47,377 nt of DNA, from the IMG/VR virus record IMGVR_UViG_3300029893_000002. The stretch is one strand, 5' to 3'. The notes beneath the pieces are model-generated. The model made no database searches. It was not told the origin of the DNA and saw only the letters and a list, made by a program, of their open reading frames with translations. Shown here piece by piece: positions 1 through 47,377 of the stretch. This stretch comes from a virus. The number at the start of each line of letters is the position of its first letter. Within the stretch, counting starts at the first letter, position 1. Made by a program: the position numbers and the translations under genes.

Positions 1-2077
1 CCGGCTCGCCAGCCGAAAGACGGTCATCTGTTTCGACTCGGACGCCGCCCACAACTCGGACGTCATGCGCGCGGCGCGCGTCCTTGCCGGGATGCTGCTC
101 GCCGAGGGGGTGACCGGCACCTCGTTCGTCCGGATCCCGCCGACCTCGAGCGGCGGCAAGCAGGGCATCGACGATCTCTTCGTCAACACCGGCGCCGGCG
201 ACGGGGCCAAGAGCGTGATCTGGGCGCTCATGGAGGAGGCCGAGGCCCTCGAGCCCGTCTCGATCCGCGAGCCCCTGCTCAAGATCCTCGAGTGCCGCGG
301 GCTCGGCGAGGCGCCAGTCCCGAAGAAGCTGCTCATGCCCGGCAACTACTACACCGACCGGTTCGGGCAGATCTACGCGAAGTCGGACGATCCGGACGAT
401 CCGGTGGACAAGCTCGTCGAGCGCCGCCCGGTGCTGATCCGAGGCCTCTTGCGTGATCAGCACTCGGACGAGATGCGGGTCGAGCTCACGTTCAAGACGA
501 CGAGCGACGGCTGGCGCGACGCGACCGTGCCCCGGCAGGCGATCTGCGACACGCGGGCGTGCGTGACCGAGCTCTCGAAGCACGGCGCGGCCGTCGATGC
601 GACGAGCGTCAAGCGCGTGATCCAGTTTCTGCGCGACATCGAGCACGTGAACGGCGATCTCTTGCCCGTGACCCCGTGCGTTCGGCGCGCCGGCTGGAAC
701 CGCATCGCGGGCCGCGAGGTCTTCGCCACGAACGAGGTCATCGCGCCGCGGGCGCGCGAGGGCGATCCCGATCTACCCCGCATCGTCGTCGACGGGTTCG
801 ACGGGACGACGCAGATCTTGAGCGCGCTCCACACCGACGGCGAGCTCGAGCTGCACAAGCACGGCCTGCGCGTCGCCTTCCGCGAGGACCCGGTCGCGGC
901 GACGTTCATCTGCGCCGCGTTCGCCGCGCCGCTCCTCTACAAGGTCGGCTGCAAGAACTTCGTCGTCCACGTCCCGGGCGACTCGAGCCGGGGTAAGACG
1001 TCGATGCTCAAGATGGCCGCGAGCCTCTACGGCGACCCCGAGAGCGAGGACTGGGTCGCCAGCTGGCACTCGACCCAGGTCGGGATGGAGTACCGGGCCG
1101 CGACGCTCTGCGATCTGCCGCTGTGCTTCGACGAGTCGTCGGTCGTCGATCGCGAGACGCTCGAGAAGAACGTCTACATGCTCGTCAACGGCGTCGGCAA
1201 GGTGCGTGGCGCGCGCGGCGGCGGCGTGCGCGACACGATGAAGTGGCGGACGATCATCCTCAGCACGGGCGAAAACCCGCTCGCCGACGAGCGCGCGAAG
1301 TCGGGCGCCCAAGCGCGCGTCCTCGAGCTGTACGTCGCCGGCGACGGCGGAGGGATGAGCGCGGCGACGGTCGACGATCTGCGGACGACCCTCGGCGAGA
1401 ACTACGGCCACGTCGGCCGCGCCTGGATCGAGCACCTGCTCGGGATGGAGGACTGGCGTCCGGTGCGCGAGGCCTACCGCAAGCTCGTCAAGCTCTACCA
1501 GGAGGACACCCGCGGCGGCGGCATCGACGCCCGGCAGGCGAGTTACCTCGCCCTCCTCGTCCTGACTGAACAGTGGATCAGCGAGCTATTCCAGATCGGC
1601 GACCCCGAGGGGCTCACGATGGACGCCTGGTTCCACGCGAGCCCCGAGCACCGGCGCCAAACGACGCCGCTCGCCGACCGAGCCTTGCGGTCGGTCGTCG
1701 ACTGGTGGCACTCTGCTCCACAGAGCTTCCCCGAGCTGTCGCTCATGCCCGACGGCGAGGAGGAACCGAAGGACCATGGCGCTCGAGAGCTCTTCGGCTA
1801 CCGTGACCGGACCGCGGTCTGGATCATCCCGACCAGGCTGCGCGACTGGTTCGAGCGCCAGGGCCTCCCGTACGAGACCGTCCTTCGCAGCTGGAAGGAC
1901 CGGGACTGGATCCTGGTCGACGGCCGCGACCGGCGCGGCTTCCAGAAGAGCCGCCGCATCCGCGGCGCCAAGAGCAAATTCGTCGCGATCCGACGCGACG
2001 TGTTCGAGGCTCGCGACGACAGCGAGCCCGACGAGGACTTCGCCGATGGCACAGCCCACGCTGGCACAGTGGCCTGA
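1..2077 (+). CDS. Primase-helicase (Toprim/DUF3854-like N-terminus + DUF927 helicase), 5'-truncated
   Basis: The frame is open from position 2 (RLASRKTVICFDSDAAHNSDVM...), so the true start is upstream of the window. Toprim-like FDSD and KQGIDD; Walker A GDSSRGKT; Walker B LCFDE; STGE motif. Confidence 0.88.
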   Translation, partial: RLASRKTVICFDSDAAHNSDVMRAARVLAGMLLAEGVTGTSFVRIPPTSSGGKQGIDDLFVNTGAGDGAKSVIWALMEEAEALEPVSIREPLLKILECRGLGEAPVPKKLLMPGNYYTDRFGQIYAKSDDPDDPVDKLVERRPVLIRGLLRDQHSDEMRVELTFKTTSDGWRDATVPRQAICDTRACVTELSKHGAAVDATSVKRVIQFLRDIEHVNGDLLPVTPCVRRAGWNRIAGREVFATNEVIAPRAREGDPDLPRIVVDGFDGTTQILSALHTDGELELHKHGLRVAFREDPVAATFICAAFAAPLLYKVGCKNFVVHVPGDSSRGKTSMLKMAASLYGDPESEDWVASWHSTQVGMEYRAATLCDLPLCFDESSVVDRETLEKNVYMLVNGVGKVRGARGGGVRDTMKWRTIILSTGENPLADERAKSGAQARVLELYVAGDGGGMSAATVDDLRTTLGENYGHVGRAWIEHLLGMEDWRPVREAYRKLVKLYQEDTRGGGIDARQASYLALLVLTEQWISELFQIGDPEGLTMDAWFHASPEHRRQTTPLADRALRSVVDWWHSAPQSFPELSLMPDGEEEPKDHGARELFGYRDRTAVWIIPTRLRDWFERQGLPYETVLRSWKDRDWILVDGRDRRGFQKSRRIRGAKSKFVAIRRDVFEARDDSEPDEDFADGTAHAGTVA

Positions 2078-2174
2078 CCGTCGGCCGCCGGAGGGGCGCG
2101 CGCCGCCGTAGCGGGGGCGACAGACAGCCGCCGATTGCAGCGGCGCGGTACACCGTCCAGGCAGGTTGCGCGTT

Positions 2175-2630
2175 TGTCTCACCTGTCTCACGGTGTCTCA
2201 CGCCCTGGTGAGACAGATTTCCGTAGTGATTCCGCCAGGCTGAGTCGGGTGTCTCTACGGTCTCACCGTTTTCGCCAAAGGACCCTTAAGGGGTTCGATC
2301 CAAAGTGGCAGGGGGGCGTGTGCCACCCGAGGGGGCCGGCGGCTGTGCCAGCTGGGGGGGCCGACCTCCGCCGAGCCACTGAACGGACGGCCGGTGGCGA
2401 CCGGGCTGGCCGGGTGGGCGCGGAGCGGCCGACAACCGACGGGCAGATCGGTACCAGGTAGCCGGGAAAATCTGGACGGCGTTGGATCGGCTCCCTTAAG
2501 GACCCTTTGGGAAATGGTGAGACAGGTGAGACACCTCTAATTTCTCTCTGACAATTAACTGTTAAGTCAGTAATTTAGATCTGTCTCACCGCTGTCTCAC
2601 CAGGCGTCTCACCGACCCGCCGTGTCTCAC
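2175..2630. repeat. Putative replication origin: about 11 (T)GTCTCAC iterons in both orientations, long imperfect inverted repeat, AT-rich hairpin
   Basis: TGTCTCAC at 2175, 2184, 2194, 2582, 2593, 2623; GTCTCAC at 2260, 2606; GTGAGACA at 2208, 2517, 2526. Imperfect inverted repeat ~2248-2303 vs ~2482-2533. AT-rich palindromic tract 2536-2579. Lies directly downstream of the helicase. Confidence 0.75.
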
Positions 2631-2862
2631 GCCTTTCTGGCAAACCTGGAAACTATCTGGCCCGTCGGGGCCCGAGAGGGGCTTGAGACCGTGTGCCGAT
2701 CATGGCGTCCGTCCGATCGAGACGGACAGAATCACTACGCTTTGCGCCACGTTCGGCGCCCTTTCGGCGCGCTCTGTGGTGGTTTTGCCCACCCGGATGT
2801 GGCAAACCTGTCACCTGGTAGATCCAGACCACTGCACAAACCCTCTACCCCCGTGGATCGAC

Positions 2863-3558
2863 ATGCGATTTGGCAAGCCCCCCTCGACCCTGCTCAAGCG
2901 TTTGGAGGAGCGGCGCCAGGCGGACGACGACGCCGAGGTGTCCGAGGGGGCGCCCGCGCCCGTAGGCGCCGCCCAGGCGCCCGCAAGCCCTGAGGGGGGG
3001 ACGGTCGAGAGTCCCCGCGCCCGGGCGCCCGAGAGCGCCGCCGAGCCGCCCTCGGCGCCGTCGCCGCCCGCGGCCGCGCTCGACCTCTCGAGCGACGTCG
3101 CGCGCGCGCTCCGGCTTCGGCCCGCGCTCCTCGCCGAGCTCCCGCTGCCGGCCCGGCTCGACTTCCGGCTGACCGCGCGGCCGCTCGTGTGCGTCTGGAC
3201 GACGAGCCGGCGGCTCTACGAGGGGCGCGACGCGCCCGACTGGGTGCCGTTCGTCTTCGGGCCCGCCGAGTACCTCCTGCTCATCGAGGGCGCCCTCCGC
3301 GGCGTCGTCGGGCCCGAGGAGATGGCCCAGATCGTCGTCCGCAAGATGGAGGCGCCCCAGGTGCGTCTCGGCGCGGCCGAGGTCTTCGGGACCGCCATCG
3401 AGACCCTGTGGCCGACGGCCGCGCCGACCGCGGGCCGGTGGGTCTCGGCGGCCGGGCGCGGCTGGTACGAGCGGGGGACGCTCGGCGAGGCGTGCGATCT
3501 CCTGGGCCTCGAGCTCGATGCCGTCCGCGCCCTTCCCAAGGCGCCGTCGGCGGCGTAG
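2863..3558 (+). CDS. Hypothetical protein
   Basis: Part of ORF 2683-3558. ATG at 2863 chosen as the likelier start; start uncertain. Confidence 0.6.
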   Translation: MRFGKPPSTLLKRLEERRQADDDAEVSEGAPAPVGAAQAPASPEGGTVESPRARAPESAAEPPSAPSPPAAALDLSSDVARALRLRPALLAELPLPARLDFRLTARPLVCVWTTSRRLYEGRDAPDWVPFVFGPAEYLLLIEGALRGVVGPEEMAQIVVRKMEAPQVRLGAAEVFGTAIETLWPTAAPTAGRWVSAAGRGWYERGTLGEACDLLGLELDAVRALPKAPSAA

Positions 3559-3569
3559 GCTCGGCCGCC

Positions 3570-3845
3570 GTGATCGGCTTCCACGACAAGATGATGCGCT
3601 GCATCGACGCCTGCGGGTCCGACGATGCCAAGCGGTTCGCGATGGTCACGCTCCTCGCCGCCCAGGCCGGGATCGCCGAGACCGACGACCGCGACGCCCT
3701 CTTTCGCTTCCTCCTCGACATGGACGAGGAGCGGCTCGAGCGGGCGCGGACCGAGTTCCGAAACGCCGTCGTCGGCTTCCGCGTCGCGCGCGAGGCGGCC
3801 GAGCGGAGCGCGCGGCCGAGCTCGGCGCCCCCAGCCGCTCAGTAG
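3570..3845 (+). CDS. Hypothetical protein
   Basis: GTG start 11 nt after the previous stop; globular-looking sequence (VIGFHDKMMRC...). Confidence 0.55.
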   Translation: MIGFHDKMMRCIDACGSDDAKRFAMVTLLAAQAGIAETDDRDALFRFLLDMDEERLERARTEFRNAVVGFRVAREAAERSARPSSAPPAAQ

Positions 3846-4135
3846 GTCACGCAGGGGCGCCGCGCGTGCGCGTCGCGGCACGCGTCGATGGCCTCGCCGA
3901 GGCTACGGCACGACCGGAGCAACTGGTAGCGGCTGAGCTCGCGCGCGATGCGCACGGTGTCGAAGTCGCTCAGCGGATGGAGCATCTCGGCGATTCGCTC
4001 GCCCATCCGCTCGAGATCGGACCGGCGCCGAAACCGGTAGGCGTAGTAGAGGCCGCGGATCTGTCGGATCCGGCCAAGCTCGGGGTGATCCCAGACGAGC
4101 TCGTTCCGCTCGCGCCGGCAGACCCACTGGCTCAC
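3839..4135 (-). CDS. Hypothetical protein
   Basis: GTG overlaps the upstream TGA (GTGA coupling). Confidence 0.55.
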   Translation of the reverse strand: MSQWVCRRERNELVWDHPELGRIRQIRGLYYAYRFRRRSDLERMGERIAEMLHPLSDFDTVRIARELSRYQLLRSCRSLGEAIDACRDAHARRPCVTY

Positions 4136-4407
4136 GGCCCCGACGCCCCCGGCGCGCGGAGCGTGGGGAAGACCTCGGCGAGGACCTCGGCGACGTGGTG
4201 CTCCTCGACGCGCCGGATCACGGGGTTCCAGCCGCGGTAGAGCGCGACGAACTCGAAGAGCCCAAAGCCCCGCCGCCGCGCGATGTCCTCGAGCGACTGG
4301 TCGCGGCCGAACAGGCGCGCGTAGGTCTCGTAGGCGCGCGCGGCGGCGACCCGGGGGACGACGAGGCCGCCCTGGATGGGAAACCAGCGCGTGAGATCGA
4401 GGCTCAT
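4132..4407 (-). CDS. Hypothetical phage protein
   Basis: ATGA coupling to the oxidoreductase; YARLFGRDQSLEDIARRRGFG segment. Confidence 0.6.
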   Translation of the reverse strand: MSLDLTRWFPIQGGLVVPRVAAARAYETYARLFGRDQSLEDIARRRGFGLFEFVALYRGWNPVIRRVEEHHVAEVLAEVFPTLRAPGASGP

Positions 4408-5384
4408 CGGCGAAGCTCCTCGCGCCAGAACGACCCGAGGGCGCCGTCGCCGTAGAGGGGCGCCTCGCCGATCGCCTGGACGAGCTCGATGGCGGGGCGC
4501 GCCTCGTCGATGCCGACGCCCGCGCCACGGGCGACCGCCCGGTAGACCTCGGTGTGCAGCTCGCCGAACCCGTCGAGCTCGAGCGCGCCCTCGGCCGTCC
4601 GGACCGCCCGATAGGGGCGGCGGGGACTCTGGTGGCTCGGCGGCAGATCGGCCGGCCGCGTCGAGAGGTGAAAGCGGACGTGGCCGCCCGCGCCCGGCTC
4701 GCCGAGGTAGACGTCGCCCGCGATCGCACGCAGGACGCGCTGGCCCGTGACGGCGGAGCGCTCGACGTCGCGGAGGGTGACGCTCACGGCCCGCACGGGC
4801 CCAAAGAGCCATGTCATGAGGTCGAACAGGTGGATGCCGAGGTTCATGGCGAGCCCCCCCGACTGCTCGGCACTCTTCCAGCTGGCGTCGTACCAAGCGC
4901 CGCGCGGCGTCACGTACACGATGTCGAGCTCGGTCGTGAGCGGACGGCCTCGCAGCCTCTCACGGAGCTGCTGGAGGCTCGGCAGGTGTCGGAGCTGGAG
5001 CACGGTATAGACGCGCCGATCGTAGGTGTCCTCGAGCACGGGAAGGAACTCGCCGAGGTGATCGGGCTGGACGACGAGGGGCTTTTCGCAGATCGCATGC
5101 GCCCCCGACCGGAGCGCCAGCTCCACGTGCGCGGCGTGCAGGTGGTTCGGGGTGCAGATCGAGACGAAGTCGACCGGGCGCCCTTGGCGCCGAAGGATCC
5201 GGAGGTGGCTCTCGAACCACCCAGCCGACGTGAAGAACGCGGCATCGGGAAAGAACTCGTCGAGGATCCCGACCGAGTCGTGCGGATCGCAGGCGGCGAC
5301 GAGCTCGTGGCCGAGGTCTCGGATCGCCTTCATGTGGCGCGGCGCGACGAAGCCGGCGGCACCGAGGAGAGCGAAGCGTGCCAT
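4404..5384 (-). CDS. wbpB: Gfo/Idh/MocA oxidoreductase, WbpB/WlbA-like UDP-GlcNAcA 3-dehydrogenase
   Basis: FALLGAAGFVAPRHMKAI, DPHDSVGILD, SICTPNHLH, ICEKPL, VLQLR and NLGIHLFD are characteristic of the WbpB/WlbA subfamily. Confidence 0.85.
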   Translation of the reverse strand: MARFALLGAAGFVAPRHMKAIRDLGHELVAACDPHDSVGILDEFFPDAAFFTSAGWFESHLRILRRQGRPVDFVSICTPNHLHAAHVELALRSGAHAICEKPLVVQPDHLGEFLPVLEDTYDRRVYTVLQLRHLPSLQQLRERLRGRPLTTELDIVYVTPRGAWYDASWKSAEQSGGLAMNLGIHLFDLMTWLFGPVRAVSVTLRDVERSAVTGQRVLRAIAGDVYLGEPGAGGHVRFHLSTRPADLPPSHQSPRRPYRAVRTAEGALELDGFGELHTEVYRAVARGAGVGIDEARPAIELVQAIGEAPLYGDGALGSFWREELRR

Positions 5385-5399
5385 GGGCCCGATGCTACC

Positions 5400-6191
5400 T
5401 CACCAGACAAGCGCGTGTTCGGACCAGAACGCCTGCGCCTCGGCGAGTGCCCCCGGGTCGCCCTCGAGCGACGGGTCGTCCGGTTCGCGGGGAGCGGCCG
5501 GGCCGCCGTAGGCGGTGTACAGGACGGCGGGATGGCCGACGTACGGGCCGATGACGACGGTGACGCGCCGGGTCATGCGCACGCCCGCGGAGGCCGGTAC
5601 GGGCTCGAGGCGTGGGCCGATCAGGCGCCTCGACGGCCACTCCCGGCCGGGGCGCCGCTCCATTCGCACCGCGTGGTCGCCGACGGGCGGGTCTCCCATC
5701 GCCGGGCCCCAGAGCGCGCATTCGAGCGCGGAGAGGTGGCGAGGCGGCTCGAGCGTGCGGACGACGACGCCCTCGCCCAGGCCCCACTCCTCCCAGTGCG
5801 CCTCGCACTGGGAGATGAGCCACGCCAGGTGATCGGCCGAGAGGCCGTGGTCGATATGGGCCTCTCGGCCGATGAGCACCTGGCGCACCGTCGGCACCGG
5901 CATGTCGCCGGTGACCCGGTACGCCCGCGCCTCGCCCGCGATCTCGCGCAGGCGCTCGATCGATAGCTCGCGTCCTCGGTCGCCGGGCTCGAGGGCGAGC
6001 GGGACCACGGTGACAGACCGCGCCCACGAGGCCAGCTCGAATGGCAGCACGCCGATGACGTCCTTGCCCGCGATCTGTTCGGGGTCGGTGACGTGCGAGA
6101 GGACCGGAGTCCCCTCGCCGATGATGCCGCGCTCGACGAGGAGCGCGACGAGCGCCTGGTGGCGCGTGACTACGACGGTTTCGTTGCCCAT
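5400..6191 (-). CDS. Csx16-like (putative ring nuclease) domain fused to a phage domain of unknown function
   Basis: N-terminus VVVTRH...DVIGVLPFELA...RGRELSIERL...AYRV matches the Csx16/VVA1548 pattern. C-terminus LYTAYGGPAAPREP...AFWSEHAL. ATG 6191 has an AGGGG RBS. Confidence 0.65.
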   Translation of the reverse strand: MGNETVVVTRHQALVALLVERGIIGEGTPVLSHVTDPEQIAGKDVIGVLPFELASWARSVTVVPLALEPGDRGRELSIERLREIAGEARAYRVTGDMPVPTVRQVLIGREAHIDHGLSADHLAWLISQCEAHWEEWGLGEGVVVRTLEPPRHLSALECALWGPAMGDPPVGDHAVRMERRPGREWPSRRLIGPRLEPVPASAGVRMTRRVTVVIGPYVGHPAVLYTAYGGPAAPREPDDPSLEGDPGALAEAQAFWSEHALVW

Positions 6192-6230
6192 AACCCCTAG
6201 ACGCCCCACGTAGCTGCGATCTGACACCTG

Positions 6231-6515
6231 CTAGATCCAGGACTCGACGATCACCGGATCGTCCGCCACGTCGCGGCCCACGTTGTAGAGCCCCCGCGGG
6301 ATCGACCGCCGGGCCGCCTCGAGATCGTCCGCGACCGCGACGGGCGTCGCGCCGACGAGGATCGTGCCGTGATCGGGCCCCCCGGTGAGCATGACCCGGT
6401 GCTCTCGCACGACGAACCTCTCGCCGTAGTCCTTGGTCCGGTGCGTGATCGTGAACAGCCGGCACTGGTTCTTCGGGTCGAACGCCGGAAGCTCCTTCAC
6501 CACCGTGCTGGTCAT
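6231..6515 (-). CDS. Hypothetical protein
   Basis: Coupled ORF, 94 aa. Confidence 0.65.
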   Translation of the reverse strand: MTSTVVKELPAFDPKNQCRLFTITHRTKDYGERFVVREHRVMLTGGPDHGTILVGATPVAVADDLEAARRSIPRGLYNVGRDVADDPVIVESWI

Positions 6516-6733
6516 CGCGCGATCCCCCGGGGCCCAGCGGCGAGCTGCCGTGGCGTCGGGCGGCCCTCAGAGACGAGCCGATCGCAGTCGTCGCACAGCT
6601 CGGGGTGCTCGTCGTCCACGCCGAAGCACCAGGGGACGAACCGGAGGCAGCCCGGGCAGGTGTAGCGGCGCCCCTCGCAGTGGCAGATCCGCACCGCGGG
6701 ACACGACACCGGCGGCAGAACGATCGACGTCAT
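6512..6733 (-). CDS. Small Cys-rich (Zn-binding) protein
   Basis: CPGC...C...CDDC; ATGA coupling at both ends. Confidence 0.6.
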   Translation of the reverse strand: MTSIVLPPVSCPAVRICHCEGRRYTCPGCLRFVPWCFGVDDEHPELCDDCDRLVSEGRPTPRQLAAGPRGIAR

Positions 6734-6954
6734 CCGTCCTCGTAGCGCTCGAGGAACTTGTTGGCGTCGCGGACCTTGACGATATAGATGGGGTGATCGG
6801 GCTTGCCGATCCTCTCGGCGCTGAGCTCGCCGCGCCGGATGGCGTTGCGGACGGTATTCTCGTGAAGCCCCCCCGCCTCGGCAATCTCCGAAGGCATCAC
6901 GTGGTCAAACGGCTTTTTGCCGGTGATCCGGCCTCTCTTCTTCGACGCGTTCAT
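6730..6954 (-). CDS. Excisionase-like helix-turn-helix DNA-binding protein
   Basis: PSEIAEAGGLHENTVRNAIRRGELSAERIG is a typical MerR/HTH_17-type signature. Confidence 0.75.
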   Translation of the reverse strand: MNASKKRGRITGKKPFDHVMPSEIAEAGGLHENTVRNAIRRGELSAERIGKPDHPIYIVKVRDANKFLERYEDG

Positions 6955-7637
6955 GCGCTCTTATCCTTTCCGCGGACGAGATCGGCTGCCGTGGTGAGAT
7001 CCAGCGTGGAGCGAGGGCCGCGGTAGCGGACCCCCGAGCAGCGGACGACGTGGCCCAGCCGGCCGAACTCGCGCTCGAAGCGCCGGACGGCGGGACCGAA
7101 GTAGACGACGACGGACTCGAAGTCGGCGCCGAAGGGAGCGCCGAGAAAGAAGAGCCGGCCGTCGACGAAACAGATGCAGCTGGCGAAGGCCCAGTACCAC
7201 CGGAACCACGCCGCCGACGGCGAGCTCGGCGACAGCATGAACCGGTGCGCCCCGGGGGCGGTGCGGTGCGCCATGACGACGCGCCGCGCCCAGCGGTTAT
7301 TGATGGCGCGGCCGTAGGGGTGGTTGCAGAACAGGCTCGAGTAGCGCTCGCCGTCGCGGCTGTGCGTCCAGCTGACGGCGAGGCCGTCCTTGCCGTAGAT
7401 GCGCCGCTCGCCGGGTCGCGGCTCCCAGTCGACCCGCGGCGGCCGCCGCCGTCGCCGGTAGCGCTCGAGCATGAACACGTGCCTCGCGTCCACGATCGAG
7501 TGCGGGTTTCCGCATGGGTCGAAGTCGATGCGGCCCTGGATCACTTCCCGGACCGGATCGAGGACCTCGGGCGGCGTCGCCCAGTCGTCGCGAGGGAGGC
7601 GGACCGAGGCCTTCTCGGCGCGTCGTCTGCCCGGCAT
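6951..7637 (-). CDS. Phage DNA N6-adenine methyltransferase (Dam-like)
   Basis: DDWATPPEV, DFDPC, FCNHPYG (NPPY-like motif IV) and ICFVDGRLFF. Confidence 0.8.
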   Translation of the reverse strand: MPGRRRAEKASVRLPRDDWATPPEVLDPVREVIQGRIDFDPCGNPHSIVDARHVFMLERYRRRRRPPRVDWEPRPGERRIYGKDGLAVSWTHSRDGERYSSLFCNHPYGRAINNRWARRVVMAHRTAPGAHRFMLSPSSPSAAWFRWYWAFASCICFVDGRLFFLGAPFGADFESVVVYFGPAVRRFEREFGRLGHVVRCSGVRYRGPRSTLDLTTAADLVRGKDKSA

Positions 7638-7921
7638 CAGAGCCCTCCCTTGGCGGAACGGTAGAAGCGGGAGAGCTTGGGCGCCTTCACGGCCCGTCGG
7701 CGCCGCGCTCTCTTTCGCAGAAACGGCCGCACCTCAGGCGAGTCAAGGCCCAAAAACGTCTTGCCTGCGTTCGGGCACCCGGGGCGCCCCTTGTCCGTGC
7801 GGTGATGGAACTCGGCGGTCGTACCCATGGGCTCACAGTCCTCCATGACGAGACCGCAGCGAGCACAGACGGCCCGCTCGTGCCGCCGACCCGCGCGCCA
7901 CTTTCCCACACGCTCGCTCAT
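7637..7921 (-). CDS. Hypothetical Cys-containing protein
   Basis: Coupled ORF with CARC and EFHH...CPN. Confidence 0.55.
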   Translation of the reverse strand: MSERVGKWRAGRRHERAVCARCGLVMEDCEPMGTTAEFHHRTDKGRPGCPNAGKTFLGLDSPEVRPFLRKRARRRRAVKAPKLSRFYRSAKGGL

Positions 7922-8703
7922 CAGAGCACCGTCCTTTTGAGGCCTTCGAGGTACGCCCGGAACTCGGCCGCGCAGGCGTCACACCGCTCCTCGGTCCCCG
8001 GCATGACGCCGTGCGCGCAGGGCGTCTTCTGGGCCTCGGGCCGGGGCGGCGCGGGTGGCGGAGGCGGATCGTCCCGGTCGAGGACCGCCTCCGGCGTCGC
8101 CCAGTGGCGCTGCATGTCGGGCCGCTCGTCGTAGAGCTGCTCGAAGTGGGCGAAGAAAAGCCCGGCGCCCCAGCCGAGCAGCCACGGCATGTGCTCGTCC
8201 ACGAGCGCGGCGACCTCGGCCGGCGTATCTCCGTCCTCGACGTCCTCCGCCCGCACCTCGCGCCAGGTGACCTCGCCGCCGACGAGATCGTAGACCTCGC
8301 CGAAGGCGCCGAACGGCCCGTGGATCATGAAGTCGCCGACCCGGATCCGGAGCCCCGGGAACATGGCGCTCACGCGCCGCAGCCACATGGTCGAGAGGTT
8401 GAGGGCGCGGAAGCGGTAGGGGTCGCGCCACTCGGGCGGCCACACCGTCGCGATGCGTGCATACGAGCGCGCGACTCCATCGTGGCTCCTCTCCTTGGGC
8501 TCGACGTAGATCATGCGCAGGGGCACGACGCCGTCGTGCGCCATGTCGAGGAGCATCTGCGATGCGAGGTACTCGTCGAAAAGGCCGATCTCGGTCCGGC
8601 CGAACGAACGGTTCCCGTCCGCGCGGAGGATCAAGGTCCCCATCGGGCTCTTCGCGCCCTCGATCGGCGTTACCTCGACGCCAAAGTAGGAAGTGTCACC
8701 CAT
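7921..8703 (-). CDS. Hypothetical protein
   Basis: 260-aa ORF with a C-terminal CAHG...CDAC knuckle. Confidence 0.65.
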   Translation of the reverse strand: MGDTSYFGVEVTPIEGAKSPMGTLILRADGNRSFGRTEIGLFDEYLASQMLLDMAHDGVVPLRMIYVEPKERSHDGVARSYARIATVWPPEWRDPYRFRALNLSTMWLRRVSAMFPGLRIRVGDFMIHGPFGAFGEVYDLVGGEVTWREVRAEDVEDGDTPAEVAALVDEHMPWLLGWGAGLFFAHFEQLYDERPDMQRHWATPEAVLDRDDPPPPPAPPRPEAQKTPCAHGVMPGTEERCDACAAEFRAYLEGLKRTVL

Positions 8704-8884
8704 AGATCGTCTTCTCCATGATCGCTATGAAGGCCGTCGTCTCCTGGCACTCAGCGCACCAGTCCTTGCTCTCGACGCGCGCCCAGCCCTTTTCGCGAAG
8801 CTCGGCCCGCGCCCTCTGGGCGGTGTCGGCGGCGCCACCGATGGTGCCGCACTCGTCGCAGTAGATGACGACCTCGACGGCCAT
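8696..8884 (-). CDS. Small Zn-finger protein
   Basis: MAVEVVIYCDECG...DWCAEC. Confidence 0.6.
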   Translation of the reverse strand: MAVEVVIYCDECGTIGGAADTAQRARAELREKGWARVESKDWCAECQETTAFIAIMEKTIYG

Positions 8885-8888
8885 CCGG

Positions 8889-9230
8889 TCACCGGGTCCC
8901 CGGGTACGGCGGCACGTACCGTTCGGTCGTCGACCAAAAACAGGCGTGGCACTCGAGCACGCTGACCGAGTCGCCCAACGCGTGACGGACGAGCAGGCGC
9001 CCCTCCTTGCACGCGCCGCAGGGGCGGCTCTCGACAACGGGCACGATCCGATCGATGCGGTTGCGGTCGTAGCCGAACCCGCGGGCCTTTTTGAAGATCG
9101 TCTCGGCGACGATGGCCACGGCGTCGGAGGCCGAACACGCGGCCACATCGGACACGTGGGCCCTGGTGTCGAGGGTATGCTGGTGGAAGCGACCGAGGAC
9201 GTAGTACACGCGGTAGATCACCAGGCTCAT
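8889..9230 (-). CDS. Hypothetical protein with Zn ribbon
   Basis: CGAC...CHAC; coupled start. Confidence 0.6.
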   Translation of the reverse strand: MSLVIYRVYYVLGRFHQHTLDTRAHVSDVAACSASDAVAIVAETIFKKARGFGYDRNRIDRIVPVVESRPCGACKEGRLLVRHALGDSVSVLECHACFWSTTERYVPPYPGTR

Positions 9231-9514
9231 GAGGTGGTCCTCCGGATGGCCGCCACCTGGCGGTCTCGGGCATGGACCGACGGCCGCGGGTCGTCGGTGA
9301 CGACGAAGACGGGCCGGCCGGCGCGATCGACGTGCCTGCGGTTTTGGCCCGACCGGCCGACGACATCGACGAGGGCCTCGCAGAACCGCGAGGCCTGGGG
9401 CGCCGACGCGATCCGCACGGTCCGCATGTCGAGAGCGTGCTTTCCGAGGAGCTCGGTCTCCTTGGCGCCGAGCCGGACGAGCGCGCGCCAGGCGCGCTTT
9501 TCCTGATCGTTCAT
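9227..9514 (-). CDS. Hypothetical protein
   Basis: ATG 9514 with a GAGGGG RBS. Confidence 0.55.
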   Translation of the reverse strand: MNDQEKRAWRALVRLGAKETELLGKHALDMRTVRIASAPQASRFCEALVDVVGRSGQNRRHVDRAGRPVFVVTDDPRPSVHARDRQVAAIRRTTS

Positions 9515-9525
9515 GGCCGTCCCCC

Positions 9526-10377
9526 TCAGTGCTCGAGGCGGTAGGTGGTCCCGGCGATCACGGCGTCCCAGTACGCCGTCGGGTCCTGGTGATCGGGGTA
9601 GTGCTCGTCGAGCCACCGCGTGGCCTCGGCGATGGCCCTCATCCGGAATGGATCGGCGGGGTCGCCCTTGAAGTGGGCGACCACCTTCGACAGCGGAAAG
9701 GCGACCGCGTGGTCGATGATGGCGACGTCGACGGGCCCGAGGTCCTTGGGTGGCATCCCGAGTTCGGCGTTGCGGACCGAGAGCCGCCGGATCAGGTGGA
9801 TCATCGCGCAGCGGTCGTAGGCCGCCCTCTTGTAGAACATCTTGGCGCGGTGGCGCCCCTCGGCGTCGAGGAGGACCATGTGCCGAGGGTCGTCCTCCGG
9901 CGAGACGATCCGCCACCCCTCGGGTGCGCTCCGGACGGGACGGAGGAGATCGTCGCCGTCCTCGCCGGGCTCGCCGAGATCGAACCCGAGCTTCGCCCAC
10001 ACCTCCTCGAGCCCGCGGGTCCCATCGACCGGGAGGTGCCGGAGCAGCCGCGCCTCGGCGGCGCCCCGGATCTCGCCGACCGTGTTGCGGCCGTCGTCGG
10101 TCGGCAGTGACTCGGCCAGCTGCATCAACGGATCGTTCGTTCTGTCCTTCATGTCCTTACCCCTTTCGTCAGCGCCGACGAGCGACTCCGAGACGTAGTC
10201 GCACCAGCGGCACCGGACCACCTTGATCAGCTCGGGGCCCCCGGTCTCGAGGTAGCGGCGGCTGATCGCGTTCTTGCGCTGGCACGCAGGGCACCGGCGC
10301 GCCTCGGCCACGCGCTTCATGGCCTTGCTGGTCGCCTCCCGGTGCCGCCGGTGCCGATCGTCGTTCGAGGGCCTCAT
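9526..10377 (-). CDS. Hypothetical phage protein (N-terminal Zn ribbon; possible second start at 10152)
   Basis: CPAC...CRWC, then VLLDAEGRHRAKMFYKRAAYDR. Confidence 0.65.
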   Translation of the reverse strand: MRPSNDDRHRRHREATSKAMKRVAEARRCPACQRKNAISRRYLETGGPELIKVVRCRWCDYVSESLVGADERGKDMKDRTNDPLMQLAESLPTDDGRNTVGEIRGAAEARLLRHLPVDGTRGLEEVWAKLGFDLGEPGEDGDDLLRPVRSAPEGWRIVSPEDDPRHMVLLDAEGRHRAKMFYKRAAYDRCAMIHLIRRLSVRNAELGMPPKDLGPVDVAIIDHAVAFPLSKVVAHFKGDPADPFRMRAIAEATRWLDEHYPDHQDPTAYWDAVIAGTTYRLEH

Positions 10378-10640
10378 CGGCGTTTCGCCCCCTCGCCCGG
10401 CGCGCTATCGAAGGCGTGGCGGCGTATCTCCGGGAGCTCCGCGTCCTCGGCGAGGATGGCGGCGCGCGCCTTGGCGGTCGCGACCGGGTGGATCATGCAC
10501 TCACCGTGGGCGATCTCCACGACGTTGATCGCGTCCATCTTGTCCACCGCCTCGACCGTGTATACGGTGCGGTAGCGGACCTCCTGCACCACGACGTACC
10601 GCTTCAACCGGCCACCCTCCGGGTTTGCTGCGCCGCTCAC
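10374..10640 (-). CDS. Hypothetical protein
   Basis: GTGA coupling to the MTase stop; KRYVVVQEVRYRTVYTVEA. Confidence 0.55.
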   Translation of the reverse strand: MSGAANPEGGRLKRYVVVQEVRYRTVYTVEAVDKMDAINVVEIAHGECMIHPVATAKARAAILAEDAELPEIRRHAFDSAPGEGAKRR

Positions 10641-12712
10641 AGCGCGTACCGCTGCTCGGGTTCGACCCACACCGACCCCGAGTGAAGCTGGAAGGCGCCC
10701 GCGGCCGCCTCGGTGAGCGCGACGAGCATCTGTTCGGCGATCGCGCGCGCGGCGCCGACCGGGACGGCGTTGCCGATCCGCTCGCGCCAGCCGTCCACGC
10801 GGTTTCCGGCGAGGCAGAGGGGCTTGCCGTTCACGACGGTCGGGAGGCCCTGGAGCACGGCGAGCTCGAGCGTGGTCATCGGCCGGTGCCACGTGCCGTC
10901 CTCGGCGATGATCACCGGGATCGACGGGGGCGCGCGGCGGATGTTCTTGATCACCATGATGGGCTCGGCCTCGGGGAAGCGCGGGTCGGCGACGGCCCAG
11001 GCGCCGTTGTCGATGTTCGCGTGGCCCGTCACGGTCTTGGCCGCCTCGTACCAGGGGATGACGCCGTAGCTGCCGGCGCGGGGCGTGCCCTTGACGCGCG
11101 GGTCGGCGACCGAGTAGGCGCCCGTGCCGGGGAGCGCCTGGCCGTGGATCGTGAACGACGGATCGGCCCACGGCAGAACCCGGTAGCCGTGGTCGTAGGC
11201 GCGCTTGATGCGCGCGTCGGCGACCGCGCCGCCGCCGTTCGAGGGGTGGCCACCGCCGGTCACGGTGCCCGCCGGGTCGATCCACGGGACCACGCGGTAG
11301 ACGTTGCCGAACCACTTTGCGGCGCGCGGATCGGCGACCGAGAAGCGGCCGCTCGTCGTCTTCGCGCCGCCGGTCACCGTCGCCGCCGGCTCGTCCATCG
11401 ACTGGACGCCCATGGCGCCGTGGTGCCAGGCCGTGCCGTCGCGGAGGAGCTCACCGATGCGCGGGTCGGCGACCGACGGGGCGCCCGAGCCCGGCCGCGT
11501 CGCGCCGATGACGGCGTTCGAGGCCTCGTCCCAGCCCTTGACGCTGTACTTGTTGCGGTGCCGGGTCGGGTTGTCGCTGAGGCCGAGAATCCGCGGGTCG
11601 GCGACGGCGAAGGGGCCGTTGCTCGGGCGGCTCTCGCCGGTGACGGCGCCGGCGGCCTCGTCCCAGCCCTTGACCCCGTGCGGGCCGCCGCCCCAGCCCT
11701 TGACGCGCGGGTCGGCGACCGAGAAGCGGCCGTTGCTCGGCGTCGTGCGGCCGGTGACGGTGTCGGACGGCTCGTCCCAGCCCTTGACCCCGTAGGGGCT
11801 GAACCCGAGTTGCTCGAGGGCGCGCGGGTCGGCGACGTTGGCGACGCCGGAGGAGCCGGGCCCGGTGACGGCGCCGGTCGGATCCTCCCAGCCCTCGACG
11901 GCGTGCCGCTTGTGGACCTCGCGCCGCTTCTGGCCCTCGGCGAGGACGCCGTTCAGGTCGCGCCAGTCGCCGCCGGCCGGGATGAGCGCGAGCCGGACCC
12001 AGTTGAGCCAACTGATGCGCGGCATCTTGTGGAGCGGGCCCGCGATCGGATCCTCGGGCATCGGCAGCTCGCCGAGGACCTCGCCGCACGCGCGGACGCG
12101 CTTCTTCGGCGGCTGGTAGAGGGGCGGCGGGCACTTCTTCGGGTGGCGCGCGACGAGCAAAAAGCGACGCCGGTGCTGAGCGAGGCCGCCGAGCTCGCCG
12201 CAGTCGTGGCTTTGCTCGTGAAAGACGTAGCCCGCCTGGGCGAGGAGCGTCTTCACGCGCGCGAGCAGCTCCTTGCCGCGGCTCGCGATGCGCGGAACGT
12301 TCTCGAGGAGAAAGAGCGAGGGCGGATCGTCGCCCCAGGTGCGCAGCATGAGCTCGACCCACTGGATGACGAGCCGGTTGAGCTTCTCGTACTTCTCGGC
12401 CTTGGACGCCTTCTTCCCGAGCAATCCGCTGAATCCCTTACACGGAGGAGAAGAAAATACGACGTCGGGCGCCGTCGGGCCGGCGAACTCAATGAGCTCG
12501 GCCGGCGTCAGCGTCGCGATGTCGGCGCAGAGTGCCGGTGCGCCGACGAGGTACTCGAAGTCCTCGCAGGCGAGCGGGTCGTTGTCGATGCCGCCGAGGG
12601 CCTCGAACCGGGCCTCGCGTCCGAGCAACTGGACCTGCGCGTCGAGAAACCCCCGCGCCCCGGCCCCGAGGCCGCAGAACGGAAAAAACGCGGTGAAAGT
12701 GGTAGTCGTCAT
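10637..12712 (-). CDS. DNA (cytosine-5) methyltransferase with a repeat-expanded variable region
   Basis: Motif I FCGLGAG, IV SPPCKGFS, VI LLENV, VIII QHRRRF, X RIGNAVP. ATG 12712 with a GGAGG RBS. Confidence 0.92.
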   Translation of the reverse strand: MTTTTFTAFFPFCGLGAGARGFLDAQVQLLGREARFEALGGIDNDPLACEDFEYLVGAPALCADIATLTPAELIEFAGPTAPDVVFSSPPCKGFSGLLGKKASKAEKYEKLNRLVIQWVELMLRTWGDDPPSLFLLENVPRIASRGKELLARVKTLLAQAGYVFHEQSHDCGELGGLAQHRRRFLLVARHPKKCPPPLYQPPKKRVRACGEVLGELPMPEDPIAGPLHKMPRISWLNWVRLALIPAGGDWRDLNGVLAEGQKRREVHKRHAVEGWEDPTGAVTGPGSSGVANVADPRALEQLGFSPYGVKGWDEPSDTVTGRTTPSNGRFSVADPRVKGWGGGPHGVKGWDEAAGAVTGESRPSNGPFAVADPRILGLSDNPTRHRNKYSVKGWDEASNAVIGATRPGSGAPSVADPRIGELLRDGTAWHHGAMGVQSMDEPAATVTGGAKTTSGRFSVADPRAAKWFGNVYRVVPWIDPAGTVTGGGHPSNGGGAVADARIKRAYDHGYRVLPWADPSFTIHGQALPGTGAYSVADPRVKGTPRAGSYGVIPWYEAAKTVTGHANIDNGAWAVADPRFPEAEPIMVIKNIRRAPPSIPVIIAEDGTWHRPMTTLELAVLQGLPTVVNGKPLCLAGNRVDGWRERIGNAVPVGAARAIAEQMLVALTEAAAGAFQLHSGSVWVEPEQRYAL
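10979..11905 (-). repeat. Eight intragenic ~30-40 aa repeats (V..W.[ED]....VTG......G...VADPR)
   Basis: Read directly from the translation: seven ADPR and one ADAR endings. Confidence 0.9.
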
Positions 12713-12738
12713 GCCTTCCTCCCCATGTGGGCTCCCAC

Positions 12739-12767
12739 AATCTAGCACCGGGCTACCCGGGGTTCAA
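12739..12767 (-). promoter_or_regulatory. Putative sigma70-type promoter for the MTase operon
   Basis: TTGAAC-17 nt-TAGATT with extended TG, followed by GTGGGAG. Confidence 0.55.
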
Positions 12768-12795
12768 GGGTTTCGGTTACGCTAGCCCCGAGGCC

Positions 12796-13143
12796 ATGGC
12801 AACCGACTTCGACCGATGGGTCTCGTCCCACCGCGATCTGCCGATGGCGAAGCTCCTCGAGCCGTTCGGCTTCCGGGTGCATCACGCGGGAGGCGGCGGG
12901 ATCGTGCTTCTCCGGGACGAGCCGCACGAGGCCTTCGGGACGCTGATCACGGTCGTCACGACGGCCGAGGGGCCGTACATCGATCCGGACGACGACGACG
13001 AGGAGCTGCTCGTCGGCTTCTACACCGAGGACGGCTGGAACGACGGCAACGAGATCGCCATGGCGACGACGAGCTGGGGCGAGCTCCAGGACGATCCGGA
13101 GGGCACGCTCGAGCAGGCCTACGAAGAGGCGGAGGTCGAGTAG
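12796..13143 (+). CDS. Hypothetical acidic protein
   Basis: ATG 12796 in the 12727-13143 frame. Confidence 0.6.
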   Translation: MATDFDRWVSSHRDLPMAKLLEPFGFRVHHAGGGGIVLLRDEPHEAFGTLITVVTTAEGPYIDPDDDDEELLVGFYTEDGWNDGNEIAMATTSWGELQDDPEGTLEQAYEEAEVE

Positions 13144-13488
13144 GTGGACAAGATCAAGAAGGCCTGGGCCTGGGTGCGCGATCGCGCGGTGGTCATCCTC
13201 ACGCTGATCGTCTCGGTCCTGGTCGCGATCCTCGCCTACAAGCACTACCGAAAGAAGGTCGGATCGCTCAAGGATGCGGTCACGGTCGAGCGGGCCAAGC
13301 GCGAGGTGGCGGCGCTCGAGAGCCGGCGCGATGCCCTGAGCGAGCAGGCGGGCGCGGCCGATGCGCGCGTCGGGGAGATCGACGACAAGATTCGCGCGAC
13401 GCGTCGCCGGGCCGTCGCGGTCCGCGAGGAGGTCGCCGCGCTGAGCGACGACGAGGTCCTCGAGCGGTTCGAGGAACTGGGGTACTGA
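13144..13488 (+). CDS. N-terminal TM + coiled-coil protein (i-spanin-like)
   Basis: AVVILTLIVSVLVAILAY followed by a heptad coiled coil. Confidence 0.55.
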   Translation: MDKIKKAWAWVRDRAVVILTLIVSVLVAILAYKHYRKKVGSLKDAVTVERAKREVAALESRRDALSEQAGAADARVGEIDDKIRATRRRAVAVREEVAALSDDEVLERFEELGY

Positions 13489-13489
13489 G

Positions 13490-14005
13490 ATGGACGAGGT
13501 CGAGCGGTTCGCGCGCCGTCGAGCGCGCCTTCGGCGCCAGGCGGCGCGGGATAAGGCGGTCGTGGCCCTGTGCGCGGTGGCGCTCGGGCTCATCTATCTT
13601 CTCGCGGGCGCCGGTCGCGCCTGCGCGCAGCCCGAGGTGCCCGATCGGGCGCGGGTGAGCTACGAGGGGGCGCCCGGCTACTGGTTCCGGGACGAGATCG
13701 CCAGGGCGATGCTCGCCGACCTCTCGGAGCTGCCCGAGCTTCGCGCCGAGCTCCAGCTGTGGGAGACGCGCGCGACCGAGCGCGACGGCCAGGTGCGGCT
13801 CCTCCGCGAAGCCCTCGACCTCTCGATCGAAGCGAACGGCCATCTGCACGGGGTCATCGACACCGCCGTCCGGATGGGGCGCGAGGCGACCGAGCGGGCC
13901 GAAGCGTGGTACCGAAGTCCGGTCCTCTGGGCCGGGGTCGGGATCGTCCTCGGCGTGGGGCTCGCCTTCGGGGCGGCGAAGCTGCTACAGCTCGCGGTCG
14001 AGTGA
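13490..14005 (+). CDS. Signal/TM + coiled coil + C-terminal TM protein (spanin-like partner)
   Basis: N-terminal hydrophobic segment ending AGRACA; C-terminal WYRSPVLWAGVGIVLGVGLAFG. Confidence 0.5.
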   Translation: MDEVERFARRRARLRRQAARDKAVVALCAVALGLIYLLAGAGRACAQPEVPDRARVSYEGAPGYWFRDEIARAMLADLSELPELRAELQLWETRATERDGQVRLLREALDLSIEANGHLHGVIDTAVRMGREATERAEAWYRSPVLWAGVGIVLGVGLAFGAAKLLQLAVE

Positions 14006-14979
14006 AGCCCATCGACGCCTATGCGCTCTTCGTCGGGGGTGGCGACGCGGGCCACTTCACCCATCGGATCTCGAGGGCCATGAACGCCTATCTCCTGTTC
14101 GCGGGGCTCACCGACTTCGCCGCGACACGCCATCGGATCGCCCGGGCCATCCGCGAGGGACGCAAGCTCGAGGCCCACGCCCTCACGATCAAGCCCCACC
14201 CCTTCGGCTACGAGCAGGATCTGACGACCAGCGACGTGCGCCGGATCCAGTCCATCGAATGGCTCTCGACGACCGGCGACGAGGGACGCGTGTTCGACCG
14301 GCTGCGAAAGCAGTTGCCGGCGCCCGGACGCGGCGTCCTCGCCGTCCACTCCGGCACGAACTTCCGCGACAACCACGCGCTCTTCTTGAAACGCGATCTC
14401 GAGCGAGGCGCGGTCGCGCGCTTCTACGGATGCGATCTCATCCGGCTCGACGACGGGCGGCTCCCGGCCTACCCGGCCATCGTGCCCGGCGTGAGGCGCT
14501 TCACGGCGCCGGTCTATGCCGAGCCCCCGCTCCGGGTCGCCCACGCGCCGAGCTCGAGGGCGAAGAAAGGCACCGACACGATCGTCGAGGCCTTTCGGGG
14601 TCTCGAGGGGGTCGAGCTCGACCTGATCGAAGGGGTTGGCTTTTCCGAGTGCCTCGAGCGGCGCTCGCGCGCCCACGTGGTCATCGACCAGCTGGCGCCG
14701 CACGTCGGCGGGTTCGGGACGACGTCGGTCGAGGCGATGGCCCAGGGCCAGGTGGTGATCGCCGACATCCGGCACTGCATCCCGACGCCGCACCTCGAGC
14801 TACCGCCGATCGTGGACGTGCGGTGCGCCGACGCGCTTCGGGCGGCGCTCGAGGTCCTGCGCGACGAACCCGACCACGTGAGGGAGCTTCGGGAGCGGGC
14901 CGAGGACTGGGTGCGCCGGGTCGCCGCGCCCGATCGGGTGGCGGCCTACTGGATCGACAAACTGGAGGGGCTCGGATGA
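14002..14979 (+). CDS. Glycosyltransferase (GT-B, GT4-like)
   Basis: RVAHAPSSRAKKGT, VVIDQL, GFGTTSVEAMAQG; GTGA coupling. Confidence 0.8.
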   Translation: MKPIDAYALFVGGGDAGHFTHRISRAMNAYLLFAGLTDFAATRHRIARAIREGRKLEAHALTIKPHPFGYEQDLTTSDVRRIQSIEWLSTTGDEGRVFDRLRKQLPAPGRGVLAVHSGTNFRDNHALFLKRDLERGAVARFYGCDLIRLDDGRLPAYPAIVPGVRRFTAPVYAEPPLRVAHAPSSRAKKGTDTIVEAFRGLEGVELDLIEGVGFSECLERRSRAHVVIDQLAPHVGGFGTTSVEAMAQGQVVIADIRHCIPTPHLELPPIVDVRCADALRAALEVLRDEPDHVRELRERAEDWVRRVAAPDRVAAYWIDKLEGLG

Positions 14980-15695
14980 AGCTCGGGGTGATCATGGCGC
15001 TCTGGCGCCGGCAGGAGCTCACGCGGCTGTGCCTTCGCCGCATCGCGCGCGCGGCGCGCGGGGTGGACGCCGTTCTCGTGGCCGTCACCGACGAGGAGGA
15101 CAACGGCCGGGCGGCGAGGGAGCACGGTTTCGAGGTGGTCGAGCGACCGAACCGCCCCCTTGGCGCCAAGCACAACGCGGCCGTGTGGCACTTGCGCGGC
15201 CGCGTCGATGCGGTGGTGGTGCTCGGGTCCGACGACTGGGTGTGCGACCAATTCTTTCCGCAGTGGGCGACCGCGTGTCCGGAGGCGCCGCTCTTCGGGC
15301 TCTACGACACCTACCAGGTGTGCCTGAGGACTCGGCGCGCGCTCTACTTCGAGGGCTACCGCCAGCCGCACCGGCGCGGGGACACGATCGGCGCCGGCCG
15401 CCGGGTCGGCGCCGAGGTGCTCGAGGCCCTCGACTGGCAGCCGTGGGAGCCCGACGTCGAAAAGAGCCTCGACTGGTCGATGCGCCAGCGGATGGAGCAG
15501 CGCGGCTTCCGCGTGTCCGGGAGCGGGGTCCACCAGGCGCAGCTCGGCGTCCGCATGATCGGGAGCATCAAGGGGCGGCGCAGCCTGACGAGCTTCGACG
15601 AGATGCTGCGCCAGAGCAGCATGCGCGCCTGGGGCGACGTTCTAGCGCCCTTTCCGCCCGACGAGGTGCGCGAGCTCGAGGCGCTGACCGGCTAG
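14976..15695 (+). CDS. Glycosyltransferase (GT-A, GT2-like)
   Basis: MKLGVIMALWRR, NRPLGAKHN, VVLGSDD, IGAGR. Confidence 0.78.
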   Translation: MKLGVIMALWRRQELTRLCLRRIARAARGVDAVLVAVTDEEDNGRAAREHGFEVVERPNRPLGAKHNAAVWHLRGRVDAVVVLGSDDWVCDQFFPQWATACPEAPLFGLYDTYQVCLRTRRALYFEGYRQPHRRGDTIGAGRRVGAEVLEALDWQPWEPDVEKSLDWSMRQRMEQRGFRVSGSGVHQAQLGVRMIGSIKGRRSLTSFDEMLRQSSMRAWGDVLAPFPPDEVRELEALTG

Positions 15696-16330
15696 CAGCC
15701 GGGGTGGCCGATCCAGTCGATCTCGAGGTCGCCCCGGTCGGCGCCCGCGCCCCCGCGGCAGACGAGGAACGTGCTCGCGGCGGCCTCGACGTAGTGGCTC
15801 ACGAACGCGTCGGTCGCCGTGAGATCGGCGATGTGGCGCCCGTCGGCGAACACGACCGCGTCGCGCGGCTCGCACCCGGCGCAGCTCGCGCCGCAGGCCG
15901 CCGGAACGGCCCGGAGCCGGACGATCACCATGGAGACCGGCGCCGCGAACCGCGCCTCGACGCAGGCCGTGTAGGCGATCCCGTCGAGCATCGGGACATC
16001 GCTCGTCCCGGTGCGAGCGAGACCGACGCCGTCGTCGTCGACCGTCGCGACGGCCGCGAGGTTGCAGGCGGTGCCGCTCTCGGCCGCGGGGCCCTCGGCG
16101 TAGTCGGGCCGCGGGCAGCCGCCGTCGAAGGAGCCATCGGGGCCCCCATCGGGTCGCGCCGCATCGGCGAGCGGCTCGGCCGCATCCGGACCGGCGTCGA
16201 TCGGCGCGTCGGGCGCCGCGGCATCGGCGTCGGCGACGCCGCCCTCGGCCTCGGCGACGGTGAACTTGTCGAAGTCGAGCGCCCAGGCGCAACCCGAGAG
16301 CAACGGCACCAGGATGAGCGCGCGCCTCAC
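15692..16330 (-). CDS. Lipoprotein with Asp/Ala/Gly/Pro linker and Cys-rich domain
   Basis: Lipobox LSGC after RRALILVPLL; DAG/PDA linker. Confidence 0.7.
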   Translation of the reverse strand: MRRALILVPLLSGCAWALDFDKFTVAEAEGGVADADAAAPDAPIDAGPDAAEPLADAARPDGGPDGSFDGGCPRPDYAEGPAAESGTACNLAAVATVDDDGVGLARTGTSDVPMLDGIAYTACVEARFAAPVSMVIVRLRAVPAACGASCAGCEPRDAVVFADGRHIADLTATDAFVSHYVEAAASTFLVCRGGAGADRGDLEIDWIGHPGC

Positions 16331-16668
16331 GACGGGTCTCCCTGGCACGCACTGCCGCCGACCGCGTGGAGGTAGGCCTCCGAGGCGAGCCAGTCGGAGA
16401 CCCGACGCCGGAGCATGTCGTAGAAGCAATCGAAGAGCAGCATGTCGGCCCGGACGCCGCGGGTCACGTCTCGGATCGGCCGGGTCGTCTGGACGAGGAT
16501 CGCGGCGACGGCCGGGTCGTCGATCGCGGGCCGCGCGGGAGGGGGAGGAAGGCCCCCCTCGGCGACCGTGCGGGCGATCCGCTCGCGCACCTTGTCCTCG
16601 AGCGCGCGGAGCTCGGCGTCGACCGTGCCGGTCATCCGGAGCACGGTCCTCACGTAGTCGCCGTTCAC
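16327..16668 (-). CDS. Hypothetical protein
   Basis: GTGA coupling at both ends. Confidence 0.55.
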   Translation of the reverse strand: MNGDYVRTVLRMTGTVDAELRALEDKVRERIARTVAEGGLPPPPARPAIDDPAVAAILVQTTRPIRDVTRGVRADMLLFDCFYDMLRRRVSDWLASEAYLHAVGGSACQGDPS

Positions 16669-17195
16669 TGCTCGCCTCGCTCGGGGTAGGTCTTGGGCGG
16701 CCGCTCGACGGGCAGCGCCGTCGGGCAGCCCTTCGACTCGATGGGGCGGCGCTTCCAGCTGGGGGCGTCGCGCCACTCGATGGGCGCCGCCTGGTGCTGC
16801 GCCTCGCCGAGGGCCGCGCCGCGCAGGAGCCGGGCGCGGACCTCCGGATCCTTGCCCCCTTCGCACCACGCCCGCCGGAACCAGGCCATCGCGTCGGCGG
16901 GGCTCTCGCCCCAGGCGGCGAGATCGCCGAAGAGCGCGACCCAGACCTCGTCGGAGTCTTCGTCGGCGAGGGGCGAGCCCCCCTCGACCATGTTGCGCGG
17001 GACCGCGAGGAGCGTCGCGCGGCCGGCGCCCTCCCATTCGAGCTGGATGCGGGCCGCCTCGAGATGGATGCGCCTGACGACTTCTGGTGCGACCTGCTGC
17101 TCGTAGGAATTGAGGCTCCCGAGCAAGAGCCGACGAGCGACCCCGAGCGCGCCACCGAAGTCTTCGAGAAGTCTGTTTCCACCGATTGTTGCCAT
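16665..17195 (-). CDS. Hypothetical protein
   Basis: GGAGG RBS before ATG 17195/17201; WGESPADAMAWF segment. Confidence 0.6.
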   Translation of the reverse strand: MATIGGNRLLEDFGGALGVARRLLLGSLNSYEQQVAPEVVRRIHLEAARIQLEWEGAGRATLLAVPRNMVEGGSPLADEDSDEVWVALFGDLAAWGESPADAMAWFRRAWCEGGKDPEVRARLLRGAALGEAQHQAAPIEWRDAPSWKRRPIESKGCPTALPVERPPKTYPERGEQ

Positions 17196-17303
17196 GGTCA
17201 TCACCTCCAGCGGACCCCCCGGGCGCTCGAGGCCGGGCGGCATGACATGGGGGGGAAGGAACCCGCACCCCGCGGCCCAGGGGGCCCGCTGCAGGCGACG
17301 ACC

Positions 17304-18038
17304 TTACGGCTCGCCGTCGCCCTCGTCGTCCCTCTCCCTGGGGTGCGCCTGGCGCCCCTCGCGGAGCTGACGCGCCTCCGCCTCGGCGGCGGCAACCGCC
17401 CCCTCGTCGGCATAGCTGAGCTCGGCGAAGCCCCCGACCGAGTAGCCGATGAGCTGCGCGAACTGTGAGAAGTCGGCCGCGGGGATGTTCGGTAGGCACA
17501 CGAGGTGGTTCATGTCGAAGGGCCCTGCGTCGAGCAGGTAGCGGACGACACTGTTGGCGCGAAAGCGGATGACGCCGTCCGGATCGAAATGGATCGGCTG
17601 CATCGGGTGCGTCGGCGCAGAGGCGACACACGGAACGAGCTTGCCGTCCTCGTCGACCATCACCTCGAGCGGCCCTCCCGGATCCTCCGGGAAGGTGAGC
17701 AGGACGTACCCACGGCACGTCGCGCACGGGTCGTAGCCCTCGTTGATGTGGCCGGCGATGCACCGGGTGCGGTTGGCCTGCACCCAGCGGGCCGGCATCG
17801 CGCCATCGACGTCGCCGCCGCTCTCCATCTCGAAGAGAGCCAGCTGGCGGAGCTTGATCATGGTGGCCGTTTCGTCCGGATCAGCGACACGAGCCCGATG
17901 GAAGGTACGGCCGATCGCGCGCTCGCTGACGGACGTCAAGCGTGGGACGGAGGCCATCCAATACCCCGTGTGGTCGTGCTGCACGCAGAGGTAGACGCTG
18001 CCGTCATAGCCACGGAAGAACTTGCCGACAAAGCTCAC
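17304..18038 (-). CDS. Hypothetical phage protein (multi-domain)
   Basis: GTGA coupling; HPMQP...GVIRFRANSVVRYLLD...FAQLIGYS. Confidence 0.65.
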   Translation of the reverse strand: MSFVGKFFRGYDGSVYLCVQHDHTGYWMASVPRLTSVSERAIGRTFHRARVADPDETATMIKLRQLALFEMESGGDVDGAMPARWVQANRTRCIAGHINEGYDPCATCRGYVLLTFPEDPGGPLEVMVDEDGKLVPCVASAPTHPMQPIHFDPDGVIRFRANSVVRYLLDAGPFDMNHLVCLPNIPAADFSQFAQLIGYSVGGFAELSYADEGAVAAAEAEARQLREGRQAHPRERDDEGDGEP

Positions 18039-18412
18039 AGCACGTTCTCCGCGGAGGGAGGGGCGTAGTGCCGGTACCAGCGGAGGAGCCACTCGTCGAC
18101 CGCCGACTGGGCGAGGCCGTGCGAGGACTTGGACATCGCGCAGAGGAGCTCTCCCACCATGCGGAGCTTCTCGTTGTCGAGGCCGGACACCCACCGGCCG
18201 AAATTGCTCTTGCCGCGCCCGTTGTAGATGTCGAGCGCCAGTCGCACCATCTCGATCTCGTAGGTGCTCATCGGCGCCCGACCCCGGGCGACCTTGCGGG
18301 CCGCCGGCGTCGGGCCCACCTCGGGTCCTTTCGTGAGGAAGTAGGGGCCGCCAGGGACCCACATGGTCAGGACGGCGCACGCCTGCGCCCGCTGCGCTTC
18401 GGATCGGAACAT
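18035..18412 (-). CDS. Hypothetical protein
   Basis: AAGGGG RBS, 125 aa. Confidence 0.65.
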   Translation of the reverse strand: MFRSEAQRAQACAVLTMWVPGGPYFLTKGPEVGPTPAARKVARGRAPMSTYEIEMVRLALDIYNGRGKSNFGRWVSGLDNEKLRMVGELLCAMSKSSHGLAQSAVDEWLLRWYRHYAPPSAENVL

Positions 18413-18439
18413 CGCTTACCCCTTTCGGTCGTCGTCGCG

Positions 18440-18544
18440 GCGATGCGCCGCGAGCCGGAGGCGCCGAGGTGCGGCACCTGAAAGCGTCCTGGGAAGGAAG
18501 GGTTCCAATGCGCCTTCCCCGGCGCCCCCGGCTCGTGTCATCGC
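18440..18544 (-). ncRNA. Candidate structured intergenic RNA
   Basis: A 16-bp stem (18451-18466 with 18520-18535; one G-U on the minus strand) plus an outer 6-bp stem encloses two hairpins. Confidence 0.3.
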
Positions 18545-18557
18545 CCGCCGAAGCCAA

Positions 18558-18770
18558 TCACACCCACTCGGAGTCGGCCACCTCCTTCCCGCATTGCTTG
18601 CACCGCTCGGGCACGGGCTCGCCGACGCCGATCGGGTTGAACCCGCGGCAGTGCGGACACACGGGCGCCCGCAGACCAAACGTGTTCTCGAGCGTGGCCT
18701 TCTGGAACCGGGCGCCCGCGTCGCGGCGCCGGAGGCGCTTCTCGCCACGGTTGCGCGTGAACCTAGCCAC
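18558..18770 (-). CDS. Zn-ribbon protein
   Basis: CPHC...CKQC. Confidence 0.6.
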   Translation of the reverse strand: MARFTRNRGEKRLRRRDAGARFQKATLENTFGLRAPVCPHCRGFNPIGVGEPVPERCKQCGKEVADSEWV

Positions 18771-19116
18771 GACGCGCCTCCTTGTACTTGCGGAACCACG
18801 ACCCGAGCGTCCCCTCGAGCCGGCGGATCCCCGCCTCGCCCGCGGCGTAGGGCCGCGGGTGGCCGTCGCCGATCCACTCGACGCGGGCTGCCCGCTGCAT
18901 GACGAGCCGCGTCTCGCCCCGCTCCGCCCCGCGGCCCCGACCCCAGGGCATCTCGTGGATGTAGACGACGGGCACTTGGAGCCGGGGGCCCACGTGACGG
19001 GTCCGGATGATCACGTGCGGCGCCTGGTGGACGGCGACGAAGCGGTTTTCGAGCGCGGCGTCCTCGATGGCGCGCTGGCACGCGCGGCGGACCTGTTCCA
19101 TGTCGATCCGCCTCAC
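18763..19116 (-). CDS. Hypothetical protein
   Basis: Coupled ORF. Confidence 0.5.
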   Translation of the reverse strand: MRRIDMEQVRRACQRAIEDAALENRFVAVHQAPHVIIRTRHVGPRLQVPVVYIHEMPWGRGRGAERGETRLVMQRAARVEWIGDGHPRPYAAGEAGIRRLEGTLGSWFRKYKEARRG

Positions 19117-19544
19117 GAGCGCCTCCCGGGAAAGCCGTCGCCGAGGAAGGACCGTGCGCGGCTGACGGTCCGCAGGACGGTGCGGCGCAGCTTGGGGGGC
19201 ACGTCGGAGACCGGGGCGTCACCCGCGCGTCCCGTCGCCCAGACACGGAGCGATCGCCGCTGGGTCTCGGCGCCGGTGAGCTCCCACCGGTAGGCGACGC
19301 CGCGGTAGCGCGCGGTCCCCTGGGCGCCGTCTCGGCCGACCCGCGAGAGACCGACCGTCACGAGGTCCCGCTGTCGAGCCAGCTGGCGGCGCGCCTTTCG
19401 CAACTCGCGGATGGCGAAGTGGATGAGGCTCCGCTCGTACGGTTCCGATCGGTGCGGCCACAGATCGCGAACCTCGGCCTTGTAGCGAGACTCGCGTAGC
19501 TCGGGAGGCCCGCGCCGCCAACCACGATAGCCCGTCCGCGTCAT
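19113..19544 (-). CDS. Hypothetical protein
   Basis: ATGA coupling. Confidence 0.55.
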   Translation of the reverse strand: MTRTGYRGWRRGPPELRESRYKAEVRDLWPHRSEPYERSLIHFAIRELRKARRQLARQRDLVTVGLSRVGRDGAQGTARYRGVAYRWELTGAETQRRSLRVWATGRAGDAPVSDVPPKLRRTVLRTVSRARSFLGDGFPGRRS

Positions 19545-19798
19545 GCGTCCCTCCGGAGGTCGCGCACCGCCCGGTCGATCTCGTCCTCGAGCAAGCCGAG
19601 CGCTTCGGGCCGCGCGAGCACGATGAGGTAGAACACGCCCGCGAGCGGAAGGAAAAGGATCATCGCGAGGAGTCTCCCCGGATGGAAGTAGGCGAGGAAG
19701 TCGCGCCAGCCGTAGTGCCGGAGGTAGCTCCGCATGATCTTGGCCATGAGGGGCACACCGGACAACGTCACGATCCCAGTGAGCGCGAGGAAGATCAC
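19541..19798 (-). CDS. Small two-TM membrane protein
   Basis: Two hydrophobic helices; GTGA coupling. Confidence 0.55.
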   Translation of the reverse strand: MIFLALTGIVTLSGVPLMAKIMRSYLRHYGWRDFLAYFHPGRLLAMILFLPLAGVFYLIVLARPEALGLLEDEIDRAVRDLRRDA

Positions 19799-20073
19799 GA
19801 CCGCCTCCGTCCCGCAGAACGATACCGGCGCCGCGGGTCCTCCGAAAGGAACCCCCAACTGCGGACGCCGGCGATCGTCTGGATCACGCCCGCGCGCGCG
19901 GCGCGGGCGATGCGGTTATTGGGCATGACCACCACGTACATCCGCCGCCCGTACCGGAACATCTCGACGCCTGCGACGATGTCGCAGACCGCCAGCGCGC
20001 TCACGAGCGCCTCGGCGTCCCGCTTGCGGAGCGACGTGTAGAGCCGTCGCGGACGGTGGACCTTCATCTTCAC
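19795..20073 (-). CDS. Hypothetical protein
   Basis: GTGA coupling at both ends. Confidence 0.5.
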   Translation of the reverse strand: MKMKVHRPRRLYTSLRKRDAEALVSALAVCDIVAGVEMFRYGRRMYVVVMPNNRIARAARAGVIQTIAGVRSWGFLSEDPRRRYRSAGRRRS

Positions 20074-20441
20074 GGGCGGCCCCTCGTACCGGGGTGTCGA
20101 ACGCCGCACACCCCGCACGAACACGACTGGAGTACCGGCAGCGCGACGACGGGATCGTCGCAGCGCTCCATCCAGTCGGAGTCGCCCGAGGCGGCCGACC
20201 GGACGATGTCCTCGTCGACGCCCGCCTCGCGCAGGGCCCGCTGCTCGGTCTCGTCGAGGTCGTACATCCGGGCGGCCAGCGGACAGGCGAAGGGCATGCA
20301 GCGCCCCTCGCCTGTCTCGTGATCGCGATCCTCGACGCGCGGGTGCTGGCAGCCGTAGCCGTTGTTGGTCTCGGCGTGCGGATCGAACCAGCCGCATTCG
20401 TGGACGAGCTCGTCGAGGTGGAGGATGACGGGCGTGCTCAC
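20070..20441 (-). CDS. Cys-rich hypothetical protein
   Basis: ECGWF...NNGYGCQHP...GRCMPFACPLA. Confidence 0.6.
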   Translation of the reverse strand: MSTPVILHLDELVHECGWFDPHAETNNGYGCQHPRVEDRDHETGEGRCMPFACPLAARMYDLDETEQRALREAGVDEDIVRSAASGDSDWMERCDDPVVALPVLQSCSCGVCGVRHPGTRGRP

Positions 20442-20713
20442 GGCCAGATCTCCCGCGATGCCTTCGCGACGCTGATGTCGTCCTCGTCCCACACGAGGCT
20501 GATGTCGTCCTCGTCCCACACGAGGACCCACAGCCGGTCCCCGCGTGCGTATTGGCCTCCCAACCGCGCCTCCTCACACGCCAGATCGAGCGCCATGGAC
20601 GCGGCCTCGTCGGCGCTGTCAGCCACCGTGAGACGCTGGTCCCAGTCGGGCCAGGCGCACGGCCCGGACGCGGCAGGGTCCCCGTCGAAGATCGTCGTGG
20701 TGTACTGGGCCAT
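20438..20713 (-). CDS. Hypothetical protein containing a 27-bp tandem duplication
   Basis: LVWDEDDIS occurs twice (20471-20524). Confidence 0.6.
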   Translation of the reverse strand: MAQYTTTIFDGDPAASGPCAWPDWDQRLTVADSADEAASMALDLACEEARLGGQYARGDRLWVLVWDEDDISLVWDEDDISVAKASREIWP

Positions 20714-20719
20714 CTGGGA

Positions 20720-21580
20720 TCACTCCCCCGCCGGAAGGCGGCGGTGCTCGTTGAACAGGTCGAGGGTCTCGGCGTCGCCGCGCCCGGCCTGGGCGGCGTC
20801 GCGGTTCTTGCGCGGGGCGTCCTCGTCGAGGTAGCGCTCGTCCTCGAGCTCGTCGAAGTCTCCGGCCCGCTCGAGCCAGCGCTCCACGTCGTCGGTGAGC
20901 GGCCGGTGGAGGGCGGCGAGGGGCTCGAGGCGCTCGCCGATGGCCCGGGCGGCCTCGTTCACGTAGGCGCGGACCCATCGGGGCGCGCGCCCCTCGACGC
21001 GCCGCTTGCGCTCGGCCTGGCGACCAAGCCAGGTGTTGAGCCGTCCGAACAGTTGGCGCGCCCGCTCGGCATCGGCGCGACGGCCGATGAGGCACACCGC
21101 GGTCGTCCCGTCCTCGCACTCCTGCTCGTACGCCTTGCACCCGCACGCCTCGGCCGCGACGCTCGCGAGCCCCATCCGCCACCGTGGCACCCGGCGGCTC
21201 GCGGTCGTGTAGATGGGCGCCTCTTCCCAGTCGACGATCGGGTCCGGGTCGCGGACGATCGCGGTGCCGGGCACCCGGCGGCGCTTACCGCCGCCCTTGC
21301 GGCCCTTGCGCTCCTTGCGGTCCTGGGCGCCCTCGACGGCGGTGCCCCCGACGAGCCGGAGGTGGCCCTTGGCGGGCGGCGCCGCCCCCAGCTGGCCGCT
21401 CGGGAGCGCGTCCCGCACGATGGCTTCGATCGTGGCGTTGTCGAACCCGGCCCGGGCGAGCCGTCGTCGTGCGGCGGTGAGCGCGGCCTCGCGCTCGCCC
21501 GCGTTGTCGGTGCCGCTCGCAAGCGACACCAGGGCGTCGATCAGCCGCCGCCCCTCCTCGTGTCTCGTGGTCGTCGTCAT
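20720..21580 (-). CDS. DUF2786-like protein
   Basis: IDALVSLASGTDNAGEREAALTAARRRL N-terminal helical hairpin; W...LASVAAEACGC...LIGRRAD. Confidence 0.7.
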   Translation of the reverse strand: MTTTTRHEEGRRLIDALVSLASGTDNAGEREAALTAARRRLARAGFDNATIEAIVRDALPSGQLGAAPPAKGHLRLVGGTAVEGAQDRKERKGRKGGGKRRRVPGTAIVRDPDPIVDWEEAPIYTTASRRVPRWRMGLASVAAEACGCKAYEQECEDGTTAVCLIGRRADAERARQLFGRLNTWLGRQAERKRRVEGRAPRWVRAYVNEAARAIGERLEPLAALHRPLTDDVERWLERAGDFDELEDERYLDEDAPRKNRDAAQAGRGDAETLDLFNEHRRLPAGE

Positions 21581-21656
21581 TGCCTGTCCCTTCCCGCGGC
21601 CTCGGTGGCCGCCCTCGACGGCCGAACCCCGGGGGCTCGGCCGCCGCGGGCGGCCG

Positions 21657-22973
21657 CTAGGCCGCCCTCCGGACCGCCTTGTCGGCGGCGGCGAGCCGCT
21701 GGGCGGGCTCGAGGAGATCCCGCTCGGCCCGCTCCCACGCCTCGGCGTCGGCATTGATGGGCATGATCAGCGCATCGGCGGTGACGTCCGCGGCGGCGCC
21801 CCGGATCCGGAGCGGATCGGTGGGGTCGGCGCCGAAGCACAGGACGAGCGCGGCGGTCTTGCTGATCGCCAGCGTTTGCTCGACGAGCGGGAGGGCGAGC
21901 CGCGGATCGATCGCGACGCGCGACCGGGTGTAGGCCACCGCGTCGACGAGCTCGCCGTGGTCGAGCGTCTCGTCGCCGACCGGCGCCTGCGACCCGATCA
22001 GGATCCCGTCGGGGAGCGTCCGGCAGAACGCGGTCGCCCCCTTGGCCTCGCCATGCTTGGCCGTGAGGAGCGTCCGCTTGAGAGCCGCCACCAGCTCGGC
22101 GGTGTGCTCGACGTAGGCCGCATTGCCCTCGGGCGCGCGGCCGTAGAGCTTGCTCGCGGTCTCCCACAGGGCGGCGGGCGTGGCCTCGGTCGCGCTCCGG
22201 GGGATCGTCTGGCCGATTTCGCCGAGACCCGTCTGGGCGGCGACGGTGAGGCCCCCCCCGGGGCTCGCGGTCACCGTCGCGTAGTCGGCCGCCCGCCGAA
22301 GCGAGCGGGCCAGGGTGGCGAGGTAGCGCGGCGCGATCGCGGCGTAGCCCTCGGCCGCCTCGTCGCCGAAGCGGCCAGGGACCGTCAGCCGGACAGCGCG
22401 GTGGCCGTCGGTCGCCTGGACGGTGATCGCGCCGTCGGCGATCCGCACGAGCGGGGTCTTGATCTCCTGTTCGCCGATCTCCTTCGGCGCGAAGCTGGAC
22501 GCGACGCCGAGGACGCGCGCCAGCTGGGCCGACGGGACGCGGACCGTGGCGCCCCCGGTCCCGAGTCGGCCGCCGAGGTGCTCGTCGGGAAGATCGAGGA
22601 GCCGCTGGCGGAGGGTCGCCCCGCCGACCGTGAGCGCAATCACGCGCCAGGTGACGGTCTTCCACCCAACCTCGGCCGCGCGCTCGGGCTCCAGCGTGAG
22701 CGTGGCACGCTGGCGCCGGATCGCGCGGGTCAGTCGGTGGAACGCGGCGACGTCGATCAGAACGGGCTCGGCGTCCTCGGTGCCCTCGGCATCGATCGCG
22801 ATCGTGGTGCCCCCCCCGTCCGGGTAGAGCAGGGTCGCGCGCAGTCGCTCCCGCTGGAGCTCGATCCACGCGGTCTGCTGGAGCGGGCTGTGTGGGTTCG
22901 CGCGGGCGGCGTCGCGCACGCGGTCGGCCAGCCACTTGAGCGCTGGCCCGTCGGTGGTGAGTGTCGTCGTCAT
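21657..22973 (-). CDS. Divergent DNA polymerase III beta sliding-clamp-like protein
   Basis: VQATDGHRA motif, C-terminal PLRI...ALIMPI, clamp-like length. Confidence 0.6.
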   Translation of the reverse strand: MTTTLTTDGPALKWLADRVRDAARANPHSPLQQTAWIELQRERLRATLLYPDGGGTTIAIDAEGTEDAEPVLIDVAAFHRLTRAIRRQRATLTLEPERAAEVGWKTVTWRVIALTVGGATLRQRLLDLPDEHLGGRLGTGGATVRVPSAQLARVLGVASSFAPKEIGEQEIKTPLVRIADGAITVQATDGHRAVRLTVPGRFGDEAAEGYAAIAPRYLATLARSLRRAADYATVTASPGGGLTVAAQTGLGEIGQTIPRSATEATPAALWETASKLYGRAPEGNAAYVEHTAELVAALKRTLLTAKHGEAKGATAFCRTLPDGILIGSQAPVGDETLDHGELVDAVAYTRSRVAIDPRLALPLVEQTLAISKTAALVLCFGADPTDPLRIRGAAADVTADALIMPINADAEAWERAERDLLEPAQRLAAADKAVRRAA

Positions 22974-23128
22974 GCGACCATCGCGTCGAGGGCGTGCTGG
23001 CGCGCCTCGGGCGAGAGCTGGGCGTCCCGGACCTCGATGGTGGTTTCGGTGCGGCGCTCGGCACGCTCGATGTAGATCGAGCGCGAGAGCGCCTCGTTGT
23101 AGCGGTATCGGATCTGGAATGTGGTCAT
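22970..23128 (-). CDS. Small hypothetical protein
   Basis: AAGGAG RBS; ATGA coupling to the clamp-like gene. Confidence 0.55.
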   Translation of the reverse strand: MTTFQIRYRYNEALSRSIYIERAERRTETTIEVRDAQLSPEARQHALDAMVA

Positions 23129-23234
23129 CGGTGTCTCTCCTTGGGTCGCCGCCTCGGCGCAGCACCGAAGCGGGGGGCGCCATGCGTCCCATGAGGCAGC
23201 CGACCGTGGGGGTCGGCCGCCCGAGCGATGCACG

Positions 23235-23735
23235 TCACCAGCAGTTGCACGTGTCGATCCACGTAAGCAGCTCCTCGCAGGTGGTCTGATACCGGAACCC
23301 ATGCACGCACGCGGTCGTCACCGCACGCGGGATGTCGGTACCGGGTGGAATCTCGCCCGGCACCCACGGGCAGTCGGGCACGTCGCCGCACAGGTCGGCG
23401 CCGTAGCTCTCGGCCCATGACCGAAAGGCGTCGCAGGCGGTGCTCGGCGGGTCGGTCTCGGTCGCGAGGTTTTCGGGCGTGCAGACAGGCGGCGCCGTGC
23501 CAGCGTCGGTGCCCGCGTCGGGAGCACCGCTATCGGTCCCGCCGGTGCCACCGTCGCCAGCTGGCGCCCCGGCGTCGAGGCCGCTGCCCGCGTCGGTGCC
23601 CGCGTCGGTGGCCGCTGCGTCGGTTGCGGTGTCGGCGTCGGCGATCGCCGCGTCGGTGTCGAACGTGGTGGGCCCCCGCCGGCCAGCGCAGCCGGCGAGG
23701 GCAAGCATGATGAGGATCAAGGTCGTCAGTCTCAC
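23235..23735 (-). CDS. Lipoprotein with DAG-repeat linker and Cys-rich C-terminal domain
   Basis: Lipobox LAGC; repeated DAG/DSG linker; multiple Cys. Confidence 0.72.
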   Translation of the reverse strand: MRLTTLILIMLALAGCAGRRGPTTFDTDAAIADADTATDAAATDAGTDAGSGLDAGAPAGDGGTGGTDSGAPDAGTDAGTAPPVCTPENLATETDPPSTACDAFRSWAESYGADLCGDVPDCPWVPGEIPPGTDIPRAVTTACVHGFRYQTTCEELLTWIDTCNCW

Positions 23736-23766
23736 GAGGGGTCCCCCTTGGGATGTGGTCTCCCAC

Positions 23767-23795
23767 ACTCTAACCCTGAGAAGCGACCGCCGCAA
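23767..23795 (-). promoter_or_regulatory. Putative sigma70-type promoter
   Basis: TTGCGG-17 nt-TAGAGT followed by GTGGGAG, the same pattern as at 12739. Confidence 0.45.
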
Positions 23796-24528
23796 CCTCC
23801 GGGCAACCGAGGCACCGGCCGGTGGCCGGGTCGACGTGGCAGTCGGCGGGAGCGGTGTGTGGGTGGCGCTGAGCGACGGCCTCGGCCGCGTGGTCGAGGT
23901 AGCTCCCGATCCAGGTGACACCCCGGTCGTGCGCGGTCCGGTCGGCCGCGTCGCACGCGGGGCACCAGGTATCATCGGTCGGCGCCTCGCCTCCATCGGT
24001 CTTGCCGGTGTTGCAGTGGATCCAGGCGGTCTCCTCGGCGTTGACCGAGCCGCACGCGCCGCAGACCCGGACGTCGTAGCCGTTCGGGTGCTCGGCCGAC
24101 TCGCACCCGTTCGATGCGGGCGCGAGGTAGGCCGCCATGTCCGCCATCGGGACGACGATCCGGCACTCGCCGACGGGCTCGTCGGTCCCGAGCGGCAGGA
24201 ACCGCTCCTCGACCGGGTGCCACCAGGCGGCAAGCGGCGAGACCCAAAGGGCAGCCTCGTCGTCGGTCCAGTGCTGCGCGGTGTCGTCGTTACGCTCGCA
24301 CGCGATCCAGCCGAGGTCGTGCGGCGCGTCGCCGTCGAAGTTGGGGATCGCGTAGGGCTCCAGTCCGTCGTCGCCGCAGCGCCAGCAGCGTTCGGGCTCG
24401 TCCGGCAGCTCCACGTGCTCGAGGGGGCGTCGGCACTTGCAGCACCTCTTTCCCGTCCAGGCGCGCCAGCGCTCTTCGTCGCGCCGGATGCGGTCGGCGA
24501 GCAATCGCTCGCGGTCGATGGTCGTCAC
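23770..24528 (-). CDS. Cys-rich hypothetical protein
   Basis: Several CxxC pairs. Confidence 0.6.
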   Translation of the reverse strand: MTTIDRERLLADRIRRDEERWRAWTGKRCCKCRRPLEHVELPDEPERCWRCGDDGLEPYAIPNFDGDAPHDLGWIACERNDDTAQHWTDDEAALWVSPLAAWWHPVEERFLPLGTDEPVGECRIVVPMADMAAYLAPASNGCESAEHPNGYDVRVCGACGSVNAEETAWIHCNTGKTDGGEAPTDDTWCPACDAADRTAHDRGVTWIGSYLDHAAEAVAQRHPHTAPADCHVDPATGRCLGCPEVAAVASQG

Positions 24529-24722
24529 GCCTTCCCTCCGTACTTGAGATCATGTGCGCGTCGGCTTCCGTCCATGACGCCCGTCGCCAACTCGTCAATC
24601 ACCTCCCGATGGGCACGTACGAAGGCGCGCATGCCGCCCTTGTTCCGCCGCTTCCAGTCGGCATAGAGGTCGTGCAGACCCTCGTCATTGTCGACCCACC
24701 GCTCGCGTTCGCTGTCGTTCAT
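24525..24722 (-). CDS. Small hypothetical phage protein
   Basis: MNDSERERWVDNDEGL...MRAFVRAHREVID; strong RBS. Confidence 0.65.
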   Translation of the reverse strand: MNDSERERWVDNDEGLHDLYADWKRRNKGGMRAFVRAHREVIDELATGVMDGSRRAHDLKYGGKA

Positions 24723-24802
24723 GGTCCTTGCTTCCTTCCCAGGGCTCGTATGCCCTCCTCGACGCCCCGGGGGGTCCCGGGGCGCCGCGGGCGGCCGACG
24801 AA

Positions 24803-25303
24803 CTAGCCCTCCCGTTCCTCCAGGAAGTCGAGCAGGGCCTCTCTGAGCGACTTGTCGCTCGCCGCCCGGGATACGACCCATGACGCGAGGTCCGCCGCGA
24901 GTCCGGGATCGTCGGCGCGGCCGTTTCGATCCCACTGCCGAACCGCGGCCTGCAGGCGCTCGAAGCGTCCCGTGCGCTGGAGACGCCGATCGTCGGCATC
25001 GTAGTCGAGTGCAGTTGCCTTGTGGGGCGCGTGGATCCCGCGCTCGATGAGTCGCTCGTCGAGGCGCCGCACGATCGTGCGCAGCTCGTTGGCCGCCCAG
25101 CGTAGTTCACGCGGATCGGGCGCGTCGAGTCGGCCGTTCGGCCCGGGCCGATGCAGTGGGTGGCCCGGCACGCGCCGGAGAAAACCGCGGACGTTCGGCC
25201 ATGCCGCATCAATGTCGGGCGGGACGATCCGGTCCTTTGAGGCGAGATTGACGCGCACCAGGGCGGCCTCGAACAGGACGGTCAGGTCGTCGGCCGTCGT
25301 CAC
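24803..25303 (-). CDS. Hypothetical protein
   Basis: GGAGG RBS and GTGA coupling. Confidence 0.55.
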   Translation of the reverse strand: MTTADDLTVLFEAALVRVNLASKDRIVPPDIDAAWPNVRGFLRRVPGHPLHRPGPNGRLDAPDPRELRWAANELRTIVRRLDERLIERGIHAPHKATALDYDADDRRLQRTGRFERLQAAVRQWDRNGRADDPGLAADLASWVVSRAASDKSLREALLDFLEEREG

Positions 25304-25833
25304 GACAACCTCCGCACGGTCCACTCGGCCCACGCGCCGCCGCCGCCCGTGTAGCTCTCGCCGGGAGCCAGCCGCTCGACCGCCAGTCGCTCCCCGTCGT
25401 CCTCCGGCATCTCGTTGTCGGCAAGGAAGTCGGCGAGCGAACACTCCACCTCGCCGTCGATCAGGAGGCGGACGGACGGCCTCACCCGTGTCTGGATCGC
25501 ATCGGCCTCCCGGGTAGGCCAGTCGTTCGCGAGCCACTCGGCCGCCGCGTCCTCGGCCTCGGCCTCGGACGCGAAGCCGGTCAGCCCGTGGACGGTGCGC
25601 CACGTGCCCGCGGGAAAGCCGTTGCCGTCCTCGACGAGCCGTCGTGCCTGCACCTCGTACATCGCGGCGAGGTCGGCGACGTCGCGTGCGGTGAGGATCC
25701 CGTTGCTACGGAGCCACTCCCAGTCACGCTGGCCCCAGGCGCGCTCGACCTCGGTCGCCTCCTCGGCCAGTCGAGCGGCGCTGTCGCGCAGGTGGTCCAC
25801 GTGACGCTGGATCTTCTCCCCAATGTGTTTCAT
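25300..25833 (-). CDS. Hypothetical protein
   Basis: RBS and ATGA coupling. Confidence 0.65.
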   Translation of the reverse strand: MKHIGEKIQRHVDHLRDSAARLAEEATEVERAWGQRDWEWLRSNGILTARDVADLAAMYEVQARRLVEDGNGFPAGTWRTVHGLTGFASEAEAEDAAAEWLANDWPTREADAIQTRVRPSVRLLIDGEVECSLADFLADNEMPEDDGERLAVERLAPGESYTGGGGAWAEWTVRRLS

Positions 25834-26432
25834 GCCAGTTCCTTCCTTCCCATGGCGGGCGGCGGGACCGCCCGCAGAAACGATCGGACGCCGCGCGCAT
25901 AGCAGGCGTCACAGCAGTAGCCCCCAGGCTCCTCCCCGGGGTTCTCGTCGAGCCACCGCTCGCGTCCCTGCACGTGGCTGAGAACCTTCGGCCGTACCTC
26001 GTGATCCGACCGGCACCGGTGGCACCACACCGTCCCGCGGCGCCGCCGGGTGAGGCCGGTCGTGTCGACGCTGTGCGTCGTCCTCGGGACGTACCCCATC
26101 GCGCGCATGACGTCCTGCCACTCGGGACCGTGAGGCATGATCCGACGGCGCCCATAGTCGCCGCGCACCTTCCGCCAGTAGACGATCAGGTGGGCAAGCT
26201 CATGGGCCACCACGTTGTCACGCCACTCGGCGGATGCGCGCGGCCAAAGCGGGAGGGAGAACCGGACGCGCGCCTCGTGGTGGTAGATGCGTAGGCGCGC
26301 CTCCCCGAGCTTGGCGGTGAACCGCGGCGCCCACTCGATGCGGAGCCATGGCTCCAGCTTCGGCTGGTGCTCGCGGACGAGCTGTAGCGCCAGGGCGGCG
26401 ACGCGCTGACGCTCGGCCGGTGAGACCTTCAT
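25830..26432 (-). CDS. SprT-like zinc metalloprotease
   Basis: HELAH zincin motif, PHGPEWQ, downstream CHRC. Confidence 0.85.
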   Translation of the reverse strand: MKVSPAERQRVAALALQLVREHQPKLEPWLRIEWAPRFTAKLGEARLRIYHHEARVRFSLPLWPRASAEWRDNVVAHELAHLIVYWRKVRGDYGRRRIMPHGPEWQDVMRAMGYVPRTTHSVDTTGLTRRRRGTVWCHRCRSDHEVRPKVLSHVQGRERWLDENPGEEPGGYCCDACYARGVRSFLRAVPPPAMGRKELA

Positions 26433-26599
26433 GCCTCCCCCGTCGAGTCGAGCACGCGCAGGAAGCGCGCGACGCGTCGCTCCAGCCGTGCGAGGAGCCA
26501 GTCACGCGCGGGACCCCGGAGGAGCCCCGGGCAGTCGTGCGCCTCCATGTGGACGAGTGCGTCGCACGCCGGGCATCGCTGGCGGCGGTTGGTCGCCAC
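26429..26599 (-). CDS. Small Zn-binding protein
   Basis: CPAC...HDC; start uncertain. Confidence 0.4.
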   Translation of the reverse strand: MATNRRQRCPACDALVHMEAHDCPGLLRGPARDWLLARLERRVARFLRVLDSTGEA

Positions 26600-26601
26600 G
26601 G

Positions 26602-27537
26602 CTACATCCCCCATGCGCCGTCGAGGGCGCTCGTGTCGGGCTCGGCGCCAGCGCGTAGCTCGTCGCGTACCTGGCGTAGGCTGAGGCCGTGCTTGAACGT
26701 GTGGCCGATCGCGTCCTCGATCCGCACGTACTCGTCGAGCAGCGCGGGGTTGTGCTTGGCCGCGATCAGGAGGGCCGCCTTCGGCGCGAAAATGCAGAAT
26801 ACGCACGACAACCTGGGCATCCCGAGGTCGTAGGCGTGGTGGTAGCGGACCCCGCTCGACCGGATGCGCTCCCACACCTCGCGCTCGGTCCAGTGGTGGA
26901 TGGGAAGCCACGTGTCCACGTGGCGCTTCGCGGTGCAGCCCTCCCGGCTGTCGGTGCCCGGGGCGGCGCCGCGCACGAAGGGCGCCATGGCCGCGCGGTG
27001 CGGGCTCTCCTCGGCGCGCATCCCCATGCAGTTGAGCACCCGGAACGGTCGCCGCACGCCGTGCTCGCGGTGCAGGGCCGTGATGAGCTTGCGGATGGGG
27101 CCGCGCTTGTGATCGGACGTGCAGTAGCGGGCGTTGCCGGGCCCGGGCCACTTGCGGCGCCGCTCCACGTGGTCGAGCAGGTCGCCGAACCGCTCGCCCT
27201 TGCGATAGGGCGCGTCGGCGGACCGTCCGCCCGGGCTGATCCCGCCGATGCGGCTGACCGCCTCGAAGCGGACGCGGTAGGCGCTGGCCTGCTCTTCGGC
27301 GAGGGCCCGGGTCCCCTCCCACTCGACGCGCCCGAGGTCGGCGTGGACGACGACGATCCGGTCGCGCACGCCCGCGGCGTCGGCGAGCTGCACCAGGTAG
27401 TCGAGCATCGCCTGGCTGTCCTTGCCCGCGCTGCTACTGACCACGATGCGGTCGTAGCTTGCGAGGTCGGGCCCCTCCGGTGACCGCCGGATGAGACGGT
27501 CGACCGGAAAGAGCCCCAGCTGGTCGTCGGTGCTCAC
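26602..27537 (-). CDS. PAPS reductase-family (PP-loop, Fe-S) protein
   Basis: SSSAGKDS PP-loop, RYCTSDHK, GMRAEES, LPIHHW, RLSCVFC. Confidence 0.88.
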   Translation of the reverse strand: MSTDDQLGLFPVDRLIRRSPEGPDLASYDRIVVSSSAGKDSQAMLDYLVQLADAAGVRDRIVVVHADLGRVEWEGTRALAEEQASAYRVRFEAVSRIGGISPGGRSADAPYRKGERFGDLLDHVERRRKWPGPGNARYCTSDHKRGPIRKLITALHREHGVRRPFRVLNCMGMRAEESPHRAAMAPFVRGAAPGTDSREGCTAKRHVDTWLPIHHWTEREVWERIRSSGVRYHHAYDLGMPRLSCVFCIFAPKAALLIAAKHNPALLDEYVRIEDAIGHTFKHGLSLRQVRDELRAGAEPDTSALDGAWGM

Positions 27538-27764
27538 CCCCGGTCCCTCACGCGGGTGGGCTCGCCGTTGATCTCGAACCCGAGGACGGGCCCGTCGCCG
27601 CAGTGAAAGAGATCGGCCGCGTGCTCGGCGTCGTACGCCCAGTAGCGGTCGGCCCCAGTGTGATGGTGGTCGGCGCTGCACCGGTACGGGACGCGGTACA
27701 GGTAGAGAGTGCCGTGCTCACCGGCCTTGGTGCGGTAGCGCGGCCGCGATCGAGTCGTCGTCAT
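27534..27764 (-). CDS. Hypothetical protein
   Basis: GGAAGGAAGG RBS; coupled to the PAPS-reductase gene. Confidence 0.55.
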   Translation of the reverse strand: MTTTRSRPRYRTKAGEHGTLYLYRVPYRCSADHHHTGADRYWAYDAEHAADLFHCGDGPVLGFEINGEPTRVRDRG

Positions 27765-28704
27765 GCCTTCCTTCCTTCCTTCGCGGGATCGCCACCTTCC
27801 CCGTGGCGTCCCGCACGAGCTTGTCGGCGTCCGGGTCGAGCGGCGCCGCATCGGGGCCGGTCTCCCACCGTGCCTTGCGCCCCGGCTGGGCCACCGCGCG
27901 GCGTCGTCGTCGGCGCCTACCCCACTCGCCCCCGGCGCTGAGGCCGGTGACGCGCCAGCCCGCGGCGCGGTAGCAGGTGCCCGCCTCGCCGACGATCGTG
28001 TAGCTGACGATCCGGCGGTAGCCGAGGGCGACGGCGGCGCGGGTGAGGGCGGCGATGGCCTTGCTCGCCGCGTGCCGGGTCCCGTCGGATGCGACGCGGG
28101 TGATCTCCGCCGTCGCGCCGTCGTCCAGCTGGCGGGCGACGGGGCGACCGAGGATCGCGACGCACCGGAGCGCTCCGGCGCCGTCGCGGACGCCCACGGC
28201 GCACAGTCCCCCCGGGGGGGGCGGGAGGTGCGAGTGGTGGGCGTCTACCCAGCGGCGGGCGCGGGTGAGCGTCATGGGGGCGACGGCGAGGGGCCGGGGG
28301 GCATCCGGGGCGTGCTCGAGTCCGTCGGCGACGGTGAGCAGGGCCCGCTCGGCGTCCGGCTCGCGCCGGAGCCCGAGGGCGGCGACCAGCGCGATGAGAT
28401 CGGCGGGGCCGTCGCCCTCGATCCACTCGCCGTCCCACGCGGCCGCCCAGCCGGGGAAGTCCGGGTCCGTCGGATCGTGGTAGAAGGACGGATCCTCGGC
28501 GGGCTGCCATCCACGGGCGGCCAGCCAGTCCATGAGGTCGTGCTGGAGGAGCCGGAGGTGGGCCGGGTCGTCGAGTCGCCAGCCCGCCCGGGCGAGCCAG
28601 TCGCGGACCGCCCCGGGCGTGCCCGGCGGCTCGCCCAGCACGTCGAGGGCGGGGGGGTCCCCGGTCCCCCCACCCCCCAGCAGTAGCTCCAGCTGGTTCC
28701 CCAT
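27718..28704 (-). CDS. XF1762-family / Mom-like GNAT DNA-modification protein with an N-terminal extension
   Basis: WVDAHHSHL, VAILGRPVARQLDDG, EITRVASDG, ALGYRRIVSYT, EAGTCYRAAGW. Confidence 0.8.
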   Translation of the reverse strand: MGNQLELLLGGGGTGDPPALDVLGEPPGTPGAVRDWLARAGWRLDDPAHLRLLQHDLMDWLAARGWQPAEDPSFYHDPTDPDFPGWAAAWDGEWIEGDGPADLIALVAALGLRREPDAERALLTVADGLEHAPDAPRPLAVAPMTLTRARRWVDAHHSHLPPPPGGLCAVGVRDGAGALRCVAILGRPVARQLDDGATAEITRVASDGTRHAASKAIAALTRAAVALGYRRIVSYTIVGEAGTCYRAAGWRVTGLSAGGEWGRRRRRRRAVAQPGRKARWETGPDAAPLDPDADKLVRDATGKVAIPRRKEGRHDDDSIAAALPHQGR

Positions 28705-29282
28705 GGTGGCACCCACAGTCTAGCACACACGGACGCCCGGCGCCAGTCGAGTATTCACGGGGGGTTGCCGGAGGGGCCCCGGGGTGCCCCCGGGGGAAGT
28801 TTGTCAACGGGTGAAGGGTATCTGCCCTTAAACCCCTCCGGCCCGGATCGGGCCTTCCCGAGGCGCCGCGGGGCCCCGGGGCTTGTCAAGCTGTAAAGCC
28901 GGGCGGGGCCCCCCGAGGGGGCCCGCGGGCGCCGCGCGGACCGCTGGAGGGGAGGGGGGCCCGGAGGGGGGGGCCGGGCGTGCCCGCGCCACGGGGGGCC
29001 GGTCCGTCGGGCTGGGCACCGTTGGGTGGGCTGGGCCCCCGGCGGCCGACAGTCCCCGACTGCCCCCCGGGGGTGGCGGTTGGGGGCTTGCGGAGCGCCT
29101 CGGCGCCCCTCGGCGCCCCGCCCTCCGGCGACATCGGCGAGCGTCCAGCGCCCGCCCCCCCCACTGGCCCCCTTCGGACGCCGTGCGGGACGGCGTGCGT
29201 GCGGCCGTGTCGGTCGCCGTCGTGCGCCGCTTCCTGATAACCTGTTGCGGCAGCGATCGCTCGGCGGTTACCCTCGCGGTCC
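28705..29282. promoter_or_regulatory. Divergent early/late control region
   Basis: Strand switch; TGCTAGACT-GTGGG on the minus strand at ~28712-28725; two TTGTCAA sites; G/C-run hairpins. Confidence 0.5.
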
Positions 29283-29738
29283 ATGGGTGACGGGGCGAAG
29301 GAACCGGGGGCGCAGGTGCCGCTGAGCACCGATCCGTACGGCTACGTGGAACATGCCAACGTCCAGGTGGTCGCCGCGCCCGATGGGACGCCGAGGTTCG
29401 CGGGCGGACCGCCGCCCGAGCCTCCCGAGGGGCTCACGACCGACAACTTCGTGTGCTCGTCCGCGCCGGGCCGGGCGCCATGTCGGTACTACGGCGCGCT
29501 CGTGCTCGACGCCGAGGGGCAGATCCGCGGCTCGCACAAGCCGCGTCAGATCAAGCGGTACTGCACGAAGCTCGCGTCGCAGTCGGAGCTCATGGAGCTG
29601 ACCGACTCGAACGTGTACGCCTGCACGCTGCGCGACCCGCCCGATCCCGGCAGCCAGTCGGTCGTCGACCGGCTCGAGGAGCGGCAGCGCGAGCTGGCGG
29701 ACGACGCACAGAAGGAGGCCGGCGAGTTCGACATCTGA
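29283..29738 (+). CDS. Hypothetical Cys-containing protein
   Basis: First late-strand ORF; four spaced Cys. Confidence 0.65.
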   Translation: MGDGAKEPGAQVPLSTDPYGYVEHANVQVVAAPDGTPRFAGGPPPEPPEGLTTDNFVCSSAPGRAPCRYYGALVLDAEGQIRGSHKPRQIKRYCTKLASQSELMELTDSNVYACTLRDPPDPGSQSVVDRLEERQRELADDAQKEAGEFDI

Positions 29739-29764
29739 TCGCCGGAAAGGGGAACGACAGCGAG

Positions 29765-30373
29765 ATGACCGACAAGCAAGAGATCCAGGCCGGCCAGGGG
29801 CGCCCGTCGGCGCAGGTTCCCGAGGACAACGCCGCGGTGCCGATCCCGCCGGCATTCGTCGAGCTGCAACAGCAGCTCGAGGGCGATCGGCGAAAGCTCC
29901 TCAAGGACACGCCAAACGACCCGGCCGGCATCAAGAAGTTCGTCGCCAACTTCCTGATCGGCCGCCTCCAGGAGATCATCCAGACCTTCGGCATGGGCGT
30001 GACCGAGGCGTACACGCTCGCCGCCGGGGCGACGACGGATCTGACCCGCATGCGGTCGTACATGCTGAACAAGCTCGTCGAGCTCGGCGCCGAGGTCGAT
30101 CAGAACGTCCTCTACGGCTCGCTTCCCGAGTCACTGATCGAGCGCGTCGGGACGGCGCTCGCAAACCTCGGCCTCGAGCTCCAGGAGAAGCTCCCGAACG
30201 ACGAAGAGACGCAACGGCGGTTCAACGAGCTGCACGACGCGCTCAGCGAGATCTTCGGCCGGTCTCCCTACGGCGACGACGGCGACGACGGAGGCGACGG
30301 CGGCGAGGACGACGAGGGCGAGGAGGGCGACTCGTCCGAGGGTGACGACGCCGAGGAGGGCACCGACTCGTGA
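29765..30373 (+). CDS. Hypothetical helical protein with acidic tail
   Basis: AAGGGG RBS; D/E-rich C-terminus. Confidence 0.7.
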   Translation: MTDKQEIQAGQGRPSAQVPEDNAAVPIPPAFVELQQQLEGDRRKLLKDTPNDPAGIKKFVANFLIGRLQEIIQTFGMGVTEAYTLAAGATTDLTRMRSYMLNKLVELGAEVDQNVLYGSLPESLIERVGTALANLGLELQEKLPNDEETQRRFNELHDALSEIFGRSPYGDDGDDGGDGGEDDEGEEGDSSEGDDAEEGTDS

Positions 30374-32661
30374 CGGACATCAGCCCGCAGACCGACGACG
30401 AGGTGGCGCGCGTCATCAGCGAAGTCCAGCGCGGCCGACGCGTCTCCGAGGAGGAGGCGGACGAGCTCCGCGAGCGGATGGAGGCCGAAGCCGAGGCGGA
30501 GGATGGCGACAGCGCTTCGGCCTCCGCGGCCGATGCCGAGCAGTCGGACGAGAGCCAGTCCTCGAGCGCGCCCGCGCGGCAGCTCCCCGACAAGCGCTCG
30601 GCCAAGGGGCGGCAGCGGCGCCGCAAAAAGACGGCCGACGAGCCGACCCCGGAGCCCGAGGAGGACATCCGCGACCTCGACTCGCTCCAGGCCAAGTACA
30701 AGGTCGGCGACGATCCCGAGTGGTCGGTGCGGATCTACCGGCTGCACCCTCCGTTCTTCCCGGGCAACATCAACGCCCAGGGCTTCTACGACGAGTACCA
30801 TCACCCGATCAGCGAGGAGTTCGTCGCGCGCGAGTACGGCGGGGGCAAGTACGAGGCGCGCATCTACGGGCCCCAGAAGAACGGAAACGGCCGTCAGTCG
30901 TACGCCCGGATCCAGTTCACGATCCCCGGCCCCCCCAACTACGATCGACTCCCGACGGCCGTTCGCGAATCCATCGCGGCCCACCAGGACGCGCAGGCAT
31001 CGGGCAAGGGAGGAAGCACCGTGAGCGGACCGGTGGTGCAGGGTGGCGGCAGCGCGGGGATCACCGAGCCCCCGGGGCTCGTCCAGCAGGCGTTTCGCTA
31101 TTTCTCCGACCGTCTCGATTTGGTCGAGAAAGACAGGACCAAGATGCTCGAGGAGCGGCGCACGCGTCGTGACGATTCCGAATCGCCCCGGATGGTCGAG
31201 TACATTCGCGAGATCTCGAAGGAGGCGGCGGACGCGCGCGCGAACGCCGAGCGCGAGGCGCGCGAGATCGAGCGCCAGCACTACCAGCAGCGCGAGCGCG
31301 AGCTGTCGCTCGAGACGCGGCGTCTGCGGGAAGAGGCGCAGTCGTCGTCGCGAAGCGTCTTCGGAGACGTCGAGCGGATCGTCTCGATGCTCAAGAACGA
31401 CGAGACGACGACCAAGATCATGGACTCCGTGCTCGACAAGCACCGCACGGAGGTCGATGCGATGCGCGCGGCGCATTCGCGTGAGATCGAGTCGATGCGC
31501 CAGGCGCACGAACGCGAGATGACGGCGATACGCGAGATGCACGCGCGCGATCTCGAGGGACGCGACCGGCACTGGGAAGCGCGCGTCCAGCGGCTCGAGG
31601 ATCAGCTCGCGCAGGAGCGCAACGAGCGCCGCCGCGACGAAGAGCGCTACACCGAGCGCCTTCGCGACGAGCGCGACCGGTACGACGAGCGGCTTCGGAT
31701 CGCCGAGGATCGCGCGAAGGAACGCGAGGAGTCGCGCGTGTCGACCATCGTCTCGGCCTGGGAATCGAAGTACCAGACCATGGAGGCGAGCAAGGACAAC
31801 CGCATCGACAGCCTCGTTTCGGAGCTCGATCGGCTGAGGCGCGAGAACGACGACCTGCGCCAGCGCCAGCGCGAGGAGGGCGACGTCTTCCACCAGATCG
31901 ATCGGTCGAAGCAGCTCATGCAGTTTGCCCGCGACATGACGGGCACGGACGGCGGGGCCGAGGCAGCGGCGGCCGCCGGGAGCATTCCGGAGATCTTCGC
32001 CAAGGCCGCGGGCGATCGGTTGCCGCAGATCCTCGGCACTGTGCTGCACGGGTTCGGGGTGGGCGGCGGCGGCCCGCAGGTCTTTCCGGGTGCGCCCCCC
32101 GGCGTGATGCCGCCCGCGATGCCGCCCGGAGCGCCCCCGCCGCGCATGATGCCGCCGCCCCCACCGCCGGGGCCGGCCGTCGGGCCGCAGCGACGGCCGC
32201 GGATGCACGTCATGCCCGACGTCGAGGAGGTCATCAGCCACGACGAGGCCCAGGAGGACGAGTACGAGCGCCGCCGCCGGCCGCCGCGGCGCACGAGCCG
32301 CGGCGCTGCCCCGGCCGCCGAACCTCCCCCTCCGCCGCCAACTGGCGGCGCGCCGGCGGCCGCGCCCGCCGCCCCGCCCGCTGCGCGAAGCGGGCCGCCG
32401 CCGGTCTCGCAGGAGACGGTGGTGATCGTGGCGCAGCACCTTGCCGAGGCGATCGATCGCGGCGACGACGTCCGCGAGTTCTTCGACAAGGTGCGCCGAG
32501 CGGTCCCTGAGCAGTACCTCCGGCAGATGGCGCAGTTCCCGGCCGACCAGGTGATCGCGGCGATCGGGCAGCTCCAGCCGCAGAGCGAGGTCCTGAGCCC
32601 GGCGGGACAGCGGTTCACGCGCGAGGTCTGGGCTGCGCTCCAGGAGGCCTACGTCGGCTGA
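30370..32661 (+). CDS. Large coiled-coil / Pro-rich protein
   Basis: Small globular domain (VRIYR...YGGGKYEARIY), long E/R-rich coiled coil, Pro-rich linker, C-terminal helical domain. Confidence 0.8.
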   Translation: MTDISPQTDDEVARVISEVQRGRRVSEEEADELRERMEAEAEAEDGDSASASAADAEQSDESQSSSAPARQLPDKRSAKGRQRRRKKTADEPTPEPEEDIRDLDSLQAKYKVGDDPEWSVRIYRLHPPFFPGNINAQGFYDEYHHPISEEFVAREYGGGKYEARIYGPQKNGNGRQSYARIQFTIPGPPNYDRLPTAVRESIAAHQDAQASGKGGSTVSGPVVQGGGSAGITEPPGLVQQAFRYFSDRLDLVEKDRTKMLEERRTRRDDSESPRMVEYIREISKEAADARANAEREAREIERQHYQQRERELSLETRRLREEAQSSSRSVFGDVERIVSMLKNDETTTKIMDSVLDKHRTEVDAMRAAHSREIESMRQAHEREMTAIREMHARDLEGRDRHWEARVQRLEDQLAQERNERRRDEERYTERLRDERDRYDERLRIAEDRAKEREESRVSTIVSAWESKYQTMEASKDNRIDSLVSELDRLRRENDDLRQRQREEGDVFHQIDRSKQLMQFARDMTGTDGGAEAAAAAGSIPEIFAKAAGDRLPQILGTVLHGFGVGGGGPQVFPGAPPGVMPPAMPPGAPPPRMMPPPPPPGPAVGPQRRPRMHVMPDVEEVISHDEAQEDEYERRRRPPRRTSRGAAPAAEPPPPPPTGGAPAAAPAAPPAARSGPPPVSQETVVIVAQHLAEAIDRGDDVREFFDKVRRAVPEQYLRQMAQFPADQVIAAIGQLQPQSEVLSPAGQRFTREVWAALQEAYVG

Positions 32662-32668
32662 GGAAAGG

Positions 32669-33040
32669 ATGGCTCGCCCAATGAATGCAACCGAGAAGCT
32701 CGAGGCCATGGCGCGCGCCGCGCATGAAGCGAACCGCGCCTACTGCATCGCCCTTGGCGACACGTCGCAGCCGCCGTGGGAATCGGCTCCCGAGTGGCAG
32801 CGCAAGAGCGCGATCGAGGGGGCTCGAGCGGCTCTCGATCCCAGCCAGACCCCCGAGAAGAGCCACGAGGGCTGGATGGCCCAGAAGATCGAAGACGGCT
32901 GGTCGTGGGGTCCCGTGAAGGATCCCGACGCCAAGACCCACCCGTGCCTCGTGCCCTACGACCAGCTGCCCGCCGAGCAGCGAGCGAAGGACTCCATCTT
33001 CCTCGCGGTCACGAGAGCCCTCGCCGCGGCGCTCGAGTAG
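32669..33040 (+). CDS. Phage RyR-domain protein
   Basis: AHEANRAYC, HEGWM...GWSWGPVKD...THPCLVPYDQLP...KD. Confidence 0.88.
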   Translation: MARPMNATEKLEAMARAAHEANRAYCIALGDTSQPPWESAPEWQRKSAIEGARAALDPSQTPEKSHEGWMAQKIEDGWSWGPVKDPDAKTHPCLVPYDQLPAEQRAKDSIFLAVTRALAAALE

Positions 33041-33095
33041 GCGCCCCGCCCCCGCAAATAGCCCTCGGCGCACCGCCGGTGGTACGCTGATCGGG

Positions 33096-33437
33096 ATGAC
33101 CTTCCGGCGCAGGCGCCGTCCGAAGCTGCGCAACCGCGTCGCTCGGATGACGGGCGAGCTGCTCTTCTACCGGGGCGACCGGGCCGTCGTCCGGCTCGAC
33201 GGGGGCGCCCTGTCGATGCCGGCGGCGCCGTTTCGCACGCTCGACGTCCAGCCGTTCGACCGGTTCGTGCTCGTGACGACGCGTGCCCCGGGGGGCGACC
33301 TGCTCGACGCCCGCGTCGAACACGTCGCGCCGCCGGCGCGGCCGCCGCGTCGCATGACGACGCCGCCCGTGTACCTCAAGGACGGAAAAGCGATAACGAC
33401 ACGGAAGCGACACACCGGTATTTCCAGGAAGGCGTAG
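33096..33437 (+). CDS. Hypothetical basic protein
   Basis: ATG 7 nt after TACGCT. Confidence 0.55.
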   Translation: MTFRRRRRPKLRNRVARMTGELLFYRGDRAVVRLDGGALSMPAAPFRTLDVQPFDRFVLVTTRAPGGDLLDARVEHVAPPARPPRRMTTPPVYLKDGKAITTRKRHTGISRKA

Positions 33438-33456
33438 CACCGGGTACGATTGACCC

Positions 33457-33933
33457 ATGTCCTCAGGCAGGGACAATGGGACGGGGAAGTTCCCGGTAGT
33501 CTGGGGACAGGCAGACCGACCAGCGACATCGCCGCCGGGCGCACCTGATGGGAGGGACGCTGTGCTGGACGAGGGCCGCGCTGCGCACGACTGGATCAAG
33601 CGGATCGCCTACCTCGTCGGCGTGGTCGCGGCGATCGTGGGCGCGGGCTACTACGTCGGGGTCCGGACCGAGAACCTGGCGACCAAGGAGGACCTCGACG
33701 CGTTCGAGGTGCAGCAGAGCGGCGCCGTCCAGGGCGTCGCGGAGGCGTCGGTCGAGCACGCCGGACGCATCCAGTCGCTCGAGGACGAGCGGGAGTACGT
33801 CAAGAGCCGCCTCGACGAGGTCGAGCGGAAACTCGACTGGCTGATCCGGCTCGAGGTCGCGACCGCGCGTCGGGCCCACCGCGAGCGCCGAGCGCTCCTC
33901 CGGGACCCTCCGGAGCCTTCGGCCCCCGACTGA
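33457..33933 (+). CDS. Single-TM coiled-coil protein (holin/XhlA-like architecture)
   Basis: IAYLVGVVAAIVGAGYYVG followed by a coiled coil ending VERKLDWLI. Confidence 0.55.
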   Translation: MSSGRDNGTGKFPVVWGQADRPATSPPGAPDGRDAVLDEGRAAHDWIKRIAYLVGVVAAIVGAGYYVGVRTENLATKEDLDAFEVQQSGAVQGVAEASVEHAGRIQSLEDEREYVKSRLDEVERKLDWLIRLEVATARRAHRERRALLRDPPEPSAPD

Positions 33934-34069
33934 ACGAGCCCCTTGCCGCTTCTCGGGCGCACATGAGACACTCTCAGTGCTCTCGGCTGCGCGAGGGGTT
34001 GACGGAAAACCCCTGGTGTTGCGCTCCTCTGCATACTCTCGACGGTACAACGACGCTCCGGGCCGCGTG

Positions 34070-34615
34070 ATGGCGTACCGGGGGACGCCGTACACCGTCC
34101 AGAAGATGATCGAGCAGGCGCTCGGCCCGCGTGGCGAGCGGTCGATCCGTGTCCGCCGTCACGCCGAACAGATCGTGAACAACATCCGGCCGAAGGACTA
34201 CTCGAGCGAGCTCTGCGCGGTCTACCACTGGTGGTGCCGCGCGGGCCGCTACACGCGCGATCCGCTCCACGTCGAGTACCTCAAGGACCCCGAGCGCCTC
34301 GTCTCCGATGCCGAAGAGGGCCGGCTCGTGTGCGACTGCGACGAGCTCGCGCTCGGCATCGCGACCGACTGCATGATCCTCGGCAGCCCCGCGCAGTTCG
34401 TGACCGTCGGCTTTCGGCCGCGGGTTCCGGGTGGGCCCGAGATCTACACGCACGTCTTCGCGCGCGCCCAGGACCCTCGCACCGGCGTCTGGTGGGTACT
34501 CGACCCGGTCGCCGGTCGGCGGGTCGATCGTATGCTCGGCCGGGTGCGCCAGTTCAAGATCTACCCGGTCGATGCCGACACCTGGCAGGCCCTCCGAAGG
34601 AGGCACGGAGCGTGA
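34070..34615 (+). CDS. Transglutaminase-fold (Cys-His-Asp) protease-like protein
   Basis: YTRDP...E...P, CDCDE, THVF, WWVLDP. Confidence 0.82.
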   Translation: MAYRGTPYTVQKMIEQALGPRGERSIRVRRHAEQIVNNIRPKDYSSELCAVYHWWCRAGRYTRDPLHVEYLKDPERLVSDAEEGRLVCDCDELALGIATDCMILGSPAQFVTVGFRPRVPGGPEIYTHVFARAQDPRTGVWWVLDPVAGRRVDRMLGRVRQFKIYPVDADTWQALRRRHGA

Positions 34616-35325
34616 GGGCGCCCGGCTACATGGGAGCGGCGCCGGGGCCCGAGGATCCGATCCTCGCCGGCGCGGGGCGCGCGGCGTCGATCATCGCCAC
34701 GCGCGCACGCGAGCTGCCGCCAGGCGAGCGCCCACGCGCGGTCCGCGAGCTCCTCGCCATGTTCGGCCCGCGCGTGCCGGCCAAGGTCTCGAGGGCGGCC
34801 GCGAAGCTTGAGGCGGAGGGCTGGCCCGCGCCCGCGGCGCTCGAGCGGGCGATGCAGCTCACGATCGCCGATCGCCTCGTGAGCCGCTTCGTGGAGATCG
34901 GCGAACGGAGCCGCATCCGGCCCGGGCGCGGCGCCGAGGCCGTTCGCAAGCTCACGGCCGAGCTCTCGGGGCTTGGCGACGTCGGAAGCTGGCTCAAGGG
35001 GGCCGCCGAGGACGTCTGGAATGACGCCGTGAAGCCGGTCATGTGCCATCCGGTGACCCCGCTCGCCGCGGGCGCGGTCGCGAGCATCTCCTCCCCCGTG
35101 GCGGGCGCTGCGGCGGGCGTGGGCGCCGAGGTGGCCCAGGCCGTGGTCTGCCCGCCCGGAACGAAGCCCGCGCCCGCGGCGAGCCCCCCTGCGCCCCCGC
35201 CTCCGAAGGAGCCGAAGACGCCGAAGTGGCTGGGCCCGGCGATCATCGGGGGCGCCGCGCTCGTCACGCTCGGAATCGTGGCGCTCGGCGCCAAAAAGAA
35301 GAAGAAGGGGACCCCCGCATCATGA
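34612..35325 (+). CDS. C-terminally anchored membrane protein (paralog 1)
   Basis: GTGA coupling; internal SGLGD; TM followed by KKKKK. Confidence 0.75.
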   Translation: MRAPGYMGAAPGPEDPILAGAGRAASIIATRARELPPGERPRAVRELLAMFGPRVPAKVSRAAAKLEAEGWPAPAALERAMQLTIADRLVSRFVEIGERSRIRPGRGAEAVRKLTAELSGLGDVGSWLKGAAEDVWNDAVKPVMCHPVTPLAAGAVASISSPVAGAAAGVGAEVAQAVVCPPGTKPAPAASPPAPPPPKEPKTPKWLGPAIIGGAALVTLGIVALGAKKKKKGTPAS

Positions 35326-35894
35326 TGGACCCGATCCTCACCGCCGCCCGAAAGGAAGCGCGCCGTCTCATCCGGACGCTCAACCGAGAGCAGCTCTTTC
35401 GCCAGCTGCGCCGCGAGGGCCTCGAGCGCAAGGTGCGCGAGCTCCTCGGCCGCTACGAGGCCGAGGGGATCCCGTCCTCTGCCGCGCTCGACCAGGCCGT
35501 CACGGTGGCGCTCGCCGACGCCATCTTCAACGGCTTCGAGCGGCTCGGCGAGAGGGTGATGCGTCGTCAGGGCACGATGGCGGGGCTCGGCGCGACGGTG
35601 ACGGCCACCATCGGCGGCGCGGTCGGCCGCGGGCTCAAGGCGGCCGCATGCAGCGATCACACACGCGAGCTCCTGCGGCGGCTGAGCACGACCGATCGGG
35701 AGCGGTACGCGTCCGAGATGGGACTCGACATCGTCGCGGGGGTGGTGCAATGCCCCTCGTCAGCGCCCGATCCGGGCTACGTCGAGCCGCCCCCGGCACC
35801 CGAGCCGGAAAAGAGCAACATGCCGCTCATCATCGGCGGCGTGGCGGTCGTCGCCGTGCTCGGGGCGGCCGTTTTCATCGCGACGCGCAAGTAG
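35322..35894 (+). CDS. C-terminally anchored membrane protein (paralog 2)
   Basis: ATGA coupling; internal AGLGA; TM followed by RK. Confidence 0.75.
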   Translation: MMDPILTAARKEARRLIRTLNREQLFRQLRREGLERKVRELLGRYEAEGIPSSAALDQAVTVALADAIFNGFERLGERVMRRQGTMAGLGATVTATIGGAVGRGLKAAACSDHTRELLRRLSTTDRERYASEMGLDIVAGVVQCPSSAPDPGYVEPPPAPEPEKSNMPLIIGGVAVVAVLGAAVFIATRK

Positions 35895-35912
35895 CAGGGG
35901 AAACAGGTCAAC

Positions 35913-37148
35913 ATGGCAGGCACGAACGGACTCGGAGACTGGGAGGACGCGATCCTCGACCCGGATGTGGCGTCGGAGATGGGGTCCTACGACATGGAGG
36001 CGGACGACGAGTTCGCGCTCGACGACGACAGCCTCGACCTCGACGACATCGAGGCCGAGGGCGGCGCCTCCGAGCCCTGGGGGCCGGGCGCGGGTTACGC
36101 GCACCTGCCGATGAGCATGGCGGTCACCGATCGCGCGCCGCTCGGGTCGAGCGACGAGGAGCACCAGGTGGCGGCGAACGCGGCCGTCGAGCAGCAGCAG
36201 CGTGCCGAGGGCGACCCGGGCGACATGGTGCGCTACGACCGCTCGAGCTACGAGCGCGGCCACACCTACGGTTCGGGCATCTTCGACATGCCCGACGAGG
36301 GCTACCGCAGCCGCGACGGCAACGGCATCTTCGACACCGACTTCGCGATGCCCGACTACATCGGCGACGAGCCGGAGGTCGGCGTCTGGGAGTCGGAGAT
36401 GCTCGACCTCAACACCGGACAGCCGCGCGTCGTGCAGGGCAACACCTCGGGCGTGCAGCTCGCGCGCCAGGTGCCGCAGGGGCAGGCCGTCTTTTCGCCC
36501 TTCGCGCCGCCACCCTACGGCCAGTCGACCCCGGTTCGGACCGTGCCGGGCGTCCCCCAGCCGCGCGGCGCGTGGCTCGGCCGCATCGAGCAGTTCGGAA
36601 ACGCCGCGGCGGCCGCCCTTCTCGCCGAGGCTCACCGCGGCCGCTCCGGAAAGCACGCCGAGCGGTTCGTCCAGGCCGCGCTCGAGGCGCTCGGGCCCGG
36701 CAAGTCGCGCATCGCGATGGCGCAGGTCCGACGGCTTCGCAAGCTCGGCTACCCGCCGGGACAAGCCCTGCACCAGACGGTCGCCCACCTCATCATGCAC
36801 GCGACGGCCGACGATCTCCGGACCAAGGCGACGCAGCGGGACGCAAGCCCGCGGATGCCGTCGCTCGACCGGATGGCGGCCGCGACCGGGCTCGGCGCTT
36901 CGCCCCAACTGAACGATGCGGCTCGGCAGACGATCGGGCCGCTCACGCAGCTCGGGCCCGAGACGCAGAGCGAGCTCGAGAGCTTCTTCGCATCGCCCGC
37001 CGGGCGCGAGGCATCGCAGATGCTCGGAGAGGCGCAGGGCGCCCCCGGCAATGGGGTCGGCAAGTACCTGCTCCTCGGCGCGGCCGTTCTCGGCGCCGGC
37101 TACGTCGGCTGGCGGTGGTGGCAGGACAAGCAGCAGGGCGGAGCGTAG
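35913..37148 (+). CDS. C-terminally anchored membrane protein (acidic N-terminal half, paralog 3 domain)
   Basis: N-terminal NGLGD; G[SN]GIFD twice; TGLGA; C-terminal TM. Confidence 0.8.
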   Translation: MAGTNGLGDWEDAILDPDVASEMGSYDMEADDEFALDDDSLDLDDIEAEGGASEPWGPGAGYAHLPMSMAVTDRAPLGSSDEEHQVAANAAVEQQQRAEGDPGDMVRYDRSSYERGHTYGSGIFDMPDEGYRSRDGNGIFDTDFAMPDYIGDEPEVGVWESEMLDLNTGQPRVVQGNTSGVQLARQVPQGQAVFSPFAPPPYGQSTPVRTVPGVPQPRGAWLGRIEQFGNAAAAALLAEAHRGRSGKHAERFVQAALEALGPGKSRIAMAQVRRLRKLGYPPGQALHQTVAHLIMHATADDLRTKATQRDASPRMPSLDRMAAATGLGASPQLNDAARQTIGPLTQLGPETQSELESFFASPAGREASQMLGEAQGAPGNGVGKYLLLGAAVLGAGYVGWRWWQDKQQGGA

Positions 37149-37175
37149 TCGCCGGCAGACGGCGAGGAGGACCCA

Positions 37176-37430
37176 ATGGACGTGGTGAGCGCAGACGACA
37201 GCCAGGCCTACTCCGCCTACGCGAACCGCATGGCGGGGGCGCCGGTCGGCGCGCAGCAGCCGGCCTACCCGATGTACGGCGTGCCGACGCTCGGGCAGGC
37301 GGCGGGCCAGGCGGCGGGGATGCTTCGCAACCCGTTCGTCACGTTCCTGCTCGGCGCGGCGGTCGTCGGAAGCGTCTGGCTCTACGTCGACGTGATCAAG
37401 CCGATGCGCGAGCAGCGAAAGGGGCGGTGA
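37176..37430 (+). CDS. Small C-terminally anchored membrane protein
   Basis: GAGGAGG RBS; TM followed by a basic tail. Confidence 0.75.
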   Translation: MDVVSADDSQAYSAYANRMAGAPVGAQQPAYPMYGVPTLGQAAGQAAGMLRNPFVTFLLGAAVVGSVWLYVDVIKPMREQRKGR

Positions 37431-38155
37431 TGAGCCGGTACCACACCATCTACAACCCGTACGTCTTCGCCAACTACGGCCAGCCGCAGCGCCGCCGCGA
37501 GTACGTCTCGCCCGTCGTCTTCCAGACCGGGGCGCCCATGCTGCACTCGGAGCTCGACCAGGACTACTCGTCGCTCGCGCCGGGCGTCGGCCTCATCGGC
37601 AACTACGAGCGCGTCGGGGTGGGATCGGGCGACGGGCTCGAGGGGCTCGGCGCGATCCCGGACGTCACGCTCCCGCGCGACACGGTGGTGCGAGCCTCCG
37701 GTGTGCCGCACAACATCTCGTCGCAGAACGCGTCGTCGGCCGCGAGCCTGGTCAAGCGCCGGCTCGAGAACAAGGGCTGGTACTACGTGAACAAGGTCGG
37801 CTGGGTCGCGGGCGGCAAGATCGACATCCAGCTGCGCCTGAGGGATCCGCGTCACGTGCGCGACGTCCTCGAGAACGTCCGCAACGCGGGCAAGGGCGTC
37901 GAGGGAAGCAAGCGGGCCTACTTCGAGGTGCCGAAGATCGAGTGGTCCTACCCGAAGGGCTACGCGCCGCCCGCGGACGAGGCGACCGAGGATCTGTTCT
38001 CGGAGATGCCCACCGAGGCATCGGACGGCGGCGAGCCCTTCTGGGCGAAGCGGGTCGCGGGCCTTCCGGTGTGGGCCATCGGCCTCGGCAGCGTGGCGCT
38101 CGTCGGGACGGTGGTCGTCGTGGCACTCAAGAAGAAGGGTGGGAGGGCGGCGTGA
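37430..38155 (+). CDS. C-terminally anchored membrane protein
   Basis: TGATG coupling; GLEGLGA; GLPVWAIG...KKK. Confidence 0.78.
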   Translation: MSRYHTIYNPYVFANYGQPQRRREYVSPVVFQTGAPMLHSELDQDYSSLAPGVGLIGNYERVGVGSGDGLEGLGAIPDVTLPRDTVVRASGVPHNISSQNASSAASLVKRRLENKGWYYVNKVGWVAGGKIDIQLRLRDPRHVRDVLENVRNAGKGVEGSKRAYFEVPKIEWSYPKGYAPPADEATEDLFSEMPTEASDGGEPFWAKRVAGLPVWAIGLGSVALVGTVVVVALKKKGGRAA

Positions 38156-39897
38156 GCTACCGCGGCAGAGGCCTCGGCGTGGCACTCAAGCCCGCGAGCA
38201 CGACCGTCATGGCGCGGGGGGCGGTGGCGACGAAGGCGAGCGCGCGCTCGAGCGGCGGCCTTGCGCCCGGCAGCGGTGGTCCCGGGCTCGCGCCAGGGAC
38301 GACGGGCCCGTCGGTGACCGAGTCGGCGGCCGCCTGGACGGGCCGGACCGGACCAACCCTCACCGAGTCGACGCGGCGCGAGGCGACGACGCCCGCCCGG
38401 GCGCCGACCGCGCCTCCGGTCCGGAGCGGCGCCGAGGCCGTCTTCGAGGAGGCCGCCCGGCGCGGCCCATCGGCGCCGGTCATCTACGTCCCGGACGCAT
38501 GCGTCGATGCGCGCCTCGAGCACGCCCCGAGCTACTCGGCGCCTCCGCGTGAGCTGCCGCCCGGGTCGATGGTGGTGTGGGGGGTGCAGCTCCCCGAGGG
38601 GCTGAGCAAGTCGAAGGGCGACGCGATCGCGCGGTTCATCCGGCGCCGACTCAACCCGAAGCTCAAGGAGGTGACGACGCGCACCAACCCCACGGGCATC
38701 GGCAGCTGCAACGAGGACATGCGCAACCGGCCCGTCGAGGCCGCGGTCTCGCACAAGGAGTGCTACCGCGGCCTCCGCGAGGTCCAGAGGGAGACGCCGG
38801 CGCCGCACAAGTGGTTGCGCCGGTCGATCCTCACGCTCTACCGCGCGCGTGGCACGACTGTCGAGTACGTCCCGGACATGCGGCTGCTCGTCGTTCGCGT
38901 GATGATCAAGCACGGCTGGGAGCCGGTGAATCCGGAGAAGCTCAGCGCGGAGTCGGGGGGGATGTCGGGCCGCGAGGTGCCGTTCAGCCTGGGCGCGGGC
39001 GTCGCGCAGGCACCAGGCAGCACGGTCGAAAAGGGTCACCCGCCGCTGGCGAGCTACATCCCGGGCAGCATCAGCGCGGCGCTTCGGGCCGAGGGAATCC
39101 CGGCTTCGGCCGTGACCATCCCGGTGCCGGTGTACGTCCCGGCCGAAGAGCGCGAGGGCCGCGATGTCACGACGCTCACCCGGATCATGGCGCTTCACGC
39201 GACCGACCTCTGGCGCGACTTCGCGGTCGTCATGGGCCGCTGGTTCACGCGCGCGGTCGAGATGCTGCCGCAGATCGCGATCGCCAAGGGTGGCGTGCAG
39301 GGCCGTGAGAAGATCGCCGCGGCGGTCGAGGTCCTCTCGCGCTACGACTCCATCGCCTCTTCGGTCGTCTCGCGTGCCGAGTCGGCCGCCTCGAGCATGT
39401 CGCCCCAGGAGGCGTCGGCGGTGATCGCGTCGCTTCGCTCGGAGCTCAACGAGGCCGAGCGCAAGGTCTCCCGCGGGATGGGCGTCCGGATGGCCGCCTC
39501 CTTCGAGCACGACGCCCAGAACCTCAAGCCGAAGTACGAGCGCTTCGTGCGCACGTACGTGCGGCACCTTCGCACGACCGATCCCGTGCGTCGCCAGTTC
39601 GCCGAGTGCCACGCCATCAAGCTCGCCAACGAGGACATGGCGCGGATGCACGGCGTCTACATGGGCCTCGCGCGCGAGATGGCCGCGCTCGAGGCCGAGC
39701 GGGATCGGCTGGCGAGCAACATCCCTGCGATGCAGGACGCGTTCGCGAGGGCGCGCGCGCGCCTCGACGAGATCGAGGCCTCGCTCGACCTCGGCTGGTA
39801 CGAAAAGAAGGTGGGCGGCCTTCCGGTCTGGGCTTGGGGCCTTCTCGGCGCGGCCGGGGTCGGCGGCGGGATCTGGTACCTCCGGAGGAAGAAGTGA
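38152..39897 (+). CDS. Large C-terminally anchored protein with coiled-coil stalk
   Basis: Starts SYRGRGLG; ends GLPVWAWGLLGAAGVGGGIWYLRRKK. Confidence 0.8.
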   Translation: MSYRGRGLGVALKPASTTVMARGAVATKASARSSGGLAPGSGGPGLAPGTTGPSVTESAAAWTGRTGPTLTESTRREATTPARAPTAPPVRSGAEAVFEEAARRGPSAPVIYVPDACVDARLEHAPSYSAPPRELPPGSMVVWGVQLPEGLSKSKGDAIARFIRRRLNPKLKEVTTRTNPTGIGSCNEDMRNRPVEAAVSHKECYRGLREVQRETPAPHKWLRRSILTLYRARGTTVEYVPDMRLLVVRVMIKHGWEPVNPEKLSAESGGMSGREVPFSLGAGVAQAPGSTVEKGHPPLASYIPGSISAALRAEGIPASAVTIPVPVYVPAEEREGRDVTTLTRIMALHATDLWRDFAVVMGRWFTRAVEMLPQIAIAKGGVQGREKIAAAVEVLSRYDSIASSVVSRAESAASSMSPQEASAVIASLRSELNEAERKVSRGMGVRMAASFEHDAQNLKPKYERFVRTYVRHLRTTDPVRRQFAECHAIKLANEDMARMHGVYMGLAREMAALEAERDRLASNIPAMQDAFARARARLDEIEASLDLGWYEKKVGGLPVWAWGLLGAAGVGGGIWYLRRKK

Positions 39898-40283
39898 GCT
39901 ACGCCCTCGGCCGGACCTATCTCACCGCCGAACAGGTGCGCGCCGGGACAGCCTCGCGTGCCGAGGCCGATCGCGCATTCGATCTGGCGCGGCTCTGGTG
40001 TCCGGAGAAGGTCGGCGAGATGAAGAAGCCGACCACGGTGCGACGGCTTCTCATCCAGAGCCCGAGCCAGTGCAGCCCCGACAAGGCGCCCTGCGTCCGC
40101 TACGAGCCGGTGGCGCTCAATGCCGAGCGCTGGCTCGCCGAGCACTACAACTGCTACCCGCCCGAGGCCGCCCCGGACGAGTCCTGGTGGACGAGCGAGA
40201 TGGCGGGCGTTCCGATGTGGGGCTGGGTCGCCGGCGCCGTCGTGCTCGTCGGCGGGGCGGCGGTCTGGGCGATGACGAGGTGA
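39894..40283 (+). CDS. C-terminally anchored Cys-containing protein
   Basis: Starts SYALG; ends GVPMWGWV...TR. Confidence 0.75.
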   Translation: MSYALGRTYLTAEQVRAGTASRAEADRAFDLARLWCPEKVGEMKKPTTVRRLLIQSPSQCSPDKAPCVRYEPVALNAERWLAEHYNCYPPEAAPDESWWTSEMAGVPMWGWVAGAVVLVGGAAVWAMTR

Positions 40284-40286
40284 GCC

Positions 40287-40781
40287 ATGTACGCGGTTCT
40301 TGGAGCAACGGCGATCGAGTCCCCCCCGAATCCGTTTCGGGGCGGCATCACGTGGCGAGGCGGAGCTCGGCGCGGCGCCGTCACGTGGGCGCCCCGCCTG
40401 GGTGACGCGGACGACGATGCGGCGCGCGAGCGAGCGCGCCAGCTGTACGACAAGGCGACGCGCGCGTTCAACGCGGGCCAGTACGAGACGGCCGCCAGGT
40501 ACTACAACCAGGCCTACAACACGCGCAACCACCCCGACGTGCTCATCGCGCTCGGCGAGGCCGAGATGCGCGCCGGCAACCTCACGTCGGCCGAGGTGGC
40601 GTTCGAGATGTACCTGCGCGACGCGCCCGACGGCGCCCGGCGTGAGCAGGCGCGAAAGCGCCTTGCCGAGATCCGCAAGCGCCTCGGTCCGGTTGGGCCG
40701 GGGCCGGCGGCCTACGTGCTGCTCGGTCTCGGAGCCCTGGGGCTCGGGTACGTGGGGTACAATGCGCTGAGGTCTCGATGA
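40287..40781 (+). CDS. TPR-repeat protein with C-terminal TM
   Basis: LYDKATRAFNAGQYETAARYYNQAY...ALGEAEMRAGNLTSAEVAFEMYL. Confidence 0.78.
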   Translation: MYAVLGATAIESPPNPFRGGITWRGGARRGAVTWAPRLGDADDDAARERARQLYDKATRAFNAGQYETAARYYNQAYNTRNHPDVLIALGEAEMRAGNLTSAEVAFEMYLRDAPDGARREQARKRLAEIRKRLGPVGPGPAAYVLLGLGALGLGYVGYNALRSR

Positions 40782-41449
40782 GCCAGCAGGACTACGATCC
40801 CTACCAGATCGACTACGGGTACGACCCGTCGATGGGCAACTACTACCCGGTGGACCTGGCGCCGGTCGATCCGCACGCTATGGGCGAGAGCGCGGCCGAT
40901 CCCTCGCAGGTGCCGGGCACCGCCCCGGCCCAGGTGGTGCCCCATCCCCAGGCACCCCAGGGCCCGGTCGCGCCGGGCTGGCTCAAGGTGCGCAAGCTCG
41001 GCATCCCGTACTGGGCGTGGATCTTGGGGCTCGGGGCCGCCGGCTACTACCTCTACCATCGCCACCAGAAGAAGAAGCTCGAGGCGAACGACGACGAGAC
41101 GCCGAGGCTCGGTTCGGGCGACGACTGGGCGCCGAGCCGGAGCCGGTTCGCATCGAACCTCGAGCGCTACCTCTCGGAGAAGAAGGCGCGGGCCAAGGTC
41201 TTTCACGACGCCGACGACGCGAAGAAGGCCGGGGTAAAGAACCCCTCGCCGCTCGTCAACGTCAAGGTCTCGCGCGCCTCGAAGCTCCACGAGGACAAGT
41301 CGTTCCGGGAGCTCGCCGCGAGCGAGGGGCTCGAGCCCGTGCGCCTCGACGAGACGACCGTTGGCCTCGTGCCGGCCAAGAACGGCGATCGCGGCCGCGA
41401 GTGGGAGAAGTACATCGACGCCCTGCGTGACGAGGGCCAGGAGGTCTGA
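40778..41449 (+). CDS. Membrane protein with central GIPYWAW anchor
   Basis: GIPYWAWILGLGAAGYYLYHRHQKKK. Confidence 0.78.
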   Translation: MSQQDYDPYQIDYGYDPSMGNYYPVDLAPVDPHAMGESAADPSQVPGTAPAQVVPHPQAPQGPVAPGWLKVRKLGIPYWAWILGLGAAGYYLYHRHQKKKLEANDDETPRLGSGDDWAPSRSRFASNLERYLSEKKARAKVFHDADDAKKAGVKNPSPLVNVKVSRASKLHEDKSFRELAASEGLEPVRLDETTVGLVPAKNGDRGREWEKYIDALRDEGQEV

Positions 41450-41452
41450 CCG

Positions 41453-41677
41453 ATGAGCTATCGACTGGGAACGACGCAGGAGGCCGCGAACACGAACGGC
41501 AACGCCACCGCGAGCGCCGACGGTCAGAAGCCGCCCACCGAGCCGTCGCCCGAGGACAAGCCTGGCCTCGTCGAGCGGGCCAAGGAGCAGCTCACCGAGC
41601 GCGGACCGCTCGGCGTCCCGTACTGGGGCTGGGGGCTCGGCGTGGGCGTCCTGCTCTGGGCGATGATGAGGAGGTAG
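41453..41677 (+). CDS. Small C-terminally anchored protein
   Basis: Starts MSYRLG; ends GVPYWGWG...RR. Confidence 0.75.
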   Translation: MSYRLGTTQEAANTNGNATASADGQKPPTEPSPEDKPGLVERAKEQLTERGPLGVPYWGWGLGVGVLLWAMMRR

Positions 41678-41679
41678 GG

Positions 41680-42153
41680 ATGGGCTACTCGATGGGCGCC
41701 GATCCGGCCGGATCGGATCTTCCGACGGTCAACATCACGGTCCGCGCGCTCCAGCGCGAGCTCGTGCGCGCCGGCTTCGACATCGGCCGCTCGGGCGTCG
41801 ATGGTCTCTGGGGTCCCGCGACCAAGGGTGCGCTCGACAGGGCGCTCGCCCGCACGGGGCTCACCGGTGGCGCCTGGCGCTACTCGGCGAGCCGGGACCG
41901 GGTCACTCTGACGGCGGCCGCCTGGTCGGCCATCGGCAGGCTGCCGGCGGGGGCCGGTGGCGAGCGGCAGTCGAGGACGCGCCGACCGTCGTCGCCCTCG
42001 TCGCCCCCCGCCACCGAGGACTTCACGGTGCCGGTGGCGAGCCAGCGGGCCGGGATGCTGGGCGGCGTGCCGCTCTGGGCGTGGGGGCTGCTCGGCGCCG
42101 CGGGCGTCGGGGTCTGGCTCTACACCCGCAAGCCCCGACGGGCGGCCGCCTAA
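41680..42153 (+). CDS. Peptidoglycan-binding domain protein with C-terminal anchor
   Basis: VRALQRELVRAGFD...VDGLWGPATKGAL (PG_binding_1 pattern); GVPLWAWG anchor. Confidence 0.8.
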   Translation: MGYSMGADPAGSDLPTVNITVRALQRELVRAGFDIGRSGVDGLWGPATKGALDRALARTGLTGGAWRYSASRDRVTLTAAAWSAIGRLPAGAGGERQSRTRRPSSPSSPPATEDFTVPVASQRAGMLGGVPLWAWGLLGAAGVGVWLYTRKPRRAAA

Positions 42154-42171
42154 GACGGCCGAGGAGGATCG

Positions 42172-43005
42172 ATGGCGTACCAGCGGATCTTGCAGCCCGG
42201 GCCGCCCGGCTCGGGGGGATCGAGCTCGCCCGCGCCAGTGAGCTCGACGGCGTGGGCGGCGGCGAACGCGGCGGCGAACGCCATCGGCCTCATGATGGAG
42301 GATCGGTTCCTCGACGACGTCGAGTACGACCACGGGAGGTACGTCGCCGCGATGCGTCGGGCTGCGAGCACCGCGCAGCAGCTACGACAGCGCGTGGGAG
42401 AGGCGATCGGCTCGTCCCGGCTCCAGATGCCCGCTGCCGACGCGCAGCAGATCGTGCTCGGATCGCTGATGCAGGCCAAGAAGATGGTCGCCGCCCTGCG
42501 CGTGCTCGCCTACTCCGACAGTTCGCAGGCGCGCGCGCTCGAGCGGCGCGCGGCGCAAGTCCTCCCGCAGCACCTGCAGGCGACCAACCGATTCCTCCAG
42601 CAGGCGAAGCGCGCCGCCTCGTCCTCCTCCGGCACCTCCGGCATCGGCTTTCTGATGGCGGCGGCGCTCGTCGCGCTCGGGGTCTATCTGATCGTCGATC
42701 TCGCCACGACGACCGAAACGGTGGGAGAGCTCAACGAGGCGCTCCGGACCTGCATCGAGGCCGGCTGCACCCCAGCCGAACGACAGGTGATCATCGACGA
42801 GTGGAAGCGCCGGAGGGAGGCACTCGACCAGCAGGAGAAGGAATCCGGGTGCGGTCCCTTCGAGTTTCTGTGCGGCGCGGCCGGCGACGTCATTCGCTGG
42901 GTGGCGCTCGGGGGCGCGGTGCTCGTCGGTGGCTACCTTCTGTGGGTGACCTGGCCTGCCCTTGCGGGCGGCGGACGGGCCATCCGGGCGAAGCTCAAGA
43001 GGTAG
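42172..43005 (+). CDS. Helical membrane protein with two hydrophobic segments
   Basis: SGIG precedes the first TM; C-terminal TM and basic tail. Confidence 0.75.
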   Translation: MAYQRILQPGPPGSGGSSSPAPVSSTAWAAANAAANAIGLMMEDRFLDDVEYDHGRYVAAMRRAASTAQQLRQRVGEAIGSSRLQMPAADAQQIVLGSLMQAKKMVAALRVLAYSDSSQARALERRAAQVLPQHLQATNRFLQQAKRAASSSSGTSGIGFLMAAALVALGVYLIVDLATTTETVGELNEALRTCIEAGCTPAERQVIIDEWKRRREALDQQEKESGCGPFEFLCGAAGDVIRWVALGGAVLVGGYLLWVTWPALAGGGRAIRAKLKR

Positions 43006-43008
43006 AAG

Positions 43009-43431
43009 ATGGCGCTCTACTCGGTGTGGGACTGGAACCGCAACGTCTACCGCGTCTACGCGGACAGGCGACCGGTCTCGGTCGGCGACGACCCGGATCC
43101 GCCCCGGCCTGGGCGCGTCCACATCCTCGGGGCGGTTCCCGACGAGCATGTCAAGCGCCTTCCGAAGGGGGCGCGGTTCGTCTCGTACTCACACGCGCCG
43201 AGGGGCGAGATCGTGCGCCATCCGGCGGTGAGCGGGAAGGCGATGGGGGGCCTCGGCGCGCTCGCCGATCGGCACTCGGGCATCGTCGAGGGGGCGCTCG
43301 TAGGCGCGGGCGTGGCGGTCCTGCTCGGCTACCCGCTCCAGATCAGGCGCGACTGGCGGGCCCAGTCGGTGTTCCGCGACGCGGCGCTCGGCGCCGGCAT
43401 CGGGGTTCTCTACGGCCTGATCATCGGATGA
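43009..43431 (+). CDS. Membrane protein
   Basis: MALYSVWDW...; MGGLGA; two C-terminal hydrophobic helices. Confidence 0.75.
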   Translation: MALYSVWDWNRNVYRVYADRRPVSVGDDPDPPRPGRVHILGAVPDEHVKRLPKGARFVSYSHAPRGEIVRHPAVSGKAMGGLGALADRHSGIVEGALVGAGVAVLLGYPLQIRRDWRAQSVFRDAALGAGIGVLYGLIIG

Positions 43432-44153
43432 GCCAGATCGTCGAAAGAATGGAGCGACTCGAGGCCGAAAGGGCGCGCCTCAAGGAGAAGCGCCGAGAGC
43501 GGATGTACGAGCTGCTCGAGGCGGACGAGCACGAGCGCTGGCTCGAGGAGCGCAAGGAGTTCGACCGGGAGATCGCCGCCCTCGAGAGCGAGATCGTTCG
43601 CCTGGGCCACGAGCACCGATCGATGCGTCGAAACCCGGCGATGACGGCACGTTTCGGCAAGGAGGTCGCTCCGCCGTCGAGTCTTTCCAAGGCCGAGCGC
43701 ATCTACCGCACCTTTCACCAGAAGGACCCGCGGCGCGTCGTCCAGCTGAACCACCGGATCCCCACGAAGGTCGGCAAAGCGGGCGAGCTCATCAGCGTCT
43801 CGTACCGGACCGACAAGTGGCACGACGACGGCCACGACGTCGACTACAAGCACGTCGACGACCCCGGCGTCTTCGTCTACGAGCCCTGGGGCGCGCAGAG
43901 CTGGCTCGAGGAAGCGAAGCTGCCGCGGCGGCCGCCGAGCGAGAACGAGGGACTCGCTCTTCTCGGCAAGCACCTCGGCTACTACATTCGTCGCGTCGGC
44001 GACGGCGAAGTGCTCGAGGCGACGCCGCGCAACACCTACCTGTTCTGCGCGCCGGACGGCAAGATGCTGTTCGTCTACCACCCAAAGAGAGGGTTTCTCG
44101 CCATCATGGCGGGCGGTAGGCTGTCGGTCCGCGCCGAGGGGATCGACGGCTGA
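43428..44153 (+). CDS. Hypothetical protein: coiled coil - MRRNP - globular domain
   Basis: ATGA coupling; YRTFH, YRTDK...YKH, GGRLSVRAEGIDG. Confidence 0.75.
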   Translation: MSQIVERMERLEAERARLKEKRRERMYELLEADEHERWLEERKEFDREIAALESEIVRLGHEHRSMRRNPAMTARFGKEVAPPSSLSKAERIYRTFHQKDPRRVVQLNHRIPTKVGKAGELISVSYRTDKWHDDGHDVDYKHVDDPGVFVYEPWGAQSWLEEAKLPRRPPSENEGLALLGKHLGYYIRRVGDGEVLEATPRNTYLFCAPDGKMLFVYHPKRGFLAIMAGGRLSVRAEGIDG

Positions 44154-44162
44154 GGAGGACGG

Positions 44163-44342
44163 ATGGCGTACACGCGACCCAAGATCAGGATCCCCGTGCC
44201 CGTCCGCCGTCCCTTCGGCCTCGGCGACGTCGTCCACGGCGCGACGAAGCTCGTCGGCATCCAGCCCTGCCAGCCCTGCCAGCGCCGCCGCCGCAAGCTG
44301 AACCAGCTGGTCGGCTTCGGGCCGCCTCGCTGGAGGAGGTGA
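44163..44342 (+). CDS. Small basic protein (59 aa, not in the ORF track)
   Basis: GAGGAGG RBS; FGLGDVV...GIQPCQPCQRRRRKLN. Confidence 0.7.
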   Translation: MAYTRPKIRIPVPVRRPFGLGDVVHGATKLVGIQPCQPCQRRRRKLNQLVGFGPPRWRR

Positions 44343-44345
44343 TTC

Positions 44346-44588
44346 GTGGTCAGCCTCATCATCGAATACGACGGTGGGCCGGGGGACGAGACCGAGGTGG
44401 CGATCTGGGACCTTGTCGGTCGCGGACCGGACGGCGCGGGTACGATGCTCGAGACGGGCCGGCGCGACCTCGAGTACGCGTTCCGGACGTTTCCCGACGC
44501 CGATCGAGCAGCGAAGCGGGTTGCCCGTCTTCTTCGCGAGTTGCCCGGCATCGACCCGTACGTCTACGTCCGCAAGATCTACGAGTAG
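44346..44588 (+). CDS. Hypothetical protein
   Basis: GGAGGAGG RBS. Confidence 0.65.
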   Translation: MVSLIIEYDGGPGDETEVAIWDLVGRGPDGAGTMLETGRRDLEYAFRTFPDADRAAKRVARLLRELPGIDPYVYVRKIYE

Positions 44589-44726
44589 CGCCGTGGGAAT
44601 TCGCAACGCGCCTCATGAGTGGGACGAGGGAGTCTGCCGCTGGTGCGGCGCTCGAGCCAACTGGCCGCTCGCCAAGCGCCCGTGCCCCATCGGGATCGAC
44701 ATGCGCTCCGGCGGCCCGGGCCGCGA

Positions 44727-45044
44727 CTACTCGAGCGAGATGAGCCCGGACGAGGCCATGTCGGCGATGGCCTCGACGGCCGCGGCCTCGAACGATTCGT
44801 AGCTGCGCCCGATGCACCACCACGTCTTTCGCGAGTTGCGGTGCTCGGTGTCGGAAACTGCGATCTGACGGAACACGATCACGCGAAAGGGCTTGAGGAG
44901 CGCCTCCGGATCTTCGGTGTACTCGCGGCAGTACCGGAGCTCGTCCTCGTCGGGACGAATGCGATCGTGAAGGAAGTTGACGTGCCGCGCCTCGTCGACG
45001 GCGCAGGCCGACTGCCAGGTCAAGAGCCTGTCGATCGCATTCAT
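44727..45044 (-). CDS. Hypothetical protein
   Basis: ATGA coupling to the upstream membrane gene. Confidence 0.5.
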   Translation of the reverse strand: MNAIDRLLTWQSACAVDEARHVNFLHDRIRPDEDELRYCREYTEDPEALLKPFRVIVFRQIAVSDTEHRNSRKTWWCIGRSYESFEAAAVEAIADMASSGLISLE

Positions 45045-45268
45045 TCGATCCCCCGCGCCTCGTTGATGGCTCGCTGGACGATGAGGTAGTTGCGCCCGTT
45101 GTAGAAGACGGTGCCGATGCCGAGTGCCACGAGCAGGGCTCCGGCAAACCGGCGCCGGCGCCCGAGCGCGACGCCGCCCCAGACCATGAGCGGGCCGATC
45201 AGGACGACGTCGGCGGCGCGCACCCACTGCGCCTTGACGGCGCGGTCGATGTCGAGCGCGGAAGGCAC
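45041..45268 (-). CDS. Small two-TM membrane protein
   Basis: QWVRAADVVLIGPLMVWGG...GTVFYNGRNY; GTG 6 nt after CATACT. Confidence 0.6.
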   Translation of the reverse strand: MPSALDIDRAVKAQWVRAADVVLIGPLMVWGGVALGRRRRFAGALLVALGIGTVFYNGRNYLIVQRAINEARGIE

Positions 45269-45418
45269 CTCGCCAGTATGGCAGAGCCGCCGAGGTCCTG
45301 GCGGGCGATTTTCCTCTTGACGGTCCCTGATGGAGGACCGTACCCTCCTAGTCGAAGGTCGTAGGGCCGCGCTCAGTCCGCGAACCGCTACGCACGACCG
45401 AGAGGGTGACGTGCGTAC

Positions 45419-47377
45419 ATGGCTAGCGGAATCGTCTATCGGCGAAGCACCGAGCGGCAGGCCAAGGCCTACCAGCGATCTCCGCGGATGGAGGCCAACC
45501 CGGGCGTTGCCGCACTCACGGTCGTCAACCCGGGACGGCCTCCTCGCGCCGGACGGCGGTACTCCGCCCGACGGTCTTCCAAGCGACCTGTGAAGGAGAG
45601 ACGAACGATGGCGTACCGAAGGACGGCGCTCAGGAGGAACTACGCACCCGCGGACAAGAAGGCCATTCTCCAGGCCGCCCGCGGCATCGACGCGCCCAAG
45701 CGCAAGCGGTCGGGCACGAAGCGGCGCTCGAGCAAGAAGCCGCGTGCGCGGCGCTCGAAGAAGGTGAGCCGCGCCTACTCGCAGTCGGTGTCGGCGGGGC
45801 GCCGCTACCAGGCGGCCGCGACGGCGTCGGCGAGCAAGCCGCGGCGCCGGCGCAAGAAGAAGACGAGCGGCCGCAAGAGCACGAAGCGGAGCCGGGCGGC
45901 GAAGAAGGCCTGGCAGACGCGGAAGCGTCGCTACGGCAAGAAGGGGACGAAGCGCTCGAGCCGCCGCAAGAGCCGCCGCCGGACGAGCGCCCGCAAGTCG
46001 AAGCGGCGCTCGAGCCGCAAGACGAGCCGGCGCCGCTCGAGCCGCAAGAGCTCGAAGCGGAGCGCAGCGGCGAAGAAGGCCTGGCGCACGCGCAAGCGGC
46101 TCTACGGCAAGAAGGGGACGAAGCGCTCCTCGCGTCGCCGCAAGAGCCGTCGCTCGAGTCGGGGCCGAAAGCGCGTCGCCCACGCGCGCCGCCGCTCGAG
46201 CCGCCGCCGGACGAGTCGCCGCAAGGGCAGCCGCCGCAAGAGCCGGCGGCGCACGAGCCGCCGCCGGACGACCGCGACGGTGGGCCGCAAGGTCTACCTC
46301 ACCGGCGTCCCGTCGATCGACCGCCAGCTCTCCCGCGGCCGCATCCCGGTCGCCGTCCCGCAGTACCGGCACAAGGGGCGCCGCGTGTCGGTCAAGGCCT
46401 ACCCGAAGCGGGTCCGCGGGCGGCTCAGCCGCAAGGCGACCGTCCGGCCGCGTCGCCGGCGGTCGAAGCGGCGCACGAGCAAGAAGGTCGCTTCGGCCTA
46501 CCACGCGGGCGGCCGCGGGTACGCGTCGGGCATGGAGGCGTTCATGGCCGGGCAGATGGCCGCCAACCCCCGCATGACCATCTACCAGGACGGCCGGGGC
46601 CGCTCGTTCATGGTCACGCCGCTCGGCCCGAAGGCGAGCAAGACCTCGAAGCGTCGCAGCATCCCGGTGCTCGTGGCGCCCCACCTCATCCCGCGCGCCC
46701 GCGTGACGAAGCGGCGCCGCAAGAAGAAGAAGTCCGCCGCCGCGATGGCGAGCAACCGAAGGAGGACCAGCATGAGAAGGAACCCGAGGAGCCGCCGCCG
46801 CCGCAGCCGCCGCCGTGGCAGCCGGCGTGGGACGCGGCGGCGCAGCATCCGCCGTCGCATGCGGCGGAACCCGAGGATCTTCGGCACCGACGTCGTGCGG
46901 GGCGTGCTCGTCCCGGTCGGCGTCGCCGGAGGAGGGTTCCTCGCCGCGCGCGTCGCGGGCAACGCCGTGGCGCAGGTCGATGCGCTGTCGAGCCGCACGG
47001 GCGAGATCGGCGCCCGCGCGATCGGCAACGGCCTCGGCATCCTGGCCACGCTGTTCGCGAGCCGGCAGGTGCCGCGCCTGCGGCCCTACCAGGGCGCGCT
47101 CGTGACGGGCATGGGCATCGCCCTGCTCGACAACCTCATCGCGCAGTTCGGCGGTGAGGGCGGCCCGCTGTCGTTCCTCGGCAGCGATCCGTACTCGCGC
47201 GGCCTGCTCGGCGCCTACTACGCCGACACCTCGCACGCGGGAGCGCCGTACGCGTCCATGATGGGCGAGTACGTCCGCGAGCCGGTGCTCGGCGAGTACG
47301 TGTCCGAGGACGTGGACGCCGCCATCGGCGAGTACGTCCAGGACGGCGGCTACTTCGAGGCGGGCGTCAACCCGGCC
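45419..47377 (+). CDS. Protamine-like Arg/Lys/Ser-rich membrane-anchored protein, 3'-truncated (putative virion core/DNA-condensing precursor)
   Basis: Manual translation: no stop from ATG 45419 to the window end. Long R/K/S tracts, repeated MxxNP, hydrophobic segments, then GEYV repeats. Missing from the ORF track, presumably because it lacks a stop. Confidence 0.85.
   Translation, partial: MASGIVYRRSTERQAKAYQRSPRMEANPGVAALTVVNPGRPPRAGRRYSARRSSKRPVKERRTMAYRRTALRRNYAPADKKAILQAARGIDAPKRKRSGTKRRSSKKPRARRSKKVSRAYSQSVSAGRRYQAAATASASKPRRRRKKKTSGRKSTKRSRAAKKAWQTRKRRYGKKGTKRSSRRKSRRRTSARKSKRRSSRKTSRRRSSRKSSKRSAAAKKAWRTRKRLYGKKGTKRSSRRRKSRRSSRGRKRVAHARRRSSRRRTSRRKGSRRKSRRRTSRRRTTATVGRKVYLTGVPSIDRQLSRGRIPVAVPQYRHKGRRVSVKAYPKRVRGRLSRKATVRPRRRRSKRRTSKKVASAYHAGGRGYASGMEAFMAGQMAANPRMTIYQDGRGRSFMVTPLGPKASKTSKRRSIPVLVAPHLIPRARVTKRRRKKKKSAAAMASNRRRTSMRRNPRSRRRRSRRRGSRRGTRRRSIRRRMRRNPRIFGTDVVRGVLVPVGVAGGGFLAARVAGNAVAQVDALSSRTGEIGARAIGNGLGILATLFASRQVPRLRPYQGALVTGMGIALLDNLIAQFGGEGGPLSFLGSDPYSRGLLGAYYADTSHAGAPYASMMGEYVREPVLGEYVSEDVDAAIGEYVQDGGYFEAGVNPA
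45896..46128 (+). repeat. Intragenic direct repeat encoding AAKKAW[QR]TRKR[RL]YGKKGTKRS
   Basis: Copies at 45896-45957 and 46067-46128. Confidence 0.85.

Follow-up and report, generated by a model that had tools for sequence, protein, structure and literature searches.

Viral ring nucleases and the Csx16 family

Viral ring nucleases are the main known route by which viruses silence type III CRISPR signalling. AcrIII-1 and AcrIII-2 are established viral enzymes of this kind that act as anti-CRISPRs and, to our knowledge, only these two families of viral ring nuclease have been proven. Csx16 has been confirmed experimentally as a ring nuclease specific for cA4 (cyclic tetra-adenylate), and in the dimer model made of it, conserved residues surround the ligand site (PMC12409355); it has been noted in 2 of 28,114 phage genomes (Hoikkala 2025, PMC12409355). 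Related small proteins, represented by Csx15, can be sponges or broad-range enzymes (PMC13148439; 10.64898/2026.10.26.761840).

Here we describe a viral gene in which a domain of the Csx16 family is fused to a second, quite different domain. The gene lies on a stretch of 47,377 nucleotides (IMG/VR virus record IMGVR_UViG_3300029893_000002), referred to below as the window. The original prediction for this gene, made from the DNA letters, was that it encodes a captured ring nuclease that acts against type III CRISPR and is joined to a partner domain without a known role. Since the literature already contains the core idea, an anti-CRISPR role for phage Csx16, the interest of the locus is moderate, and what is new is the fusion partner.

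The fusion gene and its surroundings

The fusion gene occupies positions 5400..6191 on the minus strand and, read from its ATG, encodes 263 amino acids followed by a stop codon. An alternative in-frame GTG at 6227 (minus strand) would add 12 residues, giving a product of 275 aa; the ATG is favoured because the relatives begin only 1-4 residues ahead of the VVVTRH motif. The frame is unbroken, and GC3 is uniform along the gene. Its value of 0.89 is like that of the neighbouring genes, and this codon-position composition fits a real gene.

The gene lies within a long run of genes on the same strand, extending from 12712 down to 3839. At the head of the run is a C5 cytosine DNA methyltransferase of 691 aa (10637..12712, minus strand), followed by a Dam-like DNA methyltransferase (6951..7637, minus strand), which matches an orphan-methyltransferase model, then by small unknown genes, the Csx16 fusion and, as the next gene downstream, an oxidoreductase of the GFO/IDH/MocA type (4404..5384, minus strand). 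Elsewhere in the window, at 26602-28716 (minus strand), adjacent genes match phrog_424, a phage family resembling PAPS reductase (E 6e-37), and phrog_1384, a Mom-like protein of DNA modification (E 1e-25). Given these genes and the two methyltransferases, DNA modification seems to be a major investment of this virus. In addition, the product of a gene at 65-2077 (plus strand), which runs past the window start, combines DUF927 with a Cch-type HTH; in a sister assembly, the same protein has 881 aa with DUF3854 and DUF927, and it is likely a replication protein of the primase-helicase type.

The absence of cas genes and of an array near the gene, already remarked upon in the original prediction, holds for the whole window: protein scans found no cas gene among the scanned proteins of the 47 kb, and a repeat search with Tandem Repeats Finder found no CRISPR-like array. 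Nor did the scans recognise a terminase, portal or tail gene in the late region.

Identity of the N-terminal domain

The Csx16 (Cas_VVA1548) domain comprises aa 4-95 (5907..6182, minus strand) and is supported by the Pfam and PADLOC matches, the conserved residues and the predicted dimer. The three motifs in the N-terminal ~95 aa from which the domain was originally recognised, TRH, VIGVLP.ELA and RGRELS, are all present, as T9-R10-H11, V45-IGVLPFELA-54 and R72-GRELS-77. They are not there by chance, since aa 7-93 match PF09652 (Cas_VVA1548) end to end. In this search, which had been proposed together with the prediction, the protein aligned with profile positions 2-90 of 91 at E 9e-14 and 51.9 bits, the gathering cut-off being 25 bits. 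Three PADLOC models of Csx16 matched as well (1.3e-12, 1.4e-4 and 3.7e-4), and an NCBIfam scan of the fusion protein gave no match. PF09652 was the sole Pfam domain found in the protein, which matches neither DUF1874 nor SAVED.

Conservation was assessed by comparing 66 mobile-element-type sequences with 30 CRISPR-linked ones, a position being counted as near-invariant when at least 80% of the sequences in both groups have the same residue. All 19 such positions are kept in the fusion protein: R10, H11, G22, H33, G42, I46, G47, L49, P50, L53, A54, L65, L67, R72, G73, E75, L76, R82 and Y91.

When the N-terminal profile was searched against PDB sequences, only designed ankyrin repeats were matched, at E 4e-6; these were rejected as a motif coincidence arising from the short pattern G-x-x-P-L-x-L-A-A. 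The stretch concerned (aa 42-57 of the fusion protein, GxVIGVLPxxLAA) could mislead automatic annotation.

Structure prediction suggests that the domain forms pairs. A single-sequence AlphaFold model of the whole protein was poor (mean pLDDT 40), also in the N-terminal domain, for which membership of Csx16 would imply a CARF-like Rossmann-type fold with helices on either side of a five-stranded sheet and where block means were only 50-79, and a whole-protein alignment that mixed N-only and C-only relatives was misaligned by MAFFT and was left out. Prediction of aa 1-96 as a homodimer gave a score of 0.75 versus 0.00 for the best of three controls, with a pLDDT of 90 and with runs that agree in at least 92% of contacts. 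In the calibration of this score, the mark was reached by 20 of the 30 solved one-chain pairs and by 1 of the 23 solved single chains. The N-terminal domain is thus predicted to form a symmetric homodimer, the two-fold interface being built from residues 48-64 and the last strand, residues 89-96. A recurring tandem duplication fits such a two-fold functional unit: of the seven relatives that were matched by phmmer in two stretches, six, all metagenomic, have a tandem double Csx16 domain, as does the Allomeiothermus silvanus protein described below.

Relatives in viruses, plasmids and CRISPR loci

The closest relatives of the Csx16 domain, at 44-73% identity, are mostly stand-alone proteins of 92-130 aa, and those whose surroundings were examined lie on phages, in a prophage or on conjugative plasmids and not in cas loci. 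Three metagenomic contigs with close relatives belong to phages, the first with genes for terminase and portal; the second (L003), where the Csx16 protein is stand-alone, has terminase, portal and Mu-F genes, and the third has genes for lysozyme, DnaB and PolA. On L003, an AcrVA2-like gene (PF26125; 11271-12239) is found three genes downstream of Csx16, and the two may be part of an anti-CRISPR cluster. A prophage copy in a Bryobacterales genome (L008) adjoins a Mu-type portal/MuF gene. At L008 5776-8781 (minus strand), ~1 kb from the Csx16-like gene, a 1002-aa prophage protein combines Mu portal and Mu-F with a BrnT RNase toxin domain at its C-terminal end; the genome has two Cas10 genes elsewhere. 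Another genomic copy (L007) adjoins a large serine recombinase. At this locus, two Csx16-domain genes, of 329 aa and 94 aa, are adjacent (8985-10279), and an SMC-like ATPase is near them, as is the recombinase.

Two further copies are carried by plasmids, both of which were typed with mating-pair-formation (MPF_T) genes, and cas genes are absent nearby. On pDEIPR02 of Deinococcus proteolyticus, the Csx16 gene lies among ssb genes and small ORFs. On pMESIL02 of Allomeiothermus silvanus (L015 9992-10777), a tandem double Csx16 protein of 261 aa, annotated as 'CRISPR-associated protein Csx16', is encoded beside genes for type IV secretion coupling proteins; its first Csx16 domain has TQH in place of TRH.

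A peptide-pattern scan located 42 viral loci in IMG/VR (GC 32-71%) versus 5 loci in the genomes of 185,579 species, each species being represented by one genome. Of four bacterial genomes with a copy of the mobile-element type, three encode a Cas10 (Cmr2 or Csm1) above the curated cut-off at another place; this fits an anti-type III role, the sample of four genomes being tiny. Among 50,697 cultured phage records, tblastn with the Csx16 domain gave weak matches only (Bacillus phage Shbh1, E 0.03; Clostridium phage phiCs5676-1, E 0.5).

In Allochromatium vinosum and A. tepidum, by contrast, csx16 lies beside csm6 and cas1 (in A. vinosum, cas2 too), and the products are only ~35% identical to the Csx16 domain of the fusion. 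A quick maximum-likelihood tree sets the CRISPR-linked sequences, a narrow sample in that all are related to the Allochromatium protein, apart on a long branch as a single clade (SH-aLRT 93-95), and it places the domain of the fusion among viral and metagenomic sequences. On this sequence comparison, the domain belongs to a large, old-looking clade of viruses and plasmids that is separate from the CRISPR-linked sample. Since it nests inside such a clade, recent capture is not indicated. Consequently, the 'captured' ring nuclease of the original prediction was overstated in its first word, whereas assignment to the Csx16 family is upheld by the profile, the residues, the predicted dimer and the mobile relatives.

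The two groups also differ in sequence. The residue at position 9 is Thr among the mobile-element sequences and usually Ser among the CRISPR-linked ones, and several other well-conserved positions differ between the mobile-element clade and the CRISPR-linked sample (for example 13-14, 43, 48 and 61-62), so ligand specificity could differ too. It might be argued from these clade-specific substitutions at otherwise conserved positions, and from the Csx15 precedent of a sponge or broad-range enzyme (PMC13148439; 10.64898/2026.10.26.761840), that the Csx16-like domain of the mobile clade is directed at another signal, such as a cyclic oligoadenylate (cOA) of other size or a CBASS-type cyclic nucleotide, or is mainly a sponge. 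However, the polar residues conserved across the family are all kept, and Cas10 accompanies three of the four genomic copies; we regard this alternative as unlikely.

The C-terminal domain

The C-terminal domain comprises aa 105-263 (5403..5879, minus strand) and is supported by an alignment, a model, fold matches and a weak match to phrog_23674, to which no function is assigned. It was originally taken to be unrelated to the first domain, and it does indeed prove to be a separate module of ~160 aa that occurs by itself in hundreds of protein clusters. Genes for this domain alone are surrounded by small genes on the same strand, in a phage-like arrangement, and the Atlas clusters of the family are mostly viral. 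In the 50,697 cultured phage records, tblastn found one match, in Pectobacterium phage CBB (E 2e-4). An alignment with 58 relatives that align well reveals conserved residues at (numbered in the 100-263 piece) H13, D15, H16, P51, G63, P64, R81, R84, S88, R89, G130, G131, P135, E137, D140, F156, W157 and H160.

Sequence searches did not place the family. Pfam gave no meaningful match, PF11539 (DUF3228) being found in none of 59 members at E <= 1, and neither a PDB sequence search with the domain profile nor the BFVD viral structure library returned anything. With an alignment, however, AlphaFold2 produced a confident model (pLDDT 92.9, pTM 0.86). Its best fold matches are 2pd0 and 4fbd, apicomplexan proteins with no known function (Foldseek probability 0.99-1.0, E 4.5e-3 to 1.2e-2); for 2pd0, VIA-align gave Z 8.3 and an rmsd of 3.8 over 147 residues. 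The next match is an RNase-A-like CdiA-CT toxin from Yersinia kristensenii (5e3e, Z 6.1), followed by a consistent run of the RelE, ParE, HigB, YoeB, YafQ and BrnT toxins at Z 4-5.2, and more weakly by the RelE domain of Cami1 (Z 3.7) and RegB of T4 (Z 3.0). Independently, the Atlas search gave DUF3228, RNAse_A_bac and PBECR2 as neighbours, and one viral neighbour cluster has DUF3228 in 11% of its members.

The Barnase-EndoU-ColE5/D-RelE (BECR) fold houses metal-independent RNases and is common in the 'polyvalent' proteins of phages. Judged by the model, the C-terminal domain represents an unannotated, phage-rich protein family with a confidently predicted fold, and it reads as a DUF3228-like member of the BECR-type fold. 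The conservation of His, Arg, Ser and Glu is in keeping with the chemistry of a metal-independent RNase, and an enzyme of this type is our working hypothesis for the domain; it is held at that strength because Z scores of 4-6 may reflect a shared arrangement only. The partner domain that the original prediction had left without a role has gained a predicted fold (DUF3228-like / RelE-RNase-A-like).

One member of the family (P0148) is fused to a Phage_zn_bind_8 zinc finger. On a phage contig (L020 8939-9535), another member lies two genes upstream of a Phage_zn_bind_8 protein, and the association may be a recurrent one.

How the two domains are combined

The linker between the domains, aa 96-104 (5880..5906, minus strand), directly follows the last beta-strand of the Csx16 domain, which is part of the predicted dimer interface. 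Since the interface strand continues directly as the linker, pairing of the Csx16 domains, and perhaps the binding of a ligand, would be expected in the model to position both C-terminal domains.

The combination itself appears to be rare. Homology searches covering 5.8 billion proteins and 1.84 billion cluster representatives returned 1509 matches at E <= 0.001, and no second fusion of the two domains was found among the best 150 of these and 39 of similar length; every match listed, the query aside, is confined to aa ~4-95 or to aa ~105-262, and none spans the two. Furthermore, neither module is near the other in any of 49 other loci (47 for the Csx16 domain and 2 for the C-terminal family). 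In other proteins, the viral Csx16 domain carries at least three further, unrelated extensions at its C-terminal end and several at its N-terminal end, none of which matches Pfam. A Pfam search of the partners in other fusions of either domain recognised only one Phage_zn_bind_8 and one sub-threshold DUF4325. The pattern looks as if independent accessory modules were loosely combined, and not like a sensor and an effector that evolved together.

Proposed function

Taken together, the sequence comparisons support the original candidate reading of an anti-type III ring nuclease. We put at roughly 0.6 the probability that the fusion is a two-module viral counter-defence protein, of which the Csx16 part would be the predicted anti-type III ring nuclease, and we consider it about equally probable that the protein blunts cA4 signalling. 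In this model, a type III CRISPR complex of the host would detect viral RNA and make the second messenger cA4. The Csx16 domains would pair as a symmetric dimer, which would bind and cut cA4, and the cA4-dependent effectors would then stay off, as they do with AcrIII-1 and AcrIII-2. The dimer would also place two C-terminal domains side by side, and these would most likely add a second activity, that of a predicted metal-independent phosphodiesterase for RNA or oligonucleotides. The analysis itself establishes membership of the family, the conserved residues, the distribution over mobile elements, the predicted dimer and the modelled fold of the second domain; that this copy of Csx16 would cleave cA4 and thereby influence immunity, and that the C-terminal domain would be active at all, is inferred. 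Because the fusion is known from a single virus, it may have no combined function.

A bolder proposal is that the C-terminal domain belongs to a new, widespread family of metal-independent phage phosphodiesterases whose substrates are the nucleotide signals of immunity or the linear products of these, or else that the fusion is a cA4-gated RNase; that one or the other is true seems rather unlikely. If the C-terminal domain, with its RelE/RNase-A-like fold, did erase immune signals, the fusion would be a two-headed signal eraser.

Gating taken separately would mean that the Csx16 domain is a sensor, like CARF in Cami1 or Csm6, which switches the RelE-like domain on or off upon the alarm of the host; such an RNase could serve to shut down translation in the host or in a rival virus, or to time the programme of the virus itself. 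This would parallel Cami1, in which a small Rossmann-like dimer domain that binds cOA precedes a RelE-like fold (the Z 3.7 match above), and it would make use of the direct connection between the dimer strand and the C-terminal domain. However, the two modules overwhelmingly occur alone and apart, as in the 49 other loci, and the three or more other C-terminal partners of the Csx16 domain likewise indicate loose joining. In addition, Csx16 is a fast enzyme and not a stable sensor (PMC12409355), and the RNase assignment is itself weak. Thus, because the modules combine loosely, two weapons on one chain are ranked above a cA4-gated RNase, which we consider quite unlikely.

A role outside defence, perhaps in the nucleotide or RNA housekeeping of the virus, has also been considered, the fusion then being a neutral accident that joined two neighbouring accessory genes. 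The fusion is a singleton and the genes around it are mostly without an assigned function, as this explanation would have it, but cleavage of cA4 is the only known biochemistry of the Csx16 family, and a spread over plasmids and over viruses of 32-71% GC is typical of counter-defence cargo; such a role is improbable. Finally, a merger of two distinct genes through an error of sequencing or assembly, which could be suspected because the fusion was found only once, is very improbable, since a contig of a separate public assembly (listed for two samples) encodes an identical 263-aa protein and the frame is uninterrupted with uniform GC3.

Comparison with known systems

The locus is of wider use in two respects. 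It adds evidence for a large branch of Csx16 in viruses and plasmids, one that occurs in metagenomes much more often than the two cultured phages in print would suggest and that is freely joined to other modules. In addition, the partner family, with its hundreds of clusters, confident fold and conserved polar residues, is a tractable target in the search for a new counter-defence or RNA-cleaving activity.

With AcrIII-1 (DUF1874, the viral homologue of Crn2) and AcrIII-2 (viral SAVED), the fusion would share its proposed job, the destruction of cA4. The folds and families are unrelated, however, and those two proteins have been proven by experiment, whereas the activity of the fusion is predicted. 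With Csx16 itself (PF09652 / TIGR02620), it shares the domain profile, the size of ~90 aa, the predicted dimer and the near-invariant residues, which include [ST]RH, H33, GxVIGxLP, RGxEL, R82 and Y91. It differs from the CRISPR-linked members in that it is viral, belongs to a separate clade, has a second domain and lies outside any cas locus; with no cas gene or array in the window, it has a Csx16-family domain but is not 'CRISPR-associated'. The stand-alone or doubled Csx16 proteins of phages and plasmids are of the same mobile clade and are likewise found in early-gene regions or in the accessory regions of plasmids, but the C-terminal DUF3228-like / RelE-like domain is found only in the fusion.

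That second domain shares its fold with 2pd0 (cgd2_2020 of Cryptosporidium parvum, DUF3228-type) and has a fold moderately similar, at Z 4-6.1, to the RNase toxins of the BECR fold (CdiA-CT 5e3e, RelE, ParE, HigB, YoeB), in each case with no match between sequence profiles. In its overall plan, with a predicted dimer domain for nucleotide binding in front of a RelE-like fold, the protein resembles Cami1, the CARF-RelE effector of type III systems. Cami1, however, is a host effector that is encoded in type III loci and has a true CARF sensor, whereas the fusion is viral and its N-terminal domain is of an enzyme family.

Follow-up and report, generated by a model that had tools for sequence, protein, structure and literature searches.

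A conserved Pro-x-Trp helix module joined to unrelated domains in a lineage of large uncultured viruses and in actinobacterial tectiviruses

Short signals that fix the fate of membrane-attached proteins include the LPXTG/sortase, PEP-CTERM/exosortase, GlyGly-CTERM/rhombosortase, and MYXO-CTERM signals, which need a signal peptide, a strict C-terminal position, and a dedicated membrane enzyme that cleaves the protein. Bacterial tail-anchored proteins lack a signal peptide and have their only helix in the last 30 or so residues; to our knowledge, such anchors are defined by position and hydrophobicity and not by conserved sequence. Viral fusion proteins have Trp-rich pre-transmembrane segments, in which aromatic residues are concentrated immediately ahead of the helix. 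Among the viruses of bacteria, the virions of Tectiviridae contain lipid (PMC6950372). In the PRD1 model, phage proteins are described as just 'recruited' to a virus-specific membrane patch (PMC6356626).

The window, i.e. the whole stretch of viral DNA analysed here (47,377 nucleotides of a 143-kb virus contig, IMG/VR record IMGVR_UViG_3300029893_000002), had been read in an initial annotation as encoding about 13 consecutive membrane-anchored proteins. The GC3-based gene calls bore this out, as 13 genes follow one another on the + strand between positions 34612 and 43431, and each product has at least one hydrophobic helix. The helix lies near the C-terminus in 11 of the 13 proteins and mid-protein in the product of 40778–41449, and the last two products have two to three helices. 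The genes are listed below, where 'module' means the conserved segment described in the text that follows.

g52, 34612..35325, + strand: plain C-terminal helix with a K5 tail; paralog of g53; no full module match.
g53, 35322..35894, + strand: plain C-terminal helix; paralog of g52.
g54, 35913..37148, + strand: 411 residues; plain Gly-rich C-terminal helix; matches in three relatives (L010, L013, and L024).
g55, 37176..37430, + strand: 84 residues; plain helix.
g56, 37427..38155, + strand: ferredoxin-like domain, linker, and C-terminal module (DNA 38030–38152); family kept across the lineage.
g57, 38152..39897, + strand: coiled-coil protein of 581 residues; C-terminal module (39787–39894).
g58, 39894..40283, + strand: 129 residues; C-terminal module (40176–40280).
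g59, 40287..40781, + strand: TPR protein (Pfam TPR_16, E 5e-8); plain C-terminal helix.
g60, 40778..41449, + strand: module mid-protein (40970–41107, residues 75–100 of 223), then a conserved alpha/beta C-terminal domain.
g61, 41453..41677, + strand: 74 residues; C-terminal module (41582–41674).
g62, 41680..42153, + strand: probable peptidoglycan-binding domain, linker, and C-terminal module (42034–42150).
g63, 42172..43005, + strand: two to three helices; no module.
g64, 43009..43431, + strand: two C-terminal helices; no module; kept in all relatives.

When the hydropathy of the first 40 residues was analyzed, none of the 13 proteins had a signal-peptide-like hydrophobic N-terminal stretch, in agreement with the earlier remark that no clear signal peptide was present: the best 10-residue Kyte–Doolittle mean did not exceed 1.74 in the 13 proteins or 1.25 in the six that carry the motif described below. 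The combination of a single helix near the C-terminus and no signal peptide is found in g52–g55, g56, g57, g58, g59, g61, and g62, and not in g60. In an all-against-all comparison of the window proteins, g52 and g53 were 31% identical over 225 residues (E 2e-14). The start of g57 at 38152 is the same as that of database protein P0045, and further relatives of g57 are P0053, P0069, and P0101. The only families found among the cluster proteins in Pfam and NCBIfam were TPR in g59 and PG_binding_1 in g62, the latter as a sub-threshold match (E 1.3e-3); residues 20–54 of g62 also match PDB chain 4nso_A (E 5e-4).

Six of the proteins had been said to share the motif G[LVI]P[VLYM]W[AG]. We found six matches in the called proteins, and likewise six in the six-frame translation of the whole window, as compared with 0.013 matches expected from the residue composition of the 14,181-residue proteome. 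The positions given earlier for the motifs turned out to be gene starts; the motifs themselves begin at 38060, 39817, 40206, 41000, 41612, and 42064 in the DNA. Each is followed, as had been described, by a Gly-rich span of 15–20 uncharged residues and then by one to four Lys/Arg residues. The motif is the core of a larger segment that opens with an aromatic/basic juxtamembrane stretch and continues through G-(G/P)-hydrophobic-P-x-W-(A/G)-W and the Gly-rich helix to a Tyr/Trp belt and, last, a basic cluster. Judged by sequence, one conserved module, about 40 residues long, recurs at all six motif sites. The numbers of Lys and Arg residues in the C-terminal and internal classes are 1.3 before the helix and 4–5 after it. 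From motif to protein end there are 20–30 residues in g56, g57, g58, g61, and g62, and the earlier description of the anchors as tails is correct for these five; the sixth copy, in g60, is not a C-terminal tail, since its motif and helix occupy residues 75–100 of 223.

A profile built from 14 anchors of other genomes, and containing no window sequences, gave the six motif proteins 15.8–38.3 bits and the next protein 9.5 bits, indicating that the six belong to a discrete class of their own, distinct from the plainer anchors that had been noticed in the neighbouring genes. In g54, the helix part alone matches the profile (7.9–9.5 bits). The motif proteins resembled one another only in the anchor in the all-against-all comparison, and this is in line with the earlier suggestion that the cargo is interchangeable. 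The anchors of g57 and g62 have 15 of 17 residues the same, and 7 of those 15 are encoded by different codons. The g60 family (19 members, approximately 34% identity), in which the module is mid-protein, has an invariant Pro and Trp, and P213 and W215 are invariant in the g56 family (approximately 25% identity), the globular domain of which is mostly variable. In the AlphaFold models of g60 and g56, the helix begins one residue past the Pro (pLDDT about 95 for the C-domain of g60); the Pro may cap the helix, with the Trp residues probably located at the membrane interface.

Relatives of the virus were reached only via the conserved neighbour g65, and IMG/VR scans with g56, g57, and P0002 gave no close relatives. 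Four complete relatives of 153–171 kb (G001–G004) contained two to five full-module matches each, nearly all of them in the syntenic gene cluster, and g60 was found in every relative examined. The cluster adjoins g64, g65, and the Arg-rich membrane protein g70 in a block kept across the lineage. Arg-rich tails, including long poly-Arg, occur in relatives.

In a search of 1.84 billion proteins, 719 cluster representatives matched the module at E<=0.001. The likeness extends over about 40 positions and reaches E-values of 1e-12 to 1e-6. Among the best 150 of these 719 matches, the module was C-terminal in 57, internal in 37, and N-terminal in 56, and the masked flanks of the same 150 fell into at least 78 unlinked cargo groups. 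The N-terminal forms carry LysM or PASTA domains as cargo, and their contigs encode a tectivirus-type packaging ATPase and SLT/M23 enzymes. The anchors of g57 and g62 were 45–72% identical to N-terminal-class proteins over 18–33 residues. Only three of 200 cellular control genomes contained matches, which were weak (25–27 bits). Generic single-pass proteins, which the initial annotation had named as the likely hits if the idea were wrong, were spared by the profile, and the matches clustered in viral genomes. A tblastn search of cultured phages with g47, two N-terminal-class proteins, and the g57 anchor gave no match. The exact DNA pattern for G-P-L-P-V-W-A-W was found in one IMG/VR contig and in 47 stretches of cellular genomes, most of the latter being chance or unrelated families and four being tectivirus-like. 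In the proteins tested, the module had no match in Pfam, NCBIfam, or PHROGs, and a text search of papers for the motif strings gave nothing relevant. As far as this text search reaches, the module is previously undescribed.

A profile of 20 anchors from the large-virus lineage matched three proteins of cultured tectiviruses, namely gp20 of Toil (37 bits), gp21 of Badulia (26 bits), and, weakly, gp24 of WheeHeim (15.8 bits). The N-terminal form of the module was also present in tectivirus-like contigs. The occurrence of the module at the front of a membrane protein in cultured, lipid-containing Tectiviridae lends indirect support to its link to a viral membrane. PRD1 and Bam35 were without the module in the profile search, and it is thus not general to the family; the best PRD1 scores (8.8 and 6.8 bits) involved the helix part only, and P11 and P16 did not match. 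The PRD1_DD family was not found in the relatives, and a search for the P3 capsid family gave no match in them and none in the control genomes either, and hence carries no information. Since no further tectiviral gene was detectable in the large lineage beside the module, this short segment could have arisen independently or been transferred horizontally. We conclude that the module is real, conserved, and discrete, that it is shared with Tectiviridae, and that it is joined to unrelated cargo.

The earlier proposal of a shared anchor on varied cargo is supported, whereas the accompanying analogy to LPXTG, PEP-CTERM, GlyGly-CTERM, and MYXO-CTERM signals is not. Like these signals, the module combines a short motif with a hydrophobic helix and a basic cluster, and it is found on many unrelated proteins within one genome. 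If it were a sorting signal subject to processing, an enzyme, either the Cys-His-Asp-like product of 34067–34615 or one of the host, would cut at the motif and release or re-attach the cargo. This would suit the tripartite arrangement, which stands at the very end of five of the six proteins, and an enzyme-like gene at the head of the operon, although the enzyme-like character is the reading of the initial annotation only, and the product matched no family in Pfam, NCBIfam, or a PDB sequence search. A strict C-terminal position fails with the g60 family and with the N-terminal class, and in the tectiviruses the cut would take only about 12 residues. Moreover, the cluster proteins lack signal peptides, no sorting-domain family came up when the six motif proteins were compared with NCBIfam at E<=1, and searches for exosortase, sortase, and rhomboid (PF04203, PF09721, and PF01694) found none in five complete or near-complete relatives, while control genomes did respond. 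It is therefore very improbable that the module is a processed signal. We also considered, and rejected, an adenovirus-protease-like cleavage site before the motif; the residues ahead of G-G/G-P fit no single register across the family, and such cleavage would be pointless in the N-terminal class. Convergence on a generic helix cap, with an N-capping Pro and interfacial Trp residues arising repeatedly without common descent or shared function, is scarcely credible: the octapeptide G-P-L-P-V-W-A-W does open helices of unrelated cellular proteins in Burkholderia and Pseudolysinimonas-type genomes, so that such a cap can arise by itself, but the likeness of the module extends over about 40 positions at the E-values given above, and its matches cluster in viral genomes and are nearly absent from the 200 cellular ones.

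Two further readings were considered. The module could be a membrane-remodelling, pore, or tube element that oligomerises through its Gly-rich helix, perturbs the bilayer with its Trp-rich pre-helix, and drives a DNA-delivery tube or fusion at entry, the cargo being accessory. The place of the tectiviral gene, which corresponds to that of P11 and P16 in PRD1, the peptidoglycan-binding cargo (LysM, PASTA, and the PG_binding_1-like domain of g62), and the conservation of helix residues far beyond the needs of hydrophobicity, as seen in g57 and g62, are consistent with this. We nevertheless consider it doubtful, since the 78 cargo groups suit an anchor better than a dedicated machine and the PRD1 synteny is only an analogy in which P11 and P16 do not match the profile. 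Alternatively, the proteins might act at the host cytoplasmic membrane in lysis, superinfection exclusion, or cell-wall remodelling, with the module as just an inherited anchor. Peptidoglycan-binding cargo would suit lysis too, and the LysM part of P0047 has a match to an endolysin PHROG. Such a role is unlikely, because the 13 co-oriented membrane genes lie in a lineage-conserved block next to g64, g65, and g70, the tectiviral gene lies in a structural/DNA-delivery block apart from the endolysin, and the Arg-rich tails of relatives fit DNA contact better than lysis.

The N-terminal module of cultured tectiviruses points to a reusable viral anchor and not to a cleaved sorting signal. We think it probable that the module is an uncleaved, position-independent anchor that fixes unrelated domains to the viral membrane; its location in the virion, its topology, and the role of its Pro, Trp, and Gly residues are what we infer from the comparisons. 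The module would belong to membrane-containing bacterial viruses. In actinobacterial tectiviruses it forms the N-terminus of a single conserved membrane protein, and it would have multiplied in a lineage of 140–170 kb viruses, where it sits C-terminally or internally on proteins with a peptidoglycan-binding domain, a coiled coil, or one of two different alpha/beta domains. In architecture the anchored proteins resemble the tail-anchored P7 and P14 of PRD1, in which a soluble N-domain lacking a signal peptide is followed by a C-terminal helix. Its invariant Pro, Trp, and Gly residues may serve a specific contact or insertion step and not bulk hydrophobicity alone. In the most likely topology, the N-domains would be cytoplasmic and face the capsid, and the basic tails would lie across the membrane, towards the DNA. 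The signs conflict on this point, as the lack of signal peptides favours N-in and the flank charges favour N-out; the positive-inside rule argues for the topology opposite to the favoured one. Fold searches gave no informative relative for the C-domain of g60 (best Z 5.4) or for the g56 domain, which has a generic ferredoxin-like sandwich fold (best Foldseek E 0.02), and they leave the DNA-facing side undecided. Moving the long poly-Arg tails of relatives through a membrane would be difficult, counter to the favoured topology.

The module is not a general ticket into the membrane, since 7 of the 13 cluster genes lack it and the tectiviruses have it in a single protein each (two in the tectivirus-like contig L046). 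A bolder and tentative possibility is that Pro-x-Trp-x-Trp serves viral internal membranes as a specific address or assembly tag, read by a conserved partner or by the curved membrane, so that any domain fused at either end would be built into the particle; it would then be the first sequence-level link of Tectiviridae to the tailless 140–170 kb lineage that multiplied the tag. As a short, strongly conserved, and portable anchor, the module bears on how proteins are selected into a virus-specific membrane patch, and its occurrence in cultivable tectiviruses (Toil and Badulia) brings it within reach of ordinary phage genetics. It is also independent evidence, at the sequence level, in favour of a membrane in the large uncultured lineage and, with 719 clusters matched and little cellular background, offers a compact metagenome probe for membrane-containing viruses.

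The closest counterparts of the window anchors are Rhodococcus phage Toil gp20 (LysM), Microbacterium phage Badulia gp21 (membrane protein), and Streptomyces phage WheeHeim gp24, which have the same module layout except that Gly replaces the first Trp in gp24. Toil gp20 and WheeHeim gp24 carry peptidoglycan-binding LysM cargo, comparable to the PG_binding_1-like domain of g62. These phages have one N-terminal copy of the module per genome, with a Ser/Thr-rich linker and then a C-terminal domain behind it, whereas the window has six copies, five C-terminal and one internal. The tectiviral gene lies between a P32/P34-like 'membrane DNA delivery' gene and the entry transglycosylase, a synteny not seen around the window copies. 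On the sequence evidence, the module is common to the window and the tectiviruses, but the genes carrying it are not orthologs. The products of the module genes are not discussed as virion proteins in the tectivirus literature compared.

PRD1 P7 and P14, annotated as transglycosylase and DNA delivery proteins, and the tectiviral SLT entry transglycosylases follow the same plan, in which a cell-wall-acting soluble N-domain without a signal peptide is joined to one C-terminal helix; the Pro-x-Trp cap is absent from their helices, which the profile does not recognise, while the window anchors have the cap and match. The Trp-rich segments of fusion proteins place their aromatic residues as the module does, but they belong to enveloped animal viruses with exported ectodomains and are not known to be related to it in sequence. 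Bacterial tail anchors share with the window anchors the single C-terminal helix and the lack of a signal peptide; the module differs from them in being conserved in sequence and in apparently working from N-terminal and internal positions as well.

When genes were called from codon-position G+C in the window (approximately 71% G+C), we observed that each product of 13 co-oriented, tightly packed genes (g52 to g64; 34612–43431, + strand) contained at least one hydrophobic helix. The helix was close to the C-terminus in g52–g59, g61 and g62 and mid-protein in g60, and g63 and g64 had two or three helices. For the motif G[LVI]P[VLYM]W[AG], the called proteome contained exactly six matches and a search of the six reading frames gave these six and no others, where 0.013 matches are expected from residue composition; each match was followed by 15–20 uncharged Gly-rich residues and then 1–4 Lys/Arg. 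A signal-peptide-like N-terminus was found in none of the 13 proteins. In these respects, namely a run of membrane-anchored proteins with six motif copies, a Gly-rich helix followed by basic residues, and no clear signal peptides, the initial annotation was confirmed. The coordinates it assigned to the motifs are those of gene starts; the motifs themselves begin as follows.

Starts of the strict motif in the window (+ strand)
38060: motif in g56
39817: motif in g57
40206: motif in g58
41000: motif in g60
41612: motif in g61
42064: motif in g62

The description of these elements as motif-helix-basic tails held except for g60, whose copy occupies residues 75–100 of 223 and is no tail.

An alignment of the six window sites with sites from related viruses (A2) revealed a module of approximately 40 residues around the motif. 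At its start, some 6–9 positions upstream of the motif, lie one aromatic and one or two basic residues; the module continues as G-(G/P)-hydrophobic-P-x-W-(A/G)-W, which leads into a Gly-rich helix (one Gly being nearly invariant), and closes with a Tyr/Trp belt and then a basic cluster. In AlphaFold models of the g60 and g56 families, the membrane helix begins one residue past the Pro. Pro and Trp were among the very few columns invariant across the 19 sequences of the g60 family, at ~34% identity, and likewise across the 14 of the g56 family, at ~25% identity; thus the motif is more tightly conserved than most of the globular domains of these proteins. A profile that excluded the window and drew on 14 anchors from other genomes scored the six window proteins at 15.8–38.3 bits, and the next protein reached 9.5 bits, matching in the helix part only. 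The six module proteins form a class of their own. The seven ‘plainer’ anchors of the cluster are not diverged module copies detectable at profile level. Mutual similarity of the motif proteins was confined to the anchor; the anchors of g57 and g62 share 15 of 17 residues, with different codons at 7 of those 15. The sole full-length paralog pair of the cluster was the tandem g52/g53 (34612–35894; 31% identity over 225 residues).

The module profile recovered 719 proteins at E ≤ 0.001 from 1.84 billion cluster representatives. The best 150 of these comprise 57 with a C-terminal module, 56 with an N-terminal one and 37, largely of the g60 family, in which it is internal; with the module masked, the 150 formed 78 groups without detectable mutual similarity. 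In 200 genomes sampled from the phylum Planctomycetota, to which the MAG of a related virus belongs (35 candidates scored per genome; E ≤ 1e-4), the module matched in only three, at 25–27 bits; scores on viral contigs were 40–67 bits. A profile search of this kind was the check that the initial annotation had proposed; its outcome supports one anchor carrying many cargoes, far beyond the window, and refutes the alternative outcome of hits to generic single-pass proteins. No Pfam, NCBIfam or PHROG family matched the scanned module proteins through the module, and the motif strings returned nothing in a text search of papers. The exact octapeptide G-P-L-P-V-W-A-W was also observed at the start of membrane helices in unrelated chromosomal proteins, and the cap is thus possible outside viruses.

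Chromosomal loci with the octapeptide
Burkholderia (L035, L045, L054, L055, L057, L059, L067): C-terminal in a protein of ~280 residues
Pseudolysinimonas/Schumannella (L028, L050, L069): N-terminal in an actinobacterial protein

When g56 and g57 were used directly as queries, almost no relatives were found, the exception being P0002, a distant g56 relative in which the motif is kept and the remainder has diverged. A search via the conserved soluble neighbour g65 gave 17 loci, among them IMG/VR contigs of 62–298 kb and, from a Planctomycetota MAG, a binned contig of 106 kb. The relatives conserve the gene order g51, g54–g56, g60, g64, g65, g70. Whole-record profile scans found 2–5 full-length module matches in each of four complete genomes of 153–171 kb, nearly all in the same cluster (one genome, G003, has two extra at 95–97 kb). 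The lineage-wide module families are g56, g57 and g60; for g58, g61 and g62, relatives beyond the anchor were not detected. The C-terminal domain of g60 (40778–41449, residues 118–223) is conserved in every relative and was modelled as alpha/beta (pLDDT ~95), with no clear fold match in the PDB (best Z 5.4). One Planctomycetota MAG (G005) contains syntenic pieces of a related virus on two contigs, C29 (locus L024; g54–g56) and C115 (locus L016; g60–g70), which is either a host hint or a binning artefact.

In the relatives (L009, L011 and L013–L016, upstream of the g65 homolog, and P0002), almost every membrane protein of the cluster, with or without the module, has an x-A-N-R-R-R-R tail after the helix, often with 15–40 residues of Arg; hardly any member of the g56 family (alignment A5) lacks the Asn that precedes the Arg run. 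The K/R tails of the window virus are short (1–9 residues), including that of the orthologous g56. Their codons are AAG and AGG, where CGC/CGG would be expected at such G+C, and together they make up the next gene's Shine-Dalgarno sequence (GGAGG, AGGAGG, GAAGAAG); the start of that gene either overlaps or follows by no more than ~10 bases (35300–35325, 38125–38155, 39880–39897, 41660–41680, 42990–43009). The same bases thus serve as basic tail and translational coupling signal. Many late-cluster genes, and nearly every member of the g56 family in A5 (as M-S-Y), begin with M-(S/A/G)-Y, often M-S-Y-R or M-A-Y-R, which could reflect either a common signal at the N-terminus or a constraint on translation initiation.

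Gene starts with M-(S/A/G)-Y in the window
34070, 38152, 39894, 41453, 41680, 42172, 44163, 45608

In the N-terminal module class, a tight consensus is followed by a Ser/Thr-rich linker and, in some members, by LysM or PASTA domains. Four genes of this class were located in MAG contigs by an exact DNA pattern specifying the commonest octapeptide; three of them lie among small membrane-protein genes. Two of these three loci, L048 and L071, encode a packaging ATPase 30–33% identical to those of Toil (a Rhodococcus phage), WheeHeim and Forthebois (Streptomyces phages) and Microbacterium tectiviruses, and SLT or SLT/M23 enzymes with a C-terminal helix were found on L046 and L048. L046 is a tectivirus-like element on a 12-kb contig binned in an Elusimicrobia MAG, with eight small membrane-protein genes in a run, two adjacent Pro-x-Trp-cap proteins and an SLT+M23 enzyme with the C-terminal helix; its G+C (71%) is presumably high for that bin. 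In a scan of complete genomes of cultured tectiviruses, the profile matched three actinobacterial phages.

Module profile matches in cultured actinobacterial Tectiviridae
Toil gp20, annotated LysM domain protein: 37 bits
Badulia gp21, annotated membrane protein: 26 bits
WheeHeim gp24: 15.8 bits; Gly replaces the first Trp

The PRD1 and Bam35 genomes gave no score above 9 bits. In all three actinobacterial phages, the module gene is preceded by a P32/P34-like ‘membrane DNA delivery’ gene and followed by that of the entry transglycosylase, the place of P11 and P16 in PRD1, which is a positional analogy only. WheeHeim particles contain lipid as detected by MALDI-TOF (PMC6950372), and the module is discussed neither in that paper nor in the Microbacterium paper (PMC11768872). 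The module is shared between these cultured phages and an uncultured lineage whose viruses are much larger.

The proposed analogy to LPXTG, PEP-CTERM, GlyGly-CTERM and MYXO-CTERM signals was not upheld: signal peptides are lacking, no curated sorting-domain model (NCBIfam) matched the module, and the module, unlike those signals, is not limited to the C-terminus. Neither sortase, exosortase nor rhomboid is encoded in five complete or near-complete relatives, in searches that responded in control genomes. Cleavage is also disfavoured as the general function by the N-terminal class, whose members would lose no more than about a dozen residues if cut at the motif. A true processed signal, cut perhaps by a host enzyme, is very improbable. 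Pure convergence is less probable still: the octapeptide does cap helices in unrelated cellular proteins, but the similarity spans 40 positions, the module clusters in viral genomes, and the cellular background is low. It is unlikely that the module itself forms tubes or perturbs membranes, and somewhat more doubtful that its proteins act in the membrane of the host instead of that of the particle. Our preferred reading is that the module anchors proteins of the viral membrane, stays uncleaved and works irrespective of its position in the protein. Since it is absent from 7 of the 13 window neighbours and present on one tectivirus protein (two in L046), it is not required by the membrane proteins of these viruses generally; if it is an address, it addresses a subset of them.

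An N-in/C-out orientation of the anchors is the one we favour, with reservations, because N-domains of up to ~540 residues have no signal peptide and because the LysM and PASTA domains of the N-terminal class, which are necessarily outside the cytoplasm, come after the helix. The Lys and Arg around the helix number 1.3 before and 4–5 after, from which the positive-inside rule predicts the reverse, and poly-Arg tails, being poor translocation substrates, also count against this orientation. The PRD1-type vesicle pinches off the cytoplasmic membrane (PMC6356626); in such a vesicle, N-in/C-out anchors would direct the cargo toward the capsid and the basic tails toward the DNA, which would suit the long Arg-rich tails of the relatives. 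Pro, Trp and Gly are strictly conserved, which may reflect a specific contact, a set depth of insertion or the sensing of curvature.

In architecture, the nearest precedents are PRD1 P7/P14 and the tectiviral entry transglycosylases, which lack a signal peptide and join an N-domain directed at the cell wall to a single C-terminal helix. g62 fits the P7/P14 plan; its N-domain matched PG_binding_1 weakly (E 1.3e-3, below cut-off), and the same 35 residues matched a solved effector chain (E 5e-4). Membrane anchors, tail anchors and portable sorting tags have each been described before; the module is an undescribed, sequence-conserved anchor family, and it has multiplied to six copies within the window.

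Follow-up and report, generated by a model that had tools for sequence, protein, structure and literature searches.

A long protamine-like protein with predicted membrane helices, encoded next to the capsid-like gene of large bacterial viruses from an undescribed lineage

The window analyzed here, a stretch of 47,377 nucleotides (IMG/VR record IMGVR_UViG_3300029893_000002), is a virus-like element whose 3' end encodes a protamine-like protein with predicted membrane helices. The whole visible ORF (45419..47377, + strand) starts with ATG, runs for 653 codons and is open at its 3' side, where the end of the contig interrupts the gene. The reading that we lean towards is that this putative virion-type protein is a structural component of a large, probably membrane-containing jelly-roll bacterial virus, and that it would compact the viral DNA against the membrane; the visible ORF would then be the first ~80% of that structural protein. 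For the combination of several hundred cationic residues, a three-helix module and GEY repeats beside a jelly-roll gene we found no described counterpart, and our literature search returned no description of either the lineage or the protein.

The hidden frame is a real, conserved gene. A preliminary description of this DNA had pointed to an uninterrupted frame absent from the ORF track, and an ORF listing with open ends indeed shows it at 45419..47377 on the + strand; it had been missed because the default listing skips ORFs that leave the sequence. GC content at codon positions 1, 2 and 3 of the frame is 0.62, 0.64 and 0.93, respectively, and the third positions of a long overlapping antisense ORF fall on a column with ~0.6 GC. 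In three relatives, dN/dS is 0.44–0.50 for the basic part and 0.23–0.29 for the C-terminal domain (C-domain). The start can be placed at 45419 because the conserved N-termini of the homologs align with residue 1. A scan of the region upstream of the basic gene found no promoter or terminator.

Arg-rich open off-frames are common in DNA of 70% GC, and several occur within the window. Their frequency there would suit a spurious open frame arising from high GC content. Such an origin is scarcely credible here: only this frame has a GC3 of 0.93, its dN/dS values lie below 0.5, the conserved N-terminus pins the start codon, and the protein belongs to a family of 283 clusters with AT-rich members among them. 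The length of more than 650 amino acids given earlier stands for the 653 visible codons and not for the complete protein, as relatives extend 130–170 residues further. By alignment to homologs, ~130–170 C-terminal residues, including the conserved C-terminal motif, lie beyond the end of the window. P0200 and other short family members were considered as a source of this missing C-terminus; they belong to other clades and none of them fitted.

Translation and composition confirmed that Arg, Lys and Ser dominate several hundred residues, as had been noticed. Over the visible protein, R and K together account for 200 of the 653 residues, and D and E for 24. Residues 1–481 have a net charge of +180 (132 R, 56 K, 62 S, 28 T and 8 D+E), and in the last 172 acidic residues slightly outnumber basic ones (12 R+K vs 16 D+E). 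The protein opens with a conserved N-terminal module (aa 1–44; 45419..45550, + strand) that carries two Asn-Pro sites, shows invariant columns in alignment A1 and has a motif recurring throughout the family. It is followed by low-complexity arrays rich in Arg, Lys, Ser and Thr, defined by composition and including short conserved islands (aa 45–481, 437 residues; 45551..46861, + strand). Within these arrays lies an internal duplication of an AAKKAW-type module (45870..46158, + strand; repeat family D3). The duplicated AAKKAWxTRKR module of the preliminary description is thus borne out at the nucleotide level as a 118-nt direct repeat (45870–45987 and 46041–46158, 171 nt apart) with 81% identity between the copies.

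The basic part meets the hydrophobic domain at a junction motif, M-R-R-N-P (aa 481–485; 46859..46873, + strand), which is a candidate cleavage site. Its family-wide form, [YMFLV]-R-[RK]-N-[QGPA], is present in 114 of 122 family members, and the Asn is nearly invariant in alignments A3 and A4. After the junction, AF2 and hydropathy indicate three hydrophobic Gly/Ala-rich helices, which are putative membrane spans (~aa 489–518, 529–550 and 558–578; 46883..47152, + strand). AF2, run on a 60-sequence alignment, placed helices at positions 13–42, 53–74 and 82–102 of the copy from relative L004 with pLDDT ~90–95, and these positions were transferred to the window protein through alignment A3. The Gly-rich hydrophobic helices reported earlier are therefore present, conserved and three in number by prediction. 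Outside of them the model is disordered except for one short helix. Their hydropathy is borderline, with peaks of ~1.7, and one helix contains an Arg; the Foldseek neighbors of the helix domain, all non-significant, are almost all integral membrane proteins. The charges that flank the helices are strongly positive on the N-side, near-neutral in loop 1, +3 in loop 2 and acidic on the C-side, and a predicted arrangement of three spans with the N-terminus in and the C-terminus out fits the positive-inside rule. Further on, three G-E-Y-V repeats (47258..47338, + strand; repeat family D9) stand at the start of an acidic/aromatic C-terminal tail. The G-E-Y columns are nearly invariant in A4, and relatives carry two to six copies of G-E-Y-[VF] plus a conserved acidic segment.

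Two homologs of 825 and 959 aa were retrieved by a word-based search that used the non-repetitive C-terminal sequence, and exhaustive profile searching with the C-domain alignment A3 yielded 283 representative clusters at E ≤ 1e-3, of which 195 were at ≤ 1e-10 and 72 at ≤ 1e-30. Family members are mostly 570–940 aa long, and the C-domain sits at their C-terminus. At E ≤ 0.01 the window protein had no match in Pfam or PHROG, adenoviral core protein families included; the family members likewise had no match to a Pfam or PHROG family or to a solved structure, and a PDB sequence search with the C-domain profile gave nothing usable. For the sequence that precedes the junction, the medians over 68 full-length representatives are 35% K+R, 2.8% D+E and a net charge of +134 (range +25 to +194), as against an almost neutral C-domain. 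The N-terminal part is much less basic in four family members, with net charges of +25 to +39. One relative of 37% GC carries Lys/Ala/Pro repeats in place of the Arg/Ser/Thr of GC-rich relatives, and it is thus charge, not sequence, that is conserved. The cationic array, which is interrupted by short conserved islands, varies in length and sequence even among close relatives: three proteins of 825, 941 and 959 aa share ~74% identity over their common regions and differ in array length by more than 100 residues. Relatives also encode short paralogs of 200–280 aa, which open with a short basic leader and then have the junction motif, helices and C-terminal motif, as well as a separate protamine-like gene of 155–186 aa.

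The basic part may also hold processing sites. With the junction excluded, the basic parts of 61 representatives contain 719 Asn, and the position -3 to Asn is hydrophobic in 55% of cases vs a background of 16%. Enrichment at that position is 9-fold for Met, 6-fold for Phe and ~3.6-fold for Leu and Tyr, and directly after Asn it is 3.5-fold for Pro. The basic part of the window protein obeys the same hydrophobic rule at each of its Asn residues (7/7). An L/M-x-x-N-P pattern also occurs at domain borders of other late proteins, namely at 43428–44153 in the window and in a four-module 669-aa protein of relative L001. The recurrent [MFLY]-x-x-N could be a candidate processing site, as expected of a precursor. 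It resembles a protease site with a hydrophobic P4, as in adenoviruses, or an Asn-dependent self-cleavage site.

In every relative with readable flanks, a capsid-like gene of 227–260 aa follows the long family member, after a gap of ~200 nt or after one or two short paralogs, and is itself followed by genes of ~300 aa and ~250 aa. This order of basic gene and capsid-like gene is seen in L001, L003, L004 and L007. At seven loci from genome collections, covering 37–72% GC and neighbor identities of 31–85%, a family member is found less than 5 kb upstream. Among the IMG/VR loci, 17 of 19 have one by profile and another has a basic 762-aa ORF; the last locus has no upstream sequence. The earlier suggestion of a position just upstream of the major capsid gene thus holds, for a capsid-like gene, in all relatives examined, and for the window's own genome this linkage rests on these relatives.

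The 227-aa neighbor is the product of the most conserved gene of the lineage, with at least 248 clusters, the best 120 of which are at ≥59% identity. Its model is an eight-stranded sandwich (pLDDT 68.5, pTM 0.63) whose best structural matches, weak but consistently to jelly rolls of viral capsids, are SPV1 (Z 6.6), P23-77 VP17 (Z 6.0), and HCIV-1 and HHIV-2 (Z 5.6), together with the PRD1/PR772 penton, the circovirus capsid and iridovirus DJR MCPs. Foldseek E-values are ~1e-3 to 1e-2, with ~1e-2 for the two-MCP viruses. The neighbor therefore models as a capsid-like single jelly roll, from a medium-confidence model with middling scores. A double jelly-roll capsid had been anticipated downstream; the viral-type jelly roll is supported by the model, in which the protein, of 227–260 aa in the lineage, has a single roll. 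Profile-profile comparison showed no similarity among the three consecutive downstream proteins, which are not recognizable paralogs. The ~300-aa downstream protein had Atlas matches only to unnamed viral clusters. When the capsid-like protein and the C-terminal tail were modeled together as a complex, the score was 0.01, a value that counts neither for nor against binding.

The remainder of the window comprises replication and modification genes at 2–28716, including a DUF927 primase-helicase, a C5 methylase, and PAPS reductase-like and Mom-like genes, and a co-oriented late block from 29283 that is almost without family matches. The late block includes ~12 consecutive proteins (34612..43431, + strand), each predicted to end in a hydrophobic helix followed by a short Lys/Arg tail and none of them with a Pfam or PHROG family. 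These candidate virion membrane proteins would constitute a membrane module, in agreement with the internal viral membrane proposed earlier. In L001, several single-span late proteins have long poly-Arg tails after the helix. Two late genes of 140 and 241 aa (43009..44153, + strand) are syntenic upstream of the basic gene, with 53–59% identity by blastp to L001 and c115. A 199-aa late gene (34016–34615) is conserved, with 43% identity in a distant relative; it has no Pfam match, and a PDB sequence search with it found nothing usable.

A megablast search with the region gave no match among GenBank phages, and the 3' end of the window, used as an exact pattern, was not found in IMG/VR or in JGI metagenome contigs. 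A Logan contig shows that the genome of the window reaches at least 33.8 kb further upstream. Among relatives, the ends of one MAG contig (122,730 bp) overlap, so that it probably represents a whole circular genome, and IMG/VR relatives reach 171 kb and include a record of 159,872 bp with terminal repeats. The preliminary description had set its proposal against an HK97 capsid and terminase, and neither was found: the window has no PHROG or Pfam structural match and no HK97 capsid or terminase, PF05065 and PF03237 have no match on three MAG virus contigs, and PF05065, PF03237 and PF03354 are unmatched in four near-complete relatives (130–171 kb, 96–100% estimated completeness). The FtsK/A32-type ATPase that it had also foreseen fared less well. 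DUF87/HerA and FtsK have no match in the four near-complete relatives, A32 gives only a sub-threshold P-loop match there, and the late genes of the window contain no Walker A motif. One relative contig does carry a HerA/DUF87 ATPase; HerA was considered as the packaging ATPase of the lineage and dropped as a conserved feature, being unmatched in the four near-complete genomes. In these genomes none of the five packaging-ATPase families searched had a match above threshold, and a divergent ATPase may be present. Nor did we find a lipid-synthesis or packaging gene linking the lineage to known membrane viruses. MAG labels name PVC bacteria at four of eight loci; binning of viral contigs is weak evidence, and these labels weakly point to hosts that are mostly Planctomycetota and other PVC bacteria. 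The lineage, undescribed so far as we could find, is one of large (110–170 kb), tailless-looking bacterial viruses.

How might such a protein work? The N-terminal polycationic array of 300–600 residues would neutralize and compact the 110–170 kb viral DNA, the three Gly-rich helices are predicted to anchor the protein in the viral lipid layer, and the acidic/aromatic GEY-repeat tail would lie on the opposite face of that layer, where it may touch the capsid. Genome, membrane and shell would in this way be coupled by one protein. The [MFLY]-x-x-N sites, chiefly the one at the border of basic part and helices, may speculatively serve as maturation cleavage sites. With poly-Arg tails such as those of L001, the membrane would display many cationic segments on one face. 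That the packaging-ATPase families searched had no match in the four near-complete genomes, which is no more than an absence of hits, is compatible with the enclosure of pre-condensed DNA, as in nucleoprotein-core viruses. We infer DNA binding, membrane insertion, topology and processing, and low-complexity basic sequence can serve other roles.

The predicted topology bears on this directly. When a virus assembles as PRD1 does, its membrane turns the cytoplasmic face to the capsid, not to the DNA. A domain of +180 is not plausibly exported, and under PRD1-type assembly it would therefore lie between membrane and shell. Either assembly differs from the PRD1 type, or the array is a capsid-membrane glue or a size ruler that, placed between anionic lipid and the inner capsid, cements or measures the shell in the manner of PRD1 P30 and the chlorovirus tape-measure proteins. 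The latter role draws on the positive-inside rule, by which the basic part would occupy the cytoplasmic and hence the capsid side, on the adjoining capsid-like genes, and on a protein that is long and predicted to be disordered. We nevertheless think it rather unlikely, since each copy has +100 to +190 in net charge, far more than binding of lipid head-groups needs, and the composition follows that of protamine or H1-like DNA binders. A ruler in particular is hard to hold because the array length varies by more than 100 residues between viruses as related as those with the ~74% identical proteins.

A role in genome delivery has a comparably small chance of being the principal one. Here, glycine-zipper-like helices of a pilot or ejection protein would form a channel or fuse membranes, and the basic part would escort and shield the DNA. 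The Gly-rich helices are conserved and predicted with high confidence, the short paralogs carry chiefly the helices and the tail, and the conserved Asn just upstream of the helices recalls reovirus mu1 and the nodaviruses, in which membrane-active peptides are freed by Asn-dependent release. This role leaves the conserved charge of several hundred basic residues unexplained, and we detected no similarity to known pilot or tube proteins; it can, however, coexist with the DNA-compacting role that we favor. Composition by itself would also allow a non-virion factor that is anchored in the cell membrane and, during infection, compacts or sequesters DNA there, be it that of the host or replicating DNA of the virus. 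This is improbable given that the linkage to the capsid-like gene is strict over a range of 31–85% MCP identity and 37–72% GC, and given that the gene lies in the co-oriented late block, distant from the replication and modification genes.

As far as we know, the DNA of bacterial viruses is packaged naked, by means of a motor, and protein-condensed genomes are found in eukaryotic and some archaeal viruses. If DNA compaction against the membrane is correct, a membrane-anchored protein of +100 to +190 encoded next to a capsid-like gene would be a new way to organize a phage genome, with implications for the origin of jelly-roll viruses with membranes and nucleoprotein cores. The gene would open a way into a large virus group that is unexplored and probably has Planctomycetota/PVC hosts. 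One Logan contig stops inside the Arg array, and the window contig stops inside the gene; Arg arrays break assemblies, which makes it easy to miss such genomes or to recover them in pieces. More tentatively, these viruses may form a widespread lineage that unites a membrane-anchored protamine-type nucleoprotein, a jelly-roll capsid, dozens of membrane proteins, no match to the packaging-ATPase families searched, co-assembly rather than pumping of the genome, and Asn-specific maturation of the cationic protein. They would then be a bacterial counterpart, independently arrived at, of the cores of adenovirus, baculovirus or SPV1, a broader picture that we hold as possible.

Several known systems invite comparison. 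Adenovirus pVII and pre-mu are Arg-rich virion proteins that condense dsDNA, and their precursors are cut by the adenoviral protease at sites with a hydrophobic P4. The family studied here shares with pVII/mu a strongly cationic Arg-rich composition (N-terminal part +180 in the window protein, family median +134), a jelly-roll-capsid virus as predicted context, and recurrent hydrophobic-x-x-N sites, the last as [MFLY]-x-x-N. It has no sequence relation to them, its proteins are three to five times longer and contain a GEY tail as well as three hydrophobic helices, Asn and not Gly is the last residue of the candidate site, and the host is bacterial. Protamines, baculovirus P6.9 and WSSV VP15 have Arg/Ser/Thr arrays of the same style, and in eukaryotic protamine-type systems the Ser and Thr permit control by phosphorylation. 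Those proteins are, however, soluble and 50–80 aa long, whereas the proteins described here have 650–950 aa and combine conserved modules of non-basic sequence with a predicted membrane domain, and the Lys/Ala/Pro repeats of AT-rich relatives are closer to histone H1 tails than to protamines.

Among viruses with related capsids, the capsid protein of SPV1 (Portogloboviridae) is the top structural match of the neighbor, with the middling Z of 6.6; SPV1 is an archaeal virus of ~20 kb compared to 110–170 kb here, and there is no sequence similarity. PRD1, PM2, P23-77, HHIV-2 and HCIV-1 encode many small virion membrane proteins beside jelly-roll capsid genes, as is predicted here. PRD1, PM2 and the two-MCP viruses differ in their genomes of 10–31 kb, their FtsK/HerA-type packaging ATPase and their lack of a protamine-like protein; for the two-MCP viruses, the comparison covers the first downstream gene, with Z of 6.0 for P23-77 VP17 and 5.6 for HCIV-1/HHIV-2. 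In the C-terminal domain of the HBV core protein and the N-terminal arm of the circovirus capsid, poly-Arg is also tied to a structural element, holding nucleic acid at the wall. These arms are 30–40 residues on the capsid protein itself, whereas several hundred residues are found here on a separate membrane protein. By analogy with these systems, we infer that the window protein would act like adenovirus VII/mu, the protamines, P6.9 or the SPV1 core, as a member of a family outside all of them.

The repeats in the Arg array of the basic gene, which encodes an Arg/Lys-rich protein, break assemblies: Logan contig SRR5011275_1350 (L006), a separate assembly of the window's virus, stops within this array at about window position 45901, and the window's own contig stops within the same gene. 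A distant relative, G002:C182 (122,730 bp; loci L021-L027), has its final 100 nt repeated at position 41, a terminal overlap indicating that the genome is probably complete and circular, with a length of about 122.6 kb.

Immediately upstream of the basic gene, the closest relatives share a gene that resembles sulfotransferases (L001:8262-9011, L003:407-1141, L007:5214-5954; PF03567, with weak matches for some of the copies), but the window does not share it. In one clade, the long basic gene is separated from the capsid-like gene by inserted short paralogs of the C-domain of the basic protein (200-280 aa; L008:1619-2233, L009:1427-2116 and about 4000-4840 in L028-L039), and locus L033 carries two of them there. 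About 6 kb 3' of the capsid-like genes, two relatives encode a second, small protamine-like protein (L001:18494-18961, L007:15636-16196; 155-186 aa), which reaches 44% K+R and has no hydrophobic domain. The structural block of another relative, L004, is adjoined by a TnpB/Cas12f-like gene (L004:20458-20684) with OrfB_IS605 and Cas12f1-like TNB domains.

One relative's contig, G001:C115, encodes a HerA/DUF87-type ATPase with C-terminal winged-helix domains (64912-66636; L018:4912-6633). Because this ATPase was not found in four near-complete relatives, it is probably accessory. On the minus strand, the window carries a DNA-modification set composed of a 691-aa C5 cytosine methylase, a PAPS reductase-like gene and a Mom-like gene (10637-12712, 26602-27537, 27718-28716), a combination which suggests that the viral genome is modified.

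A 199-aa late protein (window 34016-34615) is a candidate maturation protease. It has no match among Pfam or PHROG families, yet one relative keeps it at 43% identity, compared with only about 33% for that virus's capsid-like protein. A small late protein contains a RyR domain (window 32681-33040; PF02026, E 2e-13) and shows 56% identity in the distant relative G002:C182.

In other late proteins (window 43428-44153, L001:5946-7955, L001:20748-22352), domain borders coincide exactly with L/M-x-x-N-P sites, which fit the candidate processing motif [MFLY]-x-x-N. Four such sites separate the repeated modules of a 669-aa L001 protein, whose homology to the window's 241-aa protein is confined to the last module. 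The layout of these late proteins looks like that of a polyprotein.
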